DNA from: Dictyostelium discoideum
Lineage: Eukaryota
DNA: 64,000 nt
Direction of reading: 5' to 3'
Assembly: GCA_000004695.1 (NCBI GenBank)
Contig: CM000151.3
Location: 1,824,001 to 1,888,000, forward strand
Shown: one piece after another, positions 1 through 64,000 of the stretch
How positions within the stretch are numbered: position 1 is the first letter of the stretch
How the letters are laid out: each line of letters starts with the position of its first letter
The notes under the pieces: model-generated
The model's database searches: none
What the model was told of the DNA's origin: nothing
The model's input: the letters and a program-made list of their open reading frames with translations, nothing else
Made by a program: the position numbers and the translations under genes

Positions 1-701
1 ATATCTTCATCCATTTTTGTTTTTATGCTTTTTTGTCCATATTCACCCAATTTTGGTTTGACTGGTGTTTTGTTGGTCTTGTTTGTTTTGTCTTGTTGTT
101 TCTTTTTTGGTGTGTTTAACAATTTACTTGGTGAATCGATAATTTTCGATGGTGTACCATAGGTTGGGCTGAAACTCATGATATGTTTTATTGGAGAGGA
201 GAAGAACCATTGATTTGAAGGGATTGAAAGTGGGAATTCTATTTTTCTTATTGCATCAGTGTTTGGGCTGGTGAAGTCGAAGATATCATTTGCCTCTCTA
301 AGTTTTTCTTCCGTTGTTAGTCCCTTTGTTTCGCCGTGTTGTTTTATTGGTGTATTGTATGGAGATGGTGGTTCGATAGGTTTTTCTGATTTTGTTTTAA
401 TTTCTTGATTGTTTATCGATTGTGTATTGATCTCATTCTCTATTCTTGTTAGTTCATCTACGTTTTCTAGTGATGCTTCTATTACCTTTTGAGCTGTATC
501 ATCTAGGGCCATAAATGTTTTATCATTAAATGAGGATGTGATTGGTGGGATAATGATTGTTCTTTTTCCTTGTTTTGGTATTTGTTCTGATGTAGATTGT
601 GGTTGTTGTTCATCTGATTGTTTTTTATTTTTGTTTTCTTCTTGATTTTCTGGTAATGAGGTTTGATCTCTCCATCCTTTGTTGCAGTGTCCAATTAAAT
701 G
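1..701 (-). CDS. partial ORF open to the window edge (>230 codons), K/P/T/S-rich product (MALDDTAQKVIEASLENVDELTRIENEIN... SPTYGTPSKIIDSPSKLLNTPKKKQQDK...); second ORF of the putative retroelement or a host gene
   Basis: Hand translation of the minus strand shows no stop from 701 to 1, with an ATG at 512..510. It is not in the ORF track because it is not closed inside the window. The frame differs from ORF 712..1176. Confidence 0.35.
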
Positions 702-711
702 TTAGATTTGT

Positions 712-1176
712 CTAGTTCAATGGATAAGTGTCAAATTCTTCTACGACTCTTTTCACTGTTTTGATAATTAGAGTTTCGCCTTTAATTTCTAATTTAATTA
801 GTTTACATCCTTCATTTTCTATTACCCATTCTATTTCTGTGAGTGATTTATACCAATCAAAATCTGTATACATATTTTTTGGTCTTATAGTGGTTATAAA
901 TTGTCCTTTTAATTCTGCATCAAACATATTTACAAAATAGATTACTGTACTAATACTGTCTGTGAGAATTTTGAATGTATTATTACTTTTGATTAAAACA
1001 TCTTTTTTGTCCAAACTTTTTTCTAAATCTTTTTTTATTTTATCGTCTGGTTCGTGATTGATGTTTATGACGTATTTGAATTGTTTTTTTTTTAATTGAG
1101 TTTTATCCACAATTTCGCTTATTTTTTGTAGGCATTTGTGTTGCTTAATATTTGTGGTGTTGTTTGTGATTTTCAT
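712..1176 (-). CDS. 154-aa ORF, candidate ORF1 of a TRE5-like element (no recognisable domain)
   Basis: ORF-track ORF with an ATG start at 1176. It lies ~80 bp downstream (minus sense) of a poly(A) tract and is followed after 11 bp by a long ORF in another frame. Confidence 0.35.
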   Translation of the reverse strand: MKITNNTTNIKQHKCLQKISEIVDKTQLKKKQFKYVININHEPDDKIKKDLEKSLDKKDVLIKSNNTFKILTDSISTVIYFVNMFDAELKGQFITTIRPKNMYTDFDWYKSLTEIEWVIENEGCKLIKLEIKGETLIIKTVKRVVEEFDTYPLN

Positions 1177-1252
1177 CTTATTTTCTTTCTATTTTTTTTA
1201 TTTTTCTTTAAAAAGTTAAAAATCTGGAAATTTTCTGATTAACTTGGGTTCC

Positions 1253-1285
<33 letters not shown>

Positions 1286-1288
<3 letters not shown>

Positions 1289-1548
1289 TCTTTTTTATAT
1301 GAAAAATGAAATAATCAAAAAAAGAGATTGTTGTTGTTTGTTTTTTTCGATCTGATTATTTTTTGCTTTTTTTTTGAAAATTTTGCTACGCAAAATTCTC
1401 AAAACGAAACAAATAATAAATTACAATAAAGTAAAAAGATGGCTTTTTAAAATAGTTTATTTATTTATTTATTTGTTTTTTAAGTCTTTTTTATATGAAA
1501 AATGAAATAATCAAAAAAAGAGATTGTTGTTGTTGTTTGTTTTTTTCG
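1286..1548. repeat. two direct copies of a ~67-bp unit (1286..1352 and 1478..1548) separated by ~125 bp; poly(T)28 at 1255..1283 on the + strand
   Basis: Near-identical strings 'aagtcttttttatatgaaaaatgaaataatcaaaaaaagagattgttgttgtttgtttttttcgatct' are seen twice. Read on the minus strand this is unit, spacer, unit, then poly(A). That layout resembles the 3' end (C-module plus poly(A) tail) of a 5'-truncated non-LTR retroelement. Confidence 0.7.
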
Positions 1549-1598
1549 ATCTCATAACCAAGGGTAAATAAAACTGTTTTGAAAAATAAAACATCAAA

Positions 1599-1671
1599 GG
1601 TTTTATAGTGTAATTGGTTAGCACCCAGGACTTTGAATCCTGTAATCTGAGTTCGAGTCTCAGTAGAACCA
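1599..1671 (+). tRNA. tRNA-Gln (anticodon UUG)
   Basis: A 73-nt cloverleaf can be folded by hand. The acceptor stem GGTTTTA pairs with TAGAACC and is followed by discriminator A. The anticodon stem CAGGA/TCCTG encloses the loop CTTTGAA, giving anticodon TTG. The T-arm is CTGAG-TTCGAGT-CTCAG. There is no intron. Confidence 0.85.
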
Positions 1672-1698
1672 CTTTTTTCTCTCACCAAAAAGGTCGCA

Positions 1699-1709
1699 GG
1701 TTCAATTCC
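1699..1709 (+). promoter_or_regulatory. external B box (exB) downstream of the tRNA gene
   Basis: GGTTCAATTCC sits ~28 bp 3' of the tRNA and matches the B-box consensus GGTTCGAATCC. Such ex-B boxes are typical of Dictyostelium tRNA genes. Confidence 0.6.
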
Positions 1710-2462
1710 CCATAAAGAAATATGAATATCAATAGGCAGAGAAAACCATAAAAAGGTGGTGAACTCCAAAATACACACAATCCAAAGAAAATCAGATAAA
1801 AATTCTAACCAAAAAAATACCTCAAAGGAAAATAATTAAATAAATTTTACTACTTGGAATTAAAAGTTGTATTTTTTAAAATAAAAATAAGAACCGCTAA
1901 TTTTTTGCCTTTAATGGAAATTAATTAATTTAAAAGAAAAAAAATAATAAATTAAAAAAATAAAAAATATAGTTATAAATATCATAGTTTAAAAATGTTT
2001 TTTTTAAAGATATTAAAATTTTGAATGTAACCAAAAAAATATATATATTTGTATTATAATTTTATGTTTGGAATTAAAAATTTAAAAAAAAAAACAATCA
2101 AAAAAACTCATATAAAATTACCAATATTTTCACCCACAATAGTTAGAATTAACCACAAAAATGGGTAATTCCAAATATAAAATACATTTATTATAATTTT
2201 ATTTGTAATGGTATAATTTAAAATTAACTTCCTTTTTTTTTTTTAATTTAAAAAAAATACAAATAATGGAACCAAAAATAAATAATAATTTTTTTTAATA
2301 TTATTCTAATTATTTAATTTTTATTTTTTTCATATATTTATTTATTTTATTTTATTTTATTTTATTTTTTTTGTTTTAAATAAAATTTATTATTTAAACA
2401 TAAATAAAAAATAATTTATTCATTAATTTTTATTATCTAAATTTTTTAAAAAAAAAAAAAAA

Positions 2463-3368
2463 ATGAAAATTAAATTAATTTTAGTTTTAATTGTTTTTTT
2501 AACAATAGTAAATGTTAACAATAGTATTGATTTATGTTTATCAAATCCAAAGAAAGCATTAGTTAATCAAGCATGCAAATATTCAACAGATTGTGAATAT
2601 CCATTATTTTGTGGTAGTGGTAATGGGTATGGTAAAAATGCGACATGTTCTAAAAACATTGAAACTGGTGGTAGTTGTGAATCAAATAATCAATGCACAC
2701 CGTGTAATGTTTGTTTTAATGCAAAATGTAAAGTCAAGCTTTATCTTGGTGATGCTTGCGATGAAAATAAGAGCTATTGTTCAAGTTCAGTTTGTATAAA
2801 AGGTAAATGCTCGATTCAAGGTGATGTTTGCACTGCCAATAATCAATGTAAATTCAATAACTACTGCAAATCTGGTAAATGCGTTCCATTAGAGAAAGAA
2901 GGTTCATCATGTGATAAAGACTCAAGTTGTTCATTAACCAATGCTTGTGTCGGTGGTAAATGTGTCACAAAGTATCAAAAACCATTAGGTGCTGTTTGTA
3001 ACTCGTCAAATGAATGTCAAGTATTCTCTGGCCACGTTTGTGGTGCCAATGGTAAGTGTTCAGTTTATAATCAACTATTATCAAAATGTAAAGAAAACTC
3101 TGATTGTGGTCCCAATGGTATGTGTATGTGCAAGAGTGAAACTGAAAATGTTTGTGTTGATTTATCAGTGGGTGCTCTTAAAAATGATAAATGTCCATCA
3201 CTACTCTCCTCTTTCTCCTCTTGTATGACTCGTGAACGTTGTACTGAGAATACTCCAACCGGTTGCCCAAAATGTTATCCAATTTTCATGTGTTATCAAT
3301 ATTCATGTTTCTATATGAACCAATTCATTAGATCAACCCAAAATTATTATAAATCATTTTGTTCTTAA
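2463..3368 (+). CDS. secreted cysteine-rich repeat protein (301 aa; signal peptide, ~40 Cys in repeated C..C..GKC modules)
   Basis: Intact ORF with an ATG start. The N-terminus MKIKLILVLIVFLTIVNVNNS is a signal peptide. Recurrent motifs include CKSGKC, CIKGKC and CVGGKC. It is a paralog of the minus-strand gene 24141..25067. Confidence 0.8.
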   Translation: MKIKLILVLIVFLTIVNVNNSIDLCLSNPKKALVNQACKYSTDCEYPLFCGSGNGYGKNATCSKNIETGGSCESNNQCTPCNVCFNAKCKVKLYLGDACDENKSYCSSSVCIKGKCSIQGDVCTANNQCKFNNYCKSGKCVPLEKEGSSCDKDSSCSLTNACVGGKCVTKYQKPLGAVCNSSNECQVFSGHVCGANGKCSVYNQLLSKCKENSDCGPNGMCMCKSETENVCVDLSVGALKNDKCPSLLSSFSSCMTRERCTENTPTGCPKCYPIFMCYQYSCFYMNQFIRSTQNYYKSFCS

Positions 3369-3686
3369 GTAGTACTAAAATAAAATTAAAAAAAAAAAAA
3401 AAAAAATACCTGTTTGTCCATAAAATTATATAAGAAAAAAAAAAAAAAATTAAAAAAAAAAAAAAAAAAAAGGTATTGAGTAATTCCTCCCAAAACCTCA
3501 AAACCTTAATAAAAATTTTTATTTTTTTTTTTTTTTTTTTTCACTTTTTCCAAAACAAATAATACATTTCACTAAATAATTTGTATCTCTTTATTTCTTT
3601 ATATTTTTTTTTTTTTTTTTTTTTTATTTCTTTATATTTTTTTTTTTTTTTATTTGTTTTTTCTTTTTTTTACAATTTTTTCAATA

Positions 3687-3732
<46 letters not shown>

Positions 3733-3872
3733 CTTTTTATATTTTTTGGAATATCACCAATAACAATAATTCATTATACATAAATAAAATTAAACACGCA
3801 ATAAATAAGAAAAATTAAAAATTAAAAATAATAAAAAAAAAGAACCAATATAATAAAAATAATAATAATAAT

Positions 3873-4290
3873 ATGTCATTATTAGTAGAAGAAAAGAATA
3901 AACTAAATGAAACTCAAGGCGATGTAGCAATGCATACTATCGATGATAAAAACGAAAACGATAATACAACATTAGAGACAACAACAGCAACAACAACAAC
4001 AGATATAATAGAAACAACAGAGGTAACAGAAACTACACCCTCAAAAGAAATAATAAAACAAGGTTTATCACCTTTACCACCTTTTCTGCCAATTGGTTCA
4101 ACTTGGGAAATGGTTGGCGATATGCTTCAAAATCAAATAAAATCATTATCAACATCATCTTCACCATTAACAACAACTACAACAATTACAACAACATCAA
4201 CTACTGATAAAAATAATAATATTGATAATAATATTAATAATAATAATAATATTGATAATAATAACAATAATATTGATAATAATAATATTG

Positions 4291-4380
<90 letters not shown>

Positions 4381-5867
4381 GTAATATTATTATTAATATT
4401 GATAATAATAATAATAATAATAATAATAATATTAATATTAACAATAATAGTGAACCTATGATAATCATGGATTCAAATAGTAATAATAGCAATAATAGTA
4501 GTAATAATAGTACATCACCATCGGAAGCAAATGATGATATAAAAAATAATAATAATAGTATTAATAATAATAATGATGGTAGCAATAGTAACAATAATAG
4601 CAATATCAATAATAATGAAAAAGCTTTTACTTTATTAAGTGAAACTTGTAAGTTCTTTTTCTTTCTTGTTAACAATATTGATACTATATATATATATATA
4701 TATATATATAAATATTAATTTATATATTATTAAATTTATTTCTAGATATGGATGTCTTTGGAATATTACCATCTAAAGACCCATTAGTTTTAGTGGTTTG
4801 TCATAAATGTTCAAAGCCTGTTAAAAAATCAAGATTCATTAATCATTTTGAAAATTGTTTAGGAACAGGTGGTAATAATAATTATTGTAATAGTAATAGT
4901 GGAGTTTTAGACAATACTAGTAGTGGTAATAGTACTACGGCAGCGGTAAATGGCGATACAACAACATCATCAGTAGTAAATGATTCAAATATAAATTCAT
5001 CAACAACCTTAACAGCACCAATTACACCAAATCCAGTGACTAATGCAAAAGGAAATAAATCAAATCCTTCTCCTGACCCAAAGAAAAAAGTAAATGCAGG
5101 TATAGGAAGAGGTAGACCAAAGAAAAAGGTTGATCCTCCTAAAATACCAGAAGTAATCACAACTCCAATTGTTGATTCAACCACCACTTCTACTTCTACT
5201 TCTACTTCTACTACTACTACTACTACTACTTCTACCCCTACAAATACAACCATTGAAAATCTATCACAATCTTCTTCTCAATCATCCTCACAATCATCTA
5301 ATAATCTAGATACACTTATAGCAACAAACAATCCCACCAACACCACTACCACCACAATAAATAGTACAGATGTATTAATACCGACAAATGCAACAACCAC
5401 ATCAACAACAACAGCAGCAGCACCAATAACACCAACAACAACAACAGTAACAACACAACCAACAGAACAACAAGTTGTAAAAAAAATGGGGGCAATGCAA
5501 CCATTAACAGCAAGAAAAAGGAACTATGATTCTTTGAAATCATCTTCGTCCTCTACACCAATTGTTCCAAGTACAAACAAACCTTCACTTGAAACTTGTC
5601 CTGAAGGTGATACACCATCAAAAAATACTTTAGATACTAATAATGATAGTACAACAACAACAACAACAACATCAGCAACAGCAACAACATCAGCAATCGC
5701 TTCTCCAGGAGCAACAGCAGCAACAGATACTAATACTACACCATCATCATCAACCACAAATGAACCAAGCAGTAATGTTAATAATTCTGAAGATTCTACT
5801 AAAATTGATAAAATGGAAATAGATGGCGATAATAATACTTCCGATAATAATAATAGCAATAATGGCA

Positions 5868-5924
<57 letters not shown>

Positions 5925-6007
5925 GTAGCAATGATAATAATAATAGCAATAATAATAATGATAATAATAATGATAATGATAAAAATATCAACAACAACAA
6001 TAATAAC

Positions 6008-6042
<35 letters not shown>

Positions 6043-6753
6043 TAGTAATAACAACAATAAAGAAGAAACTAAATTAGATACAAAATTAATTAATTCAATA
6101 GGTTGTAATGGTATAGTTACAATGGTAGTACCATTAGCATATAGAACTCTTAATTGTAGTATCATTAATGAGAATAAAAGATTTAAGAATTTATTTTCAC
6201 CTGAAAAAGTTAAAGTTTCATTAACATCTGAAGATGATACTGACGATTCAGATGATAATGATGGTGATGATGATACAACAATGATGATGACGAATATAAA
6301 TAATGAAAAGAAATCTTCAAATAAAAATAAAAATACCATTATTACACCATTAGGTATATCACCATTACTAATTAATGATATACTTTTAAATGCATCAATG
6401 AGAGCAAAAAATTATCAACAACAATTATTAATGCAACAGCAATTACAACAACAATTAAAACAACAACAAATACAGATTCAACAACAACAATTGATACTAC
6501 AACAACAAGCTCAACAACAAGCTCAACAAGCTCAACAACAAGCTCAACAACAAGCTCAACTACAAATGCAACAACAGCAAATACAACAACAACTGCAACA
6601 ACAGCAACAACAACAACAACAACAACAACAATGGACTTCTCAACAAACACATACAAATACAACACCAAATATGGTTTCAAAGATTTCAACAACGCCACAA
6701 ACTAGCAATAATAGTAATAAACCTACATATGCACCACCACCTCAATTCCAGAC

Positions 6754-6836
<83 letters not shown>

Positions 6837-8559
6837 GTAACACCAATATTAATAATAACAATAATAATACATCAATGAATCCACCAACACCTAATTCTTC
6901 AACATCAATGAATCCACCAACACCAAACACTTCAATGAATCCACCAACTCCAAACACTGTAAATACATCAATGAATCCACCAACTCCAACACCTGCAACA
7001 CCTTCAACACCTTCAACAATGATGAATCCTCCTACACCTGTTACAAATAGTATTTCAACATCATCTTCATCAGTACCAACCACAACCACAACTACAACAA
7101 CAACAACAACGGAAAAAGAGAGTAAAAAAGAATCTAAACCAAAGAAATTAACTAAAAAAGAAAAAGAAAAACTAGAGAAAGAAAAGGAAAAAGAAAAAGA
7201 AAAAGAAAAGAAAAAGAAATCTAAAAAAGATAAAGATAAAGAAAAAGATAAAGAAAAAGAAAAAGATTCTGAGAGTAAGTTTATTTTTTTAAAATTATTA
7301 ATTATTATTGTTTTAAGAATTGATTATTAATAATTTTTCCATTCATTTTTTATTTTATTTTTTATCCGAACACCCAAACAGAAAAATCCAATTCCAAAAA
7401 GAAAAAGGAAGATAAAAAACTTAGCAATAGTTCAGGCGCTGTTACAGCATCGATTATTAGCGAATCACCAACTGCAGCATCATTAACAACTTCAACAACA
7501 GCAACAGCAACAATGACAACAACAACACAACCACCTGTATTAGTGCCAAATCAACCTCCAACACCTAACCAATTGGTAAATTCAATGTCACCATCACCTT
7601 CACCAACAATACAACAACAAAATATTCTACCAACACAACAAATTCAACCACAAATTCAACCCCAACAACAAATACAATCACCCCAACAACAATTCCAACA
7701 ACCACAACCACATCAACAACAATTCCAACAACCACAACCACAACCACAACAACAACAAAATATATCACATTTACAACCTCCACAAATTTTACAACAACAA
7801 CAACAACAAATACAACAACAATTACAGCAACAACAATTACAACAACAACAGCTTCAACAACAATTACAACAATTACCTCCACAAATACTGCAACAATTAC
7901 AACAACAACAATTACAACAACAACAACAACAATTACAACAACAACAACAACAACAACTTCAAACACCACAAATTTTACTTCAAAATCAAAATCAAAATAT
8001 AAATATGAATTTAATTAATCCACAATTATTCCAAGCAAATCAAATGATGTCATCACCAAATATTGTTTATGCAAATTCTCCATTACCTCAAAACCAAAAT
8101 CAAAACCAACAAAATCAAAATCAAAATCAAAACCAACAACAAATATTAACTCAACAACAATTACAACAACAACAATTATTAAAACAACAACAGTTACAAC
8201 AACTTTACTATAGGCAATTAGCACAACAACAACAACAACAGCAACAGCAACAACAACAAAATAATACTCAATTAAATAATAGTGGAGGATTTCAACAACA
8301 ACAATTTGCAAATAATAACCTAAATATACCCCAACAACAAGTACCATCACCTCAAATTGGGCAACAACAACAACAACAACAATTACCTCTTGGAATTCAA
8401 CCTCCACCCCAAATAATACAAAATATGCAACAACAACAACAACTTCAACAACAACAATTACTACAACAACAATTACTACAACAACAATTATTGCAACAAC
8501 AGCAACTACAACAATTACAACAACAACAAAACAATAATAAACAATATATTCCACAATAA
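3873..8559 (+). CDS. three-exon gene encoding a ~1490-aa low-complexity nuclear protein with an Sgf11/ataxin-7-type C2HC zinc finger and an AT-hook; exons ~3873..4647, 4746..7274, 7382..8559
   Basis: Introns run from GTAAGT at 4648 to AG at 4745 and from GTAAGT at 7275 to AG at 7381. Both are phase 1 and AT-rich, and they join track ORFs 3873.., 4748..7330 and 7513..8559 in frame, as checked codon by codon. The zinc-finger motif is CHKCSKPVKKSRFINHFENC (C-x2-C-x12-H-x3-C with the SRF..H.E.C signature). The AT-hook is GRGRPKKK. The protein also carries poly-N, poly-T and poly-Q runs, TSMNPPTPN repeats and a KEKEKE tail. Confidence 0.7.
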
Positions 8560-8688
8560 TTAAATACTAGAATTATTTGTGGAAAATAATATTTATTTTA
8601 AATTTATAATTATTTTTATTTTTATTTTTATTTTTTTATTTTTTTTTTTCTTAATATAAAATACAAAGTGTTTTTATTTTTAAATTGA

Positions 8689-10610
8689 TTAATTTGATTT
8701 TTCATGATCATAACCATAATCAATACTATTACCCAAAGTTGAGTTATTATTATTGTTATTATTATTAATAATTGGATTTGAAGAAGATGATAAATCTTTT
8801 TGAGTTACAACATCTAATTCTTTGGAATTAGCATTAGCATTATCATCAGTCATTGGAGTATCACCATTTAATTCATCCAAAACTGATTGATCAATTTCTT
8901 TGAATCTATAGGCAATAATGATAAAGATAAAGATGAATACAAACATTACAGAACCAAATAATAATGATAAAACATATTCTGGTAATTCAATTAATTCAAT
9001 TACAAAAGCATCAAACATATTACCAATGGAAACACAAATTAACCAACCTGCAATTACCAATGATTTCATAGAACGTGGTGAATTTGCATAGGCAAATTCT
9101 AAACCAGTGATTGATAATAAAACTTCAGCGGCAGTCAAGACAACATATTGTGGTATTTGTAAAGCGATATGTACAGATTCTGGTGGAGAGTTATCAATAT
9201 GAACTTGAATAATAGCTGAAATGTAAAATGCAATCACAGACAAAAACATACCGGTACCCATTCTACGAAGGAGTGTGAAATTAATCTTCTTTCTTTCCAA
9301 TGGACGATAAATACCATATTCAAAGATTGGTACGAAAATCATAACCAATAATGGATTAATACAATTGATAATTTCAGAATCAATTTCCCAACTTCCTAAA
9401 TGTCTATCCATAGAATTGGCTTGAATAGTCCAACGAGTACCAGTTTGATCATACAAAGCCCAGAAGAATGGTAATGGTACAAACACTGTTAAAACTCTTA
9501 ATACCAATTTCACTTGTTCAACAATTCTTGGTGAATATTTTAATTTGGCTCTGTCCAAGAAACTATTGTTATAGTAATGGTCATTGTATTTACTACCACG
9601 GAATGTTTTCTTTACACTTTCAGAGATACCGGTACCAACGATACAGAATGCAGTTGATAAAACGGATCCTTGTGGTTTACGTTTAACATATTGTTTATTA
9701 CCAACTAAATAAATTAAAATTGAAATAATTAATATACCAGCTGGAATTACAAATGCACACCAATAACCAACATTAGTTCTTAAAATTGGTGAAAGAATTG
9801 ATGAAAAGAATGATCCTAAATTTACACACCAATAAAATACTTGGAAAAGATTTTGAAGTAATTTCTTTTGATGTGGACCAAATTGATCACCACAAAATGA
9901 ACTTACAACTGGTTTAATACCACCTGTACCAATTGCAATACAAGTTAAACCAACAATTAAACCTAATTTTTTTTTTTTTTTTTAAAATAAATTTAATTAA
10001 TAAATTATTTTAATTTTTTAATTATTATTTTTTTTAAAATAGTATTTAAATATTTACCCCATGGTGATCTTTCACCTGGACTGTCACCAGTAATTCCTGG
10101 AATTGCAGTAATTGAAAAAATAGCAGCTCCAAAACAATATAAAATACTGAAATATAAAATTGTTTTGTATTTTCCTAAAACACCATCAGCAACATAAGCA
10201 CCAACAAGTGAACTTTTTTTTTTTTATAAAAAATAAATAAATATTAATAACTTTTTAATATTTTTTAAAAATTTAATGAAATTTACTTACAAAATATAAG
10301 CACCAGCATTAAAACCGTGACCAATTGAAGAAGCATTTTTTTCAGAATATCCCATGAAACTGATTAAATAATTTGTTAAAATACCTCTTAAAGCATAGTA
10401 TGAATACCTTTCACAAATTTCATTACCCATAATATATTTAATTGATGATGGAAAATGATTTTCATCCCCTCCATAAACAAAAACTTCATTATCAATACCT
10501 TCCATATCACCTTGTTTACCTTTAGATGAACCCTTTCCATCAATTGATGACCCTAAATTATCAATTGATGTTGATACACCAGAATTTGATGATTCTTCTT
10601 CTATCGCCAT
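8689..10610 (-). CDS. proton-dependent oligopeptide transporter (POT/PTR2 family), 3 exons: 10610..10291, 10212..10058, 9962..8689 (~582 aa)
   Basis: PTR2 signature 1 is GNEICERYSYYALRGIL. Exon 2 encodes GAYVADGVLGKYKTILYFSILY. Exon 3 encodes GTGGIKPVVSSFCGDQF and FYWCVNLGSFFSS. The donors are GTAAGT and GTAAAT, the introns are AT-rich (~78 and ~95 bp), and the phases are consistent. Confidence 0.85.
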
Positions 10611-10634
10611 TTTTTATAATAATAATTATTTTCT

Positions 10635-10665
<31 letters not shown>

Positions 10666-10966
10666 TGGTTCCCTTTTTTCCAAAAATAAATTTTTTTTTT
10701 TTTTTTTAACTATTATTTATTATTTTAATGTTATTAATAGATATTAATTTACAAAGATTTTGATTTTTTAAGCTATTAATACCACAAAAGGAATGGTATG
10801 TATATTTATAAATTTTTTTTTTATTATTATTTGGGGGTTTTTTTTTTTTTTTTTTTTTTTTTTATTTATTTATATATTTATTTATTTATTTATTTATTAT
10901 ATTAGTATTAATATTTAGTATTAAAAAACCAATAAAATTTCTTTAAACCGAATCTTCTAAAAATTT

Positions 10967-11008
<42 letters not shown>

Positions 11009-11042
11009 TTTTTATTTATATTATCATATATATATATATATT

Positions 11043-11340
11043 ATGAATAACATTTATTTATTTGAATTTCCCAAATATTTAAGATAATTTTTTAGAATGT
11101 TCTAGAACATTCGAAGAATAAAAAATTTTCGAAAGAAAAGTAAAAATTTCGAACCGGCACAATGACGCGATCATTGCGCAAGGTCGAAAAACTGAAAAAT
11201 TCCGAACCGACACTATGCACAAAGTTGTGAAGGGTCGAAAACTCTTATTTTTTTGAGTTTTGCTAAATTTTTAAGAAAATAAAAACGTATAAATAGTGGC
11301 ACTAAAAACTAAAACAATTTGATTTATTTTATTTGGGAAT
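11043..11340. repeat. DIRS-1 left inverted terminal repeat
   Basis: It is the reverse complement of 15481..15782 over ~300 bp. Shared strings include ...cgaaccggcacaatgacgcgatcattgcgcaaggtcgaaaa.... Confidence 0.85.
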
Positions 11341-11463
11341 TCCTCCTATATATATTTAAGATACACACACACACAAATTTTATACAAATAATTATTTCTC
11401 TTTATTAATTTTTAATATTATTATTTTTTCTCATATTATAATTTTAGATATCAACAATAAAAT

Positions 11464-12470
11464 ATGTCTACCACTGTTAATAATAATGATGCCTCTAGTA
11501 GTAGTACCTCTGCCTCTAATAGCGCTGAATCCTTTGATTTAAGAATGAAATCAATGGAGGATCAAATCAACAACCTTTCCTTAGCCTTTACAAGATTCAT
11601 GAAAGAACCTATGTTCTCTTCTAATACCAACTCACGTAGCCAACCTTCTCATGATAACTCTGACACCGAGAATGAACAAAGTGAAGATGAATCAAGTAAC
11701 AATGTCGATGTTCCAACCGATTATCAATTATCCGATACCTTACTTGGTCAGTACAAACATATGGTAAACAATAAAGGTTTACTCGTCGAAGAAGAATGTA
11801 TCCTCAAGAAAGATGAGATATCCGAATTGAATAAAGTATTCAACTTTCCATCTAACTTCCAAGTGAATGTCGCTCCATTCGGTACACCTGAAGGTATTAC
11901 TGTATCATCCAACGTCAAGAACAATGATACTGATTGTTGATTGTCGAAAAGCGAATCAACGATAGCTTGAAACCTTTGCTTCTCATGTCAAGTATGTTAT
12001 CATCTGATAGCTCTAATGTCGATGTAGAACTTATTAGTTACTTAACTCAGAGTGCAATCGTCTTAGCCGTTAACGCTCAAGCATCGCTTAGTCGTGTCCG
12101 TCGTAACAACATCGCTAAAGAAATCTATGGTTCTGAAGTACTCTTACCAATTAAGATCAAGGATACACCAAAGATGTTTGATGAAACTGAAACTGAACGT
12201 GTAAGAAAGCTAGCCAAGTCAATCAGAAAGAACAACGAAGCTAAACAATCATTGTTAAAATTGAATTATCATTCCAAGTCCAATGTCAAGAAATCAGTTA
12301 ACTCAAGTGGTAATAACACTACAGGAAACAGTAGTAATAGTAAATCCAGTAGTGGGAGTAATGGCCGATCTAACAACTTCAATGGATCACCAAGTAATGT
12401 TGCATCAGGTAGCAACAATACCAAGTCTGCCAACGGTACCAACAACCGTTTTCAGAAGAACAAGAAGTAA
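11464..12470 (+). CDS. DIRS-1 ORF1 (gag-like), present as two overlapping ORFs (11464..11940 frame 1; 11934..12470 frame 0)
   Basis: Two adjacent ORFs overlap by 7 nt. The products are S/N-rich with no recognisable domain. This may be one gene interrupted by a frameshift. Confidence 0.55.
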
Positions 12471-15384
12471 ACTTACCAGTAGGTGGACGTCTGTTCCACC
12501 ACAAACAAGTTTGGAAAGAATTGGGTCTTCCAAACTTTTGTCAAGAGGTCGTAAATGGATTAAAAGTCCATCTACTTCCAAACTTCAAGCCGATGCCAAA
12601 CCCAATTCCGATTTCAATTCCAGAGGGTCCAAAATCAGATTGCATCACAAAGGAAGTACAAGACTTGTTATTAGACGATGCCATCGAACAAGTACTTCCA
12701 AACCGTTATTCAAAGCGCGTTTTTTACTCCAACGTGTTTACGGTTCCAAAACCTGGAACGAATCTACATCGTCCAGTTCTCGATTTAAAAAGGTTAAACA
12801 CTTACATCAACAACCAATCATTCAAGATGGAAGGAATCAAGAATCTACCATCAATGGTCAAACAAGGTTATTACATGGTAAAACTCGATATCAAGAAAGC
12901 TTACCTCCACGTTTTAGTAGATCCGCAATACAGAGACTTATTTCGCTTCGTGTGGAAAGGTTCGCACTACCGTTGGAAAACAATGCCGTTCGGGTTATCG
13001 ACAGCTCCTCGTATCTTTACAATGTTGTTAAGACCTGTACTTCGAATGTTGAGAGATATCAACGTATCCGTCATCGCATACTTGGACGATCTATTAATCG
13101 TCGGTTCAACAAAAGAAGAATGTTTATCCAACCTCAAAAAGACAATGGACTTACTTGTCAAACTAGGTTTCAAGTTAAATCTAGAAAAGAGTGTTCTCGA
13201 ACCAACTCAATCAATTACATTTCTCGGATTACAAATCGATTCGGTATCAATGAAGCTTCTTGTTCCCAAAGAAAAGAAGAAAAGTGTCATCAAGGAAATA
13301 AGAAACTTTTTAAAACTAGATTGTTGCTCCCCAAGAAAGCTTGCTGGTTTAAAAGGAAAGCTAATCGCACTGAAAGATGCAGTCATCCCTTTCAGACTTT
13401 ACACTCGTCGAACAAACAAGTTTCACTCTCAGTGTCTGACTCTAGCCAATGGAGATTGGGATCAATCATTCCCCATTCCTCAAGAGGTCAAGTCAGAGAT
13501 TTCACATTGGTTAACAGTTCTAAACCAATGGAATGGAAAAGAAATCAGTCTGTTTCCAAGTTACGACTATGTTCTTACAACCGATGCCTCGGAATCAGGT
13601 GCAGGTGCCACACTCAAGAAAGGAAACAAGGTAATCAAAACTTGGTCATTCCAGTGGTCAACAACTCAATCAAACATGTCGTCAAATCGTCGAGAAATGC
13701 TCGCGCTGCTAATGGCCTATCAAGCGCTATGTCAGAAACTGAACAACTGCAAGCTGAAGATCCAAACCGACAATACTACCACTCTCTCATACATCAATCG
13801 CCAGGGTGGTCAGATACAAGATCTCTCAGTTCTGTTCGAACAACTTTGGAAACAATGCCTCAAGAAGAAAGTGAACTTGATTGGAGAGCATATTCCAGGA
13901 TTCTTCAATGTAAAAGCCGACCACCTCAGTCGTCTTTCAGAGATGAATCACAAATCATCGACCAGAGTAATCAAGAGTTACATCTGGCAACTGAAGAAGG
14001 AAGTGTTCAATCGCATCCAACTTCAATTCGGTCAAATACAGATGGATCTGTTCGCATCTCACCTCAACCATCAAACGAACAACTACTCAACAATAAGAAT
14101 GAATGCACTCAACCTCGATTGGAGTCAATGGAAGCAATGTCTGGCCTTTCCACCACCCATTCTTTTGCCTTCTATCCTGGAGAAGATGAACTCATCCAGT
14201 TCGAAGAAGGTTTCTATAATACTGATCTTCCCAATCTGGAGATCAGCAACTTGGTATCCGATGATTCAAGCACAAGTTCCTCGTCATCATCGTCACATGT
14301 TTCCTCAAGTACTGGGAACATTCCAAGAAGTATTGACCAAACAATCAGTAGAGTCGATACCAATCCAGATTCAACAACGTTGGAAGCTGGGGATTATTCA
14401 ACTTTCCAATCTCATGTAATGTCCTTCGCTCGTACAACAAATACAAAAACAGCTGAGCTGTTAATGAAGTCATGGGAACCTTCAACTCTCAAAGTATATA
14501 GCTCCAGTTATACAAGATTCCGCAATTTCTGTACTTTGAACTCTTTGAATCCAGCAAACATTACCTTAGTTGTTTTCATGGATTATCTTACACATCTATT
14601 CAAACACAAACCTCCGTTAGCTTTCTCAACTATTAACGGTCATCGATCTATGTTGAATCAGTTGTTACTCCTTAGGAATCAAACTGATATTGTTAATGAT
14701 CCATTCATTACAAGAATTATGACTGGTATTCACAAGTTGCGTCCTTCATCTGCAAAGTATAAAGAGATATGGGATGCAAATCAAGTATTCAAGCACTTAT
14801 CTACTATCAAAGTCATCCCCAAGTACACATACACTGCGCTATTAAACAAGACACTTGTACTCTGTAAAATGTTTGGTTTAGCAAGATCATCAGACTTGGT
14901 GAAGTGGTCGTTCAAAGGTCTCATTATTACTCCTGACTCAATCAAAGGTCCCGTTATTAATGCTAAAGAACAAAGAAGTGGTATTGTTTCAATCTTAGAA
15001 TTAACATCGTTAGATGATACTAACTCTCAAGTGTGCCCTGTTCGCCACCTTGCAACATACCTTAGAGCATCTAAAGGAAGAAGAAAGCCCCATTCGGGTG
15101 ACTCTGTCTTTATTAAGAATGAAGGTGAACCGCTCCAAGTTAATGATATTAATTCAATTGTACTATCAACACTCTCAAAGTCAGGTATTGATATTGTCAA
15201 GTTCAAATCTCACTCTACCCGTTCCGCTATGGCTTCTCTGCTGTTGTCCAATAACGTTCCGTTCCACGTTGTCAAAAAGATGGGTCGTTGGAAATCAAAC
15301 GATACTGTAGATACCTTCTACGATAAAAGAATCATTGGTGAAAAATCTGGTGGTTTCTTAAATACTGTCGTCCAAATTTCATAA
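12283..15384 (+). CDS. DIRS-1 long overlapping ORF (frame 1, 1033 codons). The C-terminal ~330 aa is a tyrosine recombinase (YR)
   Basis: The C-terminal segment from ~14420 onward reads ...MKSWEPSTLKVYSSSYTRFRNFC ... RHLATYL ... HSTRSAMASLLL ... GRWKSNDTVDTFY, which gives an R..H..R..Y catalytic arrangement. The N-terminal ~2.1 kb overlaps the RT ORF in another frame without stops, a known DIRS-1 peculiarity. Confidence 0.75.
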   Translation: MSRNQLTQVVITLQETVVIVNPVVGVMADLTTSMDHQVMLHQVATIPSLPTVPTTVFRRTRSKLTSRWTSVPPQTSLERIGSSKLLSRGRKWIKSPSTSKLQADAKPNSDFNSRGSKIRLHHKGSTRLVIRRCHRTSTSKPLFKARFLLQRVYGSKTWNESTSSSSRFKKVKHLHQQPIIQDGRNQESTINGQTRLLHGKTRYQESLPPRFSRSAIQRLISLRVERFALPLENNAVRVIDSSSYLYNVVKTCTSNVERYQRIRHRILGRSINRRFNKRRMFIQPQKDNGLTCQTRFQVKSRKECSRTNSINYISRITNRFGINEASCSQRKEEKCHQGNKKLFKTRLLLPKKACWFKRKANRTERCSHPFQTLHSSNKQVSLSVSDSSQWRLGSIIPHSSRGQVRDFTLVNSSKPMEWKRNQSVSKLRLCSYNRCLGIRCRCHTQERKQGNQNLVIPVVNNSIKHVVKSSRNARAANGLSSAMSETEQLQAEDPNRQYYHSLIHQSPGWSDTRSLSSVRTTLETMPQEESELDWRAYSRILQCKSRPPQSSFRDESQIIDQSNQELHLATEEGSVQSHPTSIRSNTDGSVRISPQPSNEQLLNNKNECTQPRLESMEAMSGLSTTHSFAFYPGEDELIQFEEGFYNTDLPNLEISNLVSDDSSTSSSSSSSHVSSSTGNIPRSIDQTISRVDTNPDSTTLEAGDYSTFQSHVMSFARTTNTKTAELLMKSWEPSTLKVYSSSYTRFRNFCTLNSLNPANITLVVFMDYLTHLFKHKPPLAFSTINGHRSMLNQLLLLRNQTDIVNDPFITRIMTGIHKLRPSSAKYKEIWDANQVFKHLSTIKVIPKYTYTALLNKTLVLCKMFGLARSSDLVKWSFKGLIITPDSIKGPVINAKEQRSGIVSILELTSLDDTNSQVCPVRHLATYLRASKGRRKPHSGDSVFIKNEGEPLQVNDINSIVLSTLSKSGIDIVKFKSHSTRSAMASLLLSNNVPFHVVKKMGRWKSNDTVDTFYDKRIIGEKSGGFLNTVVQIS
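12521..14419 (+). CDS. DIRS-1 pol: reverse transcriptase plus RNase H (frame 2). The track 'start' is TTG; the frame is open upstream into the end of ORF1
   Basis: RT motifs PQYRDLFRF, YLDDLLIVG and FLGL are present. RNase H motifs are VLTTDASESGAGATL, QTDNTT and NVKADHLSRL. The frame is offset by -1 from ORF1b, which suggests a gag-pol frameshift. Confidence 0.85.
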   Translation: MGLPNFCQEVVNGLKVHLLPNFKPMPNPIPISIPEGPKSDCITKEVQDLLLDDAIEQVLPNRYSKRVFYSNVFTVPKPGTNLHRPVLDLKRLNTYINNQSFKMEGIKNLPSMVKQGYYMVKLDIKKAYLHVLVDPQYRDLFRFVWKGSHYRWKTMPFGLSTAPRIFTMLLRPVLRMLRDINVSVIAYLDDLLIVGSTKEECLSNLKKTMDLLVKLGFKLNLEKSVLEPTQSITFLGLQIDSVSMKLLVPKEKKKSVIKEIRNFLKLDCCSPRKLAGLKGKLIALKDAVIPFRLYTRRTNKFHSQCLTLANGDWDQSFPIPQEVKSEISHWLTVLNQWNGKEISLFPSYDYVLTTDASESGAGATLKKGNKVIKTWSFQWSTTQSNMSSNRREMLALLMAYQALCQKLNNCKLKIQTDNTTTLSYINRQGGQIQDLSVLFEQLWKQCLKKKVNLIGEHIPGFFNVKADHLSRLSEMNHKSSTRVIKSYIWQLKKEVFNRIQLQFGQIQMDLFASHLNHQTNNYSTIRMNALNLDWSQWKQCLAFPPPILLPSILEKMNSSSSKKVSIILIFPIWRSATWYPMIQAQVPRHHRHMFPQVLGTFQEVLTKQSVESIPIQIQQRWKLGIIQLSNLM

Positions 15385-15480
15385 TATATATATATATATG
15401 ATAATATAAATTAAAAATTTAATTTATTAAATTATATTTTATATTAAATATATATATATATATTAGTCCCATCCCACCCG

Positions 15481-15782
15481 CCCTTAGTCGGAATTCCATA
15501 AATCAAATTGTTTTAGTTTTTAGTGCCACTATTTATACGTTTTTATTTTCTTAAAAATTTAGCAAAACTCAAAAAAATAAGAGTTTTCGACCCTTCACAA
15601 CTTTGTGCATAGTGTCGGTTCGGAATTTTTCAGTTTTTCGACCTTGCGCAATGATCGCGTCATTGTGCCGGTTCGAAATTTTTACTTTTCTTTCGAAAAT
15701 TTTTTATTCTTCGAATGTTCTAGAACATTCTAAAAAATTATCTTAAATATTTGGGAAATTCAAATAAATAAATGTTATTCAT
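15481..15782. repeat. DIRS-1 right inverted terminal repeat
   Basis: Mirror of the left ITR. The inner ends diverge slightly (ggaattccgac versus ttgggaattcc). Confidence 0.85.
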
Positions 15783-16650
15783 AATATATATATATATATT
15801 TAATATAAAATATAATTTAATAAATTAAATTTTTAATTTTATTACTTACAATGATAAAATAAAAATAAAAAATTATTATACAAATACAAATATAATACAG
15901 ATAATAATACAGTTATAATAATAAAAAAATAGTTTATTATATAAAGTAAATTATATATAAATTTCTAAGGAAAAAGGGGAATGAAAGGAAAATATTAAAA
16001 AAAAAAAAATAATTTCTTTATAAATAATTTTTTTTTTTTTTACTGGTTAAAAAAAAAAAAAAAATAAATCAAAATAAAAAACAAATAAATAATTATAAAA
16101 TTAGCCATTAAAAATATCTGTCCTCTCCTATTAATTCTATTTTTATTTTTTTTTGTTGCTTCGGAATTATTTCAAAAAAAAAAAATAAAAACAATCGGTT
16201 TCCAACCGAATCTTTTTTTTTTGTGGATTTTTTTTGGATTTTTTTTTATTTTTTTTTATTTTTTTTTAGATTTTTTTGGATTTTTTTTATCCCTTTTTTG
16301 TTAAATAATGTTGTGAAATTTTAAAAATGAACAAAAAATTGCAGATGAAAAGGTTCATTGCGAATAAAATTATTTTGTTTTATTAAATATTTATTGTAAT
16401 TTGTTTGATTGATTATGAACCATCACAACCGAAAATTCTTTTTTTTAAGTTTAAAAAAAAAAATTATGATTATATGGCAGGAAGCCAATCTCAAAAGTTC
16501 TGGATTTTTTTCAAAAAATAATAAATAAGACCTACATTACACAAAAGTTTTTATTTTTAAAATTTTTTTTCTCGAATAAAACAAGTTATACTTTTTTTTT
16601 TTTCTTTTACTTTTTTTTTATTTTAATAATAAAAAAAATTAAGATTAGAA

Positions 16651-16714
<64 letters not shown>

Positions 16715-16794
16715 AAATTACACAAAATTTAACACATTACAAATTTCGGAAATGAGTGGTTATTATTTTTTTCGTTCAAAGCAAAATTTGCAAT

Positions 16795-16826
<32 letters not shown>

Positions 16827-17178
16827 CTGGTTATTTTAAGAATACTTAATATTATAGACAATTTTAATTATTTATTATTATTATTTTTATTATTATTTTT
16901 ATTATTTACTTTTGATAAAATTGGATAATAATAATTTAACCATTATAAAAATAAAAAAAATAAAACAATTGTTAAACCATTTATTTTATTTTTATTTTTT
17001 TTTTTTTTTTATTATTTTTTATTTTTTATTTTTTTTTTTTATTTTTATTTTTATTTTTTTTTATTTAATAAAAATAGTTCTATTTATAAAGTTTAACAAT
17101 TAAAATCAAATAAAGTTAAACAGTGTGGCATTTTTTTATAATTTTTACAATCCATAATTATTTTTAAATTTTTATGAT

Positions 17179-17224
<46 letters not shown>

Positions 17225-17722
17225 TAAATAAATAATAAATAAAAATAAATAAATTAATTTTTATGGTTTTTTAGAAAATTTTACCCAAAAAGTTTACTTT
17301 TATATTCTTTTTTTCACTCTTTAATTTTTTTTTTTTTTTTTTTTTTATTATTCTTCAAGTAGAGATTTTAATTTTTTAAATTATTATTTTATTTGCAAAT
17401 CTTAACTTATGTGAAACAGAATTGAAAGGTTGAAAATGGTAACATCCCAATAGATTATAATTTATCATAGAGAATAAAATTAATTAATAAACATATTATT
17501 TAATATTTTGAATTTTAAATTCAAAAACGATAAACCGGGATTCCAATAAAAATGAATGAGAATATTGGATTTTTTGAAAATAAAAAATCTATAATTTTTT
17601 TTTAAAATGTCAAAAAGTTTACTAAATATTATTTAAATATAAAAAAAGGGAAATAAAAAGAAAATAAATAAATAAATAATTAAAATTTATTAAATACAAA
17701 AAAAAATATATTAAAATAAAAA

Positions 17723-18215
17723 ATGAGTCTTGAACTATCATTAAAAGAATTATTCTTAAATATTCCCAAGTGTTGGGAAACAAAACCAAATAAAACCGAA
17801 TATATGCAATTTTTATATCAAGAAGCAGTGGATATGGGAGTTTGGAGAAAAGATAATGAAATTGATATATTAACACATCATCATGTTACTGATTTATCAA
17901 GATTCTTTTGGCCAAAAGCTGACTTTGAAGGATTAGTATTAGGTGCAGAATTAATGGTTTGGTTTTTTGCATTTGATGAATTATTCGATGGTGGCTTCAT
18001 TGATGATGATGAGGATGAGCAATATACAATACACTGAACTTGAAACAAGTTTTGTTAAATCTTATAAATGTACTGCAGGTTTTAATTCAAATTTAATTCC
18101 AATTGTTGATCACGTAAGAAGTTTATCATATGAAAGTATAAGTTGGTCAGTTCAAACCCCTCGTTATATTAGTCAAACCAATCCTTTTGTTGAGTTAAGA
18201 AGAAATACTAAATAG
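17723..18215 (+). pseudogene. terpene synthase relic: N-terminal ~100 aa fused to C-terminal ~60 aa of a paralog of the TPS gene at 20774..21823, with an internal ~230-codon deletion, a frame break and a mutated DDxxD motif
   Basis: MSLELSLKELFLNIPKCWETKPNKTEYMQFLYQEAVDMGVWRKDNEIDILTHHHVTDLSRFFWPKADFEGLVLGAELMVWFFAFDELFDGGFIDDDEDEQY aligns with residues 1-100 of the intact gene. ...TELETSFVKSYK...SWSVQTPRYISQTNPFVELRRNTK aligns with its C-terminus. The two pieces lie in different frames. The motif is DELFD instead of DDLFD. Confidence 0.75.
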
Positions 18216-18420
18216 TTACTAATATTTGTAAATTAAAATAAAATATTAATATAAATCTAATATTAATTTTTAAAAAACTATCAATTTATGTTTTATCTAA
18301 TTGAATTCCATATATTTATTTTATTTTATTTTATTTTTTAAATTATTATAAATTATTATTATTATTATATAAATTATTTTTAAATTATTATATATAATAA
18401 TTTAAAAAAAAAATATATAA

Positions 18421-20193
18421 TTAATTTCTTGAAATTAATTTAATTGAGAATGGTATTGGGTGTATGGAAATACCTGAAACTTCTATATCTTTTAATTGCA
18501 TTCCATCAATGGACTTAATTTGAAAATTTAAAATAATATTTGCACAAACACTAAATAAATTTAATTCAGCAATTGATATACCTACACAATTTCTTGGACC
18601 AGTGGAAAAAGGTAAACAAACCCTATCAAGATCATTGAAATAATTATTATTTTGTATTGGTTGTGGTTGTTGTTGCTGTTGCTGTTGCTGTTGCTTTTGA
18701 TTATAATAATTTATCCATCTATCTGGATTAAATACATTTGGTTCATCAACATATAGATGACTCATACCAAATGCATTTGAAAGTATTTGAGTACCTTTTT
18801 CTATAAAAAAACCATTAATTTCACAATTTTGAGTTGCAATTCTTGGAACTGATAATGGAAGTGGTGTTCTTATTCTTAAAACTTCTTTAATAACATTAAT
18901 TAAATATTGACAATTATCTCTTTCTTTTAAAGATATAAACTTTATTTTACTTTCATTATTATTATCGCCCAATACAGAAATTAATTCATTATAACATTTC
19001 TCTTGAATGGCTGGATTATTAATTAAATATAAACATACCCATTCAAGTGTTGCTGCAACTGTATCATCACCAGCAAAAACAAAACTCATACAACCTTTAA
19101 TAATACTAATTTTCTTTTCTTCTAAAGTTGTATTTGGTGAATTTGTAAATTCATATTCAATGAAATAGTCCATTAAATCTCTAGGATTTGATTTATCAAA
19201 TTTTAATAAATGTTGATCATAAATTTCTTCCATAAATTTGAAAACTTTACTAGCACTATTATTTAATTTTTTATATTCATTTTTAAAAAATGGTCTTAAA
19301 ATTTTAATAAAATCACTAATATTACCAGTTCCTAATAATAAAAATACTTGTTGAATTGGTTCTGTTAATTTTGTAATTGGATCATTATCAATATTATTAT
19401 CATTAATATTAATTTGTTTTTCATCATTATCTTGTTTAAACATTATTCCTAAAACAATACTAATTGAAAATTTACCAAAATATTTTTTAGATTTAAACTA
19501 ATAATTATCAAAAAAAAAAAAAACAATTAGCACTATATTAATATATTTTAAAAACTTTAGTTTAATAACTATAAATATTCTAATACTTACTGGTTCATTT
19601 ATTTTTGAATGAGTTCTCATTGAATTAATTAAAATTTTAGTTTGATTTTCAATAACTTCTTTATAGTTTGATATTATTTTTGTTTTTGTAATTGATGATG
19701 AAACTATTTTTCTAATTACCGGCCACTTTTCATTATAATCAATAAATATTAAATTTACACCTCCACCAGTAAATGATTCAAAGCTTTTTAATCTTGGTCT
19801 ATCTGAAAAATTTGTAAATTGTTTAACCATAATTTCTTTATTTATTGATGGGTCTGTTACAATTACAGTTTTAATATCACCAAGCCATAATGAGAATATT
19901 CCTCCATTTTTTTCTACCAATTTTGTTAAATTTCTATGTGGATTAACTCCAAGTTTATAAAGATGTCCAATTATTGGCAAAGCATATGATAAAGTTGGTA
20001 CATCATACTTTTTAACTTTATTTTTCTTTATCTATTATTAAAAATAAAATAAAATTTTTAGTTTATTATAAATTTTTTAAAAAAAAATAATAAAAATATT
20101 AAATAATACAAAATAATTAAATATAATTATATTTACAAAATCAAAAATTAAAAAACAAACTAAAAAATAAAAAATTAATAATAATATATTCAT
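18421..20193 (-). CDS. cytochrome P450 monooxygenase, 3 exons: 20193..20137 (19-aa hydrophobic anchor MNILLLIFYFLVCFLIFDF), 20031..19591, 19497..18421 (~524 aa)
   Basis: The heme-binding loop is FSTGPRNCVGISIAE (F..G.R.C.G). The I-helix motif is AGDDTVAATLEW. The ExxR motif is EVLRIRTP. The N-terminal region reads ALPIIGHLYKL. Donors are GTAAAT at 20136 and GTAAGT at 19590, acceptors at 20032 and 19498, all exons are phase 0 and the introns are AT-rich (~105 and ~93 bp). Confidence 0.85.
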
Positions 20194-20773
20194 TAGTTAT
20201 TTTTAAATGCATAAATAATTAAAATGAATATTATTATTTTTTTTTTTTCTATTCTTTTTATATGATAAAATTATTTATTTTTTTTTTTTTTTTTTACAAA
20301 AAATTAAAATATAATAAAAAATCAGTTGAAATACATTCATCAAATAAATAATTTATAAATAAAACTAGCATTAATAAATTATTTCTACCAATTCTGACAC
20401 CCAGAAAATAATCTTTTTTTTTTTTTTCTTCAATTAAACTTGTTCATTAAAAATTTTTAAAAAATAAATGGGGGTTATTGTAAAAGTGGTATTAAAAAAA
20501 AAATTATTTTTTTTTTTTTTAAAAAAACAATCTCTTAATATTATTTTCTTGTCACCCAAGAGTGTTGATTTAAATTTATGGAAAACATGATTACAAAAAA
20601 GAATTTATATTATTCTAAAAAATATCAAGATTAACAGATAAAAAAAAAAAAAAAAAAAAAAACTGACCAAACTAAAAATATGAAATTAAAATAAATAATA
20701 TTAAAATTTGAATATTTAAATAGAAAATAATAATGATTTATTTAAATTATTCTTAAAAAATCAAGTGAAAAAA

Positions 20774-21823
20774 ATGGATATTAAAAATCTATCATTAAAA
20801 GATATAAAATTCCCTAAAAGTTGGGAAACAAAACCAAGTAAAATTGAATACATGCAATTTGTTTATCAAGAAGCAATTGATATGAAAGTTTGGAGAAAAG
20901 ATAATGAAATTGATATATTAACACACCACCATGTTACTGATTTATCAAGATTCTTTTGGCCAAATGCTGACTTTGAAGGATTGGTATTAGGTGCAGAATT
21001 AATGGTTTGGTTCTTTGCATTCGATGATTTATTCGATGGTGGTTTTATTGATGATAATGAAAATGAACAATATAGACTAGTGAATAGAATGAATAAAGTA
21101 TTCTTGGAAGGCACCATTGAGGATGACTCAACTGGTGCAGAGAGAATGGGGTATTATTTAAGAAATAAAGTTAGAGCAATATGTGGAGAGAAAAGACAAT
21201 CAACATTCCACCGTTTCAATAGCTCCTGCGTTCAATGGGTAGATTCAATAATACCATTTATTAAATTAAAAAGAAATCAAAAATCATTAGATTTCAATCT
21301 ATACATTCATCATAGAAAATTCAATATTGGTGCAATACCTTGTTTTTTGGTATCTGAAATCATTCTTGACCCAATGTCAAATATTGAATGTTTTATTTGG
21401 TTAGATTCAAGATGGATTAAAATGTCTGAAATCATTTGTGAAATAATTGCACTTGTAAATGATTGTGTATCCTATGAGAAGGAAATCAAAGAGAATGGTG
21501 CACCTTTAAATTCTCTAAAATTTATTCAAATTGAAAAGAATTTAAATTTACAAGAATCATTTGAATATATTTCAAATTATTTAAATGAACTAATTAACCA
21601 ATACATTGAACTTGAAACTAGTTTTATTAAATCCTATAAACCTATAACATCCAATTACAATTCAAACTTTATTGCAATAGTTGAACACTTACATAATATG
21701 TCATTTGCCAATGTTTCTTGGTCTACTCAAACTCCACGTTACCTTAGTCAAACACAACCATTTCTTGAATTAAGAAGAAATAAAAAAATTATTACAAAAA
21801 TTTATGATTTAAAAAATAAATAA
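20774..21823 (+). CDS. class I terpene synthase (Dictyostelium TPS family), 349 aa, unspliced
   Basis: The DDxxD motif is FFAFDDLFDGG. The NSE/DTE motif is LVNDCVSYEKEIKE (ND..S...E). The real ATG is at 20774; the track start at 20765 is GTG. The gene is divergent from the P450 gene, with a shared 5' intergenic region of ~580 bp. Confidence 0.85.
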   Translation: MDIKNLSLKDIKFPKSWETKPSKIEYMQFVYQEAIDMKVWRKDNEIDILTHHHVTDLSRFFWPNADFEGLVLGAELMVWFFAFDDLFDGGFIDDNENEQYRLVNRMNKVFLEGTIEDDSTGAERMGYYLRNKVRAICGEKRQSTFHRFNSSCVQWVDSIIPFIKLKRNQKSLDFNLYIHHRKFNIGAIPCFLVSEIILDPMSNIECFIWLDSRWIKMSEIICEIIALVNDCVSYEKEIKENGAPLNSLKFIQIEKNLNLQESFEYISNYLNELINQYIELETSFIKSYKPITSNYNSNFIAIVEHLHNMSFANVSWSTQTPRYLSQTQPFLELRRNKKIITKIYDLKNK

Positions 21824-22157
21824 AAAAAATAAAAAATTAAAAAAAAAATGAAAAAAATAAAAAATAAAAATATCTTTTTTTTTTTTTTCAAAATGAAAAT
21901 AAAAAAAAATAAAAATAAATAAAAATTTAGATTTTTTTTATAAAAAAAAAATTAATTAATTATTTTTTTTTTTTTTTTATTTTATTTTTTTCATTTCACT
22001 TTTCGTCTCATATTTTTTTTTTTATTATTTTTTTTTTTTTTACAATTACTATTTCAAATATTAAAAAAAAATAAATATAAATAATATTAATTTGTATTAC
22101 TAACTATCATTTCAATATTAATAATATACCAATAAAATAAAAAATAAAATAAAAACA

Positions 22158-24032
22158 ATGAGTATTAATAGTGATTATAATAAAGAGAATAATAATATAT
22201 CACCATTAAATACTAGTAGTGAAAGAAGAAGTAGTTTAAGGAATAGTTTAAATAATAGCAGTAATAATAATAATAATAATGTAATAAATACACCAACAGC
22301 TAATTCAATTAATAGTAGTGGTAATTTTTCACCAAAAGAATTTGTATCAAATATAGATGGTGAGGAGATAATTTATCAAAATCAAAGTGTAGAGTATAAA
22401 CAAAGATTATGTACCATTCAAATTAAACAATCTACATTAATCATTAAATTCAATGAAAAGGGTGGTTTCACTAAATATTTAGTATCAGATACGATAGTTG
22501 GATCAGAGATAACCAATGAATCCACCAATGAATATACAATCTACTCATGTGTAATGAATACATTGGATGTGACAAAGGAAACCAGAAGAAGAAAGCAATT
22601 CTCATTAAGATTTAGAGACAGATTCGAATTGAATCAATTCAATGACAAGTTTGTAGAGGCTTTCTTAGACACCCTTCCAATGGGCAATCCAAGGGAGAGA
22701 AGAATCAGGGTTATCCTAAATCCAAAATCTGGTAAGAAAATGTCGGATTCCATCTTTAAAGATATCAATGAGCTCTTTAAAGATTCGAAAATATTCGTAA
22801 AGAAAACCGTTACAAAAGGACCTGACCATGCGAAAAAGATTGGCTATAAATTCAACCTCAAGAAATACGATACCATAGTTTTCATATCTGGTGATGGTTT
22901 ATTCCACGAGTTTATCAATGGTCTTTTGAGTAGAACCGACTTTGAACAAGCTAGAAAGATACCATTGGCTTTGATCCCAGGTGGCACTGGTAATGGCATT
23001 GCTTGTTCCATCGGTTTACAAGATCCAATGTCTTGTGCATTAGCAGTTATACGTGGTTTCACTAAACCATTAGATGTTAGTGTAATTCAACAAGGTGATA
23101 AAAAATGGTGTTCAATCTTGTCTCTAACTTGGGGTATAGTATCCGATGTTGATATAGAATCTGAAAAGTATCGTGCCTTGGGTGATGTTCGTCTAATCTT
23201 GGGTGCAGCATTACGTATTCTAAACCTACGTATCTATCGTGGCAAAATTTGGTATTTACCAGCTTTAGAATTAAATAAAACAGAAATTGCTAAAATTCCA
23301 AAATGTTCTTATTCATGTGAAATTTGTGAAAGTGATAATCCAATTTCAACAATTGAAAATGTTATATCTCAACAACAACAAAATAATACAACAACAAATC
23401 AATTAAGACGTTCATCTTTAAATAATAGTAGTAATGGATTTTCACCAAAATTAAATACTAGTGGTAGTATTTCAAATGGAAATGATGATGAATTAAGATC
23501 AATGTTTTCAAAAGAAGAGAATATAAAGATTGAAAATGAAATACATGATCACCAAAATGATGATGTTTTACCATTACTTAAATCATCAAGTGATCAACAT
23601 TTCATTGTTCCACCAACTAAATTACCAAATCAACAATTCTTAAAAGAGACAAAAGAGGAGTTATTTGCAAAAGGTTGGAAAGTTTTAGAAGGTGAATTCA
23701 TTGGTATCGTCGCAAGTACAGTATCCCATTTAGCTTCAGATTTCATCGCATCTCCAACTGCACATCTTTCTGATGGTTTAATTGATTTAGTAGTAATTAA
23801 TAATAATAAGAAATTTAGTAAAGCAGGTTTATTATCAGTTTTAACAGAATCCTCAACTGGTGCTCATGTAAAGAGTGATCTCATTGATCAATATAAGGTT
23901 CAAGCTATGATCTTAGAACCAAGTAATGATAGAGAAGGTATTATTGCTGTAGATGGTGAATTAATCTCTTATGGTCGTACTTCAATGGAATGTATGAGAG
24001 CTTGTATTAATTTAATTTGTAGAACTTATTAA
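22158..24032 (+). CDS. sphingosine kinase-type lipid kinase (DAGK catalytic-domain family), 624 aa
   Basis: [13 protein letters not shown] is the ATP-binding N.SG.G-like motif. [15 protein letters not shown] and [13 protein letters not shown] are conserved in the SphK/CERK/DAGK catalytic domain. N/S-rich inserts are typical for Dictyostelium. Confidence 0.8.
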
Positions 24033-24140
24033 ATAAATAAAATAAAATAAAATAAAATAAAATAAAATAAAATAAAATAAAATAAATAAAATCTATAATT
24101 ATTTTTTATATATTTATAAAATATTATTTATTTATTTTTT

Positions 24141-25067
24141 TTAAGGTTTTGTTAAAAATCTAGAACAATTTAAAGATTGATAATAATTTGATTTATAATT
24201 ATAAAATCTTTCAACTGAATTACATTCATATTGGAAACATTCAAATTGTTTAAAACATTTACAAGTTATTGGTGATAATGTATTACATTTTTCATTTATA
24301 AGACATTGTTCAAGTTTTTGTTCAAGGTTTACACATTTTTCATTATTTAATTCACCATTTGGACCTACACATACTGATTTGCTATTAACATCATCTAAAC
24401 AAACACAGAGACCACCATTACATGTTGATTCATCTTCACATTGTTTAAAATATTGATCATTTTTAATACATTTTTGAGTTTCTTGATTACATATTTCACC
24501 ATTGAAAACCCTGCATTGTAATGGAGAATCGGTACATTTTTCACCAACTTTTGAAGAATATTTTATTATACATTTATTGGATGATGTACAAATATGACTT
24601 GTTGGACATTGGGAATTAGCTTTACAAACTATGGAATTAATATCATTTGGAATTGGTTTACATTGTTTGGTTTTATCATCACAATATTGATTCAATGGGC
24701 AATTGTAACTATTACAAGCTGATATTAATTGACAAATTCCATTTTTACATTCACTCGATGATGAACACTTTTGTGAGGTTACTTTTGGATTACAACGATC
24801 ACCAGTTGCAATAATAATTTCACATTTACCATTAACACAATCTCCAAAGTCATAAGTTAATGTACAATCTGTTTTCTTTGTACAACTTTCACCAGTTGTA
24901 CGAATTTTTGAACAAACAGAATTAAAGCATACTTCTGGGAATAAACAATCTGCATTTATTTCACATGATGATCCTTTTAATCCATATGTTCTATTTGAAT
25001 TACATTCATATGATAAACATAAATTATAATTATTTATTATTAAAATTAAAATTAATAATAATTTCAT
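24141..25067 (-). CDS. secreted cysteine-rich repeat protein (308 aa), inverted paralog of 2463..3368
   Basis: The signal peptide is MKLLLILILIINNYNLCLS. The same C..C..(N)GKC modular pattern and a similar length are seen. Confidence 0.8.
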   Translation of the reverse strand: MKLLLILILIINNYNLCLSYECNSNRTYGLKGSSCEINADCLFPEVCFNSVCSKIRTTGESCTKKTDCTLTYDFGDCVNGKCEIIIATGDRCNPKVTSQKCSSSSECKNGICQLISACNSYNCPLNQYCDDKTKQCKPIPNDINSIVCKANSQCPTSHICTSSNKCIIKYSSKVGEKCTDSPLQCRVFNGEICNQETQKCIKNDQYFKQCEDESTCNGGLCVCLDDVNSKSVCVGPNGELNNEKCVNLEQKLEQCLINEKCNTLSPITCKCFKQFECFQYECNSVERFYNYKSNYYQSLNCSRFLTKP

Positions 25068-25133
25068 TTTTTTTTTTTTTAATTGTTATAACTATTTTTA
25101 TATAAATAAAAATTTTATTTTAAATGTGTTTAG

Positions 25134-25165
<32 letters not shown>

Positions 25166-25423
25166 ATTATTTATATGTTTTTTTTTTTTTTATTATTTTA
25201 ATATTATTATTATTATTATTTCCTATTATGAATAATATATATAAAAAAAATTAAAAAAATAAATAAATAAACTACCCCTCCCCCTTTTCACCCTAAATTT
25301 TTATCATCTACAATATATACTTACCTGTGATGTTATAAAATAAAATATTAAAAAATTAAAAAAAAAAAAAAATAATAATAATCTTTTGGAAAATTAAAAA
25401 TTAATAATTATAAATTCATAGAT

Positions 25424-25465
<42 letters not shown>

Positions 25466-25662
25466 AAATAAATAATAAAAGAAATTATAAAAAAAAAATA
25501 ATAAATAAATAATGGTATTAGGTTGTTTTTTTTTTTTTATCTGTATAAAAAATTTTATTTATTTTAATTTTAAAAAGGAAATATTTAATATAATTAAATC
25601 TTTTTTTTTTTTTTTTTTTTTTTGATGGTGATATTATTAATAATAATTAATCAAGTTTTTGA

Positions 25663-25824
25663 TTATTTTGTATTTTTAATTTTATCTTCACCATGTAAGA
25701 CTCTAGAAGTGGCAGTGAGGTAATCATAATATCCATAGAGGATTGAGGAACCGATCTTTGCAAACTTGTTTGAAATTTCACCACTGGAACTAAGACTATT
25801 ACTATAATTACTAAGGCTATCCAT
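25663..25824 (-). CDS. possible small ORF (53 aa: MDSLSNYSNSLSSSGEISNKFAKIGSSILYGYYDYLTATSRVLHGEDKIKNTK)
   Basis: It is an isolated island of non-AT-extreme sequence in a 2.3-kb AT desert. It is below the ORF-track size cutoff and has no homology clue. Confidence 0.25.
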   Translation of the reverse strand: MDSLSNYSNSLSSSGEISNKFAKIGSSILYGYYDYLTATSRVLHGEDKIKNTK

Positions 25825-26845
25825 TTTAGTTACTTTTAGAGAGTTTTTAATTTGAAAATTTTTGAAAGTTTTTTTATTTTAAAAAAATTAAATTGCTAGT
25901 GCATTTAATAATAAATGATTGATTGATTGAAAAAAAGTTATAAATTTATAGGTTTATAAAAATTTAATTGTTTGTATTTGTTTTGTTTTAAATGTTTATT
26001 TTTATTTTTGTTTTTAAAAAAGTTTTTAATTTATACTTTCTAATTTCCCAAAAAAAAAAAAAAATAAAAAATAAAAAATAAAAAAAAAATAAAAAATAAA
26101 AAATAAAAAAAAAAAATAAAAAATAATTATTTTCGCATTTTTATCATAATATAGTTAGGGGGCTGGGGGTTCCAAAATGGATTATTATTATAATTTTACT
26201 GTTTTTTGTTTTTTTTTTTTTTTAATTTCTATTTTTTTTGTTTTTTTTTTTTTTACGGTTGCAGCTCTGTAAATATTGACATGTTTTACCATAAAAAAAA
26301 AAAAAAAATTAAAAAAAAAATAAAATAATATTCAAATCAAGATCTTGTTTCGAAATTATTATAAAATAGATTCCATATGAAAAAATGATAAATAAAAATT
26401 TTTATTATTATAATAATAAAAAACTCACACACACACACAAAAAATAAAAAAAAAAAAAATTATTAAAAATTATTAATAATTATTTTTAATAATTTTTTTT
26501 TTTTATTTTGTATAAATAAAAAATAAATTAAATTTTATGACACGATATTTTTCAAAAATCTAAAAAAAAAATTTCTTATTTTTAAAATCATTATTATAAA
26601 AAAAAAAATAAAATTAAAAAAAACATATTACATTATTATTTCTTTTTTTTTTTTTTAAGAAAATTAATCAAAATATCTAAAAAAAATAAATAAATTTTTT
26701 TTTATTTTTATAAAATTGTTTAAACTTTATGGATTAAAATGAATTTTTTATTTTATTTGAATTTTTTAATTCGCTCTTAATCCTTAAAATTTTCTATTTT
26801 TAAAAATAAATTATTTCCCTTGTTTAGAAATTATTAATATATTGT

Positions 26846-26891
<46 letters not shown>

Positions 26892-27350
26892 ATAACAATT
26901 TCCATCTAACCATAATTGACTTGGTCCAATCCAATGAATAACATTTGCATAAAAACGACTATAGTTGGAAATCAAAAAAAAAAAAAAAAATAAAACATAA
27001 ATATATATTTGTGTTTTTATTATTAATTAAAAATTTCAAATATTTAATTAATTAAGGGTTTATTGATGAGGGGGAGGGCAGAAATTTTTCATAGAAAAAA
27101 ATAAAACATTTGTTTTTGAATTTTGAATTTTAATTAAAAAAAAAAAAATAAAAAAAAAAAAAATAAAAATGAAAATAAAAAAAAAAAAAAAAAAATGAAC
27201 CACCAATGTTTTTTTTATTTTTTATTTTTTATTTTTTATTTTTTTTTTAGATCAATCTTGTATATATATTAAAAAAAAAAAGAGAAAAAAAAAAAAAAAA
27301 AAGGTTCCAATATAAAATTTGGAGAAATAAAATTTATTTATTATATTATT

Positions 27351-28612
27351 ATGATACTTGATAGTATTTTAAACAATAAAGGTAACAATAGGGAAAAAGC
27401 AAAAATAATTGAATCTACTCTTTTGTTAAACTATAATTATTTCCATATACTAGAAATTGTAAAAATATACGAAGGGAATGATGGAAGATATGATGGTATA
27501 AATGGAATGAAGGTAATTATTAATTATATCAAATGATCAATTAATTTTTACTATTTTACTATTTTACTATTTTACTATTTTACTAATTTACTAATTTACT
27601 AATTTACTAATTTAATATTTGAAAGTTAGTTTTCGAGTACAATAGATTCATTACAATGAAAATATTAAAAAATGATAGAAAAGATGAAATAGTAAGTGCA
27701 TGTCCATTTGTTAGAGTATTTTGGAAATGGCATCTAACAAATTCAAAAGCGTATGAACAATTTTGCAATATAATTGGATTCTTTATTCATCACACCCCAA
27801 TTACAGATAGTGTATATGAATTATATGCAAGAGAAATCGATGAAAGAAACATAAAAACTATTGAATTTTATAAGGAATGTTTTTCCGATATAAACTATTC
27901 TATTTGGAATTTCTATGATATGTTTGGTGATAATAGTTTAAAAAATCATAAAAAAAATAACAAACTTAAAACTAATAACAATAACAATAATAGTAATAGC
28001 AACTTAATTAATAAATCTCATAATCACCACAACCATCATCACCACAGAGAAAAACCAAAACAAAAAGAAAAAGAAAAAGAAAAAGAAAAAGAAAAAGAAA
28101 AAGAAAAAGAAAAAGAAAAAGAAAAAGAAAAAGAAAAAGAAAAAGAAAAAGAAAAAGAAAAAGAAAAAGAAAGAGAAAAAGAAAGAGAGAGAGAAAGAGA
28201 AAGAGAAAAAGAAAAAGAAAAAGAAAAAATTAAGCATAAAACTCATCAGGATAATCATAAAGATAATGATGGAATGCAAATAGGTAGTGTAAAAAGTGTT
28301 GAAAGTAATGTTAATGGTAGTGGTAGTGATATCAATGGTAGTTCCAAAAAAAGGAAAGCGGTTGAAGATGGACCAGAGTCAAATCAAAACAAACCTGGTA
28401 TTATTAAAAAAGCGATATTAAATAATAGTGCATTAGATGATATATTCAAAGAACAAAACGAGAAAAGAGAGAAACAAATGAAAGAAATAGAAAATAATAA
28501 TAAAATAAACAACAACAACACCAACAATAACTCTTTCATTAATTCCAAACCTAGCATCAATAACAACAACATCAAACCCAATATCAACAACTACAACTAC
28601 AACAACAACAAC

Positions 28613-28664
<52 letters not shown>

Positions 28665-30658
28665 GCAATAATAAATATGACGATGATGATGAATTGGATC
28701 TTAATATACAACCAAAGAATTTTCAAAAATTTAAGAAGCTAAGAAAATCTAAAGATAATGATGATGAAAATGAGCTGGAAAAACAAAAACAAGCAAAAGA
28801 AAAAGAAAAAGAAAAGGAAAAAGAAAAAGAAAAAGAAAAAGAAAAAGAAAAAGAAAAAGAAAAAGAAAAAGAAAAAGAAAAAGAAAAAGAAAAAGAAAGA
28901 GAAAAAGAAAAAGAAAAACAAAAAGAAAAAGAAAAAGAAATACAAAGAGAAAGAGAAAAAGAAAAAGAGAAGGAAAAAGAAAGAGAAAAAGAAAAAGAAA
29001 AGGAAAGAGAAAGAGAAAGAGAGAGAGAAAAAGAAAAAGAAAAAGAAATAGAAATAGAAAAAGAAAAAGAAAAAGAAAAAGAAAAAGAAAAAGAAAAAGA
29101 AAGAGAAATAGAAATAGAAATAGAAAGAGAAATAAAAAGAGAAATAGAAAGAGAGAAAGAAAAAGAAAGAGAAAAAGAAATAGAAATAGAAAAAGAAAAA
29201 GAAAAAGAAAAAGAAAAAGAAAAAGAAAAAGAAAAAGAAAGAGAAAGAGAAAGAGAAAGAGAAAGAGAAAGAGAAAGAGAAAGAGAAAGAGAAAGAGAAA
29301 GGGAAAGAGAAAAAGAAAAAGAAAGAGAAAGAGAAAAAGAAAAAGAAAAAGAAAGAGAAAGAGAAAAAGAGAAAAAGAGAGAATTGCAAAAGAAAAAACA
29401 AGAGGATAAAAGATTAGAAGAGAAAAAGACATTTGCTGAAGATTTTGAAAGAAAAAGATTAGAAAAAGTTGCTGAAATTAAAAGTAGAAATGATAAAATC
29501 GAAGAAGAATTTAGAAAAAATCAACAAAGAGAATTGGAAAAGAAAAAATTGGAAAATGAAACTACTTCCATTAAAAAACCAGAATTACATAGATTAGATG
29601 GTAAAAGAAAAGCTTTAAATTCATTATCATCATCATCTGAACAATCTTTGAATTTGTCTCCAACATCAATGTCTACAGCATTAACAACTACCACTACTAC
29701 TTCAACTGGTTTACCATCACCACCATCACCACCATCACCACCACCACCACCACCAAGCATCCCATCGTCAAATCAAATTAAAAAAGATGATAAAAATCAA
29801 AATATTACACCAAGCGATTTTGAGAAGGAATCGGTTGGACATCATAATAAAGTTTTATCATCAATTCAAAAACCACCATACTCACACATCCAACCTCCAC
29901 AACAACCACAACAACCACAACAACCACAACAACCACAACAACCACAACAACCACAACAACCACAACAACCACAACAACCACAACACCACAACAACAACCT
30001 CCAGTCCAACCACAACAACCACAGCAACCACAACAATCACAACAACCACAACCACAACCACAACAATCACAACAACATCAACAACCACAACAACTACAAC
30101 AACTACAACAACTACAACAACTACAACAACTACAACAATCACAGCAAAGGCCCCAGGTCCCACCACAACATCAACAATCACAACAACACCAAAATCAAAT
30201 TCAACTTCAACAATCCCAAATACAACCACAACAACAATCCCTAAATCGAAATCAACAATACCAAAACCAACCTAATTCGTCTTCTGCATTACAAAATGCA
30301 GCTGAACAATTAACAAGAGCGGGCAATGATGAGGTTTTAAAACAATTACAACTTCTTTCACAACAAAATCAGCAACATCGACAACCCCAACAACAACAAA
30401 CTATGGGTCAGCAAGCCCAACAACACCAAACCCACCAAACTATGGGTCAGCAAGCACAACAAAAACAACAACAACAACATCACCAACAACAACCTCAACA
30501 ACAACCTCAACAACAACCTCAACAACAACCCCAACAACAAAAACATCATCCCCAAATCGCTCATCAAACTGTACAATATCAAAATAATTACCAACAAACA
30601 CAGCCACATGCAGAAAGAGTTCACATGCATCAACAACCCCAACAACAACAACAACCCC

Positions 30659-30708
<50 letters not shown>

Positions 30709-30877
30709 ACCCAACAACAACAACAACAAACCCAACAACAACAACAACAAACCCAACAACAACAACAACGACAACCTCATCAACAACAACCTCATCAACA
30801 ACAACCCCAACAACAACAACAACAATCACCTCAACAACAACAAACTCAACAACATCAATCACCTCAACCTCAACATC

Positions 30878-30963
<86 letters not shown>

Positions 30964-31725
30964 CCTCAAATTGAAACTGATAAACCCTTAACAAATTCTC
31001 CATCCTTTGAAAGGATTAATGATAGAGATAGATTAGAAAGAAATCGATACGACGATGATAGATATTCGAATCGTTCATCATCACCCTCCCCATCATCAAA
31101 GAAATATTCAAGAGATGATTCAGACTATGCAAAAGGAAGATATAGCGATAGTAGAGATAGATACAATGATAGAGATAGAGATAGAGACAGAGATAAAGAC
31201 AGAGATAGAGAAAAAGAAAGAGATAGAGATAGGTATAGAGATAGATACAATGATAGAGATAGGGATAGAGATAGAGATAGGGACAGAGATAGGGACAGAG
31301 ACAAACACAATGATAGAAGTCTTGAAAGGGGTAAACAAAGAACTTATAGCACTAATTATAACAACAACAACCACAACCACAACAACAACAATAATAATAA
31401 TAACAACAACAATGGCAGCAACAATAGTAACAATAATAACAACAATAATGAAAATAATAATTATAATTATAATAATAACATCGATGATTTTGAAAAAACC
31501 AATATAATCGTTACTTGTGATGACCCAAATTGGACAAACTTTACGCTCAACATTGAAAAAAAACAAACATGTATTCAAGAAATCAGAAAACTTATAGTTG
31601 ATAAAAAAAGAATTAAATATGATTTTGATATTTTAGCTGATGGTAAAACTTTAGATAACTGGAGAAACCTTCAATTTTATGGATTTAAAGAAAAATGTAC
31701 ATTTGAAATTAAAATCAAAGAATAA
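27351..31725 (+). CDS. gene for a ~1400-aa low-complexity protein (EK/ER repeat region, poly-N, Q/P-rich region, RD-dipeptide repeat block, C-terminal ubiquitin-like-looking domain). Intron ~27513..27625. An apparent 1-nt frameshift near 29985 joins track ORFs 27656..30244 and 30403..31725
   Basis: Exon 1 (27351..27512) ends at AAG|GTAATT. The acceptor is AAAG at 27624-25 and gives an in-frame junction ...GINGMK|LVFEYNRFITMKILKND.... Frame 1 is open from ~29986 to 31725, as translated by hand (PQQQPPVQPQQ...QQTMGQQAQQ). Frame 2 is open up to ~29990, and both read the same CAA/CCA repeat. The RD block reads RDRDRDRDKDRDREKERDRDRYRDRYNDRDRDRDRDRDRDRDRDK. The C-terminus reads IVTCDDPNWTNFTLNIEKKQTCIQEIRKLIV...GFKEKCTFEIKIKE. 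Confidence 0.6.
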
Positions 31726-32366
31726 ATAAATAATAAAAAAGAAAAAAAAAAAATTTTTTCAACTTTCATTTTGTATAATTATAATATTAAAAATTTAAAC
31801 GGATTAATTATTTTATTATTTTTTCATTCATGTAATATTAAAATATAAATATATAAATTTCATTTTTATGGTAAAAAGAATTATTTTTTTATTTTATTAT
31901 TTTTTTTTTATAGATAAAATTCTAAATTTTGTTTCAAATAAAATTTTTAAAAATTATTAAAAGATAGTATTGTCAAAAAAAAAAAAAAAAAAAGAAAATA
32001 CACCCCAAAAGAAATATAATTGTTTGTTCAAAATAAATTTAAAAGTGGTGCCTAGTAATATTAAAAAATAATAGATAAATATTGCAAATTACAAATAAAA
32101 AAAATGATATCATTTTAATCTAGATTAAATAAACAAATAAAATTTATTTATTATAATGTAATATTTATTTAATTTTATATTTAATTTTATTTTTATTTTT
32201 ATTTTGTTTTTTTAATCCCAAAAATTATTTTTTTATAGAAAAAAAAAAAAAGTTTTATTTTTAAAACTTAAAAAAGTATCATTTAAGAATGAGATAATTC
32301 TAAAATTTTAAAAATAAAAAAATTAAAAAAATACTTATAATAATAATAATAATTTAAAGATAAATA

Positions 32367-32894
32367 ATGAATATTAAAAATAAAAAAAAATTATTAATAT
32401 GTCATTTTATATTAATATTATTTTGTTTGGGAATTATTATTAATTTTATTAATTTTAATTTTGATTCCAATCCAATTTTAAAAATTCATACTATAAATTA
32501 TACAATACCTCATTTAAATGGTACAATTTTAAATGATGAATTTAAATATATTAATGAAATATATTATGATTTACATTTTCAATATATTGATATCAAAGAG
32601 AGTAAATCATTACTAATAAATCCAAACTATACAATTCCACCAACTTTTGCAACACCCAAATCAATACCAAATAAATTACCATTATCAAAAGTATTAAATG
32701 TTCAAAGATTATATTTTAATAAAAATTCTGATCAAATTTATTTATATTATAAAACTTATTTAATTATTCATATAATTACAATATTTTCAACATTTTTTTT
32801 AATTTCAATTTCAACATTTTATTTTATTTATTATTCAAATAATAATAATTATTATAAAGAAATTTATGATGATTTTATTTTAAATAGAATTAAA

Positions 32895-32964
<70 letters not shown>

Positions 32965-33627
32965 TCGAAAGTCAAAATAATAATAATAATAATAATATTG
33001 TTGAAAAAAGAAATAAAATTTTTAATGCATTTTTTAAAATTGGATTATTGGTTATTATAATTCCAATGATTGGATTTTCAATGTATTTGGTATTTAACCC
33101 AGTTGATAGTGGTTTCAAAGAATCATTTAGAATTCAAGTAAAACAAACTCCAATTTTAAATTCATTATGTTTTGATGCAAATGGTACCTATTTTGGTATT
33201 TGTGAGATTTATTCGAATCAAAATCAAGTAAATTTAGTAAAATTAGATTTAAATTTAAAAGATAAAAATGAAAAGGATGATCAATATTTATATATTTGGG
33301 TAAGTATTTAAAAAAAAAAAATTTATTATAACAAAACAAAAAAAAAAAAAAAAGAAATTTATTAATATAATTGTTTTTTGAAATTATTTGAAAACTAACA
33401 CAACCACAAATTTTATTATTTTTTTAAAAAAAATTTATTTATTTTATATTATTCTCTTTTCATTAAATTTGATTTTATAGGAAAAATATGAAGTGACCAT
33501 GAACCTATTTTATTATAAAACTTATACATTAGCTGGATTAGTATTACTAACATCAACGATGATGTCAGTTTTATTTGCTTTAATTGATAAAAAGAAAATA
33601 AAATTAGGTAGAATACCAATTTCATAA
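32367..33627 (+). CDS. two-exon gene (32367..33299; 33481..33627) for a ~359-aa multi-pass membrane protein of unknown function with a poly-N insert
   Basis: The donor is TGG|GTAAGT at 33300 and the acceptor TTTTATAG at 33479-80, both phase 0. Exon 2 encodes a hydrophobic C-terminus (EKYEVTMNLFYYKTYTLAGLVLLTSTMMSVLFALIDKKKIKLGRIPIS). Confidence 0.65.
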
Positions 33628-33748
33628 AAATGAGATGAATATATAAATATATATATTTATCCATCTCATAAAAATGAGATGAATATAAATTCATATCACA
33701 TAAAAAAAAGAGAAGTTAGATTTAACTGCAGTACCTACCACTCTCCCC

Positions 33749-33797
<49 letters not shown>

Positions 33798-34372
33798 GAA
33801 TATTCTCACAAATTTGTGAACATTGCCAAGAATTTGAATTTTTTTTCTAATTTTCAAAAAAAAAAAAACCATTGTAATTTTTATATGATAATGTGATATT
33901 GGAAAAAAAAAAAAAAAAAAAAAAAACAATACATCTATGCAATTTACATATTGGTAAAATTTTATTTAGATTTATTGATTTTCTGTATGTGTGTGTGGGG
34001 TATATCTGGAAAAAATATTTAAATTTTTAATTAATTAAAATATTAAAAAAATAACTTGTTTTTTTATATGATCACTTAATTTTTTAGTGAGCTAAAAATA
34101 AATTTATTTTTAATTTTTTCTTTTTTATTTTTTGTTTTTTTTTTTTTTTTTTTTTTATAAAATTGGATTTTTTTTTTTTTTATTTATAAAATCATTTGCA
34201 TGTAACAAAATAATTATAATAAAATTATTTTTATTTATTTTAAAATTATTTTTTTTTTTTTTTTCAAAAAAATAAAAAATAAAAAAATAAAATAAAACTT
34301 TTTTTTTTAACACAATAATTTAAAAATAATAAATAAATAAAAATAAATAAAATAAATAAATAAATAAATAAA

Positions 34373-38398
<4,026 letters not shown>

Positions 38399-38567
38399 TA
38401 ATAATAATAGTAATAATAATGAAATATAGTTTAAAAAATAAAAATAAACAAAACCTTTTTTGTTAAAATTAAAAAAAGAAATAATAATTGGAAACACAAT
38501 TTTTTATTTATTTTTTTTTTTAAAAAAAAAAATTTCTATAAAAATAAATATATATATTAATATAAAA

Positions 38568-38650
38568 TTATTATTATTATTATTATTATTATTATTTTAA
38601 AATATTATTATTATTATTATTGTTGTTGTTATTATTATTATTATTATTAA
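38568..38650. repeat. (ATT)n / (GTT)n microsatellite
   Basis: attattattatt...tgttgttgttattattatt is seen directly in the 3' intergenic region. Confidence 0.7.
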
Positions 38651-38712
38651 AACATACTCTATTTTATTTATTTTTCCTTTTTCCTTTTTTATTTTTATTT
38701 TTTTTTTATTTA

Positions 38713-38746
<34 letters not shown>

Positions 38747-38766
38747 TTATATTTTGAAAGTTTATT

Positions 38767-39021
38767 TTAAAACATTCCTTCATTAGATAATTTCATGAAA
38801 TGGTTATTTAAAGCTGAAGTGAAAAACATATTCTTTTCAACACATTTGTAAACACAGAGTTGTTCTTCATCATCTAATTTTCTAATTCTGAAATTGGTGA
38901 TACAGGATTGGAAACATTTGTTGGTAAGATTAACTGATGTATCAACCATTTCAATCATTTGTAATTTATTTAATTCATTTACAATTCTTTCTTCTTCTTT
39001 TTTGCTTAATCTTCTATCCAT
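38767..39021 (-). CDS. small Tim (Tim9/Tim10 family) mitochondrial intermembrane-space chaperone, 84 aa
   Basis: The twin Cx3C motif is present (CFQSC ... CVYKC) with the usual ~15-residue spacing, and the length is typical. Confidence 0.85.
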   Translation of the reverse strand: MDRRLSKKEEERIVNELNKLQMIEMVDTSVNLTNKCFQSCITNFRIRKLDDEEQLCVYKCVEKNMFFTSALNNHFMKLSNEGMF

Positions 39022-39091
39022 CTTGATTTATTATTTTGATTTCCTATAAATAAGTTGAGGCAAAACGAAAATGAAAAATTTCGTTTAAAAA

Positions 39092-39142
<51 letters not shown>

Positions 39143-39338
39143 AAAAAAAAATTAAAAATTAATTTCACAGCACATAATTTGTTTTCATAAGGTAATAAAT
39201 TAATTTAATTTATTTGTGAAAAATAAAACATATCCTAAATTAGTTTTTGTTTTTATTTTTATATTTTTATTATTAAATGTTTTTATTAGTGTTATGATAT
39301 TTTTATCCATTAGATATATATATATATATAAATATGAG

Positions 39339-39371
<33 letters not shown>

Positions 39372-39482
39372 AAAATTTTAATTTTATTAACACAATTTTT
39401 CTTTTTTTTCTTTTTTTTCTCACAAATGATTCATGAATATTATTTAAAGGTATAAAAAGAAAAACAAATAAATAAATAATAA

Positions 39483-40072
39483 ATGAGTCATTTTCAAAAT
39501 AATCCTTTTTCAAATAATAGTAGAGGAAGTTCAGGTAGTTATGGTAGTTTAAATAATAATTATAATAATAATAATAATAACAGAAGGACTATCATTCAAA
39601 ATGGACAAGTTAGACAAATAAATACAACACATAGAAGTAATGAACCAAAGGATGATGTAGATATACAATTTCTTACATTTTTTACAGTTGATAGTTTTAA
39701 AAGAATGGGAAAAAATTATTGGAAATTATTAGTAAAAGTGCTACTTTGGATGGCAATTCAATATTATTTCATTAAAATAGAATTTGGTGCAGTTTTTTTT
39801 GTTTTTTCTTGTTTTGCATTAATATTATTGAATCTTGGTAAAAGAGATAAAGTAAGTTTAATTTAAGGATATCCTGCGTATATATATTTATTTATTTTTT
39901 TATTTTTTTATTTTTCATTTTTTTTTTAAAAATCATAACTAATTATATTTAATAACTATTTATATAGAATTCATTAAGTGCATACAATGTTTTCAATAAA
40001 AACTTTGAAAATATTTTATTAAGTAAGAGTAAAGAAAGTTTGGAAAGGGATTTAGGTAGAAATACGATGTAA
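39483..40072 (+). CDS. SAYSvFN-domain protein, 2 exons (39483..39851; 39968..40072), ~157 aa
   Basis: Exon 1 ends GKRDK|GTAAGT. Exon 2 begins NSLSAYNVFNKNFENILL, which carries the eponymous SAYSvFN motif. Hydrophobic helices precede it (LLWMAIQYYFIKIEFGAVFFVFSCFALILLNLG). Confidence 0.75.
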
Positions 40073-40112
40073 AATTGAAATGGTTTATAAATAAAGCTTT
40101 AATAACCCATTC

Positions 40113-40157
<45 letters not shown>

Positions 40158-40275
40158 AACTTTATATTCAGATGCACACTATTAATAGTAAAAGCAAAAA
40201 ATAAATAGGAATAATTTAATATATATGTATTATTTCATTTATTTATTTATTCATTAAGATTATAGGTAATTGATA

Positions 40276-40901
40276 ATGTTTTATGATAATATAAAATATT
40301 ACCAATATTCATTTAGGGAAGGATTTTGTAGTGGAAATGGAATAAATAAAATAAGTTGCATTTTTGGTAGTAGTATATTTGATGGTGTGGGTGGCATTGG
40401 TAGAAATGGAGATGATAATGGTGGTGGTGGTGGTAGAGTATTAAGAAGAAGAAGGGATAATAATGATATTAATAGAATTATTGGTGATGGTGGTGGTGGT
40501 GATGGTGATTTAATTTTAAATGAAGAGGATGAATTTATTGATGAAGTGGATATTATGTGTATTAACTTTTTTAATTTAAAAAATTTTAAAAAGTTAATAA
40601 AACATAATATTCATTTTATCATTAGATTTTTTGCTTTAATAATATTACAGTATTTATTTGTTAAATTTTTTGGTCCAGTTTGTTTTGTTTTTACTAGTTT
40701 TTTTTTAATATTTAATAATCTTGGAAAAAAAAAATCAAAGGTAAAAAAAAACAAAAAAAAAAAAAAAAAGTTTTGTTTAGAAAATCTAATTAAAAAAATT
40801 ATTATTAATAACAGGATGAAATTAGTGCATATAGTGTTTTTAATAAAAATCATTCAAATCTTGTCAAAGGGCCAAATTTGATTGCCATAAATTTTGTTTA
40901 A
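40276..40901 (+). CDS. SAYSvFN-domain protein, tandem paralog, 2 exons (40276..40740; 40815..40901), ~183 aa
   Basis: The real ATG is at 40276; the track start is TTG. The donor is AAG|GTAAAA. Exon 2 begins DEISAYSVFNKNHSNLVKG. It has the same architecture as the upstream paralog and a G/D-rich N-terminus. Confidence 0.75.
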
Positions 40902-41231
40902 CATTAAAAATTGGGACACTCAAATTATATAAAAAAAAAAAATGAAAAAAGGTGAAAATAAAAAATTCTTTTTTTAAACCTTTTTTTTTTTTTTTTTGTG
41001 GTTTTTAAAAACAGATATTTTTTTCAATTGTTTTTTTTTTTTTTTTTTTTAATTTCAAATTAAAAATGATTTTTAATTTTTTAATTTTTTAATATTTTAA
41101 TTTTTTTTCATTTATTTATATTAAAATATTTTCATTTATATAATTTGTATTTATTTAAATGTATTATAATTTATAAATATATAATTTTAATTAAGTAATA
41201 ACAATTAATAATAATAATAATAATAGTAATA

Positions 41232-41334
41232 ATGTTAATATTTATAATATCAATAATAATTACTATTGCCTCAATAATATTTTTATTTGAAACTGTATTT
41301 AATAAAAATAGTAATACTATAAATAATAATAATA

Positions 41335-41395
<61 letters not shown>

Positions 41396-41588
41396 TAATA
41401 TAAAAGAAAACAACATAGACAAAAATAAAGAAATTAAAATAAAAGAAAAATTAATTTTAAATAATAATGACCCAAAAGAGAACGATTTAAAATATAAAGA
41501 AGAATTTAATAATTTTTTAAATAAATTTTCAAAAAATCAAGAATATGGTTATAAAGATAATTTAATTGATAATGAATTAAGAAATCAT

Positions 41589-41636
<48 letters not shown>

Positions 41637-44255
41637 GATGATCAATTTCCAAAATTAAAAGACATAGTTTATTTAGATCATGCAGCGAGTACATTAGCAT
41701 CAATGAATCAAATTGAAGAGATATCAAAAGAGTTAAAGAATTCAATGTTTTGTAATCCACATAGTGTTAATCCAATTGGACTAAAAACCAAAGAAGAGGT
41801 TGATTCAATTAGAGAGAACATATTAAACTATTTCAATGCACCCTATAGACAATATAGTGTAATATTTACAAGTGGTTGTACTGATAGTTTAAAAAAAGTT
41901 GGTGAATATTTTGCATGGACTAAAAATAGTAAATTCTATTATTCATTAGAATCTCATAATTCATTATTGGGTATAAGAGAATATGCATGTGAATCAATTG
42001 GTGGAAGTTCAACCACCTCATTTCAACCAATACCCTCATTATATTTTAAATGTAATAATAATCAATTTAACGATATTTTAGAGATTATTGGTAATAATGA
42101 TGATAATAATAATGAATCATATAGTTTATTTGGATATCCAGGACAATGTAATTATTCAGGTACGAAATATCCATTAGAATTAATAAATAGAATTCAAAAG
42201 AAGTATCCAAAATGTAAGGTGTTACTTGATGCAGCGAGTTTAGTATCAACATCATCATTTGATTTAACAAAGTATCCAGTTGATTTTATGACAATTTCAT
42301 TCTATAAAATGTTTGGTTATCCAACTGGTATTGGCGCATTAATTGTAAAGAATGATAGTGGTGAGAAATGTTTAATCAATAAAAAGTATTTTAGTGGTGG
42401 TACAGTTAATGTTTCAATGGCACAGGAAAGATTTCATGTTGATAGACCCTCATTAAGTGAAAGATTAGAAGATGGTACTATTAATTTCATGAATATAATT
42501 TCATTAAAACATGGTTTCAATATTATAAATAATCAATTAGGTGGTATTGATAATGTTAAATTACACACATTTTCATTGACTCAATATTGTAAAGAGGAAA
42601 TGTTGAAATTGTATCATAGTGATAATTCAAAACAACAACAACTTTGTATAATCTATTCAGATAATCATTTTAAAGATTCAAGTAAACAAGGTTCAATTAT
42701 TAATTTCAATATATTTAGATCAAATGGTGAATTATTTGGATATAATCAAGTTGAAAAGTTAGCATCATTATCATCGATTTATTTAAGAACTGGTTGTTTT
42801 TGTAATCCTGGTGCATGTCATGGTTATTTAAATCTATCAAAAAAAGATATTGAACAACATTTAAAAGATGGTCATGTTTGTTGGGATTCAAAAGATATAT
42901 TAAATGGTAAACCAACTGGTTCAGTTAGAATCTCATTTGGTTATATGAATAATTTTAATGATGTTTATAAATTCATTAATTTCTTAAAATCAAATTTTAT
43001 AAATGATCATAAATTTGAAAAAGAAGTTATAAAATCAAATAAAAAAATTAATAATAATCTTTGTGATATTAGTGATAATATTAGTTGTAGTGGAAGTTGT
43101 GGTGGAAGTTGTGGTAGTAGTGGAAGTGGTATTGAGGATTACCAAGTTCAATATAGTAATAATATAAAAGAAGAAAAAGAAGAAGAAGAAAAAGAAGAAA
43201 TTGAAAATTTAAAAAATGAAAAAGATAATGATGAAGTTTTATTATCAGAAATTTATATTTATCCAGTTAAATCATGTTCAGGACATAAAGTTGTAAATGA
43301 TAAATGGGAATTAGTACCATCAGGATTAAAATATGATAGAGAGTGGACAATTATTGATCAAAGTGGAAATTATATAAATCAAAAAAAGTTACCAATTTTA
43401 GCATTAATTCAAACTGAAATCGATTTAATTAATGATAAATTAATTTTAACAGCACCAGAGATGAAAGTTTTATCAATACCATTATCTTATTATCCAATAT
43501 CTGCTTTTGATCAAATTCAAGTTTGTGGTGATAAAGTTGATGGTTTATTATATGGAGATAAAGATTTCTCAAATACTAGTGGTAGTAGTGCTGGTAGTGG
43601 TGGTGGTGGTGGAGGTAATATTGATAATATTAGTGAATGGTTATATCAATTTATAGGTAAAAGATGTTATTTAGTTAGAAAATCACCAGAATCACATAGA
43701 AAATCAAAAGTTGACTCATCAAATGAAATTTCATTTGCAAATGAATCACCATATCTTTTAATTAATGAAGAGAGTGTATCAGATTTAAAAAAGAGAATTA
43801 TAAAGGATAACCCTGATAGCGTACCTTCTGATTGGAATTGGATAAGTAAACATAGTTTTAGAGCAAACTTTATCATCACTGGTGGTAAGGCTTATCAAGA
43901 AGATCTATGGTCACAATTTCAATTAATTAGTAAACAACAAAATGATACCACTCAATCATCATCGTCACCGTTAGTATTTAATTCAGTTGGTGATTGCAAT
44001 AGATGTAAAATGATATGTATTAATCAAAAGATGGGTATTGAAGAAAGAGAGCCATTATCAACTTTAGCATCCTATAGAAGATCAGGTGGTAAAATTATAT
44101 TTGGCCAACATTTAAATTTTGCTGATTCAATCAAAAGAAATAATTCTCATACAAATGATACAGCTTTAAGTAGTAATGAATCTTCAATCTCATCTTCAAA
44201 TCCAATATTTTTACATGTTCCAAGTAAATTAAAAGTTTTATCAGAGAGATATTAA
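41232..44255 (+). CDS. mocos: molybdenum cofactor sulfurase (MOCOS/ABA3/HxB type): NifS-like class V aminotransferase domain plus C-terminal MOSC domain, 1007 aa
   Basis: The NifS-like region reads [11 protein letters not shown] ... CNPHS ... [17 protein letters not shown]. The MOSC_N beta-barrel motif is [12 protein letters not shown], followed by the MOSC domain. The unusual N-terminus is a hydrophobic segment ([23 protein letters not shown]) followed by poly-N. Confidence 0.85.
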
Positions 44256-44896
44256 TAAAAATTGTGATATTGTAATTTCAAAAATAATTACATTTATTTG
44301 GTTTTTTTTTATTATTTTTATTATTTTTATTATTATTATTATTATTGATCTGAAGTTTCAAAAGTAATTCCAAAAAAAAAAAAATAAAATAAAATAAAAT
44401 AAAATAAAATAAAAAAAAAAAAATAAAAAAAACAATAAATCTTTAATTCTATGTACAATTTTAATTACAACTGATTTTTGATATTATTTTTTAACTGGGG
44501 TTTCTTGAACAATTGCTCTTTTCTTGATTTGTTTTAAATTGAAAGGTTCTTTTGTTTTGATATCTAATTTTATTTCTTTTCCCTCAGTCGAATTGATTGA
44601 TAAAGGTACGACAAATCTTGTTTGTATATAAACTTATATTTTACAATTTTTTTTTTATAATTATTAAATAGTTGGATATATAAAAGATTGAAGTGCAAAA
44701 TTATTATTAAAAAAAAAAGATAATAAAACTTTTTAGGTCAAAGAAAAAAAAAAAAAAAAAAAAAAAATTTATAAAAATTTAATGAATCATTACAAAACAT
44801 CTGTCTGGACAACAAAATTGACCGATTTTAATTTAGTGAGAACCTTTTGTTTTATTTTCAATAATTTCTTTTTTTTAAAATTATATAATTATTCAC

Positions 44897-44935
44897 TTAA
44901 TTAATTAATTAATTAATTAATTAATTAATTAATTA
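44897..44935. repeat. (TTAA)n microsatellite
   Basis: ttaattaattaattaattaattaattaattaatt is seen directly, upstream of gene 45111. Confidence 0.7.
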
Positions 44936-44983
44936 TTTAATAAAAAAATTATTTAATTAATTATTTAATATTTAAATTTTTTA

Positions 44984-45035
<52 letters not shown>

Positions 45036-45110
45036 CACTTCCCAAAATTTTTTATTTTTTTTCTTTTTTTTTTATCAATTTTTTTTTTTTTTAATAATAT
45101 ATTTTTATAA

Positions 45111-49250
<4,140 letters not shown>

Positions 49251-49626
49251 TAAAAATTAAATAAAAAAAAAAAATAAAAAAATTAAAAATTAAAAAATCT
49301 AAAAATAAAAAAAAAAAAAAACTCCATCTTTTAAAACACCAAAAGATTTCGTCAAAGATATTTTTTTTTTTTTTTTTTTCGTGCAATCTTAAGTCAAAAC
49401 ACCCAATAATTTTATTTTTAATATTTTATATGTAACTTTCAAATTTTTTTTTTTTTTGAAAAAAAAAAAAAAAATAAAAATAAAAAAAAAAAAATAATAA
49501 ACAAAAAAAAAAATAAATAAAAAATATTGGGCTCGAAATCAAACTTTACTCGAAAAACATTTCACTAAGTCGAAAATTATCCTATCTTACTCTGAATTTA
49601 ATTTTTTTAAAACAAAAATTAAAAAG

Positions 49627-49657
<31 letters not shown>

Positions 49658-49660
<3 letters not shown>

Positions 49661-50892
49661 TTTGGCTCGAAATCGAACTTTATTTTATTAATAATAACAA
49701 CATTAATTTGTATTTCATTGACTCACTGTAAATCATTCACACCTTCGTTACTATCCTCTTCTTCATCATCATTTTCTTCTTCTTCTTCTTCAAAAAATAA
49801 ATATTTATATTCAATTTCAAGTGTAAACCCAAATATAGAATCAGGTCAAATTGTTTTAGTTATAGACCCATTAACAAATGAAGTTATTAAAAATAAAACA
49901 GTTTATATACCCTATCGTATAATAGATTTATTAGATGTTGATGAGAGTTCAAATAGTGTAAATTTTATTTTTTTTTATTTTTATTTTTTTTTATTTTTTT
50001 ACTTCTCAAAAATTTTACTGACCTTATTTTTTTTTTATTTTTTTATTTTTTTTTTTAGTTATTATTTTTTTGTTTAATTAATGATGCAAAAAATTTATTA
50101 TTATCATTAAATTTAGATACATTTGAATTTAAAGAGATTGGTGGAACTTATGGTGGATGGGATTATACATATGCTAGACAACCTTATATCTTTGTAAATG
50201 ATAATGTATTCTTACCAGCGAAATTATCATTTTATAATGCTACAGGTTTAACAGTACTTCATTGGGATTTCACAGATAAGAATTCAAAGGGTGGATCATT
50301 TAAAGTCATTGAGATTCCAATCGATGATTTCGATGTAGAATCTGGAATTCCATCAATGGGTGGATACGATTATGTGAATGATTTATTATATGTAACTTAT
50401 CAATCTTTAAATGACCTTTCAGAGAATAACTCAACATCAATTGTTTGCTTTAACCCATTCTCAAGTGACACAAATTCAACTCATAAAATTCATACTGGTA
50501 TTACCGATTTAATTCCAGGTTATATTCATTTACTTTTCACTGATCAAAATGAAGGTGGTTCTCTTTATGCTCTTTCAAAATCATTCAATACTCAAAGTTC
50601 AATTGAAGTTTGTAAAATCAATTTCCAAACTAATAATTGTGATCAAATTTTATCAAAAGAAATGGGTGCCTATTATAATAGTTTCGATTATAGACCTTAT
50701 TTCATTGGTGGTCCCCAAAATTCTGATTTAATCCTTTTGGAATTCACTGAAAAAAATGCAAAACCTTTTATAAACTTTCAATCTGTAAATTTATTAACTT
50801 GGAATGAATCTTCTCCAACTTTACTTTCAAATTATTGGACCTCAACTTTTGGTCCAACTTATTTAACTTTTACTTTTTTCGCTTATATTTAA
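49658..50892 (+). CDS. two-exon gene (49658..49957; 50059..50892) for a ~377-aa secreted Ser-rich protein of unknown function
   Basis: The signal peptide is MFGSKSNFILLIITTLICISLTHC. The donor is AGT|GTAAAT at 49958 and the acceptor (T)nAG at 50057-58, both phase 0. Exon 2 is in frame with track ORF 50356..50892 (..FEFKEIGGTYGGWDYTYARQPYIFVNDNVFLPAK..). Confidence 0.65.
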
Positions 50893-51233
50893 AATAATAA
50901 CAATAATAATAATTATATAAATAAAACAAAAAAACAAAAAATAAAAAACCACCAAATTTATTTATATGTTTAAAAAATAAAAAAAACTCTTTTTTTAATT
51001 ATCTTTTATAATATTTTAAATTTAAATTAAAAAGTAAAAACAATTTTTTATTTATTTATTTTAATTTTTTTTTTTAGAAATATATATTTTACAGTTTTTT
51101 TTTTTTTTTTTTTTTATTTATTTTTTTTGTTTTTTTTGTTTTTTTTTTTTTGTTTAGTTCATAATACAGTTTTAATTGTATATATGTAATAATACTATAT
51201 ATAATCTATTTGATTTCTTGATAGCTAAACTAT

Positions 51234-51548
51234 TTAAAAGAAGTGACCATGGTGATGACCGTGGTGGTGACCGTGGTGGTGATGGTGACCAGTTTCATAG
51301 ACGACTGTGGTAGTTGGATAAACCATTGGTTGTGGGACCATAACTGGAGCGCCCATCATTGGTGGTGGGACCATAACTGGAGCACCCATCATTGGTGGTT
51401 GACCGTAGATTGGCATTGGTTGAACCATTGGTTGGACCATTGGTTGGACCATTGGGACGACTGGAGCACCATAAACGCCGGTGGTGTAGGTAATGGTATC
51501 ATGATGGTGATGACCGTGATGACCGTGATGATGATGATGATGACCCAT
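51234..51548 (-). CDS. small histidine-rich protein (104 aa): HGHH-repeat termini flanking a P/V/Q/M-rich core; family member 1 of 3 in the window
   Basis: MGHHHHHHGHHGHHHHDTITYTTG...VQPMVQPMVQPMPIYGQPPMMGAPVMVPPP...ETGHHHHHGHHHGHHHGHFF. It has an ATG start and a compact non-AT-rich ORF. Confidence 0.7.
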   Translation of the reverse strand: MGHHHHHHGHHGHHHHDTITYTTGVYGAPVVPMVQPMVQPMVQPMPIYGQPPMMGAPVMVPPPMMGAPVMVPQPMVYPTTTVVYETGHHHHHGHHHGHHHGHFF

Positions 51549-52170
51549 TTTGTATATATTTATATGTGTAAAATTTTATTTGTTTAAATAATGTGAAAGA
51601 AAAAAAAAAAAATTGAAAAAAAAAAAAAAATTGTTTTTATATTTATTTTATTTTTTTTTTATTTTTTCTATTTTTTTTTGAGAAATTAAAAAAAAAAAAA
51701 ATAAAAAAAAATAAAAAAAAAAAAATATTTTTAACGCCCTTAGCGATCTCTTGTTTTTTCTGGTGACTTGTAAAATTAAACAAAAAATAAAACTTATCTT
51801 TATTTTTCATTATTTTTTATTTTTTTTCCCATATTTTTTAAAAATAATTCGAAAAAAATAATTATTACATATTATAATAATATGTAGTAAAAAGAAAAAA
51901 AAAAAAAAAAAAAATTGATGTTTTTTAAAAAGTGGTAAAATTTTGTGTGGTTTGAATTATTACCACTTTTAAAATAAAAATAAACTTAAATTTAGTTTTT
52001 ATTTTTCAAATAATAAAATAAAATGAAATAAAATAAAATGAAAAAAACAATAAAATAAATAATAAAATTATAAAGGTAATTTTAGATGCAATATAAAATT
52101 TATTTTATTTTAATACATTTTATTACATTATATTTTAATTTATTATTTGTTTTATTTTATTATTTTTTTT

Positions 52171-52422
52171 TTAATTACTTTCAATATTATGATATCCTCC
52201 ATTGCCATTAATTTTTTTGATGGATTTACTAAATTCAATATTTAATGTTAGATTTGAAAATTCATAAAAGAATGTCACCATATATGCAAATATAGATAAT
52301 GCCGACATAATTTCAAAAATTGCTGCCAAGTTATCGATAAAAAATTGTGTAATAATATCTTAAATAAAAAATAAAATTAAATATTAATATATTTATATAA
52401 AAAAAAGAAAAGAGAAAACAGG

Positions 52423-52466
<44 letters not shown>

Positions 52467-53131
52467 AATATAAAAATTAAAACTTACAACCAATAAATAA
52501 ACAAGATATACAAATTAATATTTTTCTAATTATTAAAACTTTCAAAGGAATATCACTTGAATTTTTAATATCTAGTATAGTTTGAGTTAATAAATAAATA
52601 AAACCACATAAAAAAAACAATGCTGCAAAGATAACATGAACAAGGTTTGCGTTATGAAATTGAAAAGATGATACACCATGCATTGATAAACCACTAATGA
52701 ATCCCATTGATGTTGAAAATCTATTGAATCTTAATTCTTTTTTCTCTTTTTTATCATCAAAATATTCCTTTTCAATTATATTATTCTTTATAATTAAATG
52801 TTTAATAAATACCACAATAATCATTAAAAATGCTATAATTGATAATCCAAATGTTCCAATACAACTTTCTTTTTTTTTTTTTAAAAAAAATAAAAAAAAA
52901 AACAATTAGAATTTTTGTTTAATGATAACTCAATGATTAAATTATATTTCATTTATATATATACATACCTGGGGCAAAATCGATTGTATCACTTATATAT
53001 GGAATAATTTGATCATCATCTCCACGTACTTCAGTTATAGCATATGTGGTGATGAATGTAATCGGAACAATTAAAGATATTATACATAATATATAAAAAG
53101 GTTTTATTTGTGTAGTTTTTGATGAAATCAT
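52171..53131 (-). CDS. DRAM/Frag1/TMEM150-family multi-pass membrane protein, 3 exons (53131..52969; 52868..52488; 52358..52171), ~243 aa
   Basis: The family-diagnostic N-terminal motif IIPYISDTIDFAPG (PYISDTG-like) follows TM1. Donors are GTATGT and GTAAGT, acceptors (A)nAG and TTTAAG, and both introns are phase 1. Hydrophobic segments run throughout. Confidence 0.75.
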
Positions 53132-53261
53132 GAAAAAAAAAAAATAATTAATTAAGCATTTGAAAAAAAAAAAAAAAAATTAACTAAAAAAAAAAAAAAT
53201 TGAAACAGAGTTCCACCTTTTCAACAAATTTTGAAAAAAAAAAAAAAAAATTAAAATCCAA

Positions 53262-53410
53262 TTCCACCGAGTATTATTTAATTATTTAATTATTTAATTA
53301 ATTATTCTGGTAATTCAAATAAAAATTAAAATACAATTACACCGAGTATTATTTAATTATTTAATTATTTAATTGTTTATTCTGGTAATTCAAATAAAAA
53401 TACAATTGAT
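53262..53410. repeat. tandem duplication of a ~72-bp unit (ccaccgagtattatttaattatttaattatttaatt...ctggtaattcaaataaaaat...acaatt)
   Basis: Two adjacent near-identical copies are seen directly. Confidence 0.7.
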
Positions 53411-54091
53411 GATGACAAACCAATAATGAAATCAAAAATGAATCCAAAAAGAATAATATAAATTTTATTTTATTTATAATTTTATTCTCAAACAATTTTA
53501 ATTATTTAGATTAATCTATTATTTTAGATCTAAAATAAAAATAACATTCCCACCAAAAACAATGATTGAGTATGTATAAAAATGATTATTTTGAGTGGAT
53601 TTGTGTTTAAAATATAATATAATAAATTTTGTACTTGTTTTTAATAATCATTTTTAAAAAATATATTTTTTTTTTTCTTTTATTATATTATTATTTATTT
53701 TTTTAATATTTTTTTTATTTTTTAATTTTTTATATAATAATAAATATTTTTGTTTTTTTTATTAAGTGTGTGATTGGGAATTTAAATTATAATTTAAATT
53801 ATATATAAATTAAAAATATAAACACTTCTCATAAACTACTTTTTATGGCAATGGGTGAAAAAAAAAAATAATATTCATTTAATTAAAAAAAAACACACCC
53901 TAAAAAAGTTTAATATGAATAAATAGTATTTCAATATGATGAAAGAAACATCGAGTGGTGAGTGTGGTAAACTTAACACAGTGTTTAATAAACATGATGA
54001 GAAATATTGAAAATCATACAACAAAACTGATAAATTACTAGGATGTGTGAGTGTGTTGAAAAACATTTTCAATAAATAATGTGATTATTTT

Positions 54092-54127
54092 TTAATTCAA
54101 TATTGAAGCATTACCTTATTATTATTA

Positions 54128-54158
<31 letters not shown>

Positions 54159-54290
54159 CAATATTGAAGCATTACCTTATTATTATTATTTTTTTTTTTT
54201 TTATTTATAATTTTTTTTTATTTATTCCTAATCATAACACTATAAATATTTATATTTTTTTTATTATTGAAGCTTTACATTATTATTTTA
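54092..54290. repeat. direct repeats of ~45 bp (ttaattcaatattgaagcattaccttattattattatttttt): two good copies plus a degenerate third
   Basis: Seen directly at ~54092, ~54153 and ~54262. Confidence 0.6.
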
Positions 54291-54398
54291 AATATATTTT
54301 TTTTTAATTGATTTTTATTTTAAATCATAAACATTAATAATAAATTAATAAACACATTCTCAAAAAAAAAAAATTTTAATATTAAAAAAAAATCAAAA

Positions 54399-56673
54399 AT
54401 GAAAATTATTATATTATTTTTTATATTATATTTAGTTTCTGTTACGCTCGGAGTTTTAATTGAACCAGTTTTCAAGGGCAAATATTTAATATTTAAAAAT
54501 AATTTTAAAAATTCTTTTGATGGCAATCTAATTCACCATTATTATCAGATACACATGCCAACACTTGACCATGTAAATTTTTAGCAATATCAATTGTCAT
54601 GACAGCAGCGCATGTTCTTGTTGTGCTATTATTTTTACATTCAAAAACCAAGTCATAGATAAAATCTTGAAAATTTCATTTTTGAAAATATGTACTATCA
54701 ATATCATATGTATATTCCAATGATTGTTTTGTAATTTTAAAATCTGAAATTAAAATAAAATTATTAGAAAAAATTAGTGTTGGAGATATCGATATCTTTT
54801 AAAAAAACACAATGTATCGACAAATGATTTATCCTATTTAGTTTTTTATCGACTCAATTTTTAAAAACAAATAAAATGAGGTAGTTATTAATTTTAAATT
54901 ATTTTGTTAAAAAAATGCAACTCTTTTTTTTTTTTTTAGGTAATCCTTTAGGTGACTCAATAGATGCTACAAATTTATTACTCGATTATAAAGGTGGTTG
55001 TGGTACGAGAATAATTCAGTGGCCAAACGGTTATAAATATAGCTTTAATCATTCTAATCCAGTAATTGATAATATCTCTATTGAAAGCTCATCTTTTATA
55101 TCACTTGGTCATAATTTTTGTAATAGTCCCGAGTCAATTCAAGTTTATTTAGATGGTGTTCAAATTGATAAATCAAAAATAAAATAAAATCAATTGATCA
55201 TGAACAATTTGAAATTATTTACAGTCAAGAACATTCAAAATCCATCATTGTGAAAATTGTCTCTGGTGGACTTGAATCAAACAAATTCAAATTAGACTAC
55301 AAACCAATGCCATTAAAAATTAATAGTGTTCCAAGATTAAAAGGTGGTTCAATTACAATAATTGGTGAAAGATTATCATCACAAGTAAATAATTCAACAA
55401 TCATTGTTAAAATTGGTCAATATGATTGTAAAAATGTAATCTCATCAAAAAATGAAATTCTATGTAATTTAGAATCGGTTTCAAATGTTGAAAAAGTCAA
55501 ATTGGTAGATTTACCAGTTAATATCTCAATAAATGGCATTTTTAATGAAAATAATTTATTATTCTCATTCGATACTCCAATAATATCAGATTTTATACTT
55601 CCTCAAGGTGAAGTTAAATTAGTTGGCCATTGTTTTGGTTATTCACAAATAACTCAAATTAATATTGACAATGTATTACAATCCAACATAACAATTAATA
55701 TAAATGAAAAAGAAACAACACTTTTATTTAAGCCAATTCTTCCAATTAAAAAATCAAAGTTATATATAATTGTCAATGGTACAAAATCAAATACTATTGA
55801 AATTGATTCATCATTTTTTGTAAAAAGTGTTCCATCATCACCTTCAGTAAATGGCCAAACTGTAAACTTTACACTTTTCAATATAAACACAAATAATTTT
55901 AATGCAACACCAATTATGACTTTTCAAGATAATAGTTCAATTAAATCAACTGATTATAAAAATTCAAATGAATATTCCACTCATATATACTCTTTTGAAA
56001 TTCCAAAAAGTTGTGGTAGAAATGAAATTACAATAAACAAGTTTACAATTGTTCATTTATAAAATATAAATCTATCTCTTGTGATATTAAATTAGAAGGT
56101 CCGTTTGATCAACTTTGTAAAATCAAATTTAATGGTAAAGATGAGGAGAACAACATTTCAATATCATATTATCCTCCATTAGTATTAAATTCAACAACGA
56201 TTTCAAATTCATCGATTGGTGGAATTATTACAATTTTTGGTAATGAATTTTATAATGAAATTGATTTAATTACAGTTGGTAAAAGCAAATGTTTAAACTC
56301 TACATTTATAAATTCAACATCAATTTCATGTTTTGTGGAACCTTCAAATTTTATTATTAATCAAGCCAAACAACAACAACAACAACAATATGTTAACATT
56401 ACAATTAATGGTAAAAGTGGTGGCAATAATTTAAATATTTATTTTGATAATTCATTTATTGAAGTTAAAAATTAATCAAGCGAAAATGATAAAAACAACA
56501 ACAACAACAACAATGGTAGAAATAAAATTAATGATGATAGTAAAACTGATGGTAGAAGTTTGTATGAAAAATATAAAAAATATTTTATAGCACCTATAAT
56601 AATCGTTAGTTTGTCATTAATTATAGTTGCCTTTAAACTTATACTTTACTTTAATAGAAAAAATGGGCTGTAG
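54399..56673 (+). pseudogene. IPT/TIG-domain cell-surface protein pseudogene (Tgr/Tiger-like architecture: signal peptide, several IPT/TIG repeats, TM, short tail), disrupted by at least 2 frameshifts and an in-frame stop before the TM segment
   Basis: The signal-peptide ORF is 54399.. (MKIIILFFILYLVSVTLG). IPT-like modules read GGSITIIGERLSS...CKNVISSKNEILCNL and [44 protein letters not shown]. The coding segments 54915..55187, ~55196..56062 and ~56040..56475 lie in three different frames with no GT..AG introns between them. A TAA at ~56473 is followed in the same frame by ...YFIAPIIIVSLSLIIVAFKLILYFNRKNGL* (TM plus tail). Confidence 0.5.
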
Positions 56674-56747
56674 TCTATTGGAAATATATTATAAAAGAGA
56701 AAATAAAAAAATTTAAAAATAGAAAAGAGCAAAAATGTATAGATGGT

Positions 56748-57083
56748 ATGAGAGAAATATTAAATAATGCAGAGAAAAATTTTCCTGACATAAAATTAGA
56801 TAATGTAATAACTTATAAAAAGTATAAAATGCCACAAGAAAAAAGTGTAGAAGGAGAACTAAAAGAACAAGCACCTCCTCTAAGTGAATATGACCAATTT
56901 CCAAGTTATTATTTACATTCACCAAAAGATTCACAACCTTCAAATCAAATTGAAACTTTACCAAAAGATTCACCTCCTCCAAATCAAAATGAAAAATTAA
57001 CAGAAGATTCATTACCACCTTCAAATCAAATTGAAACGTTACCAGAAGATTCATCACCACCTCCAAATCAAACTGAAAAATAA
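56748..57083 (+). CDS. hypothetical small protein (111 aa) with tandem P/S/Q-rich ~12-aa repeats (SQPSNQIETLPKDS / SLPPSNQIETLPEDS)
   Basis: Track ORF. The repeats are seen directly. It could instead be an additional degraded tail fragment of the upstream pseudogene. Confidence 0.3.
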   Translation: MREILNNAEKNFPDIKLDNVITYKKYKMPQEKSVEGELKEQAPPLSEYDQFPSYYLHSPKDSQPSNQIETLPKDSPPPNQNEKLTEDSLPPSNQIETLPEDSSPPPNQTEK

Positions 57084-57293
57084 CAGACAATTCATCATCT
57101 CGAGATGGACCATCAAGCTCTTCATAATTTCTTTTTTTTCTTTACTGGACCACTTTCTGTATTTTTAATAATTACAGATTGGAACCCACCAAAGCTATTA
57201 CTATTATTATTATTGTTGTTGTTGTTGTTATTATTTGTAGTATTCATACCACTTGCAAGATCTGCTAATGGGTCAAATACCATTGGTTTATTA

Positions 57294-57531
57294 TTAATCG
57301 ATTAAAGTTGGTTGTTGTTGTTGGGATGATTGGAAATTTGGTGTTGCTGGTGAAGGTCCACTTCCACTTGCTGCTCTTGGTCTACTTCTTTCGCCAGATG
57401 CTGCATTTGGATTATTTTGGATATGTATTATATAATCCAAAAGCCATAAAAAAAAAATAAAACTCACCTGCTCTATTACTATAATTTTCATATTCTGCTC
57501 TAGTATTACTATATGGATCCGAATCATATGA

Positions 57532-57581
<50 letters not shown>

Positions 57582-57884
57582 AACCTTCATCTCTACCATT
57601 GAAAGAGTCTCTTCTGGTTGTTTCTCTTTGGTTACCACCATATGAATATCTTTGGTTACCACCATATGAATCTCTTTGATTACCACCATATGAATCTCTT
57701 TGATTACTACCATATGAATCTGAATCATAACCACCACCATATGAGCCACCTCCATAACCAAAGTCACTGTTATCATTACCAATACCAACATATTTATTTT
57801 GGTTAGTCTTTGCTTTATCTCTTTCCTCTTTAATTCTTTGATCATCTTGTAATAAATCAATAACTTGTTTTGCTCTTTCACGAA
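57294..57884 (-). other. orphan 3' gene fragment: two exons (57884..57468, 57400..57294) encoding an ENTH-domain-like terminal helix followed by SYGGNQRD repeats, poly-N and a C-terminal tail; no possible start codon upstream
   Basis: The correct frame (not the track frame) reads ..VRERAKQVIDLLQDDQRIKEERDKAKTNQNKYVGIGNDNSDFGYGGGSYGGGYDSDSYGSNQRDSYGGNQRDSYGGNQRYSYGGNQRETTRRDSFNGRDEGYGN(12)SYDSDPYSNTRAEYENYSNRAG | AASGERSRPRAASGSGPSPATPNFQSSQQQQPTLID*. The donor is GCAG|GTGAGT and the acceptor TGCAG. The upstream acceptor is TTTTAAAAG at ~57886. The 165 bp between this exon and the stop of the next minus-strand gene contains no ATG on the minus strand. Confidence 0.5.
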
Positions 57885-58059
57885 CTTTTAAAATAAATTG
57901 TTTATTTAAAAAAATATTTTGTTATTATGTGAATTCAATTTTTAAAAAATAATGAAAAAAAAAAAAAAAGGATGTAAATATTGATGATAATACTAAACTT
58001 TAAACAAAGGATCTTTTAATAAAAAAAAAGACACAAACCACTTTTTTTGTTTTTTTAAT

Positions 58060-59429
58060 TTATTTTGAATTAATTAAAAGATTATAAACTACAAATGATT
58101 TGGTTTGATCTTTTTTAAAATTAGGAATACTTTCAATTGCTTTTACGATTTGAGCTTCAGATATTTTAAAACCCATTTGATTAATAAAGAATTCGACAAT
58201 ATAAAATTGATCCCAACTAATAGCATGTTCCAATAATAAAGATAATTCTTTTTGAGTGTAAATTGAATTATTATTTGAAAGTTTCTTTGTTAAAACTCTA
58301 CGATATTGTTGATCATAAAATAAATGTTGAATTATTCTTAACCAACCATTTTTAATTACACCCTTTAAAAATTCGAATAGAGTTTCTTTGGCACTTTCAA
58401 TACTCACTTCAAAATCGGTACCATCAAATATTGGAAAATAAAATTCATTTAATAGTTTACATAATAAATTGATATCACCACTTTTTTTTACCCAATCTAA
58501 TAATTCCAAAATAACTTGATAATAGGGAGATGGATAACGTGGAATTCGATAATTATTTTCAAAAATCCATTTATTATTAATTTTATCATTTGAGAATATT
58601 GATTTTATACTATTATTATTATTATTATCTAATTTATTTGATATGAATAAACCAATATAATAACCTTTTGAAATTGTAAATCTACCAGATATTAAATCTT
58701 CATATCTAAAATTAAACATCCAATCAAGTAATTTAATTTTATTTGAATTCATATAATTATCATTTAAATGATCATTAAATTCCATTCTATTATTAGTTTT
58801 ACTAAGGATGGTTATTATATCATCAATATCTAATCTTGGATTTCTATTGATTTCTAAATAATGTGTAATTGCATCTTCTGTATATTTATAAATTCCAATT
58901 GGTTTATTAATTATATATGCTGCTGTTTTAATTAAATTTGATCTTTCAAAATTACTGTTATTTTCTTCAAGAATATTTTTTGAAAATGGTAATAATAAAT
59001 CTATATTACTATTGCTATTATTATTATTATTATTATTATTATCACTACTATTACTATTATTATTATTAGTAATTCCTAATAATTGTTCAAATCTTTCTAA
59101 TAAATCAATTCTACCTAGTGAATACCATGATACCATATCTTGAACTCTTTTAAAGAAACTATTTAAATGGTGAAAACAATAATCTAACATTTTAATTGAT
59201 TTAATATGTCTATGAAAATATGAAAATGATGAAAGGTATCCCTGATGTAATGCCATCATTGACTCTTTTTCAAGTACTTTTATTATATTAGAACAATTAT
59301 TATTAACAATACTATCCTCACCACCATATCCTTTAATTGCGATTTCAAGTAACTCTAAATCATCATATGATATTAATAAATGAAATATTGTGAATACTGA
59401 TAAATTTGACCATTCCTTATTCTTATTAT

Positions 59430-59525
<96 letters not shown>

Positions 59526-60034
59526 GATCATTTATTGCATTATTTATAAATTGAATTCTTTGTTTTTTACTATGACAATTTGAAAATAAAATATATGGAT
59601 ATTCTTCACCATGATTACTAACAGATTTGAAATTTTTAAAAATAGGTGGTAACACTTTTGAATCACCATAATGGTTAACTATAAATTTAAATAATTCGTA
59701 ATTTCCATACTCTAATGAAATAATTAAAAAGTATTCCCTTGGATATGGACTAGATGGAAGATGTGCTTTAAATATATCTTTATCAAAATCTAAATTAAAT
59801 ACTATTCTAATTTCAATTTGTTGAATAATTGTTCTACGAATTGGACTTTTTTCTTCACAAAAATCAATTAACTTTTTAATATTTGCTGTAGTTTGTTGAT
59901 AATTATTATTATTACTATCTTCATCATTTATTAACTTTGGTATTATTGATTTTATTTGAAGTTTAAGTTGAGAATTTGATAATTTTGATTTAATTTCATT
60001 AATTAATGGTACAATCAAATTTAAATCATCATTG

Positions 60035-60075
<41 letters not shown>

Positions 60076-60567
60076 TATATATGAAATTGAATAACAATAA
60101 TTTATTAAATCATTAATTGTAAATTTAGTTATATTAGTGGTACTTTTAATATTTATTTTAATTAAATCATCAAAAAGATTTTTTGTAACTACAGAAGATT
60201 GTAAAAAAAGGTAATTTAAAAATTTATATCTTTTTGGCGGATTTGAACGATGAGAATTTCCATTTGATTGGTTTATTAATAAATTTGTTAATAAACCTTT
60301 AATAATACAATTAGTTTTATCAGTATAAGTTTCCCAAAAATATTTAAACATTTTTAAATGTGAATGTATATTTATTAAATTTAAAATGTTTACCAACGAT
60401 TGTTCTTTTATTTTCCCATTTTTAGGTCCAAATTTACAATAGTTAAAATAATTATCTAATAAAACTTGAAATCCTTGAAAATTACCCACCTCTATTAATT
60501 CTTTTAAAACTTTTTTAAAACTAATAAAATATTTACCATAATTTCTAAATAACAATTCAAAGAATTC

Positions 60568-60666
<99 letters not shown>

Positions 60667-61245
60667 TGTTGGTGCATTTGTTTCTTTTTTATTTGATTTA
60701 TATTCTTTTTGAATATTAATAAATATATTTAAATACCATTCGGATTGTGGACAACGACCATCATAATAATAATTTCCAATTATTGGTTCATTTCTTTTGA
60801 TTTTATCTTTTAATAAATTTAAATAACCATTATTTAAAATCCAATCAATGTAAATTAAATCATCATATGAGTGATATTTACAATTTAAATTACCAAATAT
60901 GGTTTTAAATAAGATTTTATTTTTAAAAACTCTCCAAAATAATTGTTCATGTTTTTCAATATCTTTGATTGGTAATTGATAAATGCTACTATTAAATTTA
61001 TTAATTAATTTCTCTTTTGTTAATTCTTGTTTAATATTTCTTGAATCGTTCACAAATTTCTTTATTCTTTCAATTATTTCACTTTTTCTACCATTTGCTT
61101 TTAATTTTAATGTTTTTGCAACTTTTATTAATTCTCTACTTGATTTTGATTCTAATGATTCCATATCAATATCTTCTTTATTAGTGTCTAAATTATTTAT
61201 ACTATCATTCTCTTTTTTAAATTCATCTGTCTCATTATTTATCAT
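58060..61245 (-). CDS. lineage-specific SAP-domain protein (1061 aa) with poly-N tracts; paralog of 45111..49250
   Basis: The N-terminal SAP motif is SRELIKVAKTLKLKANGRKSEIIERIKKFV. The shared family motif is EQLFWRVFKNKILFKTIF. The ORF is unspliced with an ATG at 61245. Confidence 0.8.
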
Positions 61246-61679
61246 TTCAATTCAAAGTTTATTTGGGGTGGAATTGAAAAAAAAAAAAATGATCAAAAAA
61301 AAAAAAAAAAAGTAAAATAAAAAAAAAAAAAAATAATGAAAATAAAAAAAATTTAAGAATTAATTTAAAAAAAAAAAAATATTAAAGATCTAAAATAACC
61401 ACGATATTAAAAACACCCGACGATAACCCATACTGCCATCTCTTCATTTACTGTACCAAAATCAGACACATTATAATATTCCGATTCTCTCTGAAAACAT
61501 TTGTAACAATACCCGCAATCCTCATTTACCATCCACAACACATTAAAACAAAAGTGGAGCTCTCTACACATTAACACTTCCTTCTCCCTCATTAACTACA
61601 AACTAAAACATTACACTCTAAAACAAAAATTAAATAACAAACAATAAGCAAAGGAATATTACCTTACATTAGAAATTTA

Positions 61680-62350
61680 TTTATTTTTTATTAATTAAAA
61701 GATTATAAACTACAAATGGTTTAGCTTCATCTTTTTCAGAATTTATAATTGCCTTTGCGATTTGAGGTTCAGTTATTTTAAACCCATTTGATCAACAAAG
61801 AATTCGGCAATATAAAATTGATCCCAACTAATAGCATGTCTCAATAATAAAGATAATTCTGTTTGAGTGTAAATTGAATTATTACTTGAAAGTTTCTTTG
61901 TTAAAACTCTACGATATTGTTGATCATAAAATAAATGTTGAATTATTCTTAACCAACCATTTTTAATTACACCCTTTAAAAATTCGAATAGAGTTTCTTT
62001 GGCACTTTCAATACTCACTTCAAAATCGGTACCATCAAATATTGGAAAATAAAATTCATTTAATAGTTTACATAATAAATTGATATCACCACTTTTAAAA
62101 GCCAATCGATGTCATTTATATCATCATATGAGTGATATTTACAATTTAAATAATTAAATATGGTTTTAAATAAAATTTTATTTTTAAAAACTCTCCAAAT
62201 TCTTTCAATTATTTCACTTTTTCTACCATTTGCTTTTAATTATAAAGTTTTTGCTACTTTTGTTAATTATTAACCAGATTTTGATTCTAATGATTCCATA
62301 TCAATATCTTCTTCATTATTATTATAATCTGTCTCATTATTTATCATTTA
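61680..62350 (-). pseudogene. mosaic relic copy of the adjacent SAP-domain gene: 3' ~450 bp plus two short internal pieces plus 5' ~200 bp (including start-codon region and upstream flank), collapsed by internal deletions
   Basis: Track ORF 61773..62105 (MAFKSGDINLLCKLLNEFYFPIFDGTDFEVSIESAKETLFEFLKGVIKNGWLRIIQHLFYDQQYRRVLTKKLSSNNSIYTQTELSLLLRHAISWDQFYIAEFF...) is >90% identical to the C-terminus of 58060..61245. The DNA then continues with matches to ~60830..60960 and ~61060..61265 of the parent locus. Confidence 0.7.
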
Positions 62351-62872
62351 AGTTCAAAGTTTATTTGGTTTGTGGAATTAAAAAAAAAAAAAAAAAAAAA
62401 AAATTTTATGTTTTGGTGGAAATAAAAAAAAAATAATTAAAGCCCCAAGAAACTCAAAAGCGCCAAAAGTTAACTTGGTGTATTAATGAAAAAAAACCAT
62501 GATATTTAATAAGGGGAGTCGAATAGAAAATAAAAAAATATAAGTAAAAAAAATAAAAAAAAAGAGGCGACAAACCAACCAGCGTCGCATAAAATTACTT
62601 TTCACCACTTTAATGCTGAAATTTTTACATTCAACCTTAATATTTAAACAAACAAAAATTGAAAAACAGAGCGGTTATTTTGATTTGAATAAGAAAATTA
62701 TGACCAAAAATAAATAGATAAATATTTTATTAAACATAAAAAAAAAAAGTAAAAAAAAAAAGTAAAAAAAAATAAAAATAAAGATAATAATAAATAGAAA
62801 AAATAAATTACAAGATTGTTTTTTTTTTTTTTTTTTTTTATTTGTTGAGTAACTTTTAAAACTTCAAACTAT

Positions 62873-63127
62873 TTAAAAGAAATGACCATGATGTCCGTGG
62901 TGTCCATGGTGACCATGATGACCATGATGGTGGCTAGTTTCGATGACAACATTGGTTGGTGGATAAACTACTGGAGCACCCATAACGACTTGTGGTTGAA
63001 CCATCATTGGTGGTTGACCATAAACTGGCATTGGTTGAACCATTGGTTGGACAATTGGGGTAGTTGTGTAAGTAACGTGTTCGTGGTGACCGTGATGACC
63101 GTGATGATGATGACCGTGTGGAGGCAT
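62873..63127 (-). CDS. small histidine-rich protein (84 aa), family member 2
   Basis: MPPHGHHHHGHHGHHEHVTYTTTPIVQPMVQPMPVYGQPPMM...ETSHHHGHHGHHGHHGHHGHFF. It has the same architecture as 51234..51548. Confidence 0.7.
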   Translation of the reverse strand: MPPHGHHHHGHHGHHEHVTYTTTPIVQPMVQPMPVYGQPPMMVQPQVVMGAPVVYPPTNVVIETSHHHGHHGHHGHHGHHGHFF

Positions 63128-63721
63128 TTTGTTTTATATTATATTTATTTAATGTTTGAAAAAATTTAATGAATGAATGAAAAAAAAAAAAATAAGTTTT
63201 TATATTGTTTTTTTTATTTTATTATTTTTTTTTTTTAATAATTTTTTTTTTTTTTTCAAAAAATCAAGTGACGTCAAAAAAAGATTTTTTTAATATTTCG
63301 AAAGAAAATTAAAAATTTGGGAGTTTAAAAAAAAACAAAAATTCGAAAATAAAAAGATATTTTTTTTTGTTTTTTATTTCACAATTATTTTTTCTCAAAA
63401 TTAAATTATCAAAATGTTATAACTTTAATTTTTGACCTGATTAAAATTAATTTTATTATATTTTATTTTATTTTTAGAATTTTTTAAAAAAAAAAAAAAA
63501 AAAAAAGTTTAATTTTTACCAATTTTCTCAATTTCTCTTTTTTTGTTTAGGAATATAGGGTTTTAGATTTCATTTAATATAACAATAAATATAAAAATTA
63601 AAAAATAAAATAATAGGTTTTTTTTATTATTATTTTTTTATTTTAGGTAATAATTAATTATAATACAAAGTTTTTTTTTTTTATTTTTGTTTTTGTTGAA
63701 AACTTTTGTTATTTGAATAAT

Positions 63722-63991
63722 TTAGTGGTGACCATGATGACCGTGGTGGTGATGATCATGATGACCATGATGGCCATGGTGATGATGATGTCCATGGTGG
63801 TGACCAGTTTCTAAGACAATTGTAGCTTGTGGATAAACTACTGGTGGTTGAACATAAACTGGTTGGACAACTGGTGGTGGTGCATAAATTGGTTGAACAA
63901 CTTGTGGTGGTGCATAAACTGGAGTGATTGTAATATGTTCATGGTGACCATGGTGACCATGGTGATGATGATGATGACCGTGTGGAGGCAT
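63722..63991 (-). CDS. small histidine-rich protein (89 aa), family member 3
   Basis: MPPHGHHHHHHGHHGHHEHITITPVYAPPQVVQPIYAPPPVVQPVYVQPPVVYPQATIVLETGHHHGHHHHHGHHGHHDHHHHGHHGHH, with an ATG at 63991. Confidence 0.7.
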   Translation of the reverse strand: MPPHGHHHHHHGHHGHHEHITITPVYAPPQVVQPIYAPPPVVQPVYVQPPVVYPQATIVLETGHHHGHHHHHGHHGHHDHHHHGHHGHH

Positions 63992-64000
63992 TATGTTGTT

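Follow-up and report, generated by a model that had tools for sequence, protein, structure and literature searches.

The window analysed here, 64,000 nucleotides of Dictyostelium discoideum DNA (GCA_000004695.1, contig CM000151.3, positions 1,824,001 to 1,888,000), begins with repeat-like sequence and two open reading frames lying upstream of a tRNA gene. The question raised by this locus is whether that sequence is a single mobile element, an array of elements inserted one beside another, or a host gene that happens to lie next to an element fragment. The landmark for the locus is the tRNA gene, with the following features.

1599..1672, plus strand: tRNA-Gln(UUG) gene (ARAGORN; Rfam tRNA, 67.4 bits, E 7.6e-14)
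1606-1616, plus strand: A box, TAGTGTAATTG, read on the sequence with the motif TRRYNNARYNG (PMC5391098)
1651-1659, plus strand: B box, GTTCGAGTC, read on the sequence with the motif GTTCRANNC (PMC5391098)
1673-1678, plus strand: T6 run, the pol III terminator, by direct reading of the sequence
1699-1709, plus strand: external B box (ex B), GGTTCAATTCC, 26 nt past the 3' end of the tRNA

This is the sole tRNA gene found by ARAGORN in the window. A search of the 64 kb for GGTTCRANNCC gives GGTTCAATTCC alone, against 0.23 matches expected, and three other strains (L004, L006, and L007) have it at the corresponding position. Because it is unique in the window and kept in position in these strains, it fits the external B box known from the tRNA genes of social amoebae (PMC5911963), and the proposal of a tRNA-Gln(UUG) gene with such a box, made in an earlier sequence-only reading of this DNA, holds. 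Downstream of the tRNA gene, the stretch 1673-2470 was searched for TRE3 or another repeat and has no match in the comparison loci or in the rest of the window, and window positions 2463..3368 correspond to the host gene DDB_G0272530 (AX4 chromosome 2).

Upstream of the tRNA gene, the whole of positions 1-1553, read on the minus strand, is taken to represent the 5' part of a single TRE5-A element (an L1-like non-LTR retrotransposon, earlier named DRE), placed head-to-head with the tRNA-Gln(UUG) gene and 45-46 bp from it, with a probability of about 95%. The comparisons that support this are with two full copies of the element in another D. discoideum assembly (L008 and L009) and with a nested array at a tRNA-Lys(CUU) gene in another D. 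discoideum strain (L003), together with the orthologous tRNA-Gln loci mentioned above. The features of the element and of its junction are these.

1554..1598, no strand: spacer of 45 bp between the element and the tRNA gene, collinear with the empty-site allele exactly from 1554
1553..1553, minus strand: single extra G at the 5' junction, unlike the element and unlike the target
1..1553, minus strand: the probable 5' portion of one copy of the non-LTR retrotransposon TRE5-A, 98% identical to full copies and missing at the orthologous L004 and L006 loci
1354..1552, minus strand: A-module, 199 bp, matching in length the published 200 bp (PMC3159450), the same unit being found in tandem in L009
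1286..1353, minus strand: partial second A-module unit, 68 nt, ending a tandem array of 1.34 copies
1257..1285, minus strand: internal A-run, A29 (T29 on the plus strand), preceding the B-module and not a poly(A) tail
966..1256, minus strand: B-module, 291 bp, made up of 80 nt of 5' UTR plus ORF1 codons 1-70
712..1176, minus strand: first part of ORF1, 154 aa, of which the first 150 codons are in the authentic frame, after which the frame is lost and translation stops early at 714-712
685..726, minus strand: disrupted patch, 42 bp, delimited by three-way alignment with the intact L008 and L009
1..701, minus strand: continuation of ORF1, 233 aa, open at the edge of the window, about aa 158-390 of 444

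The order going away from the tRNA gene is thus the extra G, the 199-bp A-module, the 68-nt partial unit, A29, the 291-bp B-module, and ORF1. The window element is 98.3% identical to the L009 copy over 1,569 nt and 97.9% identical to the L008 copy over 1,285 nt, which bears out the retroelement similarity proposed for 1..1550, the relatives being multi-copy elements of D. discoideum. The assignment to TRE5-A in particular would follow from the structure, from the published sizes and features, and from the 98-99% identity to full copies.

[quoted passage not shown] A TRE5-type element on the opposite strand and at the canonical distance had been proposed from the letters alone, and this is borne out by the junction and by the 98% identity to full copies; the spacing had been put at about 49 bp, and although the near-canonical upstream position stands, the figure becomes 45-46 bp. 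At the position of the junction G there is a T in the empty-site allele, and it is a C that precedes the tandem A-units. The G is probably a non-templated nucleotide, of the kind often found at such 5' junctions (PMC5391098). The left end of the spacer (ATAACCAAGGG...) is predicted to be the right copy of a target-site duplication, which for this copy would begin ATAACCAAGG.

At the orthologous locus in another D. discoideum assembly (L004), alignment with the window begins exactly at position 1554 and runs through 10.4 kb of flanking sequence at 99.6% identity, and there is no TRE5-A sequence. The locus in a more distant strain (L006) is also empty. Since the left flanks of L004 and L006 are homologous to each other, these two loci are read as ancestral empty sites, and their alleles define the target as ...TTGTT|ATAACCAAGGG. 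The L004 sequence to the left of the empty site includes ...GGAATAGTATTTATTGTTGTT. In the third strain (L007) a different insert, of about 630 bp, is present at the orthologous nucleotide, flanked by the orthologous AATGACCAAGCC; comparison of this insert with the other loci gave no identification. The insertion seen in the window is polymorphic between strains, because the orthologous tRNA-Gln genes in all three of the other D. discoideum assemblies are without the window element and two of the three are clean empty sites. The comparison yields a clean pair of filled and empty sites for this tRNA-Gln gene, and the third strain, with another insert at the same nucleotide position, illustrates both the precision and the recurrence of integration guided by pol III.

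The remainder of the element can be described from its full-length relatives. These have, after ORF1, an ORF2 of 1047 aa in the -1 frame, which matches RVT_1 with an E of 2.5e-33 and which at its N-terminus has a weak but nearly full-length match to Exo_endo_phos (E 1e-3, below the Pfam cut-off). The motifs IGVWNVQG, LLTETN, GDFN, and SDH are visible in it, and there is a Cys/His-rich stretch (CxxC...H....C) towards its C-terminus. The known ORF2 of TRE5-A combines an APE endonuclease, a reverse transcriptase, and a zinc-finger region, also in the -1 frame. After the ORF2 stop there is an A-run, a B-module, and a C segment of about 137 bp ending ...GCGTTATCCAATTC, followed by oligo(A); in L008 the 3' B-module is followed by C and A10, with the same arrangement in L003. 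The sizes measured, 199 bp for A, 291 bp for B, and about 137 bp for C in the order AB-ORF1-ORF2-BC-(A)n, fit those published for TRE5-A, which are 200, 290, and 134-137 bp in an element of about 5.65 kb with the order AB-ORF1-ORF2-BC-(A)n (PMC3159450). Among the TRE elements, only TRE5-A is described as having its B-module duplicated (PMC3159450).

From these relatives, the rest of the window copy, that is, the end of ORF1, ORF2, the 3' B-module, the C-module, and the oligo(A), would be placed to the left of the window. The 3' two thirds of the copy fall outside the window, and it may be either TRE5-A.1 or the ORF2-deleted TRE5-A.2. The absence of any recognisable APE or RT motif from the two window ORFs, which had been pointed out before, is confirmed in that no Pfam domain is found in either, ORF2 lying beyond the left edge.

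The 5' end conforms in detail to what is published for TRE5-A, where the B-module of 290 bp contains the start of ORF1 (PMC3159450): an A-module of about 200 bp is followed by a B-module of about 290 bp that includes the ORF1 start codon, the ATG at 1176 lying inside the window B-module. The share of the B-module on the 5' UTR side is 28%, as against the 'about half' stated in PMC3159450. When window positions 1285->966 are compared with the 3' B-modules that follow ORF2 in other copies the identity is 89-99%; with L008, the window B-module reaches 99%. The A-run in front of it is likewise shared: in other copies both B-modules, 5' and 3', have an A-run ahead of CCTGGGAACC, and its length varies from about 25 to more than 40 nt among the copies read. 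That the ORF2 stop too is immediately followed by an A-run, ahead of the 3' B-module, shows that the A-run belongs to the boundary of the B-module.

Two consecutive open reading frames in different frames, 1176..712 and 701..1, had been described here, and they are confirmed as such. The 712..1176 ORF is 99-100% identical to aa 1-150 of ORF1 fragments in strain AX4 and of the intact 444-aa ORF1, while the 1..701 ORF is 97-98% identical to aa 159-362 of AX4 protein P0015 and to the ORF1 of L009. By tblastn, the frame changes from that of aa 1-150 (1176->727) to a second one that holds the residues from aa 159 on (698->). Each ORF has identities of 97-100% to many D. discoideum 'hypothetical proteins', and several of these proteins run uninterrupted (...EEFDTIIELDNLTLIGHSNKGWRDQ...) across the gap between the window ORFs. 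The two ORFs are one gene, ORF1, split by the 42-bp patch, within which there are four 1-nt insertions (726, 725, 709, and 699) and three substitutions (724, 723, and 685), giving a net +1 frameshift and producing the stop at 714-712. With ORF1 as written, the window copy cannot encode the full ORF1 protein.

The intact ORF1 of L008 and L009 encodes 444 aa with a mass of 51.28 kDa, and the TRE5-A ORF1 protein is published as 51 kDa (PMC5911963). Through its 97-100% identity to the intact L009 ORF1, the window ORF1 corresponds to a protein of about 51 kDa without known domains, and a Pfam search with both window ORFs returned no domain, noise only. There is an isoleucine at position 10 of ORF1 in the window copy, and it is the isoleucine at position 10 that is affected in the published I10* mutant of TRE5-A ORF1 (PMC3159450). 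The patch may be real, or it may stem from a mistake in the assembled reference. That a localised error-prone event, rather than an assembly error, has left such a patch in a young copy that is elsewhere about 99% identical is an unlikely explanation. A run of residues at the start of the second ORF, HLIGHC, was considered as the tail of a CCHC knuckle and rejected, as the consensus TLIGHSNKG has no cysteine and the mutated patch produces the resemblance by chance.

The sequence-only reading had divided this block differently, taking 1255..1550 as a 5'-truncated copy made of duplicated units and A28, beyond which the ORFs might belong to an older copy displaced by the later insertion. Such an array, with a recent, 5'-truncated TRE5 insertion and its poly(A) lying between the tRNA gene and an older copy, would account for a 29-nt A-run on the element strand between two repeat-derived blocks, and true arrays of this sort do exist at other tRNA genes, as in L003. 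In that array, GTGGTTTGTGTAAA is present four times, once at the junction on the tRNA side and once after each of three oligo(A) tails. No duplicated target follows the A-run of the window, whereas one is present at every junction of L003. The A-run comes after sequence from the 5' start of the A-module, not after the 3' end of a C-module, and although a 5'-truncated copy would retain its C-module, there is none anywhere in the window; the combination of C-module, oligo(A), and target repeat that marks each member of an array is not seen here. An A-run is also found before the 3' B-module, and the A-module is a tandem repeat which in L009 has 8.5 copies.

The layout itself, of A-module, 68-nt partial unit, A-run, CCTGGGAACCC..., and ATG, recurs in independent copies, at a tRNA-Thr(UGU) gene in D. 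cf. discoideum, at a tRNA-Lys(CUU) gene in another D. discoideum strain, and in L009 (no tRNA gene being found within the stretch examined around the last), and is thus shared with another species-level lineage. The duplicated unit of about 68 nt and the homopolymer are indeed present, but the latter is 29 nt rather than 28, the units are 1.34 A-modules, and the A-run is internal, so that both the truncated copy and the displaced older copy are contradicted, and a nested array is regarded as highly improbable here in comparison with a single TRE5-A insertion. In general, a TRE5-A copy can look like a nested insertion, its internal A-runs resembling a poly(A) tail and its tandem A-module units resembling repeats, and these features should not be taken for nesting.

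It had also been suggested that the ORFs might be a host gene, with positions 1-1176 merely adjacent to a small fragment of a retroelement, which would be in keeping with the lack of a Pfam domain in either ORF and with the labelling of the homologues as 'hypothetical protein' at NCBI. The sequence is multi-copy, however, matching the ORF1 of TRE5-A, and in the full copies it is followed by an ORF2 encoding reverse transcriptase; in the window it adjoins the A and B modules directly, and three strains lack the entire block at the orthologous locus, one of them with a flank that is 99.6% identical. The actual host neighbours at that locus are a gene of the CfaA_B_C family and DDB_G0272530, and it is hardly credible that the ORFs are a further host gene.

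A further alternative is that the element is TRE5-B, TRE5-C, or DGLT-A. TRE5-B and TRE5-C have the same target distance and orientation, and also the two-ORF non-LTR design, and the family is set apart here by published descriptions. According to these, TRE5-B and TRE5-C lack a 3' B-module and TRE5-B also lacks a C-module (PMC3159450), whereas both are present in the copies that are 98-99% identical to the window element; the ORF1 mass of 51 kDa and the isoleucine at position 10 also fit TRE5-A. DGLT-A, a Ty3/gypsy LTR element of D. discoideum, and yeast Ty3 are similar in targeting positions upstream of tRNA genes via the pol III machinery, but these are LTR elements with an integrase, found about 15 bp (13-33 bp) upstream, and the single gag-pol ORF of DGLT-A has no counterpart in the window, where there are neither LTRs nor an integrase and the distance is 45-46 bp. 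A family other than TRE5-A is therefore very unlikely.

The TRE3 elements of D. discoideum are related L1-like non-LTR elements for which the landmarks are the tRNA genes and the external B box, but nothing repeat-like is present downstream of the window tRNA gene. [quoted passage not shown] The difference is that in the window copy ORF1 is broken by the 42-bp indel patch.

The way in which such a copy may have come to lie here can be taken from the TRE5-A literature (PMC3159450, PMC5391098, PMC5911963). Once bound to the A and B boxes, TFIIIC would position TFIIIB upstream of the tRNA gene, and the ORF1 protein of TRE5-A would bind TFIIIB subunits. The endonuclease of ORF2 would then nick the DNA about 47 bp upstream of the gene, immediately beyond the TFIIIB footprint. 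The TRE5-A RNA would then be copied in place by target-primed reverse transcription, leaving the 5' end of the element facing the tRNA gene. In that position the A-module, which is the pol II promoter for the plus-strand RNA (PMC3159450), would drive transcription away from the tRNA gene and may be enhanced by the tRNA gene upstream of it, while the stem-loop of the C-module would be required for retrotransposition. The insertion at this tRNA gene is ordinary, already known biology, with no difference of kind. Work on TRE5-A at tRNA genes goes back to the late 1980s, and roughly one in four D. discoideum tRNA genes carries a copy.

The A-module array of the window is short, with the unit of about 68 nt occurring twice on the minus strand, at 1552->1483 and 1353->1286, with a period of 199 bp. 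The partial unit differs from the first 71 nt of the A-module only by one 3-nt indel (ACA), and it sits at the same place in every aligned copy. In L009 the array has 8.5 copies of the A-module, also with a period of 199 and with 99% identity between them, and ends in the same partial unit. The full and partial A-units share lineage-specific variants. A regeneration linked to replication was considered for these shared variants and dropped, as ordinary tandem-repeat dynamics would be sufficient given the 8.5-copy array of L009. The occurrence of multiple A-modules in TRE5-A has already been reported. The 68-nt partial unit is absent from the accounts of the element in the literature covered. 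That the A-module is a variable-number tandem repeat, with 1.34 units in the window and 8.5 in L009, subject to concerted evolution and with an array that always ends in the 68-nt unit and the A-run, is a speculative and rather improbable proposal. If variation in the number of A-modules is indeed unreported, the copy number of the promoter could tune the expression of the element.

The copy number of the TRE5-A promoter module, the 199 bp A-module, differs among elements. At locus L009, from another D. discoideum assembly, 8.5 copies of the 199 bp module are present in tandem (4511–6194), 99% identical and ahead of an intact TRE5-A ORF1, and the promoter module is therefore variable in number between elements. 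This array is located near a chromosome end, and no tRNA gene was found within the L009 locus.

At locus L008, from the same assembly as L009, there is a TRE5-A dimer in head-to-tail orientation, as follows:

L008 1–8350, in order: ORF2, A-run, B-module, intact ORF1, intact ORF2, A-run, B-module, C-module and A10

The first B-module is shared, being the 3' B-module for one unit and the 5' B-module for the unit that follows it, and the dimer looks as if it arose by recombination between B-modules or by template switching between them. Upstream of tRNA-Lys(CUU) in another strain (L003, 8625–15880) there is a true nested array of TRE5-A, in which a full element comes first and is succeeded by 3' fragments and a further copy. 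Four copies of its target duplication, GTGGTTTGTGTAAA, are present: one separates the tRNA gene from the first element, and each of the three oligo(A) tails is followed by another. At locus L001, between tRNA-Leu(UAA) and a TRE5-A copy that begins at the partial A-unit, there are two tandem units of ~380 bp that are 84% identical (9004–9840), accompanied by a 32 bp exact flank repeat.

The orthologous tRNA-Gln site differs in other strains. In L007, a ~630 bp insert (8319–8944) takes the very nucleotide position that the TRE5-A has in the window, ~48 bp upstream of the tRNA-Gln ortholog. The insert carries a T-run at its left end, is flanked by AATGACCAAGCC and has no match among the loci compared. 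In L004, where the site is empty, the sequences to the left of the insertion point (8313–8525 and 8926–9091) have a coding-like GC content of ~0.3 and open frames that extend to the target site, without any called gene, and therefore the TRE5-A may have inserted near a small gene or an exon that has escaped annotation.

The TRE5-A copy in the window carries four clustered 1 nt insertions and three substitutions within 42 bp (685–726), whereas the rest of its sequence shares ~99% identity with intact copies. Either a genuine mutation cluster or a reference-assembly error could account for this.

The host gene adjoining the tRNA is:

2463–3368: DDB_G0272530

Its product is a Cys-rich protein of 301 aa that matches DUF7107 weakly and has an N-terminus resembling a signal peptide; both D. 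citrinum and D. dimigraforme have a conserved counterpart.

Follow-up and report, generated by a model that had tools for sequence, protein, structure and literature searches.

A predicted ataxin-7/Sgf73-like zinc-finger protein of Dictyostelium discoideum as a candidate adaptor of the SAGA deubiquitinase module

A gene of Dictyostelium discoideum was identified which probably (at a probability of about 0.6, as judged from its sequence) encodes the ataxin-7/Sgf73-like adaptor subunit of the histone-H2B deubiquitinase (DUB) module of SAGA. Due to the scores with group profiles and the E-values of PDB searches, which favour ATXN7, the protein is most likely an ATXN7/Sgf73-like adaptor of the DUB module and not Sgf11 itself, and we infer that it is incorporated into the DUB module or into SAGA. 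The family is known, and the protein is an ordinary member of it that had not been characterised before. The original prediction, a possible component of the SAGA DUB module, is supported and refined by these results: the protein is assigned to the ataxin-7-type branch, the SCA7 domain is absent and the AT-hook stays below threshold. A search of the literature for a Dictyostelium Sgf11, ataxin-7, SCA7 domain or SAGA DUB module retrieved nothing relevant.

The gene was analysed within a stretch of 64 kb, here called the window, which is part of chromosome 2 of D. discoideum AX4. The gene model consists of three exons.

3873..4647, + strand: exon 1, from the ATG at 3873 to the GTAAGT donor at 4648, residues 1-258 and one further base, the first of codon 259; a conserved island at the N-terminal side and about 150 residues of poly-N/T spacer lie in it
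4648..4745, + strand: intron 1, 98 nt, GTAAGT...TAG, phase 1; the flanking frames join without a stop
4746..7274, + strand: exon 2, residues 259-1101
7275..7381, + strand: intron 2, 107 nt, GTAAGT...CAG, phase 1
7382..8559, + strand: exon 3, residues 1102-1493, rich in Q, P and N, with the TAA stop at 8557-8559

The spliced product comprises 1493 residues with one stop, close to the predicted length of about 1490, and the second exon starts at 4746, the position at which the start of the finger-bearing exon had been placed. In another D. discoideum assembly, an independent annotation lists a gene with the same span of 4687 nt, whose product has 1493 residues as well. Asparagine, glutamine, threonine and serine account for 56% of the protein, which includes 7 Cys, 6 His and 9 Arg. 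The earlier description as almost entirely low complexity is slightly overstated, because non-repetitive conserved islands are found at residues 56-91, 505-527, 716-755 and 789-818. No exact or close match to the spliced model was found in the protein collections, though the proteins of neighbouring genes are present there. Word-indexed protein searches yielded no candidates for a short query, and low-complexity words dominated the result of a long one; an alignment query gave only two matches. The conserved elements of the protein are the following.

4038..4145, + strand: N-terminal island PSKEIIKQGLSPLPPFLPIGSTWEMVGDMLQNQIKS, residues 56-91, the proposed counterpart of ATXN7 ~83-97 (LGQSW) and Sgf73 ~28-40 (NDSWKSL)
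4748..4798, + strand: pre-finger flank MDVFGILPSKDPLVLVV, residues 260-276, an ataxin-7-type block EDM-x-[IV]FG-x2-P-x2-DPL-x-LVV
4799..4858, + strand: C2HC zinc finger CHKCSKPVKKSRFINHFENC, residues 277-296, predicted ligands C277, C280, H292 and C296
5096..5131, + strand: AT-hook-like or NLS-like basic motif AGIGRGRPKKKV, residues 376-387, with the core GRGRPKKK at 5105-5128
5483..5551, + strand: conserved island KMGAMQPLTARKRNYDSLKSSSS, residues 505-527, identical in 23 of 23 positions in D. citrinum and the same in D. dimigraforme except for a one-residue indel
6116..6235, + strand: conserved island VTMVVPLAYRTLNCSIINENKRFKNLFSPEKVKVSLTSED, residues 716-755, 35-37 of 40 positions identical in two orthologues, a candidate SAGA-core anchor
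6335..6424, + strand: conserved island TIITPLGISPLLINDILLNASMRAKNYQQQ, residues 789-818, 25-27 of 30 positions identical in two orthologues

The finger has the spacing C-x2-C-x11-H-x3-C and is the sole site of this kind in the six frames of the window. The predicted Sgf11-type finger with its SRF..H.E.C core is recognised by the Pfam model PF08209 (Sgf11), which scores 30.6 bits on the full protein (E 2.4e-7; gathering cut-off 26.4 bits) and 36.3 bits on the finger segment alone. A HMMER search of a library of 1.84 billion proteins yielded 22 true homologues in two groups, with E-values down to 8e-7. The first three ligands (C, C and H) do not vary among these homologues, at least 90% of which also retain the last C. 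The finger region is identical in 38 of 38 positions in D. citrinum and in 37 of 38 in D. dimigraforme, with all ligands kept, and the Cys/His spacing, which had been singled out as the feature to be compared among orthologues, is invariant or almost so in the homologues and retained in both species. Neither of the two outcomes named beforehand as refuting, lack of a significant match to Sgf11 or SCA7 and loss of the spacing in orthologues, was obtained. The Sgf11/ataxin-7-type finger of the Dictyostelium protein is real and conserved. An AF2 model of the finger shows a beta-beta-alpha fold with a core pLDDT of 79-86. The fingers of yeast Sgf11 and Sgf73 are its best matches in a Foldseek search of the PDB, and chains of these two subunits of the SAGA DUB module make up 19 of the top 20; the rmsd values are 0.5-2.6 A and the E-values 0.4-1.4, which are not significant because the domain is tiny.

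A protein with 56% N/Q/T/S and a spliced model lacking a close match in the protein collections could raise the suspicion that the Cys/His pattern and the RGRP motif occurred by chance in a low-complexity reading frame, or that the gene model is wrong. This explanation is refuted. Since only 7 Cys and 6 His are present, the composition lets 6e-7 finger sites be expected, and since there are just 9 Arg, 7.5e-5 RGRP sites; RGRP occurs once in the six frames of the window, and two of the nine Arg lie inside the motif. The Pfam E-value, the E-values of the homologues in a library of this size and the identical 1493-residue product of the independent annotation speak against this explanation as well. 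Finally, the codons of the N-terminal island, the finger and the AT-hook-like motif differ from those of two other Dictyostelium species by 31 synonymous and 2 non-synonymous changes, and the three elements are under purifying selection.

The first group of homologues consists of ataxin-7-type, long proteins from Physarum, Gocevia, an oomycete and plants, the second of Sgf11-type, short proteins of 113-249 residues with the finger near the C-terminus. The nearest relatives of the Dictyostelium protein are long amoebozoan proteins, those of Physarum (65% identity) and of Gocevia, together with proteins of an oomycete and of plants. Over flank and finger, 52-65% identity is found with the long proteins of Physarum, Gocevia, Aphanomyces and flowering plants (P0003, P0010, P0009, P0020, P0024). 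These relatives are annotated as 'Sgf11 domain' or 'SCA7 domain-containing' and are uncharacterised. None of them has a Pfam SCA7 match, as in Dictyostelium. They differ from the Dictyostelium protein in length (250-510 versus 1493 residues), and the RGRP core of the AT-hook is found in Dictyostelium alone. Scans of metagenomes revealed no relatives. An N-rich Sgf11-type protein (P0014) was considered as the dictyostelid Sgf11 and rejected because its contig has a GC content of 42-50%.

The flank upstream of the finger was aligned by phmmer to residues 133-149 of human ATXN7, MPIFGFCPAHDDFYLVV. A sequence search of the PDB with the finger region ranks human ATXN7 133-168 first (E 1.3e-3) and yeast Sgf73 second (3e-3); yeast Sgf11 reaches just E 0.2. 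Flank and finger are collinear with block I of human ATXN7, where the Dictyostelium MDVFGILPSKDPLVLVVCHKC...H.E stands against MPIFGFCPAHDDFYLVVCNDC...H.E, and the motifs C-x-K-C-x-K-P and H-x-E-N of yeast Sgf73 are present in the Dictyostelium finger, too. Leave-one-out profiles of the two groups gave 77.4 bits for the Dictyostelium finger on the long-protein group versus 59.8 on the Sgf11-type group. On the same profiles human ATXN7 scored 42 versus 16 bits, and the opposite order was obtained for ATXN7L3 (28 versus 50) and yeast Sgf11 (21 versus 36). Hidden Markov models of the flank alone gave 35.1 bits for the ATXN7 type and 11.4 for the Sgf11 type, and the profile of the long-protein group found human ATXN7 in the PDB at E 1.1e-8 and yeast Sgf11 at E 4.2e-4. 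These comparisons place both the finger and the flank ahead of it in the ataxin-7-type branch and not in the Sgf11/ATXN7L3 branch, a classification that rests mainly on human ATXN7, since fungal Sgf73 finger cores are poorly separated by the two group profiles. An Sgf73/ATXN7-like subunit is therefore likelier than Sgf11.

In yeast the finger of Sgf11 binds the nucleosome acidic patch and activates Ubp8, and the Dictyostelium finger would do the same if the gene were an Sgf11/ATXN7L3 orthologue inflated by low-complexity insertions. The Pfam model that exceeds its threshold is indeed the one named Sgf11, and the 59.8 bits on the Sgf11-type profile are the top score of any member of the long-protein group, within which the Dictyostelium finger core is the most Sgf11-like (PSKDP, SRF and CLGTGG, corresponding to PSK[DE]P, SRF and C-L-G-x-G-G). 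With the Sgf11/ATXN7L3 finger it shares the C-x2-C-x11-H-x3-C spacing, the SRF..H.E.C-L-G core and a basic surface; five of its residues are basic (K279, K282, K285, K286 and R288). The fourth ligand follows as H-x3-C, like in Sgf11, whereas ATXN7 has H-x4-H. The reference structures were ATXN7 from PDB 7KTR chain N, Sgf73 from 3M99, 3MHH and 2LO3, and Sgf11 from 2LO2 and 3MHH chain C. According to the AF2 model, Sgf11/ATXN7L3 fingers provide the best structural superposition (0.5-1.7 A), with 0.5 A over 25 residues for the Sgf11 finger versus 2.5 A over 28 for that of Sgf73. Despite these similarities we regard an Sgf11 orthologue as distinctly unlikely: the lead of the ATXN7-type profile is 17.6 bits overall and 23.7 bits on the flank, the PDB profile search prefers ATXN7 (1e-8 versus 4e-4), and the nearest relatives are without exception long proteins of the ATXN7 type. 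In addition, the finger is located at residues 277-296 of 1493 and not near the C-terminus of a small protein, as it is in the Sgf11-type matches of 113-249 residues, and besides the flank also the N-terminus differs, which shows a weak resemblance to ATXN7 83-97 and not to the Sus1/ENY2-binding helix of Sgf11.

In ATXN7 (~83-97) and Sgf73 (~28-40) a segment ahead of the finger packs into the DUB module. All 36 positions of the N-terminal island of the Dictyostelium protein are the same in D. dimigraforme and D. citrinum, and the 8 codon changes seen there are without exception synonymous. Its best local alignments all fall on one G-x-x-W motif (Physarum, P=0.009; human ATXN7, P=0.03, which is weak), and the local alignment of Physarum with Gocevia falls on the same motif (P=0.006). 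The island is common to Dictyostelium, Physarum and Gocevia; in the relatives the G-x-x-W island precedes the finger by about 40 residues, and the order is collinear. The Dictyostelium protein differs from ATXN7 and Sgf73 by the poly-N/T insertion of about 150 residues between island and finger. Since PDB searches with profiles gave no match that reached into the N-terminal island, we infer its correspondence to the ATXN7 and Sgf73 segments from these alignments and from its position.

The basic motif GRGRPKKK (residues 379-386) follows 83 residues past the last finger ligand, close to the roughly 90 residues originally estimated, and is not found after the finger of ATXN7 or Sgf73. In its context GIGRGRPKKKV the R-G-R-P core is flanked by basic residues. 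The only family matched by the peptide is Pfam AT_hook (PF02178), with 12.8 bits and E 0.12, below the gathering cut-off of 17.4 bits. Across residues 366-392, two other Dictyostelium species show identity in 26 of 27 and 27 of 27 positions; of the codon changes 10 are synonymous and 1 is non-synonymous, which indicates that GRGRPKKK is conserved under purifying selection. The motif is also collinear with GG-x-G-x-R-[KR]-P-P-R-K, which follows the finger in plant homologues, and a basic motif after the finger is common to Dictyostelium and plants. It resembles the HMGA-type AT-hook by its G-R-G-R-P core flanked by lysines but differs from it by its single copy. Its PKKKV can also be read as a classical monopartite nuclear-localisation signal, and the DNA contact is for that reason putative.

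We also looked for SCA7, the name-giving domain of the ataxin-7 family. Of the two Pfam families considered for the protein, Sgf11 is above its curated threshold and SCA7 gave no match even at E up to 10. The SCA7 signature C-x9-10-C-x5-C-x2-H does not occur in any of the six frames of the window, and the 7 Cys and 6 His of the protein are too few and none is placed suitably for the zinc site of this domain. A degenerate SCA7 at residues 712-732 (C-x10-A-x5-C-x2-I) was rejected: its similarity to the SCA7 domains of ATXN7 and Sgf73 is insignificant (P 0.55 and 0.74, respectively), and C712 is deleted in D. dimigraforme. In this respect the Dictyostelium protein differs from ATXN7 and Sgf73, with which it shares a great length and a mostly disordered remainder. 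ATXN7 also has a polyQ tract.

ATXN7 is the anchor of the DUB module, and its residues 509-552 thread the SAGA core (PMC9681738, PMC8660637). An equivalent of this anchor (block III) was sought at residues 716-745 of the Dictyostelium protein and found no support. No domain was defined by HMMER, hhalign aligned VVPLAYR alone (P 0.21), and pairwise tests were non-significant except for one plant sequence (P 0.013). The PLAYR of the island at 716-755 resembles the PLAT[KR] of plant, Gocevia and other homologues, although the match is not significant; of the PLAT[KR]IYY..R..RLR motif of plants and Gocevia it would be a vestige at best. The plant and Gocevia motif itself matches ATXN7 538-550 with a score that was reached by 5 of 1000 shuffles, and profiles of it found in the PDB only the ATXN7 sequence with which they had been seeded. 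A counterpart of the ATXN7 509-552 anchor was not detected in the Dictyostelium protein. The island at residues 789-818 is without a Pfam match and without a meaningful PDB match. A match of residues 690-835 to IFT88 (E 1.8e-4) is driven by an acidic, D-rich run and was judged compositional.

Long Q/N-rich tails, as this protein has them, are typical of Dictyostelium transcription regulators. Together with the absent SCA7 domain, the lack of a demonstrable core anchor and the purifying selection on the AT-hook-like motif, they could point to a chromatin or nuclear protein which uses the finger outside SAGA, either as an adaptor of a free-standing DUB module or as an AT-hook/low-complexity transcriptional regulator unrelated to deubiquitination. 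DUB modules acting apart from SAGA have been discussed for Arabidopsis (PMC6128693), which would fit the first of these variants. However, all characterised proteins that are significantly matched by the finger in sequence or fold are subunits of the SAGA DUB module, and the layout of N-terminal island and finger mirrors the DUB-binding N-terminus of ATXN7 and Sgf73. We therefore consider a role outside SAGA rather unlikely.

In the DUB modules of yeast and human the finger of Sgf73/ATXN7 lies against the protease Ubp8/USP22 and helps to keep it in its active form, as seen in yeast DUB-module crystal structures. In the preferred reading as an ATXN7/Sgf73-like adaptor, the N-terminal island (residues 56-91) and flank plus finger (residues 260-299) of the Dictyostelium protein would together make up the portion inserted into the DUB module, separated by the lineage-specific poly-N/T loop of about 150 residues. 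GRGRPKKK may contact the minor groove of AT-rich DNA, serve as a signal for nuclear import, or do both. The remaining protein would be a long disordered tether, of which a few conserved islands may attach the module to the SAGA core.

Sgf73/ATXN7 is stated in the literature to be absent from flowering plants. These plants do have long finger proteins of the ataxin-7 type that lack an SCA7 domain. It is tempting to combine this into a broader, still doubtful reading, which is to be judged as a whole: outside the opisthokonts, the true counterpart of Sgf73/ATXN7 would be an unrecognised, SCA7-less ataxin-7-like branch, which would extend over Amoebozoa, oomycetes and flowering plants and include the 'missing' angiosperm Sgf73; the Dictyostelium finger would be a hybrid of an ATXN7-type flank and an Sgf11-type core; and the conserved AT-hook would replace the chromatin-contact role which SCA7 has elsewhere. 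In an extreme version, one protein may act as Sgf11 and Sgf73. If the proteins are true orthologues, the attachment of the DUB module to SAGA becomes testable outside animals and fungi.

The gene offers a concrete candidate, in a genetically tractable amoeba, for the subunit through which H2B deubiquitination is linked to SAGA. The total length of the protein varies across the three Dictyostelium species (1461, 1493 and 1661 residues). Tight constraint is seen on just about 100 of the 1493 residues, namely in the N-terminal island, the finger and the basic motif, which suggests a minimal construct.

The original prediction had placed a zinc finger at the start of exon 2 of a gene for a protein of about 1490 residues, and both position and length are borne out by the gene model. 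The window is D. discoideum chromosomal DNA of 23% G+C, as two single-exon ORFs with exact matches to AX4 proteins show; these ORFs are listed below with the parts of the finger gene.

Exons and introns of the finger gene and two further ORFs (window coordinates)
3873-4647, forward strand, exon 1, followed by a GTAAGT donor at 4648
4648-4745, forward strand, intron 1, GTAAGT donor, TAG acceptor ending at 4745, phase 1
4746-7274, forward strand, exon 2, followed by a GTAAGT donor at 7275
7275-7381, forward strand, intron 2, GTAAGT donor, CAG acceptor ending at 7381, phase 1
7382-8559, forward strand, exon 3, with a TAA stop at its end
2463-3368, single-exon ORF, exact match to D. discoideum AX4 protein DDB_G0272530 (XP_645118.1)
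22158-24032, single-exon ORF, exact match to D. discoideum AX4 sphingosine kinase A (XP_645126.1)

The spliced coding sequence of 4482 nt encodes 1493 aa with a single terminal stop, and 56% of its residues are N, Q, T or S. In a second D. discoideum assembly, annotated independently, a gene with an equal span of 4687 nt and an equal 1493-aa product is called (L002 11394-16080), and it lies immediately downstream of DDB_G0272530. For the L002 product a precomputed table gives no Pfam family, and our own hmmscan gives Sgf11 above threshold.

The finger CHKCSKPVKKSRFINHFENC occupies aa 277-296 (window 4799-4858). Its spacing C-x2-C-x11-H-x3-C occurs at this one site only in the six frames of the 64-kb window, and 6e-7 such sites are expected from the composition of the protein, which contains 7 Cys and 6 His in all. 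The Sgf11 family of Pfam (PF08209, curated cut-off 26.4 bits) is matched by the whole protein with 30.6 bits (E 2.4e-7) and by the segment with 36.3 bits, which confirms the predicted Sgf11/ataxin-7-type finger. The AF2 model, based on an alignment of 23 sequences, is a beta-hairpin followed by a helix (core pLDDT 79-86). When it was compared by Foldseek with 350,542 PDB chains, 19 of the 20 best matches were Sgf11 (rmsd 0.5-1.7 A) or Sgf73 (about 2.5 A) chains of the yeast SAGA deubiquitinase (DUB) module, with E-values of 0.4-1.4 that are not significant for this very small domain.

HMMER, run exhaustively against 1.84 billion representatives, gave 25 matches at E up to 1e-3, three of them repeat artefacts. 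The finger protein and its dictyostelid orthologues are absent from two protein collections searched, in which the proteins of neighbouring genes are present. The zinc ligands, and with them the predicted Cys/His spacing, vary little or not at all among the 22 genuine homologues. The homologues form two groups. Group A carries the pattern [ED][ED]DM[DH][VIL][FY]G-x-x-P-x-x-DPL-x-LV-x-C-x-x-C-x-K-x-[VI]K-x-S-[RQ]-[FY]-x-x-H-x-E-x-C, and its complete members, of 250-510 aa, come from Physarum polycephalum (65% identity), Gocevia fonbrunei, the oomycete Aphanomyces, GC-rich eukaryotes and flowering plants; their sources call them no more than 'Sgf11 ... protein' or 'SCA7 domain-containing protein'. 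Group B proteins are shorter (113-249 aa) and show DI[WY]G-x-x-PSKEP ... C-x-x-C-x-R-x-VS-x-x-RFAPHLDKCMGLG near the C-terminus, which is the classical Sgf11 arrangement.

Profiles of both groups were built without the Dictyostelium sequence. Human ATXN7 scored 42.1 bits with group A and 16.4 with group B, and the reverse order was found for human ATXN7L3 (27.5 and 50.1 bits; the query was checked outside its finger region against 2KKT, with 80 of 81 positions in agreement) and yeast Sgf11 (21.1 and 36.3 bits). Group A is therefore the ataxin-7-type and group B the Sgf11-type branch. Fungal Sgf73 finger cores are poorly separated by the two profiles, which limits the method. The ATXN7 query agreed residue by residue with 7KTR. 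The Dictyostelium finger reached 77.4 bits with group A and 59.8 with group B; by sub-block profiles its upstream flank is clearly (35.1 vs 11.4 bits) and its core moderately (42.2 vs 34.2 bits) of the group A type. The single Dictyostelium sequence found ATXN7 133-168 (E 1.3e-3) and yeast Sgf73 (3e-3) best in the PDB, with Sgf11 at E 0.2; for the group A profile the values were 1.1e-8 for ATXN7 and 4.2e-4 for Sgf11. Within group A the Dictyostelium finger is the most Sgf11-like (PSKDP, SRF, CLGTGG, H-x3-C spacing). That the protein is the orthologue of Sgf11/ATXN7L3 is quite improbable. The cautious suggestion of a DUB-module component is thus supported and sharpened: with a probability of roughly 0.6, the protein is an ataxin-7/Sgf73-like adaptor of that module. 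Our literature search found no paper on a SAGA DUB module of Dictyostelium.

The orthologous loci of D. dimigraforme (L004 11308-15834, 1461 aa) and D. citrinum (L005 11498-16652, 1661 aa) were located via the neighbouring gene. The product lengths indicate that the repeats vary freely whereas the islands do not: homopolymer tracts grow and shrink between close species and about 100 residues stay fixed. In D. citrinum one reading frame runs open through the site of intron 1, and the predicted 1661 aa may therefore contain a retained intron. Identity in D. dimigraforme and D. citrinum, respectively, is 36/36 and 36/36 for the N-island (aa 56-91), 37/38 and 38/38 for flank plus finger, and 26/27 and 27/27 for the AT-hook region (aa 366-392). 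Together these segments show 31 synonymous vs 2 non-synonymous codon differences; constraint is weaker on two islands in the middle of the protein, aa 716-755 and 789-818 (19 vs 16). A PDB phmmer match of aa 690-835 (window 6038-6475) to IFT88 297-368 (E 1.8e-4) was judged compositional, the Asp-rich acidic run SEDDTDDSDDNDGDDD carrying the alignment.

Collinear alignments were obtained for the N-island PIGSTWEMVGDML with Physarum PIGSKWSDLSDQL (P 0.009), Gocevia VGSDWKSFGLQL and ATXN7 83-97 PLPSPEVMLGQSWNL (P 0.03), and alignments of Gocevia with ATXN7 and of Physarum with Gocevia select the same motif. In Physarum and ATXN7 it lies about 40 residues ahead of the finger, while Dictyostelium has an insertion of about 150 poly-N/T residues between them. 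Profile searches of the PDB stop short of the island, and its homology to the ATXN7 segment is therefore putative. In an ataxin-7-like adaptor the DUB module would be bound by the N-island together with flank plus finger, DNA contact, nuclear import or both would fall to the basic motif, and the repeats would serve as a tether.

That basic motif, GRGRPKKK (aa 379-386, window 5105-5128), contains two of the protein's nine Arg. The RGRP core of the predicted AT-hook is present and conserved, and it occurs once in six frames (7.5e-5 expected), but Pfam AT_hook, the sole family matching the peptide, reaches 12.8 bits and so stays below its cut-off of 17.4. The probability of a chance origin of finger and motif is negligible. 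At the corresponding place plant group A proteins have GGIGHRRPPRK and Physarum and Gocevia KRK/PKRP clusters, so the ancestral element may be a basic patch of the nuclear-localisation type, which in Dictyostelium may have become an RGRP AT-hook. We infer DNA contact by GRGRPKKK; PKKKV also fits a classical nuclear-localisation signal.

Of the two profiles named in the original prediction, only Sgf11 matches. A SCA7 domain cannot exist in the finger protein, because there is no Pfam match to it, its zinc signature occurs in none of the window's frames, and Cys and His are too few. A ligand-less relic at aa 712-732 was rejected by a similarity test, and D. dimigraforme has lost C712 through a deletion. 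Uncharacterised so far and new to a known family, the protein lacks the SCA7 hallmark of that family and has gained an AT-hook-like motif. The SAGA core is threaded by ATXN7 residues 509-552 (PMC9681738; see also PMC8660637). Among group A proteins, those of plants, Gocevia and others have in common the motif PLAT[KR]IYYSQRNNRLRSAL; compared with ATXN7 175-892, it matches best at 538-550, within that segment (score reached by 5 of 1000 shuffles; hhalign E 0.079). In Dictyostelium only VVPLAYR recalls it and all tests against the motif were non-significant, so a core anchor is not demonstrated there. Use of the finger independently of SAGA appears unlikely.

The most interesting by-product concerns plants. 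Five eudicot proteins of 250-430 aa (P0011, P0012, P0019, P0020 and P0024, e.g. from Quillaja saponaria and Turnera subulata) combine ataxin-7-type flank and finger with the motif PLATKIYYSQRNNRLRSAL, again best matched in human ATXN7 at 538-550, inside 509-552; no match to yeast Sgf73 was found. The plant literature regards angiosperms as devoid of Sgf73/ATXN7, and these proteins may be the overlooked counterpart.

Upstream of the ATG at 3873, the 5' intergenic region (window 3520-3740) is full of very long oligo(T) runs, the longest of about 50 T, and a tRNA-Gln gene (anticodon TTG; window 1599-1672, forward strand) lies upstream of DDB_G0272530. The convergent neighbour (window 8689-10610, reverse strand) encodes a PTR2/POT-family peptide transporter according to MFS_1 and PTR2 Pfam matches in the orthologous loci, and its stop codon is about 130 nt from that of the finger gene. 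Just beyond it, a gene at L002 18966-20906 (about window 11445-15384, forward strand), to which a 1033-aa ORF at window 12283-15384 corresponds in position, has reverse-transcriptase, RNase H and tyrosine-recombinase (Phage_integrase) Pfam matches, a combination that indicates a DIRS-type retrotransposon.

Follow-up and report, generated by a model that had tools for sequence, protein, structure and literature searches.

Dictyostelium discoideum DIRS-1 (GenBank M11339; Cappello et al. 1985) is described as restricted to the chromosome tips (PMC2665215), and the only exception named is an inner DIRS cluster on chromosome 2 (PMC2665215, PMC7192593). What, in that case, is the element that lies between ordinary genes in a 64-kb stretch of the D. 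discoideum assembly GCA_000004695.1 (contig CM000151.3, positions 1,824,001 to 1,888,000; hereafter the window), is it intact, and how was it inserted? An initial annotation of the window proposed an apparently intact DIRS-1 copy. The element is very probably a full-length DIRS-1 tyrosine-recombinase retrotransposon that has integrated on a chromosome arm, in AT-rich DNA between genes. Its identity and full length are supported by an end-to-end alignment at 99.94% to another DIRS-1 copy, by its terminal repeats and internal complementary region (ICR), and by its Pfam domains.

Boundaries and terminal structure

The whole insertion spans 11014–15838 on the plus strand when both copies of the ATT crossover trinucleotide are counted in (left junction 11014–11016, right junction 15836–15838, both plus strand). 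The element proper measures 4,822 bp and can be written as 11014–15835 or as 11017–15838, depending on which ATT is given to the target. The span of 11043–15782 assigned to it initially was too narrow by about 29 and 56 nt at its two ends. The AT runs that both ends had been thought to abut are in fact the terminal extensions of the element, which pair exactly with the ICR.

The inverted terminal repeats (ITRs), annotated at about 300 bp, are each 302 nt long (left 11026–11327, plus strand; right 15498–15799, minus strand), and the left repeat is 100% identical to the reverse complement of the right. As in DIRS-1, they are inverted and not direct. A heat-shock-element-like array (GAAnnTTCnnGAAnnTTC) is located at 11095–11112 inside the left ITR and has its mirror copy at 15713–15730. 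The left repeat of DIRS-1 acts as the sense promoter and the right repeat as the antisense promoter (PMC3950715), and a heat-shock-inducible antisense DIRS-1 transcript is described in literature cited in the same study.

The ICR (15378–15465, plus strand, 88 nt) lies just upstream of the right repeat and matches both outer ends side by side. Its first 33 nt (15378–15410) are the exact reverse complement of the 33-nt left terminus at 11015–11047 (plus strand; register 26425). Its nt 34–88 (15411–15465) are the exact reverse complement of the 55-nt right terminus at 15782–15836 (plus strand), which includes the right extension beyond the ITR (15800–15836). The DIRS-1 ICR is likewise 88 bp with a 33 + 55 split (PMC7192593). 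The same source gives a canonical length of 4,814 bp, from which the present copy, compared by length figure, differs by its 4,822 bp. The cis elements for retrotransposition, comprising both ITRs, both terminal extensions, and the 88-nt ICR, are all perfect.

The inner ends of the two ITRs carry the sequences quoted for them initially (ttgggaattcc and ggaattccgac), and their difference had been read as a sign of end regeneration from the ICR. The difference amounts to only an 8-nt indel ahead of the common GGAATTCC, and the proposed link is wrong, since it is the outer ends with which the ICR pairs (PMC7192593).

The same ITR and ICR architecture, together with a long ORF overlap, YLDD and HSTR motifs, and an absence of target-site duplication, is found in DIRS1-like elements of fungi and animals (Piednoel et al. 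2011, PMC3266345). Their termini are NTT, mostly ATT, with a 3-bp crossover (PMC3266345). These elements represent other families in other hosts, whereas the element in the window is the founding element itself.

Reading frames and the state of ORF1

Like DIRS-1, the element combines a gag-like ORF1 with overlapping reverse transcriptase (RT)/RNase H/methyltransferase and tyrosine-recombinase frames. RT, RNase H, and a Dam-like methyltransferase share one frame at 12413–14419 (plus strand), in which Pfam places RVT_1 at about 12743–13237 (1.9e-27), RT_RNaseH at about 13559–13903 (1.5e-10), and the methyltransferase at about 13955–14275 (Dam, 4.2e-12). The catalytic YLDD motif is encoded at 13079–13090. 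This frame is overlapped by a 1033-codon frame (12283–15384, plus strand) that ends in a tyrosine recombinase at about 14461–15321, with a Phage_integrase match of 4.8e-9 that exceeds the cut-off. The catalytic residues of the recombinase are present as R in LARSSD (14878–14895), HSTR (15211–15222), and Y in DTFYD (15310–15324). A tyrosine recombinase thus takes the place of a DDE integrase, as in DIRS-1. Both frames had been annotated as carrying their catalytic motifs and are, as read from the sequence, intact.

The description "apparently intact" holds for these two frames and for the cis elements; it fails for ORF1. The N-terminal part of ORF1 (11464–11940, plus strand) stops prematurely after 158 codons, and the C-terminal part continues in another reading frame at 11934–12470 (plus strand), where it matches residues 158–335 of the reference ORF1, a single uninterrupted frame of 335 aa. 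At the frameshift site (11934–11935, plus strand) the window has TT and the reference copies have TTT, which corresponds to a 1-nt deletion. A tandem TGATTGT, i.e. a 7-nt duplication, was considered as the cause of the frameshift; it gives the wrong frame, and the alignment supports the loss of a single T. As written, the window copy is not fully autonomous because the 1-nt deletion truncates the gag-like ORF1. The deletion in GCA_000004695.1 also sets it apart from canonical DIRS-1.

The stretch 11015–15836 aligns end to end with a copy at 5552–10374 of locus L001 in GCA_054883475.1 (CM142509.1), which lies in a terminal DIRS cluster, at 99.94% over 4,822 nt. The full-length copies compared are 99.94–100% identical at the nucleotide level, as expected of DIRS-1 copies. 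The L001 copy has the same length and the same ends. It is nested in another DIRS-1, interrupting its host at about element position 3250, whereas the window copy lies in unique intergenic DNA. In place of the many disabling changes that would mark a decayed element, three differences from this intact copy were found, namely two substitutions and one indel, and from 12280 onward the two copies match exactly. The three differences are clustered in 347 bp (p ~0.015, positions assumed independent). Such clustering is suggestive of a single event, namely a gene-conversion patch or a chimeric consensus, and leaves it uncertain whether ORF1 is truly frameshifted in the organism.

One explanation is that the organism itself carries a fully intact, autonomous copy and that the 1-nt deletion and the two nearby substitutions are an assembly artefact, in which the sequence of another DIRS-1 copy was taken into the consensus of the window repeat. 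The orthologous copy in GCA_054883475.1 speaks for it: this copy is 4,823 bp long, has the extra T (TTT), and encodes an intact 335-aa ORF1 that is identical to AX4 DDB_G0267292. The confinement of all three differences to 347 bp points in the same direction, as do the Ser variant produced by the substitution at 12279, which is common in other DIRS-1 copies, and the lack of any gene product equal to the 158-aa truncation in the protein collections. Against it, GCA_054883475.1 was built from Nanopore long reads together with Illumina short reads (PMC12745789), and polishing with short reads can make repeats uniform in favour of the majority sequence, by which a deletion private to one copy would be lost even if real. 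In that assembly the arm copy is 100% identical to the L001 cluster copy, and polishing of a repeat with short reads could be a partial source of this identity. A minority variant would, moreover, go unreported in collapsed short-read assemblies. Taken together, an artefactual deletion in an otherwise intact copy is a serious contender, with a probability somewhat below even.

The insertion site and its empty alleles

The element occupies an AT-rich intergenic spacer with a PTR2/POT transporter gene to its left and a P450 and a terpene-synthase gene to its right. The first exon of the transporter gene (10287–10610, minus strand) has its ATG at 10610, 403 bp from the element. The neighbours named initially were correct, apart from the terpene-synthase gene being partial; it lies about 1.9 kb from the element. 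No other DIRS sequence was found in the 64-kb window, and the ORFs around the element belong to host genes, as expected from the annotation of a solitary copy on a chromosome arm. The contig that carries the locus in GCA_054883475.1 is 3.62 Mb long, with the locus at about 1.85 Mb. In two wild isolates the locus lies at 1.85–1.90 Mb of contigs of 3.09 and 2.48 Mb. In all three assemblies, 0.6 Mb or more separates it from the contig ends. The copy is thus not placed in a centromeric DIRS cluster, i.e. among DIRS, DDT, Skipper, or Tdd at a chromosome tip, and its surroundings are those of host genes.

Orthologous loci were placed by exact look-up of the sphingosine kinase, a 301-aa DUF7107 protein, and its cluster member P0131; five other window ORFs yielded no exact match. 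Homologue searches with the PTR2 and P450 exons returned no D. discoideum orthologues, although the genes were called in L007 and L003, and a limit of the word index is the likely cause. The same insertion with identical junctions is present in GCA_054883475.1, a second lab-type assembly. The wild isolates GCA_054859355.1 and GCA_054859385.1 (L010 and L011) have an empty site that reads ...TTATTTTTT[ATT]TTATTACTTAC..., in which the window flanks are joined through a single ATT exactly as predicted. In the sister species D. dimigraforme, the PTR2 and P450 genes are 1.6 kb apart and no DIRS similarity was found. Two lab-type (AX4/AX2-like) assemblies carry the insertion, and two diverged wild isolates and the sister species lack it, a distribution that marks it as recent and polymorphic.

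ATT is found at both junctions of the filled site and once in the empty site, the pattern expected of a DIRS1-like element with a tyrosine recombinase, and comparison of the filled window site with the two wild D. discoideum empty sites revealed no target-site duplication. The nested L001 copy likewise has ATT at both of its junctions. Integration very probably took the route that has been proposed for DIRS elements, which starts from an intermediate in which the two ends of the element are joined as templated by the ICR. Subsequently, the intermediate would recombine with a target ATT through the element's own tyrosine recombinase, a step whose enzymology is taken from the literature. This would leave ATT at both junctions without a target-site duplication, in agreement with the observed junctions and empty site. 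No specific target sequence has been defined for DIRS-1 (PMC2665215). A resemblance of the target to the circle junction beyond ATT(T) was considered and rejected; the additional similarity of the left flank is not meaningful because junction-like 18-mers with up to three mismatches are common in the AT-rich window (29, against 16.8 expected from shuffled sequence).

Two other accounts of the location have to be weighed against integration on a chromosome arm. The highly repetitive nature of DIRS-1 and its reported restriction to chromosome tips (PMC2665215) would fit a centromeric copy that was misplaced during assembly. Identical junctions in two independent assemblies argue against misplacement, as do the ATT signature at these junctions and the fact that removal of the element restores the exact wild-isolate sequence; this account is scarcely credible. 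Only slightly more plausible, and still very improbable, is that the copy is part of the "chromosome 2 inner" DIRS region, a known non-centromeric site that is tied to the AX4 duplication and has been read as a neocentromere that failed (Gloeckner and Heidel 2009, PMC2665215). Two window proteins, sphingosine kinase A and DDB_G0272530, match AX4 proteins on the 8,484,197-bp (chromosome 2) record exactly, and one non-terminal DIRS region has been reported on this chromosome (PMC2665215), so that both sites are non-terminal and share a chromosome record. These protein matches also overturn a placement on chromosome 6, which the 3.6-Mb contig size had suggested. The inner region, however, is a cluster of several transposon types, in which four DIRS fragments occur together with DDT, Tdd, and Skipper and to which a 36-kb fragment is assigned (PMC2665215), whereas the window holds a single DIRS-1 between intact host genes and otherwise host genes over 64 kb. 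The same solitary copy is also present in GCA_054883475.1, which probably derives from AX2-214, a strain without the chromosome 2 duplication (PMC12745789). The preferred reading remains a full-length DIRS-1 that integrated in unique arm DNA.

Possible effects on neighbours and significance

In wild-type cells, transcription from both ITRs would be expected for this copy, as for other DIRS-1 copies described in the literature, and so would post-transcriptional silencing by the RrpC/AgnA RNAi pathway. A separate question is whether the insertion has been co-opted and, by acting as a promoter or by way of antisense transcripts or small RNAs, regulates the adjacent PTR2 or terpene-synthase/P450 genes. 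The element sits upstream of PTR2, 403 bp from its start codon, both ITRs of DIRS-1 act as promoters, and silencing signals that depend on RrpC spread 5′ and 3′ (PMC3950715). Antisense read-through would, in addition, run into PTR2 in the sense orientation. Reporter data indicate, however, that the right LTR promotes transcription only in the forward orientation (PMC3950715). From the antisense transcript that it drives, we infer that forward means into the element, and outward promoter activity is not expected. As wild isolates lack the insertion, it is not a conserved regulatory feature, and co-option is quite improbable.

A broader reading would take the solitary copy as a natural record of DIRS-1 integrating outside DIRS-1 clusters by simple ATT recombination and, at the same time, as a source copy in NC4-derived lab strains with effects on its neighbours. 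This combination is speculative and on balance unlikely, if less so than co-option. If true, the copy would be transcribed out of proportion in NC4-derived lab strains and supply them with DIRS-1 mRNA and small RNAs; such transcription is conceivable because its position is outside the terminal DIRS clusters, for which a heterochromatic state is described. Expression of PTR2 and of the terpene-synthase/P450 genes could then differ from that in wild isolates.

The element is of a well-known kind and is nothing new as a type. The copy is modestly notable because, on a chromosome arm, it runs counter to the usual account in the literature, which places DIRS-1 at centromeric tips only. The filled and empty alleles together provide a clean natural example of an ATT crossover, without target-site duplication, into a non-DIRS target. 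Because its flanks are unique, RNA-seq, small-RNA, and ChIP reads could be assigned to it without ambiguity, as is the case for few DIRS-1 copies. It also makes lab strains and wild isolates differ at a locus beside a terpene-synthase/P450 gene pair.

Element architecture and true ends

The element between the PTR2 peptide-transporter gene and the terpene synthase (TPS)/P450 locus is DIRS-1. This core observation of the initial annotation is borne out by inverted terminal repeats (ITRs) that are 100% identical over 302 nt (11026-11327 and the reverse complement of 15498-15799, by repeat search and alignment) and by the three coding regions that the ITRs enclose. The gag-like ORF1 lies upstream of the other two. 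The open RT/RNase H/methyltransferase frame (12413-14419) has Pfam hits to RVT_1 (1.9e-27), RT_RNaseH (1.5e-10), and Dam methyltransferase (4.2e-12) and harbors a YLDD motif (13079-13090). It is overlapped by a 1033-codon frame (12283-15384) whose C terminus is a tyrosine recombinase (Pfam Phage_integrase, 4.8e-9, above cut-off) with the catalytic residues (R in LARSSD, HSTR, and Y in DTFYD). Both ITRs additionally carry a heat-shock-element-like array (11095-11112 and 15713-15730). The RT frame lacks an ATG near its start, and its first 58 nt (12413-12470) coincide with the end of ORF1, in the -1 frame. Speculatively, this overlap would permit a gag-pol-type frameshift fusion, of which no discussion was found in the literature reviewed.

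A repeat finder detects a perfect 58-nt inverted repeat. Its first arm (15408-15465) borders the right ITR on the inner side, and its second (15782-15839) lies just beyond the right boundary originally assigned. In a register-by-register comparison, 15378-15410 is the exact reverse complement of 11015-11047, and 15411-15465 that of 15782-15836. These complementary segments (15378-15465) are the 88-bp internal complementary region (ICR) known for DIRS-1 (PMC7192593). Since the ICR matches 11015-11047 and 15782-15836, the element extends from ~11015 to 15836 (4,822 bp), and the earlier extent of 11043-15782 is too narrow. The ends were checked independently by end-to-end alignment with a reference DIRS-1 copy (positions 5552-10374 of L001, a terminal DIRS cluster locus of assembly GCA_054883475.1), which is 99.94% identical. 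The AT-rich runs previously described as (AT)n abutting the element belong to it, being complementary to the ICR and covered by this alignment. The ICR restores the outer ends, not the inner ends, of the element. Linking the differing inner ITR ends to ICR-based regeneration was thus a misreading; they differ by an 8-nt indel ahead of the shared GGAATTCC.

Filled and empty alleles

The orthologous locus of GCA_054883475.1 was located by exact-protein look-ups with window genes at about 1.85 Mb of contig JBTAPE010000001.1 (3,617,450 bp). Apart from homopolymer runs, this assembly hardly differs from the window. Because its proteins are nearly identical to those of AX4, and in view of the strain list in PMC12745789, it probably represents AX2-214 as assembled in that study. 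DIRS-1 is present there with junctions identical to those of the window copy (element length 4,823 bp; ORF1 intact, 335 aa). Long A/T homopolymers of the window (3637-3703, 10638-10642, 10834-10839, 10966-10972, and 16694-16712) consistently exceed their counterparts in GCA_054883475.1, the excess reaching about 19 nt, and they account for the greater part of the divergence of roughly 0.4-0.55% between the assemblies. To the right of the element, five intergenic substitutions fall within 9 nt (16477-16485; GC.GG...C in the window, AA.AA...A in GCA_054883475.1), which could have arisen by a small complex mutation or through a local error in either assembly.

Two further assemblies labeled D. 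discoideum, GCA_054859355.1 and GCA_054859385.1, were identified by elimination as the wild isolates OT3A and CR116C. In both, the terpene-synthase gene comes directly after PTR2, and no DIRS similarity is seen. Their intergenic sequence, ...TTATTTTTT[ATT]TTATTACTTACAATG..., corresponds exactly to the left flank of the window, one ATT, and the right flank. Gene order is the same in D. dimigraforme, where the 1.6 kb from PTR2 to P450 contain no DIRS. As the site is filled in GCA_054883475.1 and empty in two wild isolates and D. dimigraforme, the insertion is real and precise as well as derived and polymorphic. Perfect ITRs, together with just 0-3 differences from a cluster copy, speak for a young insertion; the 7-13% divergence of the wild isolates in this region provides only a loose bound.

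ATT is found on both sides of the element (11014-11016 and 15836-15838) and once in the empty site, and comparison of the filled with the empty site reveals no target-site duplication. The nested L001 copy follows the same pattern (host GATG-ATT-CAAG becomes GATG-ATT-[element]-ATT-CAAG). In agreement with these junctions, most DIRS1-like elements start and finish with NTT, most often ATT, and the arrangement fits a model of recombination between the 3-bp sequence at the junction of the joined ends and the same triplet in the genome (PMC3266345; PMC7192593). Further resemblance of the left flank to the circle junction was given no weight, as 29 junction-like 18-mers are observed vs 16.8 expected in the AT-rich window. 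The L001 locus itself (CM142509.1, 53-66 kb) comprises an outer DIRS-1 (L001 5025-5553 and 10374-11947), broken at about element position 3250 and hosting the complete copy, and more DIRS fragments of 96.8-98.2% identity.

The ORF1 frameshift

In the window copy, ORF1 is broken in two: 11464-11940 (158 codons) and 11934-12470 are not in the same reading frame. In a homology search, the concatenated pieces match many single-frame 335-aa D. discoideum proteins, including AX4 DDB_G0267292 (99% identity, full coverage). DNA alignment traces the break to a 1-nt deletion in a T run (TT at 11934-11935, TTT in the reference copy). The earlier description of an intact copy holds for the cis elements and for both the RT frame and the recombinase frame but not for ORF1, which is truncated as written in the window. 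The only other differences from the reference copy are two substitutions, one synonymous (12242) and one changing Pro to Ser (12279), a variant common among other copies; from 12280 to the right end the two are identical.

That all three differences fall within 347 bp of the 4,822-bp element (p about 0.015 assuming independence) suggests that they arose together, through a gene-conversion tract or through a consensus made chimeric by reads of another copy. The arm copy of GCA_054883475.1 is 100% identical to the L001 copy in the terminal cluster. Because this assembly was built from both Nanopore and short reads (PMC12745789), its repeats may have been homogenized. On balance, a frameshift truly present in the organism is slightly favored over an artifact.

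Chromosomal setting and proposed function

Exact AX4 matches to two window proteins, sphingosine kinase A (XP_645126.1) and DDB_G0272530, place the locus on the 8,484,197-bp record, chromosome 2. Apart from this single DIRS-1, no DIRS sequence is present in the 64-kb window. Its other ORFs are host genes, including an Sgf11-domain protein, the PTR2 transporter, P450, terpene synthase, sphingosine kinase, an ankyrin protein, a molybdenum-cofactor-sulfurase-like protein, and a Tgr-like protein (55250-56062, + strand, TIG/IPT and Ig_TgrO1 domains). [quoted passage not shown] In the literature reviewed, DIRS elements are described as almost exclusively restricted to chromosome tips, the sole named exception being a transposon cluster at the chromosome-2 duplication (PMC2665215, PMC7192593, PMC2995078). 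With its single DIRS-1 and host genes, the window is unlike that cluster, and the solitary copy also occurs in the presumed AX2-214 assembly, a strain without the duplication. The initial picture of a solitary, nearly intact arm copy is largely right.

The P450 (- strand) and terpene-synthase (+ strand) genes stand head to head (18421-21823), 580 bp apart in L003, the corresponding locus of GCA_054883475.1 (L003 6264-9666). On the other side of the P450, toward DIRS-1, lies a partial terpene synthase (17723-18215, + strand; N-terminal piece 17723-18037, C-terminal piece 17967-18215). Its orthologs in the wild isolates, called as 326 or 292 aa, run beyond the point where the window alignment stops (18026), which indicates an internal deletion specific to the lab-type lineage. 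A DdTPS2-CYP519C1-partial TPS arrangement has been described (PMC6524965); by spacing and neighbors, the pair appears to match this putative cluster rather than DdTPS8-CYP521A1, and 17723-18215 is probably the partial TPS beside CYP519C1. A protein homology search with the PTR2 and P450 exons returned no D. discoideum ortholog, though both genes are called in GCA_054883475.1 (loci L007 and L003), so this result is no evidence of gene absence.

According to the literature, transcription from the left ITR would yield the sense mRNA (about 4.5 kb), and transcription from the right ITR a long antisense RNA. The ICR would serve to complete subgenomic cDNA, which the recombinase would then integrate (PMC7192593; PMC3950715). 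In wild-type cells, DIRS-1 would be silenced post-transcriptionally by RrpC and AgnA. In reporter data, the right LTR is active in forward orientation only (PMC3950715), which we read as into the element; outward promoter effects on neighbors would therefore not be expected. Antisense transcription might conceivably read through toward PTR2, which is on the same strand at a distance of 403 bp.

The element itself was already known, and the corrections made here concern where it ends, what the ICR does, and the frameshift in ORF1. A solitary arm copy is mildly notable against the generalization that DIRS-1 is centromeric, and its filled and empty alleles provide a clean natural illustration of ATT-mediated integration.

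Follow-up and report, generated by a model that had tools for sequence, protein, structure and literature searches.

Gene content of the DdTPS2-CYP519C1 locus

Within the window, that is, the whole stretch of 64,000 nucleotides that was analyzed, the genes of interest lie in the order PTR2-type transporter, DIRS-1-like element, DDB_G0272508, cyp519C1 (DDB_G0272556), tps2 (DDB_G0272510), and sgkA. A 349-aa terpene synthase (TPS), a 524-aa cytochrome P450, and a 104-aa sequence, together with the neighboring SphK A, exactly matched public records of Dictyostelium discoideum AX4, in agreement with the social-amoeba source assumed in the original prediction. An Rfam scan of the window yielded one tRNA and nothing else.

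The TPS is encoded by a single exon on the plus strand (20774..21823), within an ORF listed at 20765..21823 and with the ATG at 20774, and the database comparison suggested with the prediction identified it by exact match as Q7KWU0, 'Terpene synthase 2' (DdTPS2). Both of the motifs from which a class I enzyme had been predicted were located, the Asp-rich motif DDLFD at aa 84-88 (21023..21037), which conforms to DDxxD/E, and the NSE/DTE motif NDCVSYEKE at aa 229-237 (21458..21484). In addition, the C-terminal WSTQTPRY at aa 316-323 (21719..21742) conforms to WxxxxxRY, and the protein matched Pfam PF19086 with E = 3.4e-27 (95.9 bits, compared to a cut-off of 23.7). The best PDB sequence matches of DdTPS2, with E-values of 4e-11 to 2e-9, were presilphiperfolan-8-beta-ol synthase (8h6q), cucumene synthase (6m7f), and pentalenene synthase (1ps1), which share with it the single alpha-domain fold family and the DDxxD, NSE, and RY motifs, whereas the similarity is distant and their products are others.

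DdTPS6, which Rabe and colleagues reportedly identified in 2016 as protoillud-7-ene synthase, and DdTPS2 both act via humulyl-cation chemistry. DdTPS6 is the closest characterized paralogue, and both belong to clade I of the dictyostelid TPSs (PMC6156593); however, the two are only 46% identical, and DdTPS6 has no adjoining P450 in the published cluster survey (PMC6524965). DdTPS2 itself is listed as (+)-asterisca-2(9),6-diene synthase (PMC10088877, table), and terpene synthase activity has been reported for recombinant DdTPS1-9 (PMC6524965). According to the literature, DdTPS2 is a cyclizing class I sesquiterpene synthase that also forms linalool in vitro, and the DdTPS genes are developmentally expressed, most of them with prestalk enrichment.

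The P450 occupies the minus strand from 20193 to 18421 and comprises three exons encoding 524 aa, an exact match to UniRef100_Q1ZXN4, 'Probable cytochrome P450 519C1' (CYP519C1). Exon 1 (20137..20193, 57 nt), which is part of the Q1ZXN4 match and kept in orthologues, encodes a 19-aa hydrophobic membrane anchor, MNILLLIFYFLVCFLIFDF. It is followed by intron 1 (20032..20136, 105 nt, GTAAAT..AG, phase 0), exon 2 (19591..20031), with the basic stop-transfer IKKNKVKK and the proline hinge PTLSYALPIIGHL, intron 2 (19498..19590, 93 nt, GTAAGT..AG, phase 0), and exon 3 (18421..19497), which carries the I-helix, ExxR, PDRW, a poly-Q tract, and the heme loop and ends with a TAA stop at 18421..18423. The three-exon model of ~524 aa that had been proposed from the sequence is thus identical to the curated Q1ZXN4, and it is kept in five relatives; the position and the GT..AG ends of intron 2 are kept in five orthologues. 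As had been pointed out, the 57-nt first exon is absent from the ORF list, in which the rest of the gene appears as two ORFs of 340 and 160 aa.

The motifs that had marked the P450 as complete were all found: the heme loop FSTGPRNCVG at aa 463-472 (18609..18580), which contains the Cys ligand of FxxGxRxCxG, the I-helix AGDDTV at aa 308-313 (19074..19057), and the K-helix ExxR as EVLR at aa 371-374 (18885..18874). The PERF-like motif is a PDRW variant (18726..18715), all of these motifs are kept in five orthologues, and Pfam PF00067 matched with E = 6.3e-84 (282.8 bits). The anchor, the IKKNKVKK segment, and the proline hinge together follow the pattern of a microsomal (class II) P450, a class for which localization in the endoplasmic reticulum (ER) and dependence on a reductase are established. 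In our literature search, no paper on the activity or characterization of CYP519C1 was found. Its mRNA peaks at 16 h of development (PMC6524965).

The start codons of the two divergent genes are separated by 20194..20773, which is exactly 580 bp, as had been predicted (~580 bp) and as published (PMC6524965). Alignment of six orthologous spacers revealed non-AT islands that are kept in relatives, AGTCAGTTGAAATACA (~20322), TACCAATTCTGACA (~20383), AAATGGGGGTTAT (~20467), and AATCTCTTAAT..TTTTCTTGTCACCC (~20529-20557). The spacer is presumably a bidirectional promoter, in which these islands may have a regulatory role.

The original prediction had left open whether this was the TPS-P450 cluster reported to make a trisnorsesquiterpene or a second one. 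The former, the DdTPS8-CYP521A1 discodiene cluster, resembles the present locus in organism, in the head-to-head TPS/P450 design, in a developmental expression peak near 16 h, and in an ER-type P450 needing a Dictyostelium reductase (RedB). However, it is found on chromosome 6 and its spacer measures 685 bp, compared to chromosome 2 and 580 bp here, and the proteins encoded here are identical to DdTPS2 and CYP519C1; the discodiene cluster is excluded. The exact protein identities make it virtually certain that the locus is the second one, DdTPS2-CYP519C1-DdTPS11, from AX4 chromosome 2, which was described as a 'putative' TPS-CYP cluster by Chen et al. 2019 (PMC6524965; eLife 8:e44352, section 10, Fig. 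7A), with DdTPS2 and CYP519C1 head-to-head, a 580-bp spacer, and a partial TPS beyond CYP519C1. The proteins, the spacer, and the partial TPS are all the same, and the window differs in nothing from that description. An unaided reading of the sequence recovered a published locus, including the correct three-exon model of its P450. Both the locus and its arrangement had been described before, and what is new is the comparison of eight syntenic loci of related genomes, including those designated L001, L002, L003, L007, and L008.

The terpene synthase relic beyond CYP519C1

On the other side of CYP519C1, the plus-strand segment 17723..18215, annotated as DDB_G0272508, had been interpreted as a degraded TPS copy with only the N- and C-terminal ends left, and the alignments bear this out. 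Judging from its position and the eLife text, DDB_G0272508 very probably corresponds to the published partial gene 'DdTPS11'; that text (PMC6524965) misprints DdTPS11 as 'DpTPS11'.

The relic aligns with DdTPS2 in two blocks, 17757..18031 with 20805..21079 (89% identity) and 18027..18212 with 21599..21787 (73-90% identity), a similarity that is far beyond chance. The spacing of the paired repeats is 3048 in the first block and 3572-3575 in the second, and the difference of ~525 bp corresponds to an internal deletion. Compared to the intact orthologous gene, here called TPS-A, ~520 bp (3x173+1, and hence frameshifting) are missing, which removes roughly codons 103-276, including the NSE/DTE motif. 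By blastn, the window matches L001 to position 10304 up to 18026 and from position 10825 onward from 18023, so that the junction consists of the 4 nt 'TATA' at 18023..18026, which match both flanks; the same breakpoints were seen against L002, L007, and L008. The junction was fixed by low-complexity-filtered blastn and the repeat registers, whereas MAFFT misplaced the C-terminal part of the relic.

The N-terminal part (17723..18026, plus strand) represents TPS-A codons 1 to ~102 and exactly matches XP_645123.1/Q7KWU2; its frame stops at a TGA at 18035..18037. Its Asp-rich motif, which in the intact TPS-A copies is DELFD or DEIFD, survives as DELFD (17975..17989), and this part is 93-94% identical to TPS-A of L007 and L008, compared to 88% for AX4 TPS2. 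The C-terminal part (18027..18215, plus strand; QYTELETSF...WSVQTPRY...RRNTK) is in a different frame from the N-terminal part, terminates early at a TAG caused by a 1-bp deletion, and is 91% identical to TPS-A of L007 and L008 and 73% identical to AX4 TPS2. These affinities were read from pairwise identities over shared columns, since a neighbor-joining tree gave the relic an artificial long branch (gaps were scored as mismatches).

These features identify the relic as a pseudogene of a tandem or segmental TPS duplicate, TPS-A. Public annotation contains a 104-aa and, in a newer version, a 153-aa model for it, and the N-terminal 100 codons are still open, as would be expected if it encoded a functional short protein. 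Such a function is nevertheless very improbable, given that the deletion is out of frame, the NSE motif is gone, a Pfam scan of both pieces gave no match, and the orthologues in three sister lineages bear other, unrelated disabling lesions, which is the pattern of a gene freed from selection.

The locus in related genomes

The P450-TPS2 pair is intact and head-to-head in D. cf. discoideum (two assemblies), D. citrinum, D. firmibasis, and D. dimigraforme. Whereas Chen et al. 2019 called the cluster species-specific relative to D. purpureum, our comparison places it in five more genomes of the D. discoideum clade. The dN/dS values of 0.14-0.38 for the P450 and 0.11-0.19 for TPS2 indicate purifying selection on the pair in the five relatives. 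The PTR2-to-sgkA neighborhood is collinear in all of the relatives, so retained adjacency alone is no evidence of selection for clustering. One D. cf. discoideum also has a second locus that contains both CYP519C-like and TPS2-like segments.

In two of those five genomes, D. citrinum and one D. cf. discoideum, the orthologue of the partial TPS of Chen et al. 2019 is an intact gene, encoding TPS-A proteins of 347 aa (L001) and 351 aa (L003). Because the orthologue is intact there, the relic in AX4 is directly shown to be the decayed one of two TPS copies that once flanked the P450, as the original prediction held. For the same reason, the comparison shows that the ancestral unit was TPS-A (+) / P450 (-) / TPS-B (+), in which TPS-B corresponds to TPS2. 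In AX4, TPS-A was killed by the ~520-bp out-of-frame internal deletion that removed the NSE motif, while the P450 and TPS-B stayed intact. TPS-A and TPS-B differ by ~25-30% at the protein level and in the Asp-rich motif (DExxD versus DDxxD), and their products probably differ as well.

TPS-A has been inactivated in four lineages by different lesions. In L002, TPS-A is dead and the P450 is intact, and in D. firmibasis and D. dimigraforme the P450 is accompanied by TPS-B only. In L007 and L008, two assemblies labeled D. discoideum, TPS-A is frameshifted, and a 3.3-kb deletion has taken out the P450 along with three quarters of TPS2. A protein search with CYP519C1 was incomplete, as it missed the known orthologues of L001-L003, and its silence on strains W and R does not mean that the P450 is absent elsewhere in these strains. 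The TPS-A frameshifts in L002, L007, and L008 were judged unlikely to be assembly errors, given that 8-bp deletions and stop substitutions are among the lesions, that the junction of strains W and R is identical in two assemblies, and that the adjacent 1.9-kb sgkA ORF is intact throughout.

These comparisons show an evolutionarily unstable cluster, in which the ancestral TPS-A/P450/TPS-B unit underwent independent inactivation of TPS-A, gene conversion between its TPS copies, and, in nature, the deletion of P450 and TPS2. They also bring out natural strains that would be usable as controls in a functional test.

Possible relation of CYP519C1 to the DdTPS2 product

The best explanation of the locus as a whole, which we consider fairly probable, is that of the known DdTPS2-CYP519C1 pair in which the P450 would tailor the DdTPS2 product under a shared promoter. 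Tailoring of a TPS product by CYP519C1 is put forward as a hypothesis here, as it is in the literature. Among the features of a strict biosynthetic gene cluster, in which neighboring genes serve consecutive steps of one pathway, the adjacency of scaffold-forming and tailoring enzyme was found, in the form of the 580-bp head-to-head arrangement kept in five relatives. D. discoideum has ~12,500 genes. With 11 TPS and 54 CYP genes and three cases of a TPS-adjacent CYP reported (PMC6524965), we estimate that ~0.1 adjacent TPS-CYP pairs would be expected by chance, compared to the three reported (P ~1e-4). Only three P450s have been reported beside a TPS in D. discoideum, CYP519C1 among them, and the locus has value as a lead.

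In the proposed mechanism, the 580-bp spacer would serve as a shared, developmentally induced bidirectional promoter, and cytosolic DdTPS2 would cyclize farnesyl diphosphate (FPP) via Mg2+ held by DDLFD and NDCVSYEKE. CYP519C1, with the 19-aa first exon as its ER anchor and with electrons from a Dictyostelium P450 reductase (for example, RedB), would then oxidize part of the DdTPS2 hydrocarbon to a less volatile, undescribed product. For promoter, cyclase, and P450 taken jointly, we place this mechanism about midway between probable and improbable. More tentatively, CYP519C1 may turn asterisca-2(9),6-diene into an asteriscane, oxygenated or degraded and so far undescribed, with a signaling role in development or ecology.

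For the DdTPS8-CYP521A1 pair, the conversion of discoidol to discodiene is biochemically proven, E. coli co-expression with RedB worked for CYP521A1, and the DdTPS8 product is consumed and hence absent from the headspace; in contrast, the DdTPS2-CYP519C1 pathway is only putative, and the DdTPS2 sesquiterpene is present, unmodified, in the headspace, as part of the developmental volatile bouquet (PMC6524965, introduction). Since the product is released in this form, no more than part of it can be consumed. In addition, the expression of CYP519C1 is reported to correlate with that of DdTPS8 (r = 0.951; PMC6524965 supplements, which also give the CYP519C1 gene ID), and the adjacency may be passive in a region that is collinear across species. 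Together, these observations are consistent with two genes that are neighbors by descent and not partners, in which case CYP519C1 would act on another substrate (discoidol, another DdTPS product, a polyketide, or a sterol) and DdTPS2 would simply emit asteriscadiene. We regard this as possible but somewhat doubtful, given that TPS-CYP adjacency is enriched by our own estimate and biochemically proven in one of the three cases (PMC6524965), that the pair is constrained and intact in six genomes, and that TPS2-like and CYP519C-like copies move together to a second locus. The joint loss of P450 and TPS2 in L007 and L008 also speaks for the pair, but it is a single event, caused by one deletion.

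A further possibility is that TPS-A was the original partner of the P450, and that CYP519C1 was orphaned in AX4 and is decaying or has been recruited elsewhere. TPS-A is convergent with the P450 in the ancestral cluster and, with its DExxD motif and divergent protein, probably made a different product. However, P450 and TPS-B persist together without TPS-A in D. firmibasis and D. dimigraforme, the P450 is intact next to the dead TPS-A of L002, and purifying selection on the P450 persists on AX4 branch pairs (omega 0.14-0.22). These results make an orphaned CYP519C1 quite unlikely, and oxidation of the DdTPS2 product is the reading that we prefer.

If CYP519C1 does oxidize the DdTPS2 product, the D. 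discoideum species complex would offer natural genotypes of the pathway, and with them a ready system for studying how a eukaryotic metabolic gene cluster outside plants and fungi is born, decays, and is lost. The three-gene TPS-A/P450/TPS-B genotype would be represented by D. citrinum and one D. cf. discoideum, the two-gene genotype by AX4, D. firmibasis, and D. dimigraforme, and the complete null genotype by the two assemblies that lack the P450 and most of TPS2 through the 3.3-kb deletion and have a frameshifted TPS-A.

The DdTPS2-CYP519C1 pair and its identity

The terpene synthase of the pair is encoded on the plus strand by an uninterrupted reading frame of 349 aa (ATG at 20774, stop to 21823), which contains both metal-binding motifs of class I enzymes, DDLFD (aa 84-88) and NDCVSYEKE (aa 229-237), as well as a C-terminal WSTQTPRY. 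The protein matched Pfam PF19086 (Terpene_syn_C_2) with 95.9 bits, compared to a cut-off of 23.7, and an exact-sequence look-up identified it as Terpene synthase 2, DdTPS2 (TPS2_DICDI, Q7KWU0, DDB_G0272510). Among solved structures, its nearest relatives are microbial-type sesquiterpene cyclases, namely the presilphiperfolanol, cucumene, and pentalenene synthases (E = 4e-11 to 2e-9). Rabe et al. are said to have reported asterisca-2(9),6-diene as the DdTPS2 product in 2016. In agreement, (+)-asterisca-2(9),6-diene is listed as the product of this cyclising enzyme in a published table (PMC10088877). In vitro, DdTPS2 also forms linalool; the volatile bouquet released during development contains the DdTPS2 sesquiterpene (PMC6524965).

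The P450 is encoded on the minus strand by three exons (20193..20137, 20031..19591, and 19497..18421), separated by phase 0 introns of 105 and 93 nt with the ends GTAAAT..AG and GTAAGT..AG. The joined exons encode 524 aa, whereas the mechanical ORF list reports the gene as separate ORFs of 340 and 160 aa. At the N-terminus, a hydrophobic anchor of 19 aa precedes a basic stretch and a proline hinge, and the protein also contains the motifs AGDDTV, EVLR, PDRW, and FSTGPRNCVG; Pfam PF00067 was matched with E = 6.3e-84. The spliced protein is identical to Probable cytochrome P450 519C1 (CYP519C1, Q1ZXN4) in the exact-sequence look-up, and the description, coordinates, and gene model of the original prediction were all correct.

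The start codons of DdTPS2 and CYP519C1 are separated by 580 bp (20194..20773), and the next gene after tps2 is sgkA (22158..24032), identified as sphingosine kinase A by exact-sequence look-up. The whole window is very AT-rich (GC mostly 0.15-0.30). Exactly this DdTPS2-CYP519C1 locus, which belongs to a known kind, was described before, in section 10 and Fig. 7A of Chen et al., 2019 (PMC6524965). The discodiene cluster, DdTPS8-CYP521A1, was ruled out as the identity of the locus: that cluster is proven and lies on chromosome 6 with a 685-bp spacer, whereas DdTPS2-CYP519C1, on chromosome 2 of D. discoideum AX4 and with a 580-bp spacer, is putative. The original prediction had left open whether this was the reported trisnor-sesquiterpene cluster or a second one. 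Because the reported cluster is located elsewhere, the question is settled in favor of the second, still putative cluster.

The second synthase copy and the locus in related genomes

Contigs encoding the matches of a protein search with DdTPS2 were retrieved, and the eight related loci obtained in this way were mapped onto the window. Seven of the eight are syntenic with it from the PTR2 transporter gene to sgkA, and the remaining one, L006, is at a different place in the genome of D. dimigraforme. In D. citrinum (L003) and one D. cf. discoideum (L001, ACTFIZ), the order is TPS-A(+), P450(-), and TPS-B(+), where TPS-B corresponds to DdTPS2 and TPS-A to the copy on the far side of the P450. Both synthases are intact in these two genomes (351 and 350 aa, and 347 and 347 aa, respectively), with TPS-A at 10001-11056 in L003 and at 10001-11044 in L001. 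The other D. cf. discoideum (L002, ACTFIY) has the same order as L001; there, codon 131 of TPS-A (10001..11040) is changed from AAA to the stop TAA, and the gene also has an 8-bp deletion. D. firmibasis (L004) and D. dimigraforme (L005) have the P450 and TPS-B only. All five CYP519C1 orthologues retain the three-exon structure with GT..AG introns, the conserved first exon, a single terminal stop, and all of the catalytic motifs.

For the two assemblies labelled D. discoideum, L007 and L008 (ACTFIW and ACTFIR; GCA_054859355.1 and GCA_054859385.1), a frameshifted TPS-A is followed by ~45 bp and only the last ~78 codons of TPS-B. At this locus, both lack the equivalent of window 18266..21587, a 3.3-kb deletion that removes CYP519C1 entirely, together with the spacer and 814 bp from the start of TPS2, with an identical junction in both assemblies (L007 ~11067..11092, L008 ~11053..11078). 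The TPS-A lesions of the two differ: a 1-bp deletion in L007 (10001..11046), compared to a stop and two deletions, of 8 bp and 1 bp, in L008 (10001..11032). The lesions are unlikely to be assembly noise, because the 1.9-kb ORF of the adjoining sgkA is unbroken at each of the seven syntenic loci.

The degraded copy in the window (17723..18215, DDB_G0272508), most likely the partial 'DdTPS11', lies on the plus strand as two pieces in different frames of the ORF list. The pieces correspond to two repeat pairs, 17757..18031 versus 20805..21079 (89% identity) and 18027..18212 versus 21599..21787 (73-90% identity), whose registers are ~525 bp apart; the 104-aa ORF is an exact match to Q7KWU2. Identity to TPS-A of L007 and L008 is 93-94% over the N-terminal part and 91% over the C-terminal part, compared to only 88% and 73%, respectively, for TPS2 of AX4. 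The relic is therefore the TPS-A orthologue. Relative to intact TPS-A, it has lost ~520 bp (3x173+1), roughly codons 103-276 including the NSE motif, at a junction on a 4-nt TATA common to both flanks (18023..18026), and an additional 1-bp deletion creates a premature TAG. A newer automatic annotation (P0008, KAM9951897.1) derives a 153-aa protein from both pieces by placing a very short intron over the deletion junction, and this model is most likely an annotation artefact bridging the frameshift. Among the four disabled TPS-A copies (L002, L007, L008, and AX4), no lesion is common to any two, a pattern that suggests either that the gene decayed several times independently or that a single earlier inactivation is hidden.

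The cluster was termed species-specific in the eLife paper, from a comparison with D. purpureum (PMC6524965). In the newer genomes, the cluster is seen across the D. discoideum clade, and sister lineages retain an intact form of the gene of which DdTPS11 is a remnant. Within our limited literature access, no paper on those genomes was found that reports the clade-wide cluster or the origin of DdTPS11.

In a neighbor-joining tree, TPS-B, including the D. firmibasis and D. dimigraforme copies, formed a clade with 100% bootstrap, with TPS-A outside. This topology suggests that the A/B duplication is older than D. firmibasis and D. dimigraforme, with TPS-A lost there later; a higher evolutionary rate in TPS-A could produce such a tree as well. 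A published analysis (PMC6156593) takes DdTPS2 itself to be a duplicate of the DdTPS6 lineage post-dating the D. purpureum split, and the two proteins shared 46% identity in the DdTPS2 protein search.

In L001, TPS-A (~10100..10450) and TPS-B (~13730..14080) are 100% identical over alignment columns 101-250, 94-96% identical to column 450, and only ~80% identical further 3', whereas TPS-A orthologues show 9-14% difference from one another in the matching 5' stretch. The synonymous divergence (dS) between A and B is also lower within a genome than between genomes. The L001 5' stretch is a gene-conversion tract between the two direct repeats flanking the P450.

The dN/dS values were 0.14-0.38 for the P450, 0.11-0.19 for TPS-B/DdTPS2, 0.22 between the two intact TPS-A copies, and 0.08-0.12 for sgkA. 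Synonymous divergence of sgkA from AX4 reached 0.41-0.57 in the three named species, compared to 0.15 in L001 and 0.07-0.09 in L007, L008, and L002. L007 and L008 (dS 0.07-0.08 at sgkA, 6-14% difference in flanking DNA) are about as distant from AX4 as one D. cf. discoideum (dS 0.09), and cryptic lineages may be hidden under the species labels of the D. discoideum complex.

Proposed coupling of DdTPS2 and CYP519C1

In AX4, two genes of suitable enzyme classes stand head-to-head, both intact and under selective constraint, together with one dead paralogue. Developmental expression is known for both gene families. The 580-bp spacer would act as a shared promoter; in the spacer alignment, four non-AT islands show conservation among the closest relatives, which extends in part as far as D. 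citrinum or D. dimigraforme. DdTPS2 would cyclise FPP in the cytosol, and the ER-anchored CYP519C1, reduced by a Dictyostelium reductase, would oxidise part of the hydrocarbon.

We regard this putative coupling as evenly poised. Adjacency of TPS and CYP genes occurs in three cases in D. discoideum, compared to ~0.1 expected by chance in our own estimate, and one such pair, DdTPS8-CYP521A1, is already proven (PMC6524965). In addition, the P450-TPS2 pair is intact in six genomes, and TPS2-like and CYP519C-like segments also occur together in a second, scrambled array of one D. cf. discoideum. Against the coupling, the whole neighborhood is collinear in the relatives, and the adjacency could therefore be passive; asteriscadiene is emitted unmodified, and the sole published correlation of CYP519C1 expression is with DdTPS8 (r = 0.951; PMC6524965). 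The same paper lists CYP519C1 (DDB_G0272556) as full-length, with a developmental peak at 16 h; the P450s cloned and assayed there were only CYP521A1, which needed RedB as reductase and worked when expressed in E. coli BL21, and CYP508C1. A literature search that included social-amoeba TPS-P450 clusters found no later functional study of DdTPS2, CYP519C1, or DdTPS11.

Additional features of the window and of related loci

The second array lies on one contig (JBTAPI010000065.1; L009 1..11050 and L010 1..11400) of the same assembly as L001 and is non-syntenic with the window. It contains two intact-looking TPS genes, whose proteins are 70-71% identical to DdTPS2, and, in scrambled order, three or more copies or fragments that are CYP519C-like; tgrO1-like Ig/TIG genes adjoin the array. 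The unrelated D. dimigraforme locus holds an extra TPS-B-derived copy (L006 10634..11676), which groups with that species' own TPS-B (100% bootstrap) and retains DDLFD and NDCISYEKE intact. This copy has no adjoining P450, and its frame is apparently shifted by 1 bp close to codon 17.

In CYP519C1, a poly-Q/poly-N tract (18628..18700, aa ~433-456) occupies the loop that links the PERF-like motif PDRW to the haem-binding loop, which for a P450 is an unusual site of a hypervariable homopolymer. The tract is nearly missing in D. firmibasis and reaches ~55 Q in one D. cf. discoideum, whose P450 has 571 aa compared to 524 aa in AX4.

Between the PTR2 gene and the relic lies a GC-rich element (GC ~0.39) of 4.86 kb (10982..15843). 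Its inverted terminal repeats (10982-11327 and 15498-15843) are 346 nt long, with 94% complementarity, and it carries overlapping long ORFs, one of which (12283..15384) contains a tyrosine-recombinase domain (PF00589). The repeats, overlapping ORFs, and PF00589 are hallmarks of DIRS-1-type retroelements. Because it is missing from all seven syntenic loci, the element is an insertion on the AX4 lineage.

The sole RNA gene in the window by ARAGORN and Rfam is a tRNA-Gln (anticodon UUG, 1599..1672). Extreme strand skew was seen at 28001..31000 (AT skew 0.63-0.67; GC skew -0.77 at 30-31 kb), overlying the long ORFs 27656..30244 and 30403..31725, which have no Pfam match and are probably low-complexity coding sequence.

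Follow-up and report, generated by a model that had tools for sequence, protein, structure and literature searches.

Histidine-rich proteins and the genes of the locus

Hpn and Hpn-2 of Helicobacter pylori, small His-rich proteins of the cytosol, store nickel or act as its chaperones, and metal binding by Hpn is proven. Together with the His-rich tails of HypB, UreE, SlyD, and CooJ they are among the described systems closest to the three Dictyostelium discoideum genes reported here (g1–g3), as they are likewise small, very His-rich, of low complexity, multivalent, and cytosolic. However, this group is bacterial, Hpn also has Cys pairs and no Pro-rich core, and metal binding of the g1–g3 products is only predicted; no sequence relation to the Hpn-type proteins was detected. 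Metallothioneins would fill the same proposed niche of a small high-capacity cytosolic metal buffer, but that class requires Cys-thiolate clusters (CxC/CxxC) and was rejected, as all seven Dictyostelium sequences of the family have zero Cys. SilE and PcoE are also small disordered sponges that use His, plus Met as in g1 and g2, yet they are periplasmic with signal peptides and conserved HxxM/MxxH motifs, and g1–g3 have neither. A sponge of this type was rejected, since the core of g3 has no Met and Val or Ile can replace Met from one orthologue to the other.

Mussel preCols and squid-beak His-rich proteins share with g1–g3 the His-rich ends around a structural or hydrophobic core and show metal- or pH-triggered assembly or coacervation; they are secreted animal proteins of far greater size, rich in Gly/Ala, with no sequence relationship to g1–g3. 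The histidine-rich glycoprotein of vertebrate plasma has tandem G/H-rich pentamer-like repeats beside Pro-rich stretches and is Zn2+-binding and pH-dependent, but it is large and secreted, contains cystatin domains, and is ordered Pro-His-Pro and not His-Pro-His. We rejected this class for g1–g3, which have no Pfam domain, no signal peptide, and HGHH repeats without Pro instead of GHHPH. Hisactophilin I/II comes from the same organism and is small (∼26% His) and charge-switching, whereas its fold is an N-myristoylated beta-trefoil and g1–g3 are predicted to be disordered. Identity with hisactophilin was rejected as well, as the model is disordered and no hisactophilin chain was among the PDB sequence matches at E ≤ 10. 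The same holds for its type of myristoylation: the rule (PROSITE PS00008) calls for Gly2, a small or uncharged residue 3, and Ser/Thr/Ala/Gly/Cys/Asn at position 6, while g1 (MGHHHHH) has His at 3 and 6 and g2 and g3 start with MPPHGH. Hisactophilin is an established His-rich pH sensor of D. discoideum (PMC13405390). Finally rigA (DDB_G0274655), a gene on the same chromosome that we compare by description and not by sequence, has been likened to histidine-rich glycoprotein; it is well expressed in growing cells, RasD-induced, and pH-responsive, being up at alkaline pH, and biases cells to prestalk fate (PMC6251973).

The window, that is the whole stretch of 64,000 nucleotides of D. discoideum chromosome 2 under analysis, had been described in an earlier note as encoding three minus-strand proteins of 84–104 aa, and coordinates, strand, lengths, and sequences all proved exact (Table 1). 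The copies are not dispersed as described there but form a local cluster on one strand, with 594 bp between g3 and g2 and with g1 11.3 kb off. The three open reading frames are GC islands (40–45% GC vs. ∼10% in the flanks). Other G/H runs within the window are limited to two plain poly-His tracts, both inside unrelated open reading frames, and a degenerate DNA pattern of the C-terminal junction (T/N-V/I-V-x-E/K-T-x-H-H-H/D-x-H) matched three times, at g1, g2, and g3, and never in 100 shuffles. The His-rich design is not due to chance: differences from the D. citrinum orthologues are nearly confined to third codon positions. These findings support g1, g2, and g3 being genuine paralogous genes of one common design.

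Table 1. Genes, orthologues, and candidate elements (positions in the window, or in the D. citrinum locus L001)
Feature	Position	Strand	Remarks
g1	51234..51548	minus	CDS, 104 aa
g2	62873..63127	minus	CDS, 84 aa
g3	63722..63991	minus	CDS, 89 aa, 36% His
ATATAAAAAC box then T-runs, candidate TATA box and oligo-dT core promoter of g1	51633..51642	minus	94 nt upstream of ATG
ATATAAAAAC box then T-run, candidate core promoter of g2	63196..63205	minus	78 nt upstream of ATG, conserved in D. citrinum
Block GTCACCAGAAAAAACAAGAGATCGC, candidate regulatory site	51743..51767	minus	∼200 nt upstream of g1
Perfect palindrome TGACGTCA, CRE-like, bZIP-type candidate site	63269..63276	.	∼145 nt upstream of g2
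AATAAA, candidate polyadenylation signal of g2	62837..62842	minus	31 nt past stop codon
Dc_d, g1 orthologue	L001 15013..15315		95% identity, dN/dS 0.073
Dc_c, g2 orthologue	L001 9119..9370		96% identity, dN/dS 0.031
Dc_b, g3 orthologue	L001 8287..8529		91% identity, dN/dS 0.080

Protein design and selection on the amino-acid sequence

All three proteins follow one plan, with His/Gly tails at both ends of a Pro/Val/Gln/Met core. Counted from the translations, His occupies 12/16 positions of the N-terminal and 12/18 of the C-terminal tail in g1 (MGHHHHHHGHHGHHHH and GHHHHHGHHHGHHHGHFF), 10/17 and 12/20 in g2 (MPPHGHHHHGHHGHHEH and SHHHGHHGHHGHHGHHGHFF), and 12/19 and 20/27 in g3. With 59–75% His the tails exceed the >35% that had been claimed for them, and the core is indeed His-free, as every His sits in the tails. 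The supposed common C-terminus GHFF is present in g1 and g2, but g3 ends in GHH without FF. The N-termini read MGHHHHHH in g1 and MPPHGHHHH in g2 and g3. HGHH and HHGHH runs with Gly-spaced His make up the tails, which contain 4–6 consecutive His; at each of the two junctions a Glu or Asp is conserved, and the protein ends resemble natural His-tags. In-frame repeats of 12 nt (×3.5, VQPM) and 33 nt (×2.3, PPMMGAPVMVP) build the P/V/Q/M core of g1; the core of g2 is also of P/V/Q/M type, and that of g3 is Met-free (P/V/Q/Y/A) with an in-frame 30-nt repeat (×2.9). Two conserved junctions border this spacer, (E/D)x(I/V)T(Y/I)T and Y-P-x3-4-(V/I)V-x-E-T-(G/S/D)-HHH, and both would be beta-prone. 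Just 13–14 residue types are used, with no Lys, Arg, Cys, or Trp and with 2–3 acidic residues (2–4 across the orthologues). Internal Met residues number 11 in g1, 5 in g2, and 0 in g3, and a Met of one species may be Val or Ile in the other; Met, a possible Cu(I) ligand, is not conserved in the family, which counts against the metal-binding function proposed below.

Modeling with AlphaFold2 from a shallow three-sequence alignment gave a mean pLDDT of 46.6, a pTM of 0.14, and no helices or strands, and the proteins are probably intrinsically disordered. On the Kyte–Doolittle scale residues 1–20 average about −1.8 to −2.0, and segments of 19 residues reach 1.3 at most. As neither a signal peptide nor a membrane segment was found in g1–g3 by hydropathy and composition, the products would remain in the cytosol or nucleus. 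Pfam has no match for g1, g2, or the relative P0009 and gave two sub-threshold matches for g3 (DUF7157, 15.3 bits; ORF29-like, 13.2 bits; cut-off 27), and none of the solved structures matches g1–g3. A search of 1.84 billion proteins yielded one plausible relative, P0009, from an AT-rich soil eukaryote. P0009 begins with MGLCYSC, by motif rule a myristoylation/palmitoylation-type N-terminus that would anchor it to membranes.

The earlier note had made its claim depend beforehand on conservation in another Dictyostelium species, and this conservation was found. In D. citrinum the syntenic locus has a 1:1 orthologue for each of g1–g3, 91–96% identical and under strong purifying selection, plus one further copy, four in all; D. 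discoideum probably also has a fourth copy, just beyond the window end. Between the orthologue pairs dS is 0.45–0.60, and the neighboring 1061-aa gene has a dN/dS of 0.65 and an orthologue identity of 57%. The interspecies differences at codon positions 1/2/3 are 4/1/24 in g1, 1/1/23 in g2, and 5/3/19 in g3, so 66 of the 81 fall on sense third positions. Indels between the species coincide with in-frame repeat units, and the His content is held while tail length drifts. Selection on g1–g3 acts on the amino-acid sequence. The same data bear on the suggestion that g1–g3 are non-functional simple-sequence open reading frames or that the true genes lie on the opposite strand. In fact Met/Val-rich plus-strand open reading frames of 95–114 codons overlap g1 and g2, and the sequence is made of short in-frame repeats. 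However, dN/dS is 0.03–0.08 in the sense frame vs. 0.75–4.7 in antisense, the third-position excess and the identity far above that of the neighboring gene point the same way, and the plus-strand frame overlapping g1 begins with GTG and not with ATG. Barring an error in the D. citrinum assembly, the comparison of codon positions and frames refutes this reading, to which we give practically no credence.

Judged from their sequences, g1–g3 are real protein-coding genes. The identical 104-aa g1 is annotated as a gene in the NCBI assembly GCA_054883475.1, and counting the D. citrinum orthologue two NCBI assemblies list a g1 copy among their genes. Codon usage is biased to C-ending codons (GC3 0.30 vs. 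0.14, reaching 0.41 in g1; GTC, ACC, and CAC enriched; CCA at 95%), and the family is probably well expressed.

Flanking regions and candidate regulatory elements

The paralogues had been thought to share flanking motifs on both sides. On the 3′ side g1 and g2 do share the string cttttaaatagttt, but only its seven bases ATAGTTT are non-coding, and g3 differs, its terminal GHH being followed by TAAATTATTC. AATAAA occurs past g2 (Table 1) and also at +112 (g1) and +37 (g3); these polyadenylation calls are weak because AATAAA is frequent in the AT-rich DNA here. On the 5′ side the shared sequence is limited to a TATA-like box followed by a T-run, which only g1 and g2 have in common; of the g3 upstream region just 9 bases fall within the window. 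The known layout of Dictyostelium promoters suggests that the ATATAAAAAC box with its T-run is the core promoter, and the block around the g1 box is kept in D. citrinum. Among the promoters no GC-containing 7–9-mer recurs in as many as three paralogue groups, and a metal-type promoter motif was not found upstream of the genes.

Two further candidate sites stand out by conservation. The block GTCACCAGAAAAAACAAGAGATCGC is identical in D. citrinum amid otherwise AT-rich, diverged intergenic DNA. The palindrome TGACGTCA occurs once in the window (expected 0.12), and its counterpart in D. citrinum, at the orthologous position L001 8977..8984, is likewise unique in that locus. It lies within a conserved block from ATCTTTT to TTGACGTCACTTGATTTTTTGAAAAAAAAAA, whose sole difference is T vs. 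C three bases before TTGACGTCA.

Proposed functions: metal binding, pH switching, and others

In ZIP/ZnT transporters the loops that bind metal are HGHH-type runs, as are the metal-binding tails of Hpn, HypB, and UreE, and the tails of g1–g3 contain the chelation-capable His clusters of the His-rich metal-binding class. Composition alone makes binding of divalent metal plausible, and the sequences point to metal-ion binding or pH charge switching as the most likely function. Our best guess, although we hold it at somewhat less than an even chance, is a cytosolic His-based metal-ion sponge. Each chain would offer two flexible His/Gly tails with 10–20 imidazoles each on an uncharged, length-variable Pro/Val/Gln(/Met) spacer, and these tails would be multivalent His-only chelators of Zn2+, Cu, Ni2+, or Co2+ which at ∼1 ion per 3–4 His might take up several ions per chain. 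The proteins could thereby serve as a low-affinity, high-capacity sponge or ‘muffler’ soaking up cytosolic metal surges; upon acidification the same tails would let the metal go, as His binding is proton-competitive, and would turn strongly cationic. His-only sites usually have micromolar affinity for Zn or Ni, far above normal free cytosolic Zn, and therefore a steady-state buffer role is unlikely and only an overflow role fits. Against the sponge it can be said that no metal-type motif lies upstream and none is common to the paralogue promoters, that simple chelation leaves the strongly conserved core and junctions unexplained, and that a pH switch fits the same chemistry equally well.

A pH-switched polycation or condensate former is the main rival, though a doubtful one. 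A near-uncharged, hydrophobic chain at cytosolic pH would tend to self-associate or coacervate and would gain +9 to +26 charges upon acidification by at least half a unit. In this charged state it would go into solution or attach to anionic partners such as membranes, F-actin, RNA, or polyphosphate; in function it would be a disordered counterpart of hisactophilin or of the coacervating squid-beak proteins. The computed net charge agrees with this, being ∼0 at pH 7.4, +9 to +13 at pH 6.5, and +18 to +26 at pH 5.5 in chains with no Lys or Arg and few acidic residues, as do the elastin-like, P/V-rich core predicted to be disordered, the membrane-tether-type N-terminus of P0009, the role of intracellular pH as a cell-fate variable in Dictyostelium, the pH sensing by hisactophilin in the same species, and the alkaline-pH response and prestalk bias of rigA, a gene of only possible kinship to the family. 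On the contrary, g1–g3 lack an acylation motif (Gly2 of g1 is followed by His, and g2 and g3 start with MPP), the PDB search shows no sequence similarity to hisactophilin, and clustered His has a depressed pKa, so that marked acidification would be needed. It is distinctly unlikely that the His runs instead bind nucleic acids or inorganic polyphosphate, of which Dictyostelium has plenty, or target the protein to nuclear speckle-like bodies. The tails do hold 4–6 consecutive His, and His repeats and histidine-rich glycoprotein bind polyphosphate, which Dictyostelium contains, electrostatically (PMC11352482). Yet this idea is drawn purely by analogy, g1–g3 carry no localization signal, and the conserved core is left unexplained. 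Least probable among these functions is the secreted matrix, spore-coat, or histatin-like antimicrobial peptide proposed in the earlier note, which we consider very improbable: His-rich termini around a structural core do resemble mussel preCol and other metal-cross-linked extracellular materials, but the N-termini are His-rich and hydrophilic with no hydrophobic signal sequence, Pfam gives no match, and Cys is lacking, unlike in known Dictyostelium spore-coat proteins.

In Dictyostelium the phagosomes are loaded with Zn and Cu, and the organism serves as a standard model of how phagocytes kill bacteria with these metals. A bolder version of the metal sponge, which we regard as unlikely, would make g1–g3 the missing cytosolic metal buffer, a Cys-free, His-only metallothionein replacement that forms metal- and pH-tunable condensates, shields the cytosol from prey-poisoning Zn/Cu, and couples metal load to cell-fate pH signals. 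The genes belong to an uncharacterized, lineage-restricted family whose small protein-coding members lie in a cluster, and if its function were trivial it would still be an ordinary lineage-specific orphan family. In practice, Ni-NTA purifications from Dictyostelium lysates should carry these proteins along. In addition, they offer a clean natural example of strong purifying selection on a disordered 13-letter protein without Lys or Arg, which is relevant to research on low-complexity proteins and condensates. Classical metallothionein activity has gone undetected in Dictyostelium (10.1101/356949), and the conserved double His-tag family is an obvious, cheaply testable candidate for the metal buffer of its cytosol.

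Organization of the gene cluster

The three small minus-strand reading frames g1, g2, and g3 were found exactly where the earlier note had placed them (Table), with products of 104, 84, and 89 residues. In all three proteins the histidines are confined to two terminal tails, consisting of 59–75% His with Gly spacers, and the cores are free of His and built from Pro, Val, Gln, Met, Tyr, Thr, Gly, Ala, and Ile. The proteins use 13–14 residue types; Lys, Arg, Cys, and Trp are absent and acidic residues are rare (2–3 per protein in the window, 2–4 across orthologues). The best-conserved parts apart from His are the two junctions flanking the core, (E/D)x(I/V)T(Y/I)T at the N-tail and Y-P-x3-4-(V/I)V-x-E-T-(G/S/D)-HHH at the C-tail. 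A degenerate DNA pattern of the latter junction matches only the g1–g3 sites and did not occur in 100 shuffles. Hydropathy analysis revealed neither a hydrophobic N-terminus nor a membrane-length hydrophobic stretch. The small genes g1–g3 belong to a conserved family, lie in a cluster, and encode proteins that have a His/Gly tail at either end and lack an export signal.

Some details of the first description have to be corrected. The copies are not dispersed: g3 and g2 are separated by 594 bp, and g1, which has the same orientation, lies another 11.3 kb away. The C-terminal GHFF is found in g1 and g2, and g3 ends with GHH. Likewise, the common motif at the stop codon is present in g1 and g2 and missing in g3, and its non-coding part comprises just seven bases (ATAGTTT); the 3′ flanks of the paralogues can be aligned over TAAATAGTTT only, in g1 and g2. 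A six-frame scan of the 64 kb window yielded no further G/H-run reading frames of this type, the other G/H runs being two plain poly-His tracts within larger ORFs.

Each gene consists of a single exon with an A-rich start context and an AATAAA 31–112 nt downstream of the stop codon, and forms an island of 40–45% GC within flanks of ∼10% GC. Upstream of g1 (94 nt) and g2 (78 nt) there is a ATATAAAAAC box with a T-run after it, which is kept in D. citrinum. In addition, every orthologue pair has a conserved upstream block of its own, which in g1 is GTCACCAGAAAAAACAAGAGATCGC and in g2 contains the perfect palindrome TGACGTCA, unique in the window and in the D. citrinum locus. The proposal of a promoter element shared by the paralogues was not supported, as comparison of the upstream regions yielded no common GC-containing 7–9-mer; regulation may thus differ from one paralogue to another. 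No metal-type motif was found in these promoters, and Rfam and tRNA scans detected no RNA genes in 49–64 kb of the window.

Table. Coordinates of the gene family and of other features (window positions unless stated otherwise)
Feature	Position	Strand	Remarks
g1	51234..51548	−	D. citrinum orthologue Dc_d, 95% identity, 1:1
g2	62873..63127	−	D. citrinum orthologue Dc_c, 96% identity, 1:1
g3	63722..63991	−	D. citrinum orthologue Dc_b, 91% identity, 1:1
Dc_a	7277..7546 of L001	+	89 aa, MGHHHHHHGHYEE...GHFF
P0009	64..360 of L003	+	98 aa
Plain poly-His run, 13 His	29715..29753	+	inside large ORF 27656..30244; unrelated to the family
Plain poly-His run, 8 His	40484..40507	−	unrelated to the family
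Tandem copy of the large gene	61676..62403	−	truncated, internally deleted
Tandem-copy segment	62403..62199		resembles large-gene 5′ end 61304..61064
Tandem-copy segment	62199..62073		resembles large-gene 60938..60811
Tandem-copy segment	62096..61676		93% identical to large-gene 3′ end 58485..58055
Region missing from the D. citrinum locus	53146..58055		∼4.9 kb
Cytochrome P450	∼18421..20193	−	domain call from L022 gene table
Terpene synthase	20765..21823	+	domain call from L022 gene table
DAG-kinase-domain gene	22158..24032	+	domain call from L022 gene table
ORF identical to D. discoideum AX4 DDB_G0272512	24141..25067	−	chromosome 2
DIRS-type retroelement ORF	12283..15384	+	large ORF

Conservation in D. 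citrinum and neighbouring loci

The window is collinear with a D. citrinum locus, L001, whose orthologue of the neighbouring 1061-aa large gene is 57% identical. L001 carries four His-rich ORFs on one strand. Three of these form a tandem array upstream of the large gene, and the remaining one is located downstream of a Frag1-family gene. The claim that g1–g3 are real conserved genes is borne out by the strong constraint on the three orthologue pairs. The dN/dS ratios of g1, g2, and g3 are 0.073, 0.031, and 0.080 (Nei–Gojobori; dS 0.45–0.60) versus 0.65 for the large gene, and the differences between the species at codon positions 1/2/3 amount to 4/1/24, 1/1/23, and 5/3/19, respectively. For the antisense frame that overlaps them, the ratios are 0.75–4.7; thus, the minus-strand frame is the one under selection. 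The codon-position and antisense-frame comparisons refute the view that these frames are not genes. Length differences between the species are in-frame repeat units of 9, 12, 30, and 33 nt, and the replacements are mainly Met to Val or Ile. Codon usage in g1–g3 is shifted toward C-ending codons (GC3 0.30 versus 0.14 in 15 large ORFs of the window), with GTC, ACC, and CAC enriched, CCA at 95%, and ATA absent. Sharp and Devine reportedly associated such a C-ending bias in Dictyostelium with high expression in 1989.

The fourth D. citrinum member, Dc_a, lies upstream of the g3 orthologue and has no partner within the window; judging from synteny, its D. discoideum counterpart should be located just past the window end (>64000). 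The NCBI annotation of D. citrinum calls one of the four copies as a gene. At the position of g1, a further D. discoideum assembly (GCA_054883475.1), which matches the window with 99.6% identity, has a called gene with the identical 104-aa product, and at least one family copy is already annotated, as hypothetical. Exact look-ups of the three window proteins and the four D. citrinum proteins, as well as a profile search and a search with the core only, gave no match in the protein collections. The exact-match and homology indexes lack the family proteins, even the g1 product called in an indexed NCBI assembly; empty searches of these collections for such low-complexity proteins are therefore uninformative and do not indicate absence.

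Several neighbouring loci deserve mention. Between the large gene and g2 lies a tandem copy of the former; the corresponding stretch of D. citrinum measures only about 630 bp. Another D. discoideum assembly has a 1212-aa model of the large gene, and we suspect that this model joins the tandem-copy fragment to the main ORF. The region missing from D. citrinum contains a plus-strand multi-exon gene with Ig_TgrO1/TIG domains (605 aa in GCA_054883475.1) and odd low-complexity ORFs at 56.7–57.9 kb. The terpene synthase, P450, and DAG-kinase-domain genes stand side by side (18421..24032), and may represent the known Dictyostelium terpene synthase–P450 cluster. The L022 counterpart of the retroelement ORF has reverse-transcriptase, RNase H, and tyrosine-recombinase (Phage_integrase) domains.

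Relatives and comparison with known families

Two matches came from an exhaustive HMMER search, which covered 1.84 billion representatives. P0009, from a soil metagenome (JGI 3300030743), shares the design and motifs of the family: its His-rich N-tail is followed by VYTY and a P/Q-rich core containing YGNPP, and YTVVYKTGHH leads into a His-rich C-tail whose last residue is aromatic. Of 500 segment-preserving shuffles (three segments), only 0–1 attained the score of its full-length alignment (z = 3.0–5.8), and it is probably a distant relative. The contig has 33% GC and P0009 adjoins a TNFAIP8-like gene, so that its source is an AT-rich eukaryote. The N-terminus of P0009, MGLCYSC, fits an acylation motif (myristoylation/palmitoylation), which the Dictyostelium proteins lack. 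P0008 was rejected, its low complexity being convergent; it lies on a contig of 71% GC and adjoins a DUF2306 gene. Scanning JGI metagenome contigs with a DNA pattern gave 17 loci, all of them chance matches in unrelated frames.

The family has no match in Pfam, and the sole matches of a PDB sequence search were recombinant His-tags. We found no paper on the family in the published literature; the sole mentions of "Histidine-rich protein DDB_G0274557" are as a BLAST label in papers on crustaceans. In chemistry or design g1–g3 are alike to Hpn-type nickel stores, hisactophilin, histidine-rich glycoprotein, the SilE/PcoE sponges, and the His-rich termini of mussel preCols. Nevertheless, all membership features that we tested, namely fold, acylation motif, Cys content, signal peptide, conserved Met motifs, and Pfam assignment, are wanting in g1–g3. 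The most fitting description is that of a lineage-restricted orphan family, in which His-tails and a Pro-rich core make up a bipartite architecture.

Possible functions

The products are probably cytosolic and appear to be disordered. AlphaFold2 predicted no secondary structure (pLDDT 46.6), a result of moderate weight only since the alignment comprised just three sequences. A secreted or spore-coat role, as suggested earlier, is disfavoured, as the family proteins have no signal peptide.

The best-supported function would be multivalent His-based binding of divalent transition metals, and metal binding by g1–g3 is plausible. The His/Gly tails would act as an overflow sponge for these metals, a reading favoured by the tail chemistry and by the His content being kept while tail length drifts. 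It is also favoured by the observation that Dictyostelium tolerates a large excess of Zn and Cu and that classical metallothionein activity was not detected (10.1101/356949). On the other hand, this reading is weakened by the missing metal-type promoter motif, by the lack of Met conservation, and by the strong constraint on core and junctions, which chelation does not explain. It is further weakened as His-only metal sites are expected to have low affinity. Cu(I)–Met binding as a general family feature was dropped, as Met is not conserved.

The main rival is that g1–g3 are pH-switched polycations or condensate formers. The computed net charge is ∼0 at pH 7.4, +9 to +13 at pH 6.5, and +18 to +26 at pH 5.5, so that the proteins carry virtually no charge at pH 7.4 and become strongly cationic once the pH is below 6.5. 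In Dictyostelium, cytosolic pH is known to influence cell fate. In addition, rigA (DDB_G0274655) on chromosome 2, which has been likened to histidine-rich glycoprotein, is induced by RasD and upregulated at alkaline pH, and the prestalk bias of RasD(G12T) is suppressed when rigA is knocked out (PMC6251973); we set rigA beside g1–g3 by its published description. The metal-sponge and pH-switch readings are chemically coupled and compatible with each other. Only analogy suggests that the proteins may bind polyphosphate or nucleic acids.

In sum, the products of g1–g3 appear to be a variant of the known His-rich low-complexity binders. If they were indeed a Cys-free metal buffer of the amoeba, or a pH- and metal-tuned condensate system, their importance would be substantially greater.

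Follow-up and report, generated by a model that had tools for sequence, protein, structure and literature searches.

A small reading frame on the minus strand of Dictyostelium discoideum chromosome 2, split over two exons and lying directly downstream of a SAP-like gene, raises the question of whether it is a gene, a detached part of one or the remains of one. An earlier note had described its exons, with a GTGAGT donor, a CAG acceptor and consistent phase, and its SYGGNQRD repeats; all of these are present in the 64-kb stretch of DNA that was analysed (hereafter the window), at the positions listed in Table 1. The note took the frame for the orphaned 3' part of a gene of the epsin type, whose 5' part had been displaced by a SAP-family gene, or which was a pseudogene piece. 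We consider that it is probably a non-functional, unprocessed, intron-containing pseudogene fragment of a gene of the epsin/EpsinR family.

Table 1. Features in and around the epsin-like fragment, in positions of the window.
Feature	Positions	Strand	Remarks
Lineage-specific block	53146..58055	not applicable	~4.9 kb; on D. discoideum chromosome 2, absent at the syntenic D. citrinum locus; holds the epsin-like fragment and a Tgr-like pseudogene
Tgr-like gene (IPT/TIG, Ig_TgrO1)	54399..57083	plus	convergent with the fragment; Pfam PF24612 (E = 1.8e-12) and PF01833
Out-of-frame continuation of the ancestral coding sequence	57125..57295	minus	NNKPMVFDPLADLASGMNTT(N)11SNSFGGFQS...KKKKKL, stop 57122..57124; open in the third frame
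Fragment, exon 2	57294..57400	minus	ASGERSRPRAASGSGPSPATPNFQSSQQQQPTLID and TAA stop (57294..57296); coding 57400..57297, 35 codons, ASGERSRPRAASGSG...PTLID
Fragment, intron	57401..57467	minus	67 nt, GTGAGT...TGCAG
Fragment, exon 1	57468..57884	minus	139 codons, phase-1 start; translation (V)RERAKQVIDLLQDDQRIKEERDKAKTNQNKYVGIGN...NRA
Helical part of exon 1	~57772..57884	minus	last ENTH helix and the next helix; rest of the exon Gly/Tyr-rich low-complexity, with SYGGNQRD repeats and a poly-Asn run
Tandem repeat in exon 1	57623..57721	minus	24 nt x 4.1 copies, 94% matches, TRF score 170; encodes SYG(S/G)NQR(D/Y/E)
Spacer, SAP-like stop codon to fragment acceptor	57885..58059	minus	SAP 3' flank, may retain part of the ancestral upstream intron; ends in TTTTAAAAG
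SAP-like gene	58060..61245	minus	intact 1061-aa ORF, upstream of the fragment
Internally deleted SAP copy	61676..62327		on the 5' side of the SAP-like gene

Homology and exon structure of the fragment

The two exons encode a conceptual product of 174 aa. When its N-terminus was compared with the PDB (phmmer), matches were obtained with CLINT1 (2qy7, E = 2.4e-7), epsin 4 (1xgw, E = 6.6e-7) and Ent3 (3onk, E = 3e-3), and an exhaustive HMMER search of 1.84 billion representatives returned 463 matching proteins at E ≤ 1e-3, the best with 60 bits. These matches bear out the resemblance to the last helix of an ENTH domain that had been noticed before, and by its sequence this stretch, the first 38 residues, is the helix that closes an ENTH domain of the EpsinR/CLINT1 type. 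Human CLINT1 (EpsinR or epsin 4; 2qy7, 2v8s and 1xgw) and yeast Ent3 (3onk) are the best matches among solved structures; residues 1-38 align in every case to the final 38 of the crystallised construct, which are residues 109-146 of the 147-residue 2qy7 chain and residues 139-176 of the 176-residue 1xgw chain, and the part matched consists of the last ENTH helix and a basic helix with KYVG at its end. The residues of the homologue P0003 that match the fragment sit in helices 123-138 and 140-162 of its AlphaFold model. Pfam (hmmscan) assigned no family to the 174-aa product at E ≤ 1, ENTH (PF01417) included; in a full homologue the Pfam ENTH domain covers residues 23-143, of which no more than the final 18 fall in the segment that matches the fragment. 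Unlike CLINT1 and Ent3, the fragment is without the membrane- and SNARE-binding ENTH body. As only one ENTH element is left, none of the known activities of the ENTH domain can be inferred for it.

Along its tail, the fragment is collinear with full-length epsins of the amoebozoan type. It aligns to P0116, an epsin of 672 aa, in three successive pieces that lie in three frames (residues 130-268, 293-330 and 348-375), of which the second, from exon 2, stops at the position of the clathrin-box-like LLD/LID and the third lies beyond the stop codon. The same order of parts is shared by the fragment, P0116, P0200 (523 aa) and the L001 gene: a DVGLS/VRERAKQ helix (slash, splice junction), KYVG(I/V)G, Gly/Tyr-rich repeats, RPRA(A/P)(S/T)G, LLD/LID and FG.FQS. 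Exon 1 is 41% identical to P0116, while its identity to P0001/L001 is 76% over the first 40 residues and 44% to L001 over the first 123.

The intron is indicated by a stop codon that the exon-1 frame meets inside it, by a frame change of +1 across it and by its two flanks, both of which align to the homologues in the expected order; exon 2 has RPRAASG, compared with RPRAATG in P0116, RPRAPSG in L001 and RPRAASG in L005. A processed pseudogene was rejected, since this intron and the acceptor of the preceding one are retained. From base composition, the chance of the open frame in exon 1 is about 5e-7. Codon usage is native, with a GC3 of 0.086 that equals that of the neighbouring gene, and a horizontal origin was rejected on this ground. 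A frame of 139 + 35 codons that is still open and has native codon usage indicates that the decay is recent or that some constraint persists. A second, meaningless frame (ORF 57881..57294, 195 aa) is open over the entire fragment, including the intron.

Truncation at the 5' and 3' ends

On the minus strand from 58059 to 57885, that is, back to the stop codon of the SAP-like gene, no ATG was found in any frame, and the exon-1 frame holds no in-frame ATG, GTG or TTG. The earlier description of a phase-1 acceptor with no room for a start codon, and of an orphan 3' piece unable to start translation alone, is thereby confirmed. The upstream boundary of exon 1 reads ...TTTTAAAAG/TT. In the full L001 gene a phase-1 intron precedes VRERAK at exactly the same codon and phase (G/TG, Val, versus x/TT), and the read-through ORFs of many other genomes break at this position. 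Judged from these comparisons, the acceptor marks an intron position conserved in distant homologues, and the 5' break therefore lies inside the ancestral intron or at the 3' end of this intron. The spacer has a GC content of 14%, typical of local non-coding DNA, and aligns weakly with the intergenic region between SAP and Frag1 in D. citrinum.

At the other end, 57268..57182 aligns to residues 348-375 of P0116 in a frame offset by 1 from that of exon 2, and the out-of-frame stretch has a counterpart in L001 (...LLTIDDVFSAP...FGAFQS). Since homologous coding sequence continues in the other frame to about 57182, the stop at 57294 is the product of a frameshift and not the ancestral end. The same out-of-frame sequence is carried by an independent assembly (L003). 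The only clathrin-box-like site is a truncated LID at the position of the frameshift. The NPF and DPW motifs present in P0116, P0200 and L001 were not found in the fragment, in which homologous sequence ends at about 57182, and the distal tail, about 300 aa of P0116, is without a counterpart. In contrast to P0116, then, the fragment is frameshifted and lacks residues 1-129, the entire ENTH body, as well as residues ~376-672 with NPF, DPW and a Met/Gly/Gln/Pro-rich end. As a functional gene it fails on the absence of a start codon and on a frame that is broken relative to the homologues at ~57295.

With this truncation at both ends and the frameshift, a pseudogene piece is the best of the readings proposed earlier, and the fragment is presumably not expressed as protein. 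It represents the surviving middle of an epsin gene, namely the exon that opens with the final ENTH helix, a Gly/Tyr-rich linker, the small intron and the RPRAASG...LID segment. A break inside, or at the 3' limit of, the ancient intron before the VRERAK exon has cost it the ENTH body and the start codon, the frameshift at ~57295 creates the present stop, and the distal tail, where homologues carry the NPF/DPW motifs and the Met/Gly/Gln/Pro-rich end, is gone.

The block absent from D. citrinum and the search for a parent gene

Three ORFs of the window are identical to AX4 proteins encoded on the 8.48-Mb chromosome 2 of D. discoideum. The locus was compared with its D. citrinum counterpart (L002) by blastn. 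Positions 61246..58056 of the window correspond to 10000..13086 of L002 and positions 53145..50025 to 13564..16421, and in L002 only 477 bp lie between the two syntenic segments. The edges of the D. discoideum block are approximate, because the flanks are AT-rich and of low complexity. No epsin homology was found in L002 by tblastn. In D. citrinum, a SAP orthologue lies between the same His-rich genes and Frag1; Frag1 is directly next to it, and neither epsin nor Tgr sequence follows SAP. As the orthologue occupies the same position, a SAP-like gene is ancestral at this locus, and the fragment and the decayed Tgr gene constitute a lineage-specific element. Either an insertion in D. discoideum or a deletion in D. 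citrinum would account for the block, and the fragment would have arrived with, or survived in, this DNA, immediately 3' of a SAP-like gene that is ancestral and intact. Only low-complexity repeats were found at the block, with no tRNA genes or transposon features, and the search for flanking repeats or target-site duplications yielded nothing convincing, only a 75%-identical A-rich pair.

When the Tgr-like gene was translated in three frames, its frame was seen to switch near 55180, 56065 and 56665, and to be interrupted by a TAA near 56473. Disrupted by three or more changes of frame and by an in-frame stop codon, it is a pseudogene, and its disruption density (~1.9 per kb) is similar to that of the fragment (~1.6 per kb). 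The junctions and the frameshift recur unchanged in an independent D. discoideum assembly of 99.6% identity. Misassembly and sequencing error were rejected on the strength of this agreement. Within the fragment the two assemblies differ by one nonsynonymous SNP, which is too few for a selection test.

Tblastn with human CLINT1, P0002, the reconstructed ENTH of L001 and P0116 detected the known fragment alone, and no ENTH body, in the window (6 kb upstream, 57 kb downstream). The full-length epnA-like parent expected by the earlier note did not emerge either: word-index and exhaustive HMMER searches of public proteomes found no close parent, the best identity being at most 64% over short stretches, although both have blind spots. 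The word-index search with the fragment, which is not exhaustive and also missed P0116, returned only two short non-Dictyostelium matches. None of the 463 HMMER matches exceeded 64% identity or was Dictyostelium-like, but a parent could hide behind a 50%-identity cluster representative in that collection. The ENTH domain of L001 as query gave no dictyostelid matches, metagenome scans with protein and degenerate DNA patterns for RERAKQVIDLLQDD gave no match, and no search returned a D. discoideum ENTH protein. To the extent of these searches, the fragment does not seem to be a recent copy of any annotated protein visible to them, and the lack of a close parent in public proteomes is awkward for a recent duplication. 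To our knowledge, epnA is the sole ENTH gene of D. discoideum; this epsin gene would be the obvious candidate parent or paralogue.

Like unprocessed pseudogene fragments in segmental insertions, the fragment has kept its intron and an intron acceptor, has lost both ends, is frameshifted, has a decayed neighbour and is absent from the syntenic site in the sister species. It is unlike them in that the searches yielded no donor locus, and it might just as well be all that is left of a gene lost in place.

Relation to the SAP-like gene

The SAP domain of the 1061-aa ORF is weak and under the Pfam cut-off (E = 2.3e-4; 21.2 bits vs 23.9). The D. citrinum orthologue, P0078, is 57% identical over its full length and has its own stop. 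A protein search with the SAP-like query returned this orthologue but neither an AX4 protein nor a 1212-aa protein.

The public annotation of the sister assembly GCA_054883475.1 has a single gene over exactly 61245..57294, with a product of 1212 aa. This could reflect a young chimeric gene, in which SAP-like transcripts run past their stop codon and a phase-1 donor at 58130 is joined with the acceptor at 57885, in an alternative or the main isoform. The last 23 SAP residues would then be swapped for a 174-aa epsin-derived tail, composed of one helix and a disordered Gly/Tyr/Asn-rich region. We regard such a gene as unlikely. The phases of donor and acceptor do agree, the spliced product is uninterrupted and has 1212 aa, and the frame of the fragment is still open. 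However, there are 94 ways of reaching 1212 aa with one or two introns, and 1781 with up to three; in one of them, a lone intron of 313 nt leads into the fragment in the meaningless frame. The annotation is a gene prediction and not RNA evidence, and it also bridges the frameshifts and the stop of the Tgr pseudogene with improbable introns. As for the donor, both D. discoideum assemblies have the GT at 58130, which D. citrinum and the internally deleted SAP copy lack, yet the final 480 nt of the SAP-like gene contain 13 phase-1 GT sites, so a compatible donor is expected by chance. The phase-compatible candidates, at 58130 (GTATTC) and 58197 (GTCGAA), depart from the form GTA..T that is found in all 12 unambiguous introns of the neighbouring genes. 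Moreover, the native C-terminus and stop of the SAP-like protein are conserved between D. discoideum and D. citrinum. Exact look-ups in protein collections retrieved neither of the two reconstructed 1212-aa fusions, and the 1061-aa ORF, the small His-rich ORFs and the 195-aa ORF were likewise absent.

That the SAP-like gene has taken up the fragment as additional 3' exons, in a read-through fusion at an early, species-specific stage, is a rather improbable outcome. If true, it would yield a nuclear-type SAP-family protein with an epsin-derived helix and a prion-like Gly/Tyr/Asn-rich tail, and a real fusion transcript would be a dated example of exon capture, of wider interest. The fragment has no start of its own; that it has no way at all to be expressed is countered by the phase-compatible GT sites in the SAP gene and the sister-assembly annotation that joins both.

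The displacement proposed earlier, by which the insertion or duplication of a SAP-family gene would have removed or displaced the 5' part of an epsin-like gene once intact here, is very unlikely. The fragment does lie directly against the SAP-like gene on its 3' side, and the local duplication that the note had pointed out is real, as seen from the internally deleted copy. This duplication, however, is on the other (5') side of the SAP-like gene, no ENTH remnant occurs in the 6 kb upstream covered by the window, and D. citrinum has the SAP gene at the same position, with the same neighbours and no epsin. It is hardly credible that the fragment is the 3' part of a working gene with distant ENTH exons, joined over a very long intron holding the SAP gene or by trans-splicing, or that its junction is an assembly artefact: the open frame, native codon usage, well-placed acceptor and lack of another copy in protein databases would fit, but there is no ENTH-like sequence 6 kb upstream or 57 kb downstream, the twelve introns resolved in neighbouring genes measure only 71-181 nt, the frameshift and the missing distal tail speak against an intact gene, and the arrangement is identical in the second assembly.

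Most likely, then, we are dealing with an ordinary pseudogene fragment of an epsin-family gene, which matters mainly for annotation, as it is not to be called as a gene. Merging it with the SAP-like gene needs RNA evidence; such a merger seems to have been made in at least one public annotation. The locus, where a SAP gene is duplicated in part and a 4.9-kb block has no counterpart in D. citrinum, is a small, recently rearranged spot on chromosome 2, which could serve as a marker for structural evolution in the D. discoideum species complex.

Structure and origin of the epsin-type fragment

Once the 67-nt intron is removed, the two minus-strand exons form a single continuous frame (Table). Exon 1 begins right after TTTTAAAAG, and because two bases (TT) then complete the codon, the acceptor is in phase 1. 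Across the 175 nt that separate this acceptor from the stop codon of the 1061-aa SAP-like gene, no ATG was found in any frame, and the exon-1 frame lacks an in-frame ATG, GTG or TTG. The earlier note had described well-formed exons with a GTGAGT donor and consistent phase, a phase-1 acceptor, an ATG-free upstream region and SYGGNQRD repeats; since each of these was recovered in the sequence, the description was accurate. The chance probability of the 139-codon open frame, calculated from base composition, is about 5e-7, and its GC3 (0.086) equals that of the neighbouring gene. A second frame, which reads as Met/Val/Ile-rich nonsense, stays open through both exons and the intron between them; this is probably an accident of composition.

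Coordinates of features in the window
Feature	Position	Strand	Remarks
Fragment, exon 1	57884..57468	-	
SYGGNQRD repeats	57623..57721	-	24-nt unit, 4.1 copies
Fragment, intron	57467..57401	-	67 nt, GTGAGT...TGCAG
Fragment, exon 2	57400..57297	-	
Fragment, stop TAA	57296..57294	-	ends exon-2 frame
P0116 residues 130-268	57891..57466	-	tblastn
P0116 residues 293-330	57389..57297	-	tblastn
P0116 residues 348-375	57268..57182	-	tblastn; past the stop
Second-frame ORF	57294..57881	-	195 aa
SAP-like gene	58060..61245	-	1061 aa
Tgr-like gene	~54399..57083	+	signal peptide at 54399, TIG, Ig_TgrO1, transmembrane segment near 56590
SAP-side flank	61246..58056		aligned with L002 10000..13086
Frag1-side flank	53145..50025		aligned with L002 13564..16421
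A-rich direct repeats	53113..53160 / 57935..57982		75% identical, 4822 bp apart
Partial SAP-like copy	61676..62327	-	internally deleted
Small His/Gly-rich proteins	63722..63991; 62873..63127; 51234..51548	-	
1379-aa ORF	45111..49250	+	
1033-aa ORF	12283..15384	+	in GC-rich island (GC ~0.40)

The suggested resemblance to the last ENTH helix held up: residues 1-38 of the fragment match the last 38 residues of crystallised ENTH constructs of human clathrin interactor 1/epsin 4 (2qy7, residues 109-146 of a 147-residue chain, E = 2.4e-7; 1xgw, residues 139-176 of a 176-residue chain), with weaker alignments to yeast Ent3 and classical epsins. Pfam found no ENTH domain in the fragment itself, and in a full homologue the Pfam ENTH profile stops 18 residues into the homologous segment. 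In an AlphaFold model of homologue P0003, this segment comprises the last ENTH helix (123-138) and the long helix that follows (140-162). Among 1.84 billion representatives searched exhaustively with HMMER, 463 matched at E <= 1e-3, many of them full-length ENTH proteins in which the match begins at residue 125-140.

Two of the matches, the full-length amoebozoan-type epsins P0116 (672 aa) and P0200 (523 aa), and an epsin gene reconstructed on Logan contig L001 have a common layout, starting with ENTH ...DVGLS|VRERAKQ... and proceeding through KYVG, Gly/Tyr-rich repeats, RPRA(A/P)(S/T)G and an LLD/LID clathrin-box-like site to NPF/DPW motifs. The tail of the L001 gene carries NPF-type motifs and DPW, and P0116 and L001 additionally have FG.FQS and a Met/Gly/Gln/Pro-rich end. 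The L001 intron before VRERAKQ falls in the same Val codon as in the fragment and in an identical phase (G|TG in L001, x|TT in the fragment), and in many unrelated genomes ORFs called straight through the intron break at this point. By sequence comparison, the phase-1 intron directly preceding the VR(E/N)RAK helix appears to be an ancient intron conserved among ENTH genes, and the shared codon, phase and break place the 5' break of the fragment within this intron or at its 3' end. The site lies at 57885/57884 in the window, at 868/908 in L001 and near 6130-6184 in L005; read-through ORFs place it identically in distant eukaryotes, fungal Ent3-like genes among them.

A tblastn search with P0116 gave three alignments, in order. 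The third lies beyond the stop and in a frame different from that of the second, and thus a frameshift has created the present stop; losing 2 bp in GAT-TTA-AAT would be one way to produce it. The coding sequence continues out of frame (NNKPMVFDPLADL...SFGGFQS...) to 57125 (-), and a convergent plus-strand gene terminates at 57083. No counterpart of P0116 residues 1-129 and ~376-672 was detected in the window by tblastn, and four different queries found no ENTH body anywhere in its 64 kb. With the ENTH body and 3' tail missing and a frameshift at the stop, the pseudogene piece proposed earlier is the best reading. We consider it probable that the fragment is an unprocessed epsin-family pseudogene, truncated 5' at an intron and frameshifted and truncated 3', located within a lineage-specific block whose genes are decaying.

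D. discoideum has an epsin, epnA. A word-index protein search for a close parent returned none, only two short foreign matches, although it also overlooked P0116; the exhaustive HMMER search, which displays only 50%-identity cluster representatives, gave none above 64% identity and none Dictyostelium-like. Either a parent is hidden or unannotated, or the fragment is all that is left of a paralogue that was lost in place.

The block between the SAP-like and Frag1 genes

Three ORFs of the window are identical to the D. discoideum AX4 proteins DDB_G0272530, sphingosine kinase A and DDB_G0272512, which map to chromosome 2 (8.48 Mb). The SAP-like gene has a weak SAP-domain match, under the Pfam cut-off, and a full-length D. 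citrinum orthologue (P0078, 57% identity). The D. citrinum locus (L002) reads His-rich genes, SAP orthologue, 477 bp, Frag1 gene; between the aligned flanks the window carries ~4.9 kb (58055..53146), and no epsin homology was found in L002. The SAP-like gene keeps a conserved C-terminus and stop in AX4, in D. citrinum and in a partial SAP copy. It follows from the aligned flanks, the epsin-free locus and the retained C-terminus that the SAP-like gene is ancestral here and the block a lineage-specific element. This contradicts the earlier note's idea that insertion of the SAP-like gene displaced the 5' part of an epsin gene. The block is either an insertion in D. discoideum or a deletion in D. 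citrinum; a search for transposon features in it found none. A low-complexity A-rich repeat pair roughly brackets it and may be due to chance.

A Tgr-like gene (Ig_TgrO1, E = 1.8e-12, and TIG) lies in the block as well; its reading frame changes at least three times and is interrupted by one in-frame stop, which amounts to about 1.9 disruptions per kb. As the fragment has a similar density (one per ~0.63 kb), its still-open 174 codons need no special explanation. In the GC-richer organism of L001, a TIG-domain gene (2863..3410, +) follows the full epsin gene; the adjacency recalls the pair in the window, although the orientation differs. Either coincidence or old synteny could explain it.

The merged 1212-aa gene model

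A second D. discoideum assembly (GCA_054883475.1, L003) is 99.6% identical to the window across 20 kb, with six SNPs and zero indels in 61245..57294. It repeats the junctions and the frameshift, which rules out misassembly and sequencing error. The two assemblies differ by an indel at 56667, where one Tgr frame change is located.

The main rival reading, which we consider unlikely, is that the fragment and the SAP-like gene form a young chimera. The annotation of GCA_054883475.1 has a single gene running from the SAP ATG to the stop of the fragment, with a 1212-aa product, and an in-frame solution of exactly this length exists: donor 58130 (AAA|GTATTC, phase 1), acceptor 57885 and the 67-nt intron join SAP residues 1-1038, Ile and 173 fragment residues. 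However, 94 one- or two-intron combinations yield the same length, among them a single 313-nt intron (58197..57885, donor GTCGAA) that reads the fragment in a meaningless alternative frame, which happens to be open as well. The exact in-frame product was not found in the protein collection, the last 480 nt of the SAP-like gene contain 13 phase-1 GT sites, all 12 uniquely solved introns in neighbouring genes use GTA..T donors, and the same annotation makes a 605-aa protein from the Tgr-like pseudogene. For these reasons the merged annotation is weak evidence of a SAP–epsin gene. The GT at 58130 is D. discoideum-specific, as would fit a chance occurrence or a novelty alike. The fragment is of little interest if no such chimera exists.

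Neighbouring sequences

The partial SAP-like copy, missing from the D. citrinum locus, consists of two 5' pieces and the last ~410 bp, 77-84% identical to the D. citrinum orthologue; its 3' piece is 91% identical to the 3' end of the neighbouring SAP-like gene. Small His/Gly-rich proteins of one family (MPPHGHHHH... or MGHHHHHHGHH... starts, ...HGHFF ends), conserved in D. citrinum, lie on both sides of the locus; the one copy scanned (62873..63127) had no Pfam match. The N-terminal LFWKV(I/F)KNK(F/I)LF of the 1379-aa ORF is common to the SAP-like gene and paralogue P0079, which points to a local cluster formed by one Asn-rich gene family. Between the two assemblies, this ORF has zero SNPs and the SAP-like gene 1.6 per kb. 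The gene in L004 corresponding to the 1033-aa ORF has reverse transcriptase, RNase H and phage-integrase (tyrosine recombinase) matches, suggesting a DIRS-type retrotransposon.

Follow-up and report, generated by a model that had tools for sequence, protein, structure and literature searches.

The DNA just upstream of a 1061-aa gene on Dictyostelium discoideum chromosome 2 is very probably a young duplicated (non-processed) pseudogene of that gene, i.e., a tandem copy that was collapsed by deletion and then partly converted. This relic spans 61,679-62,403 (minus strand) of the window, the whole 64,000-nt stretch analyzed, and copies the intact, single-exon parent gene at 58,060-61,245 (minus strand) in colinear order but with internal deletions. 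It is classed as a non-processed pseudogene because it carries three in-frame stops (codons 26, 27, and 36) and two frameshifts, one at the junction of a 2,350-nt deletion and one near its 3' end. In addition, 2.5 kb of the parent coding sequence is absent from it. Colinear homology to an intact paralog, disabling lesions and a genomic origin, three marks of a duplicated pseudogene, were all found. The genomic origin is seen in the upstream T-run and leader common to relic and parent, the lack of poly(A) and the linkage to the parent.

Structure of the Relic

With respect to the parent ATG, the relic lies upstream at a distance of 433 nt and shares the parent's strand. It retains a leader of ~55 nt, the ATG, N-terminal pieces of 119 and 103 nt and the last ~428 nt of the parent, of which 126 and 2,350 nt are missing. 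A BLASTN comparison of the relic region with the parent region returned three HSPs, all colinear and on the same strand: 61676-62096 with 58055-58485 (92.8% over 431 nt, 634 bits, E = 0), 62073-62199 with 60811-60938 (89% over 128 nt, E = 1e-43) and 62199-62403 with 61064-61304 (77.8% over 243 nt, gapped, E = 9e-57). The sequence-only reading had named a dot-plot without colinear similarity as its refuter; BLASTN found colinear same-strand homology (E = 0 to 1e-43), the order of the pieces was strictly that of the parent without shuffling, and the similarity was far above chance. The make-up given in that reading, the parent's last ~450 bp, two internal pieces and its first ~200 bp with flank, agreed in substance with the block map below.

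The block structure, given 5' to 3' on the minus strand, was taken from a global alignment. The leader and ATG form a block at 62403-62327. The 5' part as a whole (62319-62403) holds the leader, the start codon (62347-62345) and the first seven codons; its low-complexity stretch is 33 nt shorter, and its duplicated leader consists of a T-run followed by TAATTCCACAAACCAAATAAACTTTGAACTTAA. The corresponding parent segment (61246-61311, minus strand), which comprises the leader and core-promoter-proximal flank, reads T-run and CAATTCCACCCCAAATAAACTTTGAATTGAA, directly ahead of the ATG, and alignments identified it as the part duplicated upstream of the relic. The upstream region of D. citrinum consists of TAA repeats and is without this segment. 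The SAP-region block (62200-62318) corresponds to parent 61065-61183 (109 of 119 positions identical), and its SAP motif is broken by in-frame stops at 62272-62267 (two TAA) and 62242-62240. The 3' end of this block is the junction of the 126-nt deletion, which is in frame and has a 1-nt microhomology. The next block (62097-62199) corresponds to parent 60836-60938 (94 of 103 identical), keeps a remnant of the LFW motif (WRVFKNKILFKTIF...DIDW) and ends at the 2,350-nt deletion junction. A 'DW..G..NLL' repeat motif stands on either side of this junction, the two being homeologous; the join shows an AAA(A) microhomology and shifts the reading frame by 1 nt.

The C-terminal block (61783-62096) is identical to parent 58172-58485 at 307 of 314 positions and makes up most of an open frame of 107 codons (62096-61776), which contains no ATG and is not in frame with the relic start codon. 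The 3'-terminal block (61679-61782) is 85-88% identical to parent 58058-58170. It shows a 1-nt deletion followed by 39 nt and a 9-nt deletion followed by 65 nt to the ancestral stop, a TAA at 61683-61681 that is reached only via the third reading frame. Homology to the parent stops 2-8 nt past the stop codon; at the other end it fades into T-runs ~55-100 nt before the ATG.

All seven differences between relic and parent in the 314-nt block are nonsynonymous, but they are few, do not differ significantly from neutrality and are confounded by gene conversion. In the 5' blocks, 14 changes were relic-derived and 5 were parent-derived, small numbers that are likewise confounded by gene conversion. 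At the level of sequence, the relic is consistent with relaxed constraint. The seven nonsynonymous changes do not by themselves exclude a function of the relic. A functional protein product is improbable.

Origin of the Relic

The course of events that we propose begins within the D. discoideum lineage, where the 1061-aa gene would have been duplicated in tandem from a point ~55-100 nt ahead of its ATG to one just beyond its stop codon. Retention of the promoter-proximal leader is expected of such a tandem duplicate. Recombination or slippage involving the two homeologous ankyrin-like repeat motifs would then have removed 2,350 nt from the upstream copy, out of frame and at the AAA(A) microhomology. 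A 126-nt segment and several smaller ones would have been lost as well, and the three stop codons gained. After the large deletion, gene conversion from the neighboring parent may have re-homogenized ~211 nt abutting the junction. The tandem duplication and later collapse put forward by the sequence-only reading are thus borne out by an adjacent, internally deleted duplicate that has the orientation of the parent and keeps its leader, but they leave a 289-nt spacer unexplained.

This unique spacer (61390-61678) extends from the relic stop to the T-rich promoter region of the parent. It is GC-richer (31.8%) and strongly skewed, with 74 G and 18 C on the minus-sense strand. Plain tandem duplication predicts that the spacer should be either the 3' flank of the parent or the 5' flank of the relic. 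Its similarity to the parent 3' flank, the relic 5' flank, the D. citrinum flanks, the whole window and the syntenic D. citrinum locus was at the level of shuffled sequence. Since the spacer copies neither flank, the event either included an insertion of extra DNA or took a more complex course. Replacement of the downstream flank of the parent after the duplication was considered and rejected, as 57882-58059 still resembles the downstream region of D. citrinum (z = 5.7). The spacer had no match in Rfam at E ≤ 1, its RNA fold gave z = +0.88, and its 61-aa ORF (61407-61592, minus strand) had no Pfam match.

The spacer also bears on an unlikely alternative, in which the relic was never full-length and arose by serial template switches (MMBIR/FoSTeS-like) within one replication or repair event, with the leader, two N-terminal pieces and the parent's 3' end as templates and the spacer as unrelated filler DNA. 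The position of the unique spacer at the 3' junction would fit such a copy, as would the very short junction microhomologies (1 nt at the 126-nt deletion and AAA(A) at the 2,350-nt deletion) and the abrupt end of homology practically at the stop codon, an unusual site for a random breakpoint. However, the large junction lies between homeologous repeats, as in intragenic repeat-mediated deletion, the further small indels (33, 9, 1, and 2-3 nt) resemble ordinary pseudogene decay, and the uneven divergence described below needs a second event anyway. A full duplication with several deletions and a one-step template-switching copy are otherwise indistinguishable in their products, and both routes end in a dead partial duplicate.

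A processed pseudogene, i.e., a retrocopy of an aberrantly spliced parent mRNA made by a TRE/LINE reverse transcriptase, is disfavored to the point of being scarcely tenable. The homologous span from about the leader to the stop codon is transcript-like. TRE retrotransposons insert beside tRNA genes, and a tRNA gene, the type of target that they use, is present in the window. However, no poly(A) follows the relic (...TAAATAAATTTCTAATGTAAGG), and the sequence directly after its stop is ATAAATTTCTAATGTAAGG; neither a 3' poly(A) remnant nor the lack of promoter DNA expected of a retrocopy was thus found. Moreover, the upstream T-run beyond the leader is also homologous, the relic directly adjoins the parent and has its orientation, none of the deletion junctions is GT-AG and no 3' UTR lies within the homology.

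Age and Putative Gene Conversion

The syntenic D. citrinum locus contains one copy of the gene and no relic; there, the ortholog and the His-rich gene are 518 nt apart. In a second, independent D. discoideum assembly the relic was identical; across 12.2 kb, 12 SNPs and 5 indels separated that assembly from the window (n = 2 D. discoideum genomes compared). Roughly, the age of the relic is ~0.35-0.4 of the time since the split of D. discoideum and D. citrinum. Concerted evolution could, however, disguise an older duplicate as a young one. The neighborhood of the relic has also gained a tgr-like gene since that split.

Divergence along the relic was uneven (permutation p < 1e-5; Fisher p = 5e-5). 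A tract of 211 nt (61886-62096, minus strand), which begins exactly at the large-deletion junction, showed no difference from parent 58275-58485, while the adjacent relic DNA differed at 21 of 207 positions. Divergence between the parent and D. citrinum was 20.4% within the tract and 20.6% beside it. The complete identity of the tract next to flanks that differ by 9-10% therefore suggests later gene conversion, which would have produced it.

Database Gene Models on the Relic

Two gene models on the minus strand map to the relic (61773-62347). DDB_G0272722 of AX4 (UniProt Q86IJ7; exons at about 62347-62275 and 62017-61773) is a hypothetical protein of 105 aa, and ACTFIT_002625 of the second assembly (positions 10001-10575 of that locus) has three exons and 144 aa. 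Relic-unique peptides include LSSNNSIYTQTELSLLLR and HAISWDQFYIAEFFVDQMGLK, and searches with the relic protein model matched only these two models. The exon structures from the two annotation pipelines are incompatible. Both models require implausible introns, either one of 257 nt (105-aa model) or two of 42 and about 100 nt (144-aa model), which are pieces of coding sequence inherited from the parent, with GTTAAT as the first donor. The predicted splice junctions are 62275|62017, 62275|62232, and 62072|61972. Both are most likely artefacts of ab initio prediction.

It is very doubtful that the relic is a genuine small gene that is expressed as a protein of ~105-144 aa with 2-3 ankyrin-like repeats, or a regulatory ncRNA driven by the retained promoter. 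Its protein-coding annotation in two genomes, the retained leader, T-run and ATG, the 107-codon frame that stays open despite 23% GC and the zero differences between two isolates would suit such a gene. However, the two models conflict, their introns are parent-derived coding sequence with poor donors and one is just 42 nt long, and every one of the 7 substitutions in the open frame alters the encoded residue. A frameshift deprives the domain of its last two predicted helices, and the recent conversion tract largely accounts for the open frame. Finally, neither DDB_G0272722 nor the other gene IDs at this locus were mentioned in the literature searched.

An equally improbable extension is that the relic has a working core promoter and is transcribed, and that its transcript or a spliced protein of 2-3 ankyrin-like repeats modulates the parent. 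Such modulation could act by transcriptional interference across the 433-nt spacer, by small RNAs that arise from the identical tract of 211 nt or by means of a dominant-negative fragment, and the GC-richer unique spacer would then be newly acquired regulatory or exonic DNA.

A 1212-aa ACTFIT model fuses the parent with an unrelated downstream fragment. A resemblance of the region 57294-57881 to the end of an ENTH domain was not borne out, as the region had no Pfam match and no PDB match.

The Parent Gene and Its Relatives

The parent is a fast-evolving gene known only from Dictyostelium. Its protein begins with a weak SAP motif (aa 32-65), followed by an 'LFW' module (aa ~100-160), a long all-helical middle part with poly-Asn tracts and an ankyrin-like domain (aa ~900-1061). 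The earlier description of a SAP-domain gene needs qualification, as the match to Pfam PF02037 (21.2 bits, E = 2.3e-4, aa 32-65) falls below the gathering cutoff of 23.9 bits. A SAP domain is nevertheless likely, though sub-threshold: the AF2 model of this region shows two helices (pLDDT 60-71), UniProt names the relatives 'SAP domain-containing' and the paralog P0002 scores 21.1 bits against the same family. The full-length AF2 model of the parent was too poor (pLDDT 40), and only the C-terminal domain model was used for structure search. The best E value from Foldseek against PDB was no lower than 0.35, and no match to the Pfam Ank clan was found at E ≤ 0.1. Identities to ankyrin-repeat proteins (the Osh1 ANK domain 5h28, Yar1 4bsz, and ankyrin-1) were 7-19%. 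The ankyrin likeness of the modeled C-terminal part is thus a resemblance at the level of predicted fold.

Word-index protein searches with the parent, raw or with poly-Asn removed, found the D. citrinum ortholog and one paralog and no others. The N-terminal architecture is common to the 'SAP domain-containing' hypothetical proteins DDB_G0285087, DDB_G0271164, DICPUDRAFT_83501, and ACTFIR_002419, which have a SAP-like motif, a linker and LFW[KR]VF[KR]NK..F...Y(D/E)......LLK(D/E)K. HMMER matches of parent aa ~20-170 to the dictyostelid SAP relatives had E values of 1e-7 to 1e-27. ACTFIR_002419 was 30% identical to the parent in a full-length alignment, but past aa ~170 most members had no detectable similarity to it. 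A profile of the LFW module (~70 aa), built from eight members with the parent and its ortholog excluded, placed the parent in this dictyostelid SAP and LFW-module family; the relic fragment 62097-62199 matched it with 43 bits. To our knowledge, the function of no member has been established.

Among matches with a named source, the family was found only in dictyostelids. Together with the single gene and absent relic in the syntenic D. citrinum interval, this upholds the lineage specificity claimed by the sequence-only reading. The gene at 45,111-49,250, described there as a paralog sharing a motif, does have the N-terminal module of ~60 aa, but the sharing ends there and a SAP domain is absent. 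The pair formed by this gene and the parent is older than the split of D. discoideum and D. citrinum. Exact sequence look-up returned no record for the parent, the mocos ORF or the His-rich genes; a 104-aa neighbor was found in the same ACTFIT assembly only.

Comparison With Known Systems

The relic is an ordinary duplicated pseudogene whose chief value lies in correcting annotation. DDB_G0272722 and ACTFIT_002625 call for re-annotation as a pseudogene of the neighboring gene in place of orphan protein-coding genes, and the 1212-aa ACTFIT model should be split. The locus raises no long-standing question, and it offers a small, clean and datable case of a tandem duplication with subsequent repeat-mediated collapse and local gene conversion, set in a genome of 77-80% AT.

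In AX4, a count of 38 genes and 26 pseudogenes is given for the tgr family, and the surroundings of the tgrBC locus are reported to contain duplicates and partial gene fragments (PMC12745789). Similar to other duplicated pseudogenes beside their parent genes, of which these are an example, the relic is in tandem with its parent, has the same orientation and retains promoter-proximal DNA. Moreover, it has stops, frameshifts and internal deletions, is lineage-specific and is partly homogenized with its neighbor. Different from the tgr case, however, it lies outside the tgr family and the tgrBC hotspot, involves one relic and one parent and has an unrelated spacer of 289 nt at the junction.

Structure of the Relic

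The parent gene is an intact ORF of 1061 codons on the minus strand (58060–61245), in a window with a GC content of 16–30% and many poly-Asn coding tracts. BLASTN of 61451–63000 against 57500–61450 yielded three strong colinear HSPs on the same strand (634, 165, and 209 bits), and the remaining matches were low-complexity noise. The anatomy of the deleted copy, or relic (61679–62403, minus strand), was obtained from global alignment to the parent and three-way alignments including the D. citrinum ortholog. In gene sense, the relic starts with a leader in common with the parent, a T-run and then AATTCCAC..CCAAATAAACTTTGAA.T.AA, followed by the ATG at 62347 with seven codons and by a stretch 33 nt shorter than that of the parent. 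Given that the missing sequence is present in both the parent and D. citrinum, this deletion occurred on the relic side. Then come 119 nt spanning the SAP-like motif (92% identity to the parent), a clean deletion of 126 nt of the parent, 103 nt spanning the LFWRVFKNKILF motif (91%), a deletion of 2,350 nt of the parent and 314 nt (98%). Finally, a 1-nt deletion precedes 39 nt (85%) and a 9-nt deletion precedes 65 nt (88%) that reach the ancestral TAA. The blocks are colinear with the parent, without shuffling. The HSPs and the block alignment bear out the sequence-only reading of a mosaic deleted duplicate beside a SAP-type gene.

Translation from the relic ATG gives MINNETDYNNNEEDIDMESLESKSG, then TAA TAA, with a third stop nine codons on. 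The C-terminal block, which has 107 open codons without an ATG of their own, is out of frame with this start codon, and the last 31 codons need a third frame. At the large (2,350-nt) junction, ...GATTGGCTTTTAAA is fused to AGTGGTGATATC..., one base out of frame. In the parent, one breakpoint of this deletion comes after IDWILNNGYLNLL (aa ~133) and the other after the homeologous motif LDWVKKSGDINLL (aa ~915). Common to the two sites are GATTGG on the upstream side, AATTTATTA on the downstream side and an AAA(A) microhomology where the break falls; microhomology at the 126-nt junction is 1 nt. The repeat architecture of the parent is a natural substrate for repeat-to-repeat deletion. Judged by its stops, frame changes and lost sequence, the relic is a pseudogene.

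The predicted product of the relic is AX4 protein DDB_G0272722 (XP_644857.1, UniProt Q86IJ7; 105 aa) of the 8.48-Mb chromosome 2 record, and the model in a second D. discoideum assembly, ACTFIT_002625, has 144 aa. The two models have a common start, the relic ATG, and a common end, a frameshift-induced stop at 61775–61773, and bridge the stops and the frameshift by different introns, which are 257 nt, starting GTTAAT, in one model and 42 nt plus about 100 nt in the other. These introns are coding sequence of parent origin with ~22% GC. Both models are regarded as probable ab initio artefacts.

Uneven Divergence

The differences between relic and parent are unevenly distributed. The first 211 nt past the large junction (62096–61886) are 100% identical to the parent, whereas the following 207 nt have 21 differences; in the 5' blocks, 19 of 222 positions differ. 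When the 43 differences were placed randomly over the 683 aligned positions, no gap as long was found in 100,000 permutations. A slow-evolving region was ruled out as the cause, since divergence between the parent and D. citrinum is 20.4% within the identical tract and 20.6% beside it. The simplest reading of this pattern is that the tract is a gene-conversion patch, probably from an exchange with the parent that followed the deletion. The patch would have one edge pinned at the large-deletion junction, where homology ends, and the long frame still open in the relic would be due to the patch.

The Parent and Its Family

The SAP match of the parent in Pfam scored 21.2 bits, below the threshold of 23.9. 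HMMER search against 1.84 billion representatives found 21 proteins. Three of these were the D. citrinum ortholog and the two relic models, about eleven matched at aa ~20–170 only (including DDB_G0285087, DDB_G0271164 and proteins of D. purpureum and D. citrinum), and the rest were poly-Asn noise. All matches with a readable source were from dictyostelids. One paralog, ACTFIR_002419, had a full-length alignment to the parent. The parent is best described as a predicted SAP-like motif, an N-terminal family module (LFW module, aa ~100–160) and a long degenerate ankyrin-like helical-repeat array. Compared with D. citrinum, its dN was 0.22, dS 0.33 and omega about 0.66–0.74; the parent evolves fast for an intact gene. 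DDB_G0271164 (AX4 chromosome 2, 288 aa) was 77% identical to aa 1–168 of the 561-aa ACTFIW_011123, and its alignment then skips to aa 449–472. It may be a second internally deleted family copy or a faulty gene model.

The gene at 45111–49250 had been taken as a paralog that marks active duplication. BLASTP of its protein against the parent gave no significant match, no SAP match was found, and likeness to the parent was detectable only in the LFW module. A profile of this module, built from eight family members with the parent left out, matched aa 10–79 with 35 bits (E = 8.6e-9 in a proteome-sized search). Its D. citrinum ortholog is at the same position. The gene has the LFW module in common with the parent and gives no evidence of recent duplication.

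Other features of the window were also recorded. The 41232–44255 (+) ORF has the Aminotran_5, MOSC_N and MOSC domains, the set of a molybdenum cofactor sulfurase, and tRNA-Gln(UUG) at 1599–1672 (+) was the sole Rfam or ARAGORN match.

Origin and Age of the Relic

The syntenic D. citrinum locus (L001) matches the window on both sides. A His-rich gene (window 64000–62766) corresponds to L001 8278–9482, the parent ortholog is at L001 10000–13086, and the Frag1 gene and a 1379-aa gene farther along are also syntenic. The locus contains only one gene copy, and the interval from the His-rich gene to the ortholog ATG is just 518 nt long. The core of the earlier reading, that the relic is a deleted duplicate of its neighbour, holds, and it most likely arose by tandem duplication and later collapse.

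Small His-rich genes (MPPHGHHHH...GHHGHH) form a tandem pair just 5' of the relic, at 62873–63127 (-) and 63722–63991 (-), both uncalled in the ACTFIT annotation, and another is at 51234–51548 (-). In D. citrinum, His-rich copies are at L001 7280–7537, 8278–9482 and 14867–15322. On the other side, 53146–58055 (~4.9 kb, from the Frag1 gene to the parent stop) has no counterpart at L001 13086 to 13564 and contains a TgrO1-like Ig/TIG gene (plus strand, exons 54915–55187, 55250–56062 and 56748–57083); a tgr-family gene seems to have been inserted beside the duplicated locus specifically in this lineage. An orphan 3' gene fragment at 57294–57881 (-), VRERAKQVIDLLQDDQRIKEERDKAK... followed by a G/Y/N-rich tail, with one GT-AG intron, had no Pfam or PDB match. 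It leaves no room for upstream exons, because the parent stop is only 178 nt away, and may be a second gene relic. An ACTFIT model of 1212 aa fuses the parent with this fragment.

Under a plain tandem duplication, the sequence between the copies should duplicate the parent 3' flank, the relic 5' flank or both. The T-rich 61246–61389 agrees with this prediction, whereas the 289-nt spacer at 61390–61678 does not. The spacer has 31.8% GC, compared with 11–15% in neighbouring intergenic DNA, a strong G/T skew on the gene-sense strand and a 61-aa ORF (61407–61592, minus strand). Comparison with the rest of the window, L001 and the flanks of both gene copies revealed nothing similar to it; Rfam and Pfam gave no match, and its RNA fold is ordinary. 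Replacement of the parent 3' flank was rejected, as this flank still resembles that of D. citrinum (z = 5.7). Given that it matches neither flank and that the parent 3' flank was not replaced, the spacer is inserted or filler DNA. Such DNA keeps alive an origin of the relic in one step by template switching, which we consider improbable beside tandem duplication and later collapse. The promoter retained on the relic is putative, and it is possible that it still fires.

The parent and relic have derived states in common relative to D. citrinum, as well as the leader, which D. citrinum lacks. In the relic 5' blocks, 14 changes arose on the relic side and 5 on the parent side. The relic-specific divergence is 6.3%, and the dS of 0.33 corresponds to ~0.165 per lineage. 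We infer from these two values that the duplication dates to ~0.35–0.4 of the time since the split from D. citrinum, on the assumption that substitutions were clock-like and that gene conversion had no further part. Exact and near-exact matches assign the window to D. discoideum. The second D. discoideum-labelled assembly (GCA_054883475.1, locus tags ACTFIT), one of the Nanopore assemblies of PRJNA1300491 (PMC12745789), matches the window at 99.6–99.75% identity across 36 kb. Between the two genomes, the relic has no differences and the parent has 5 SNPs, 3 of them nonsynonymous. We regard the relic as an ordinary pseudogene of recent duplication that carries a probable gene-conversion patch and has been mis-annotated as a gene.
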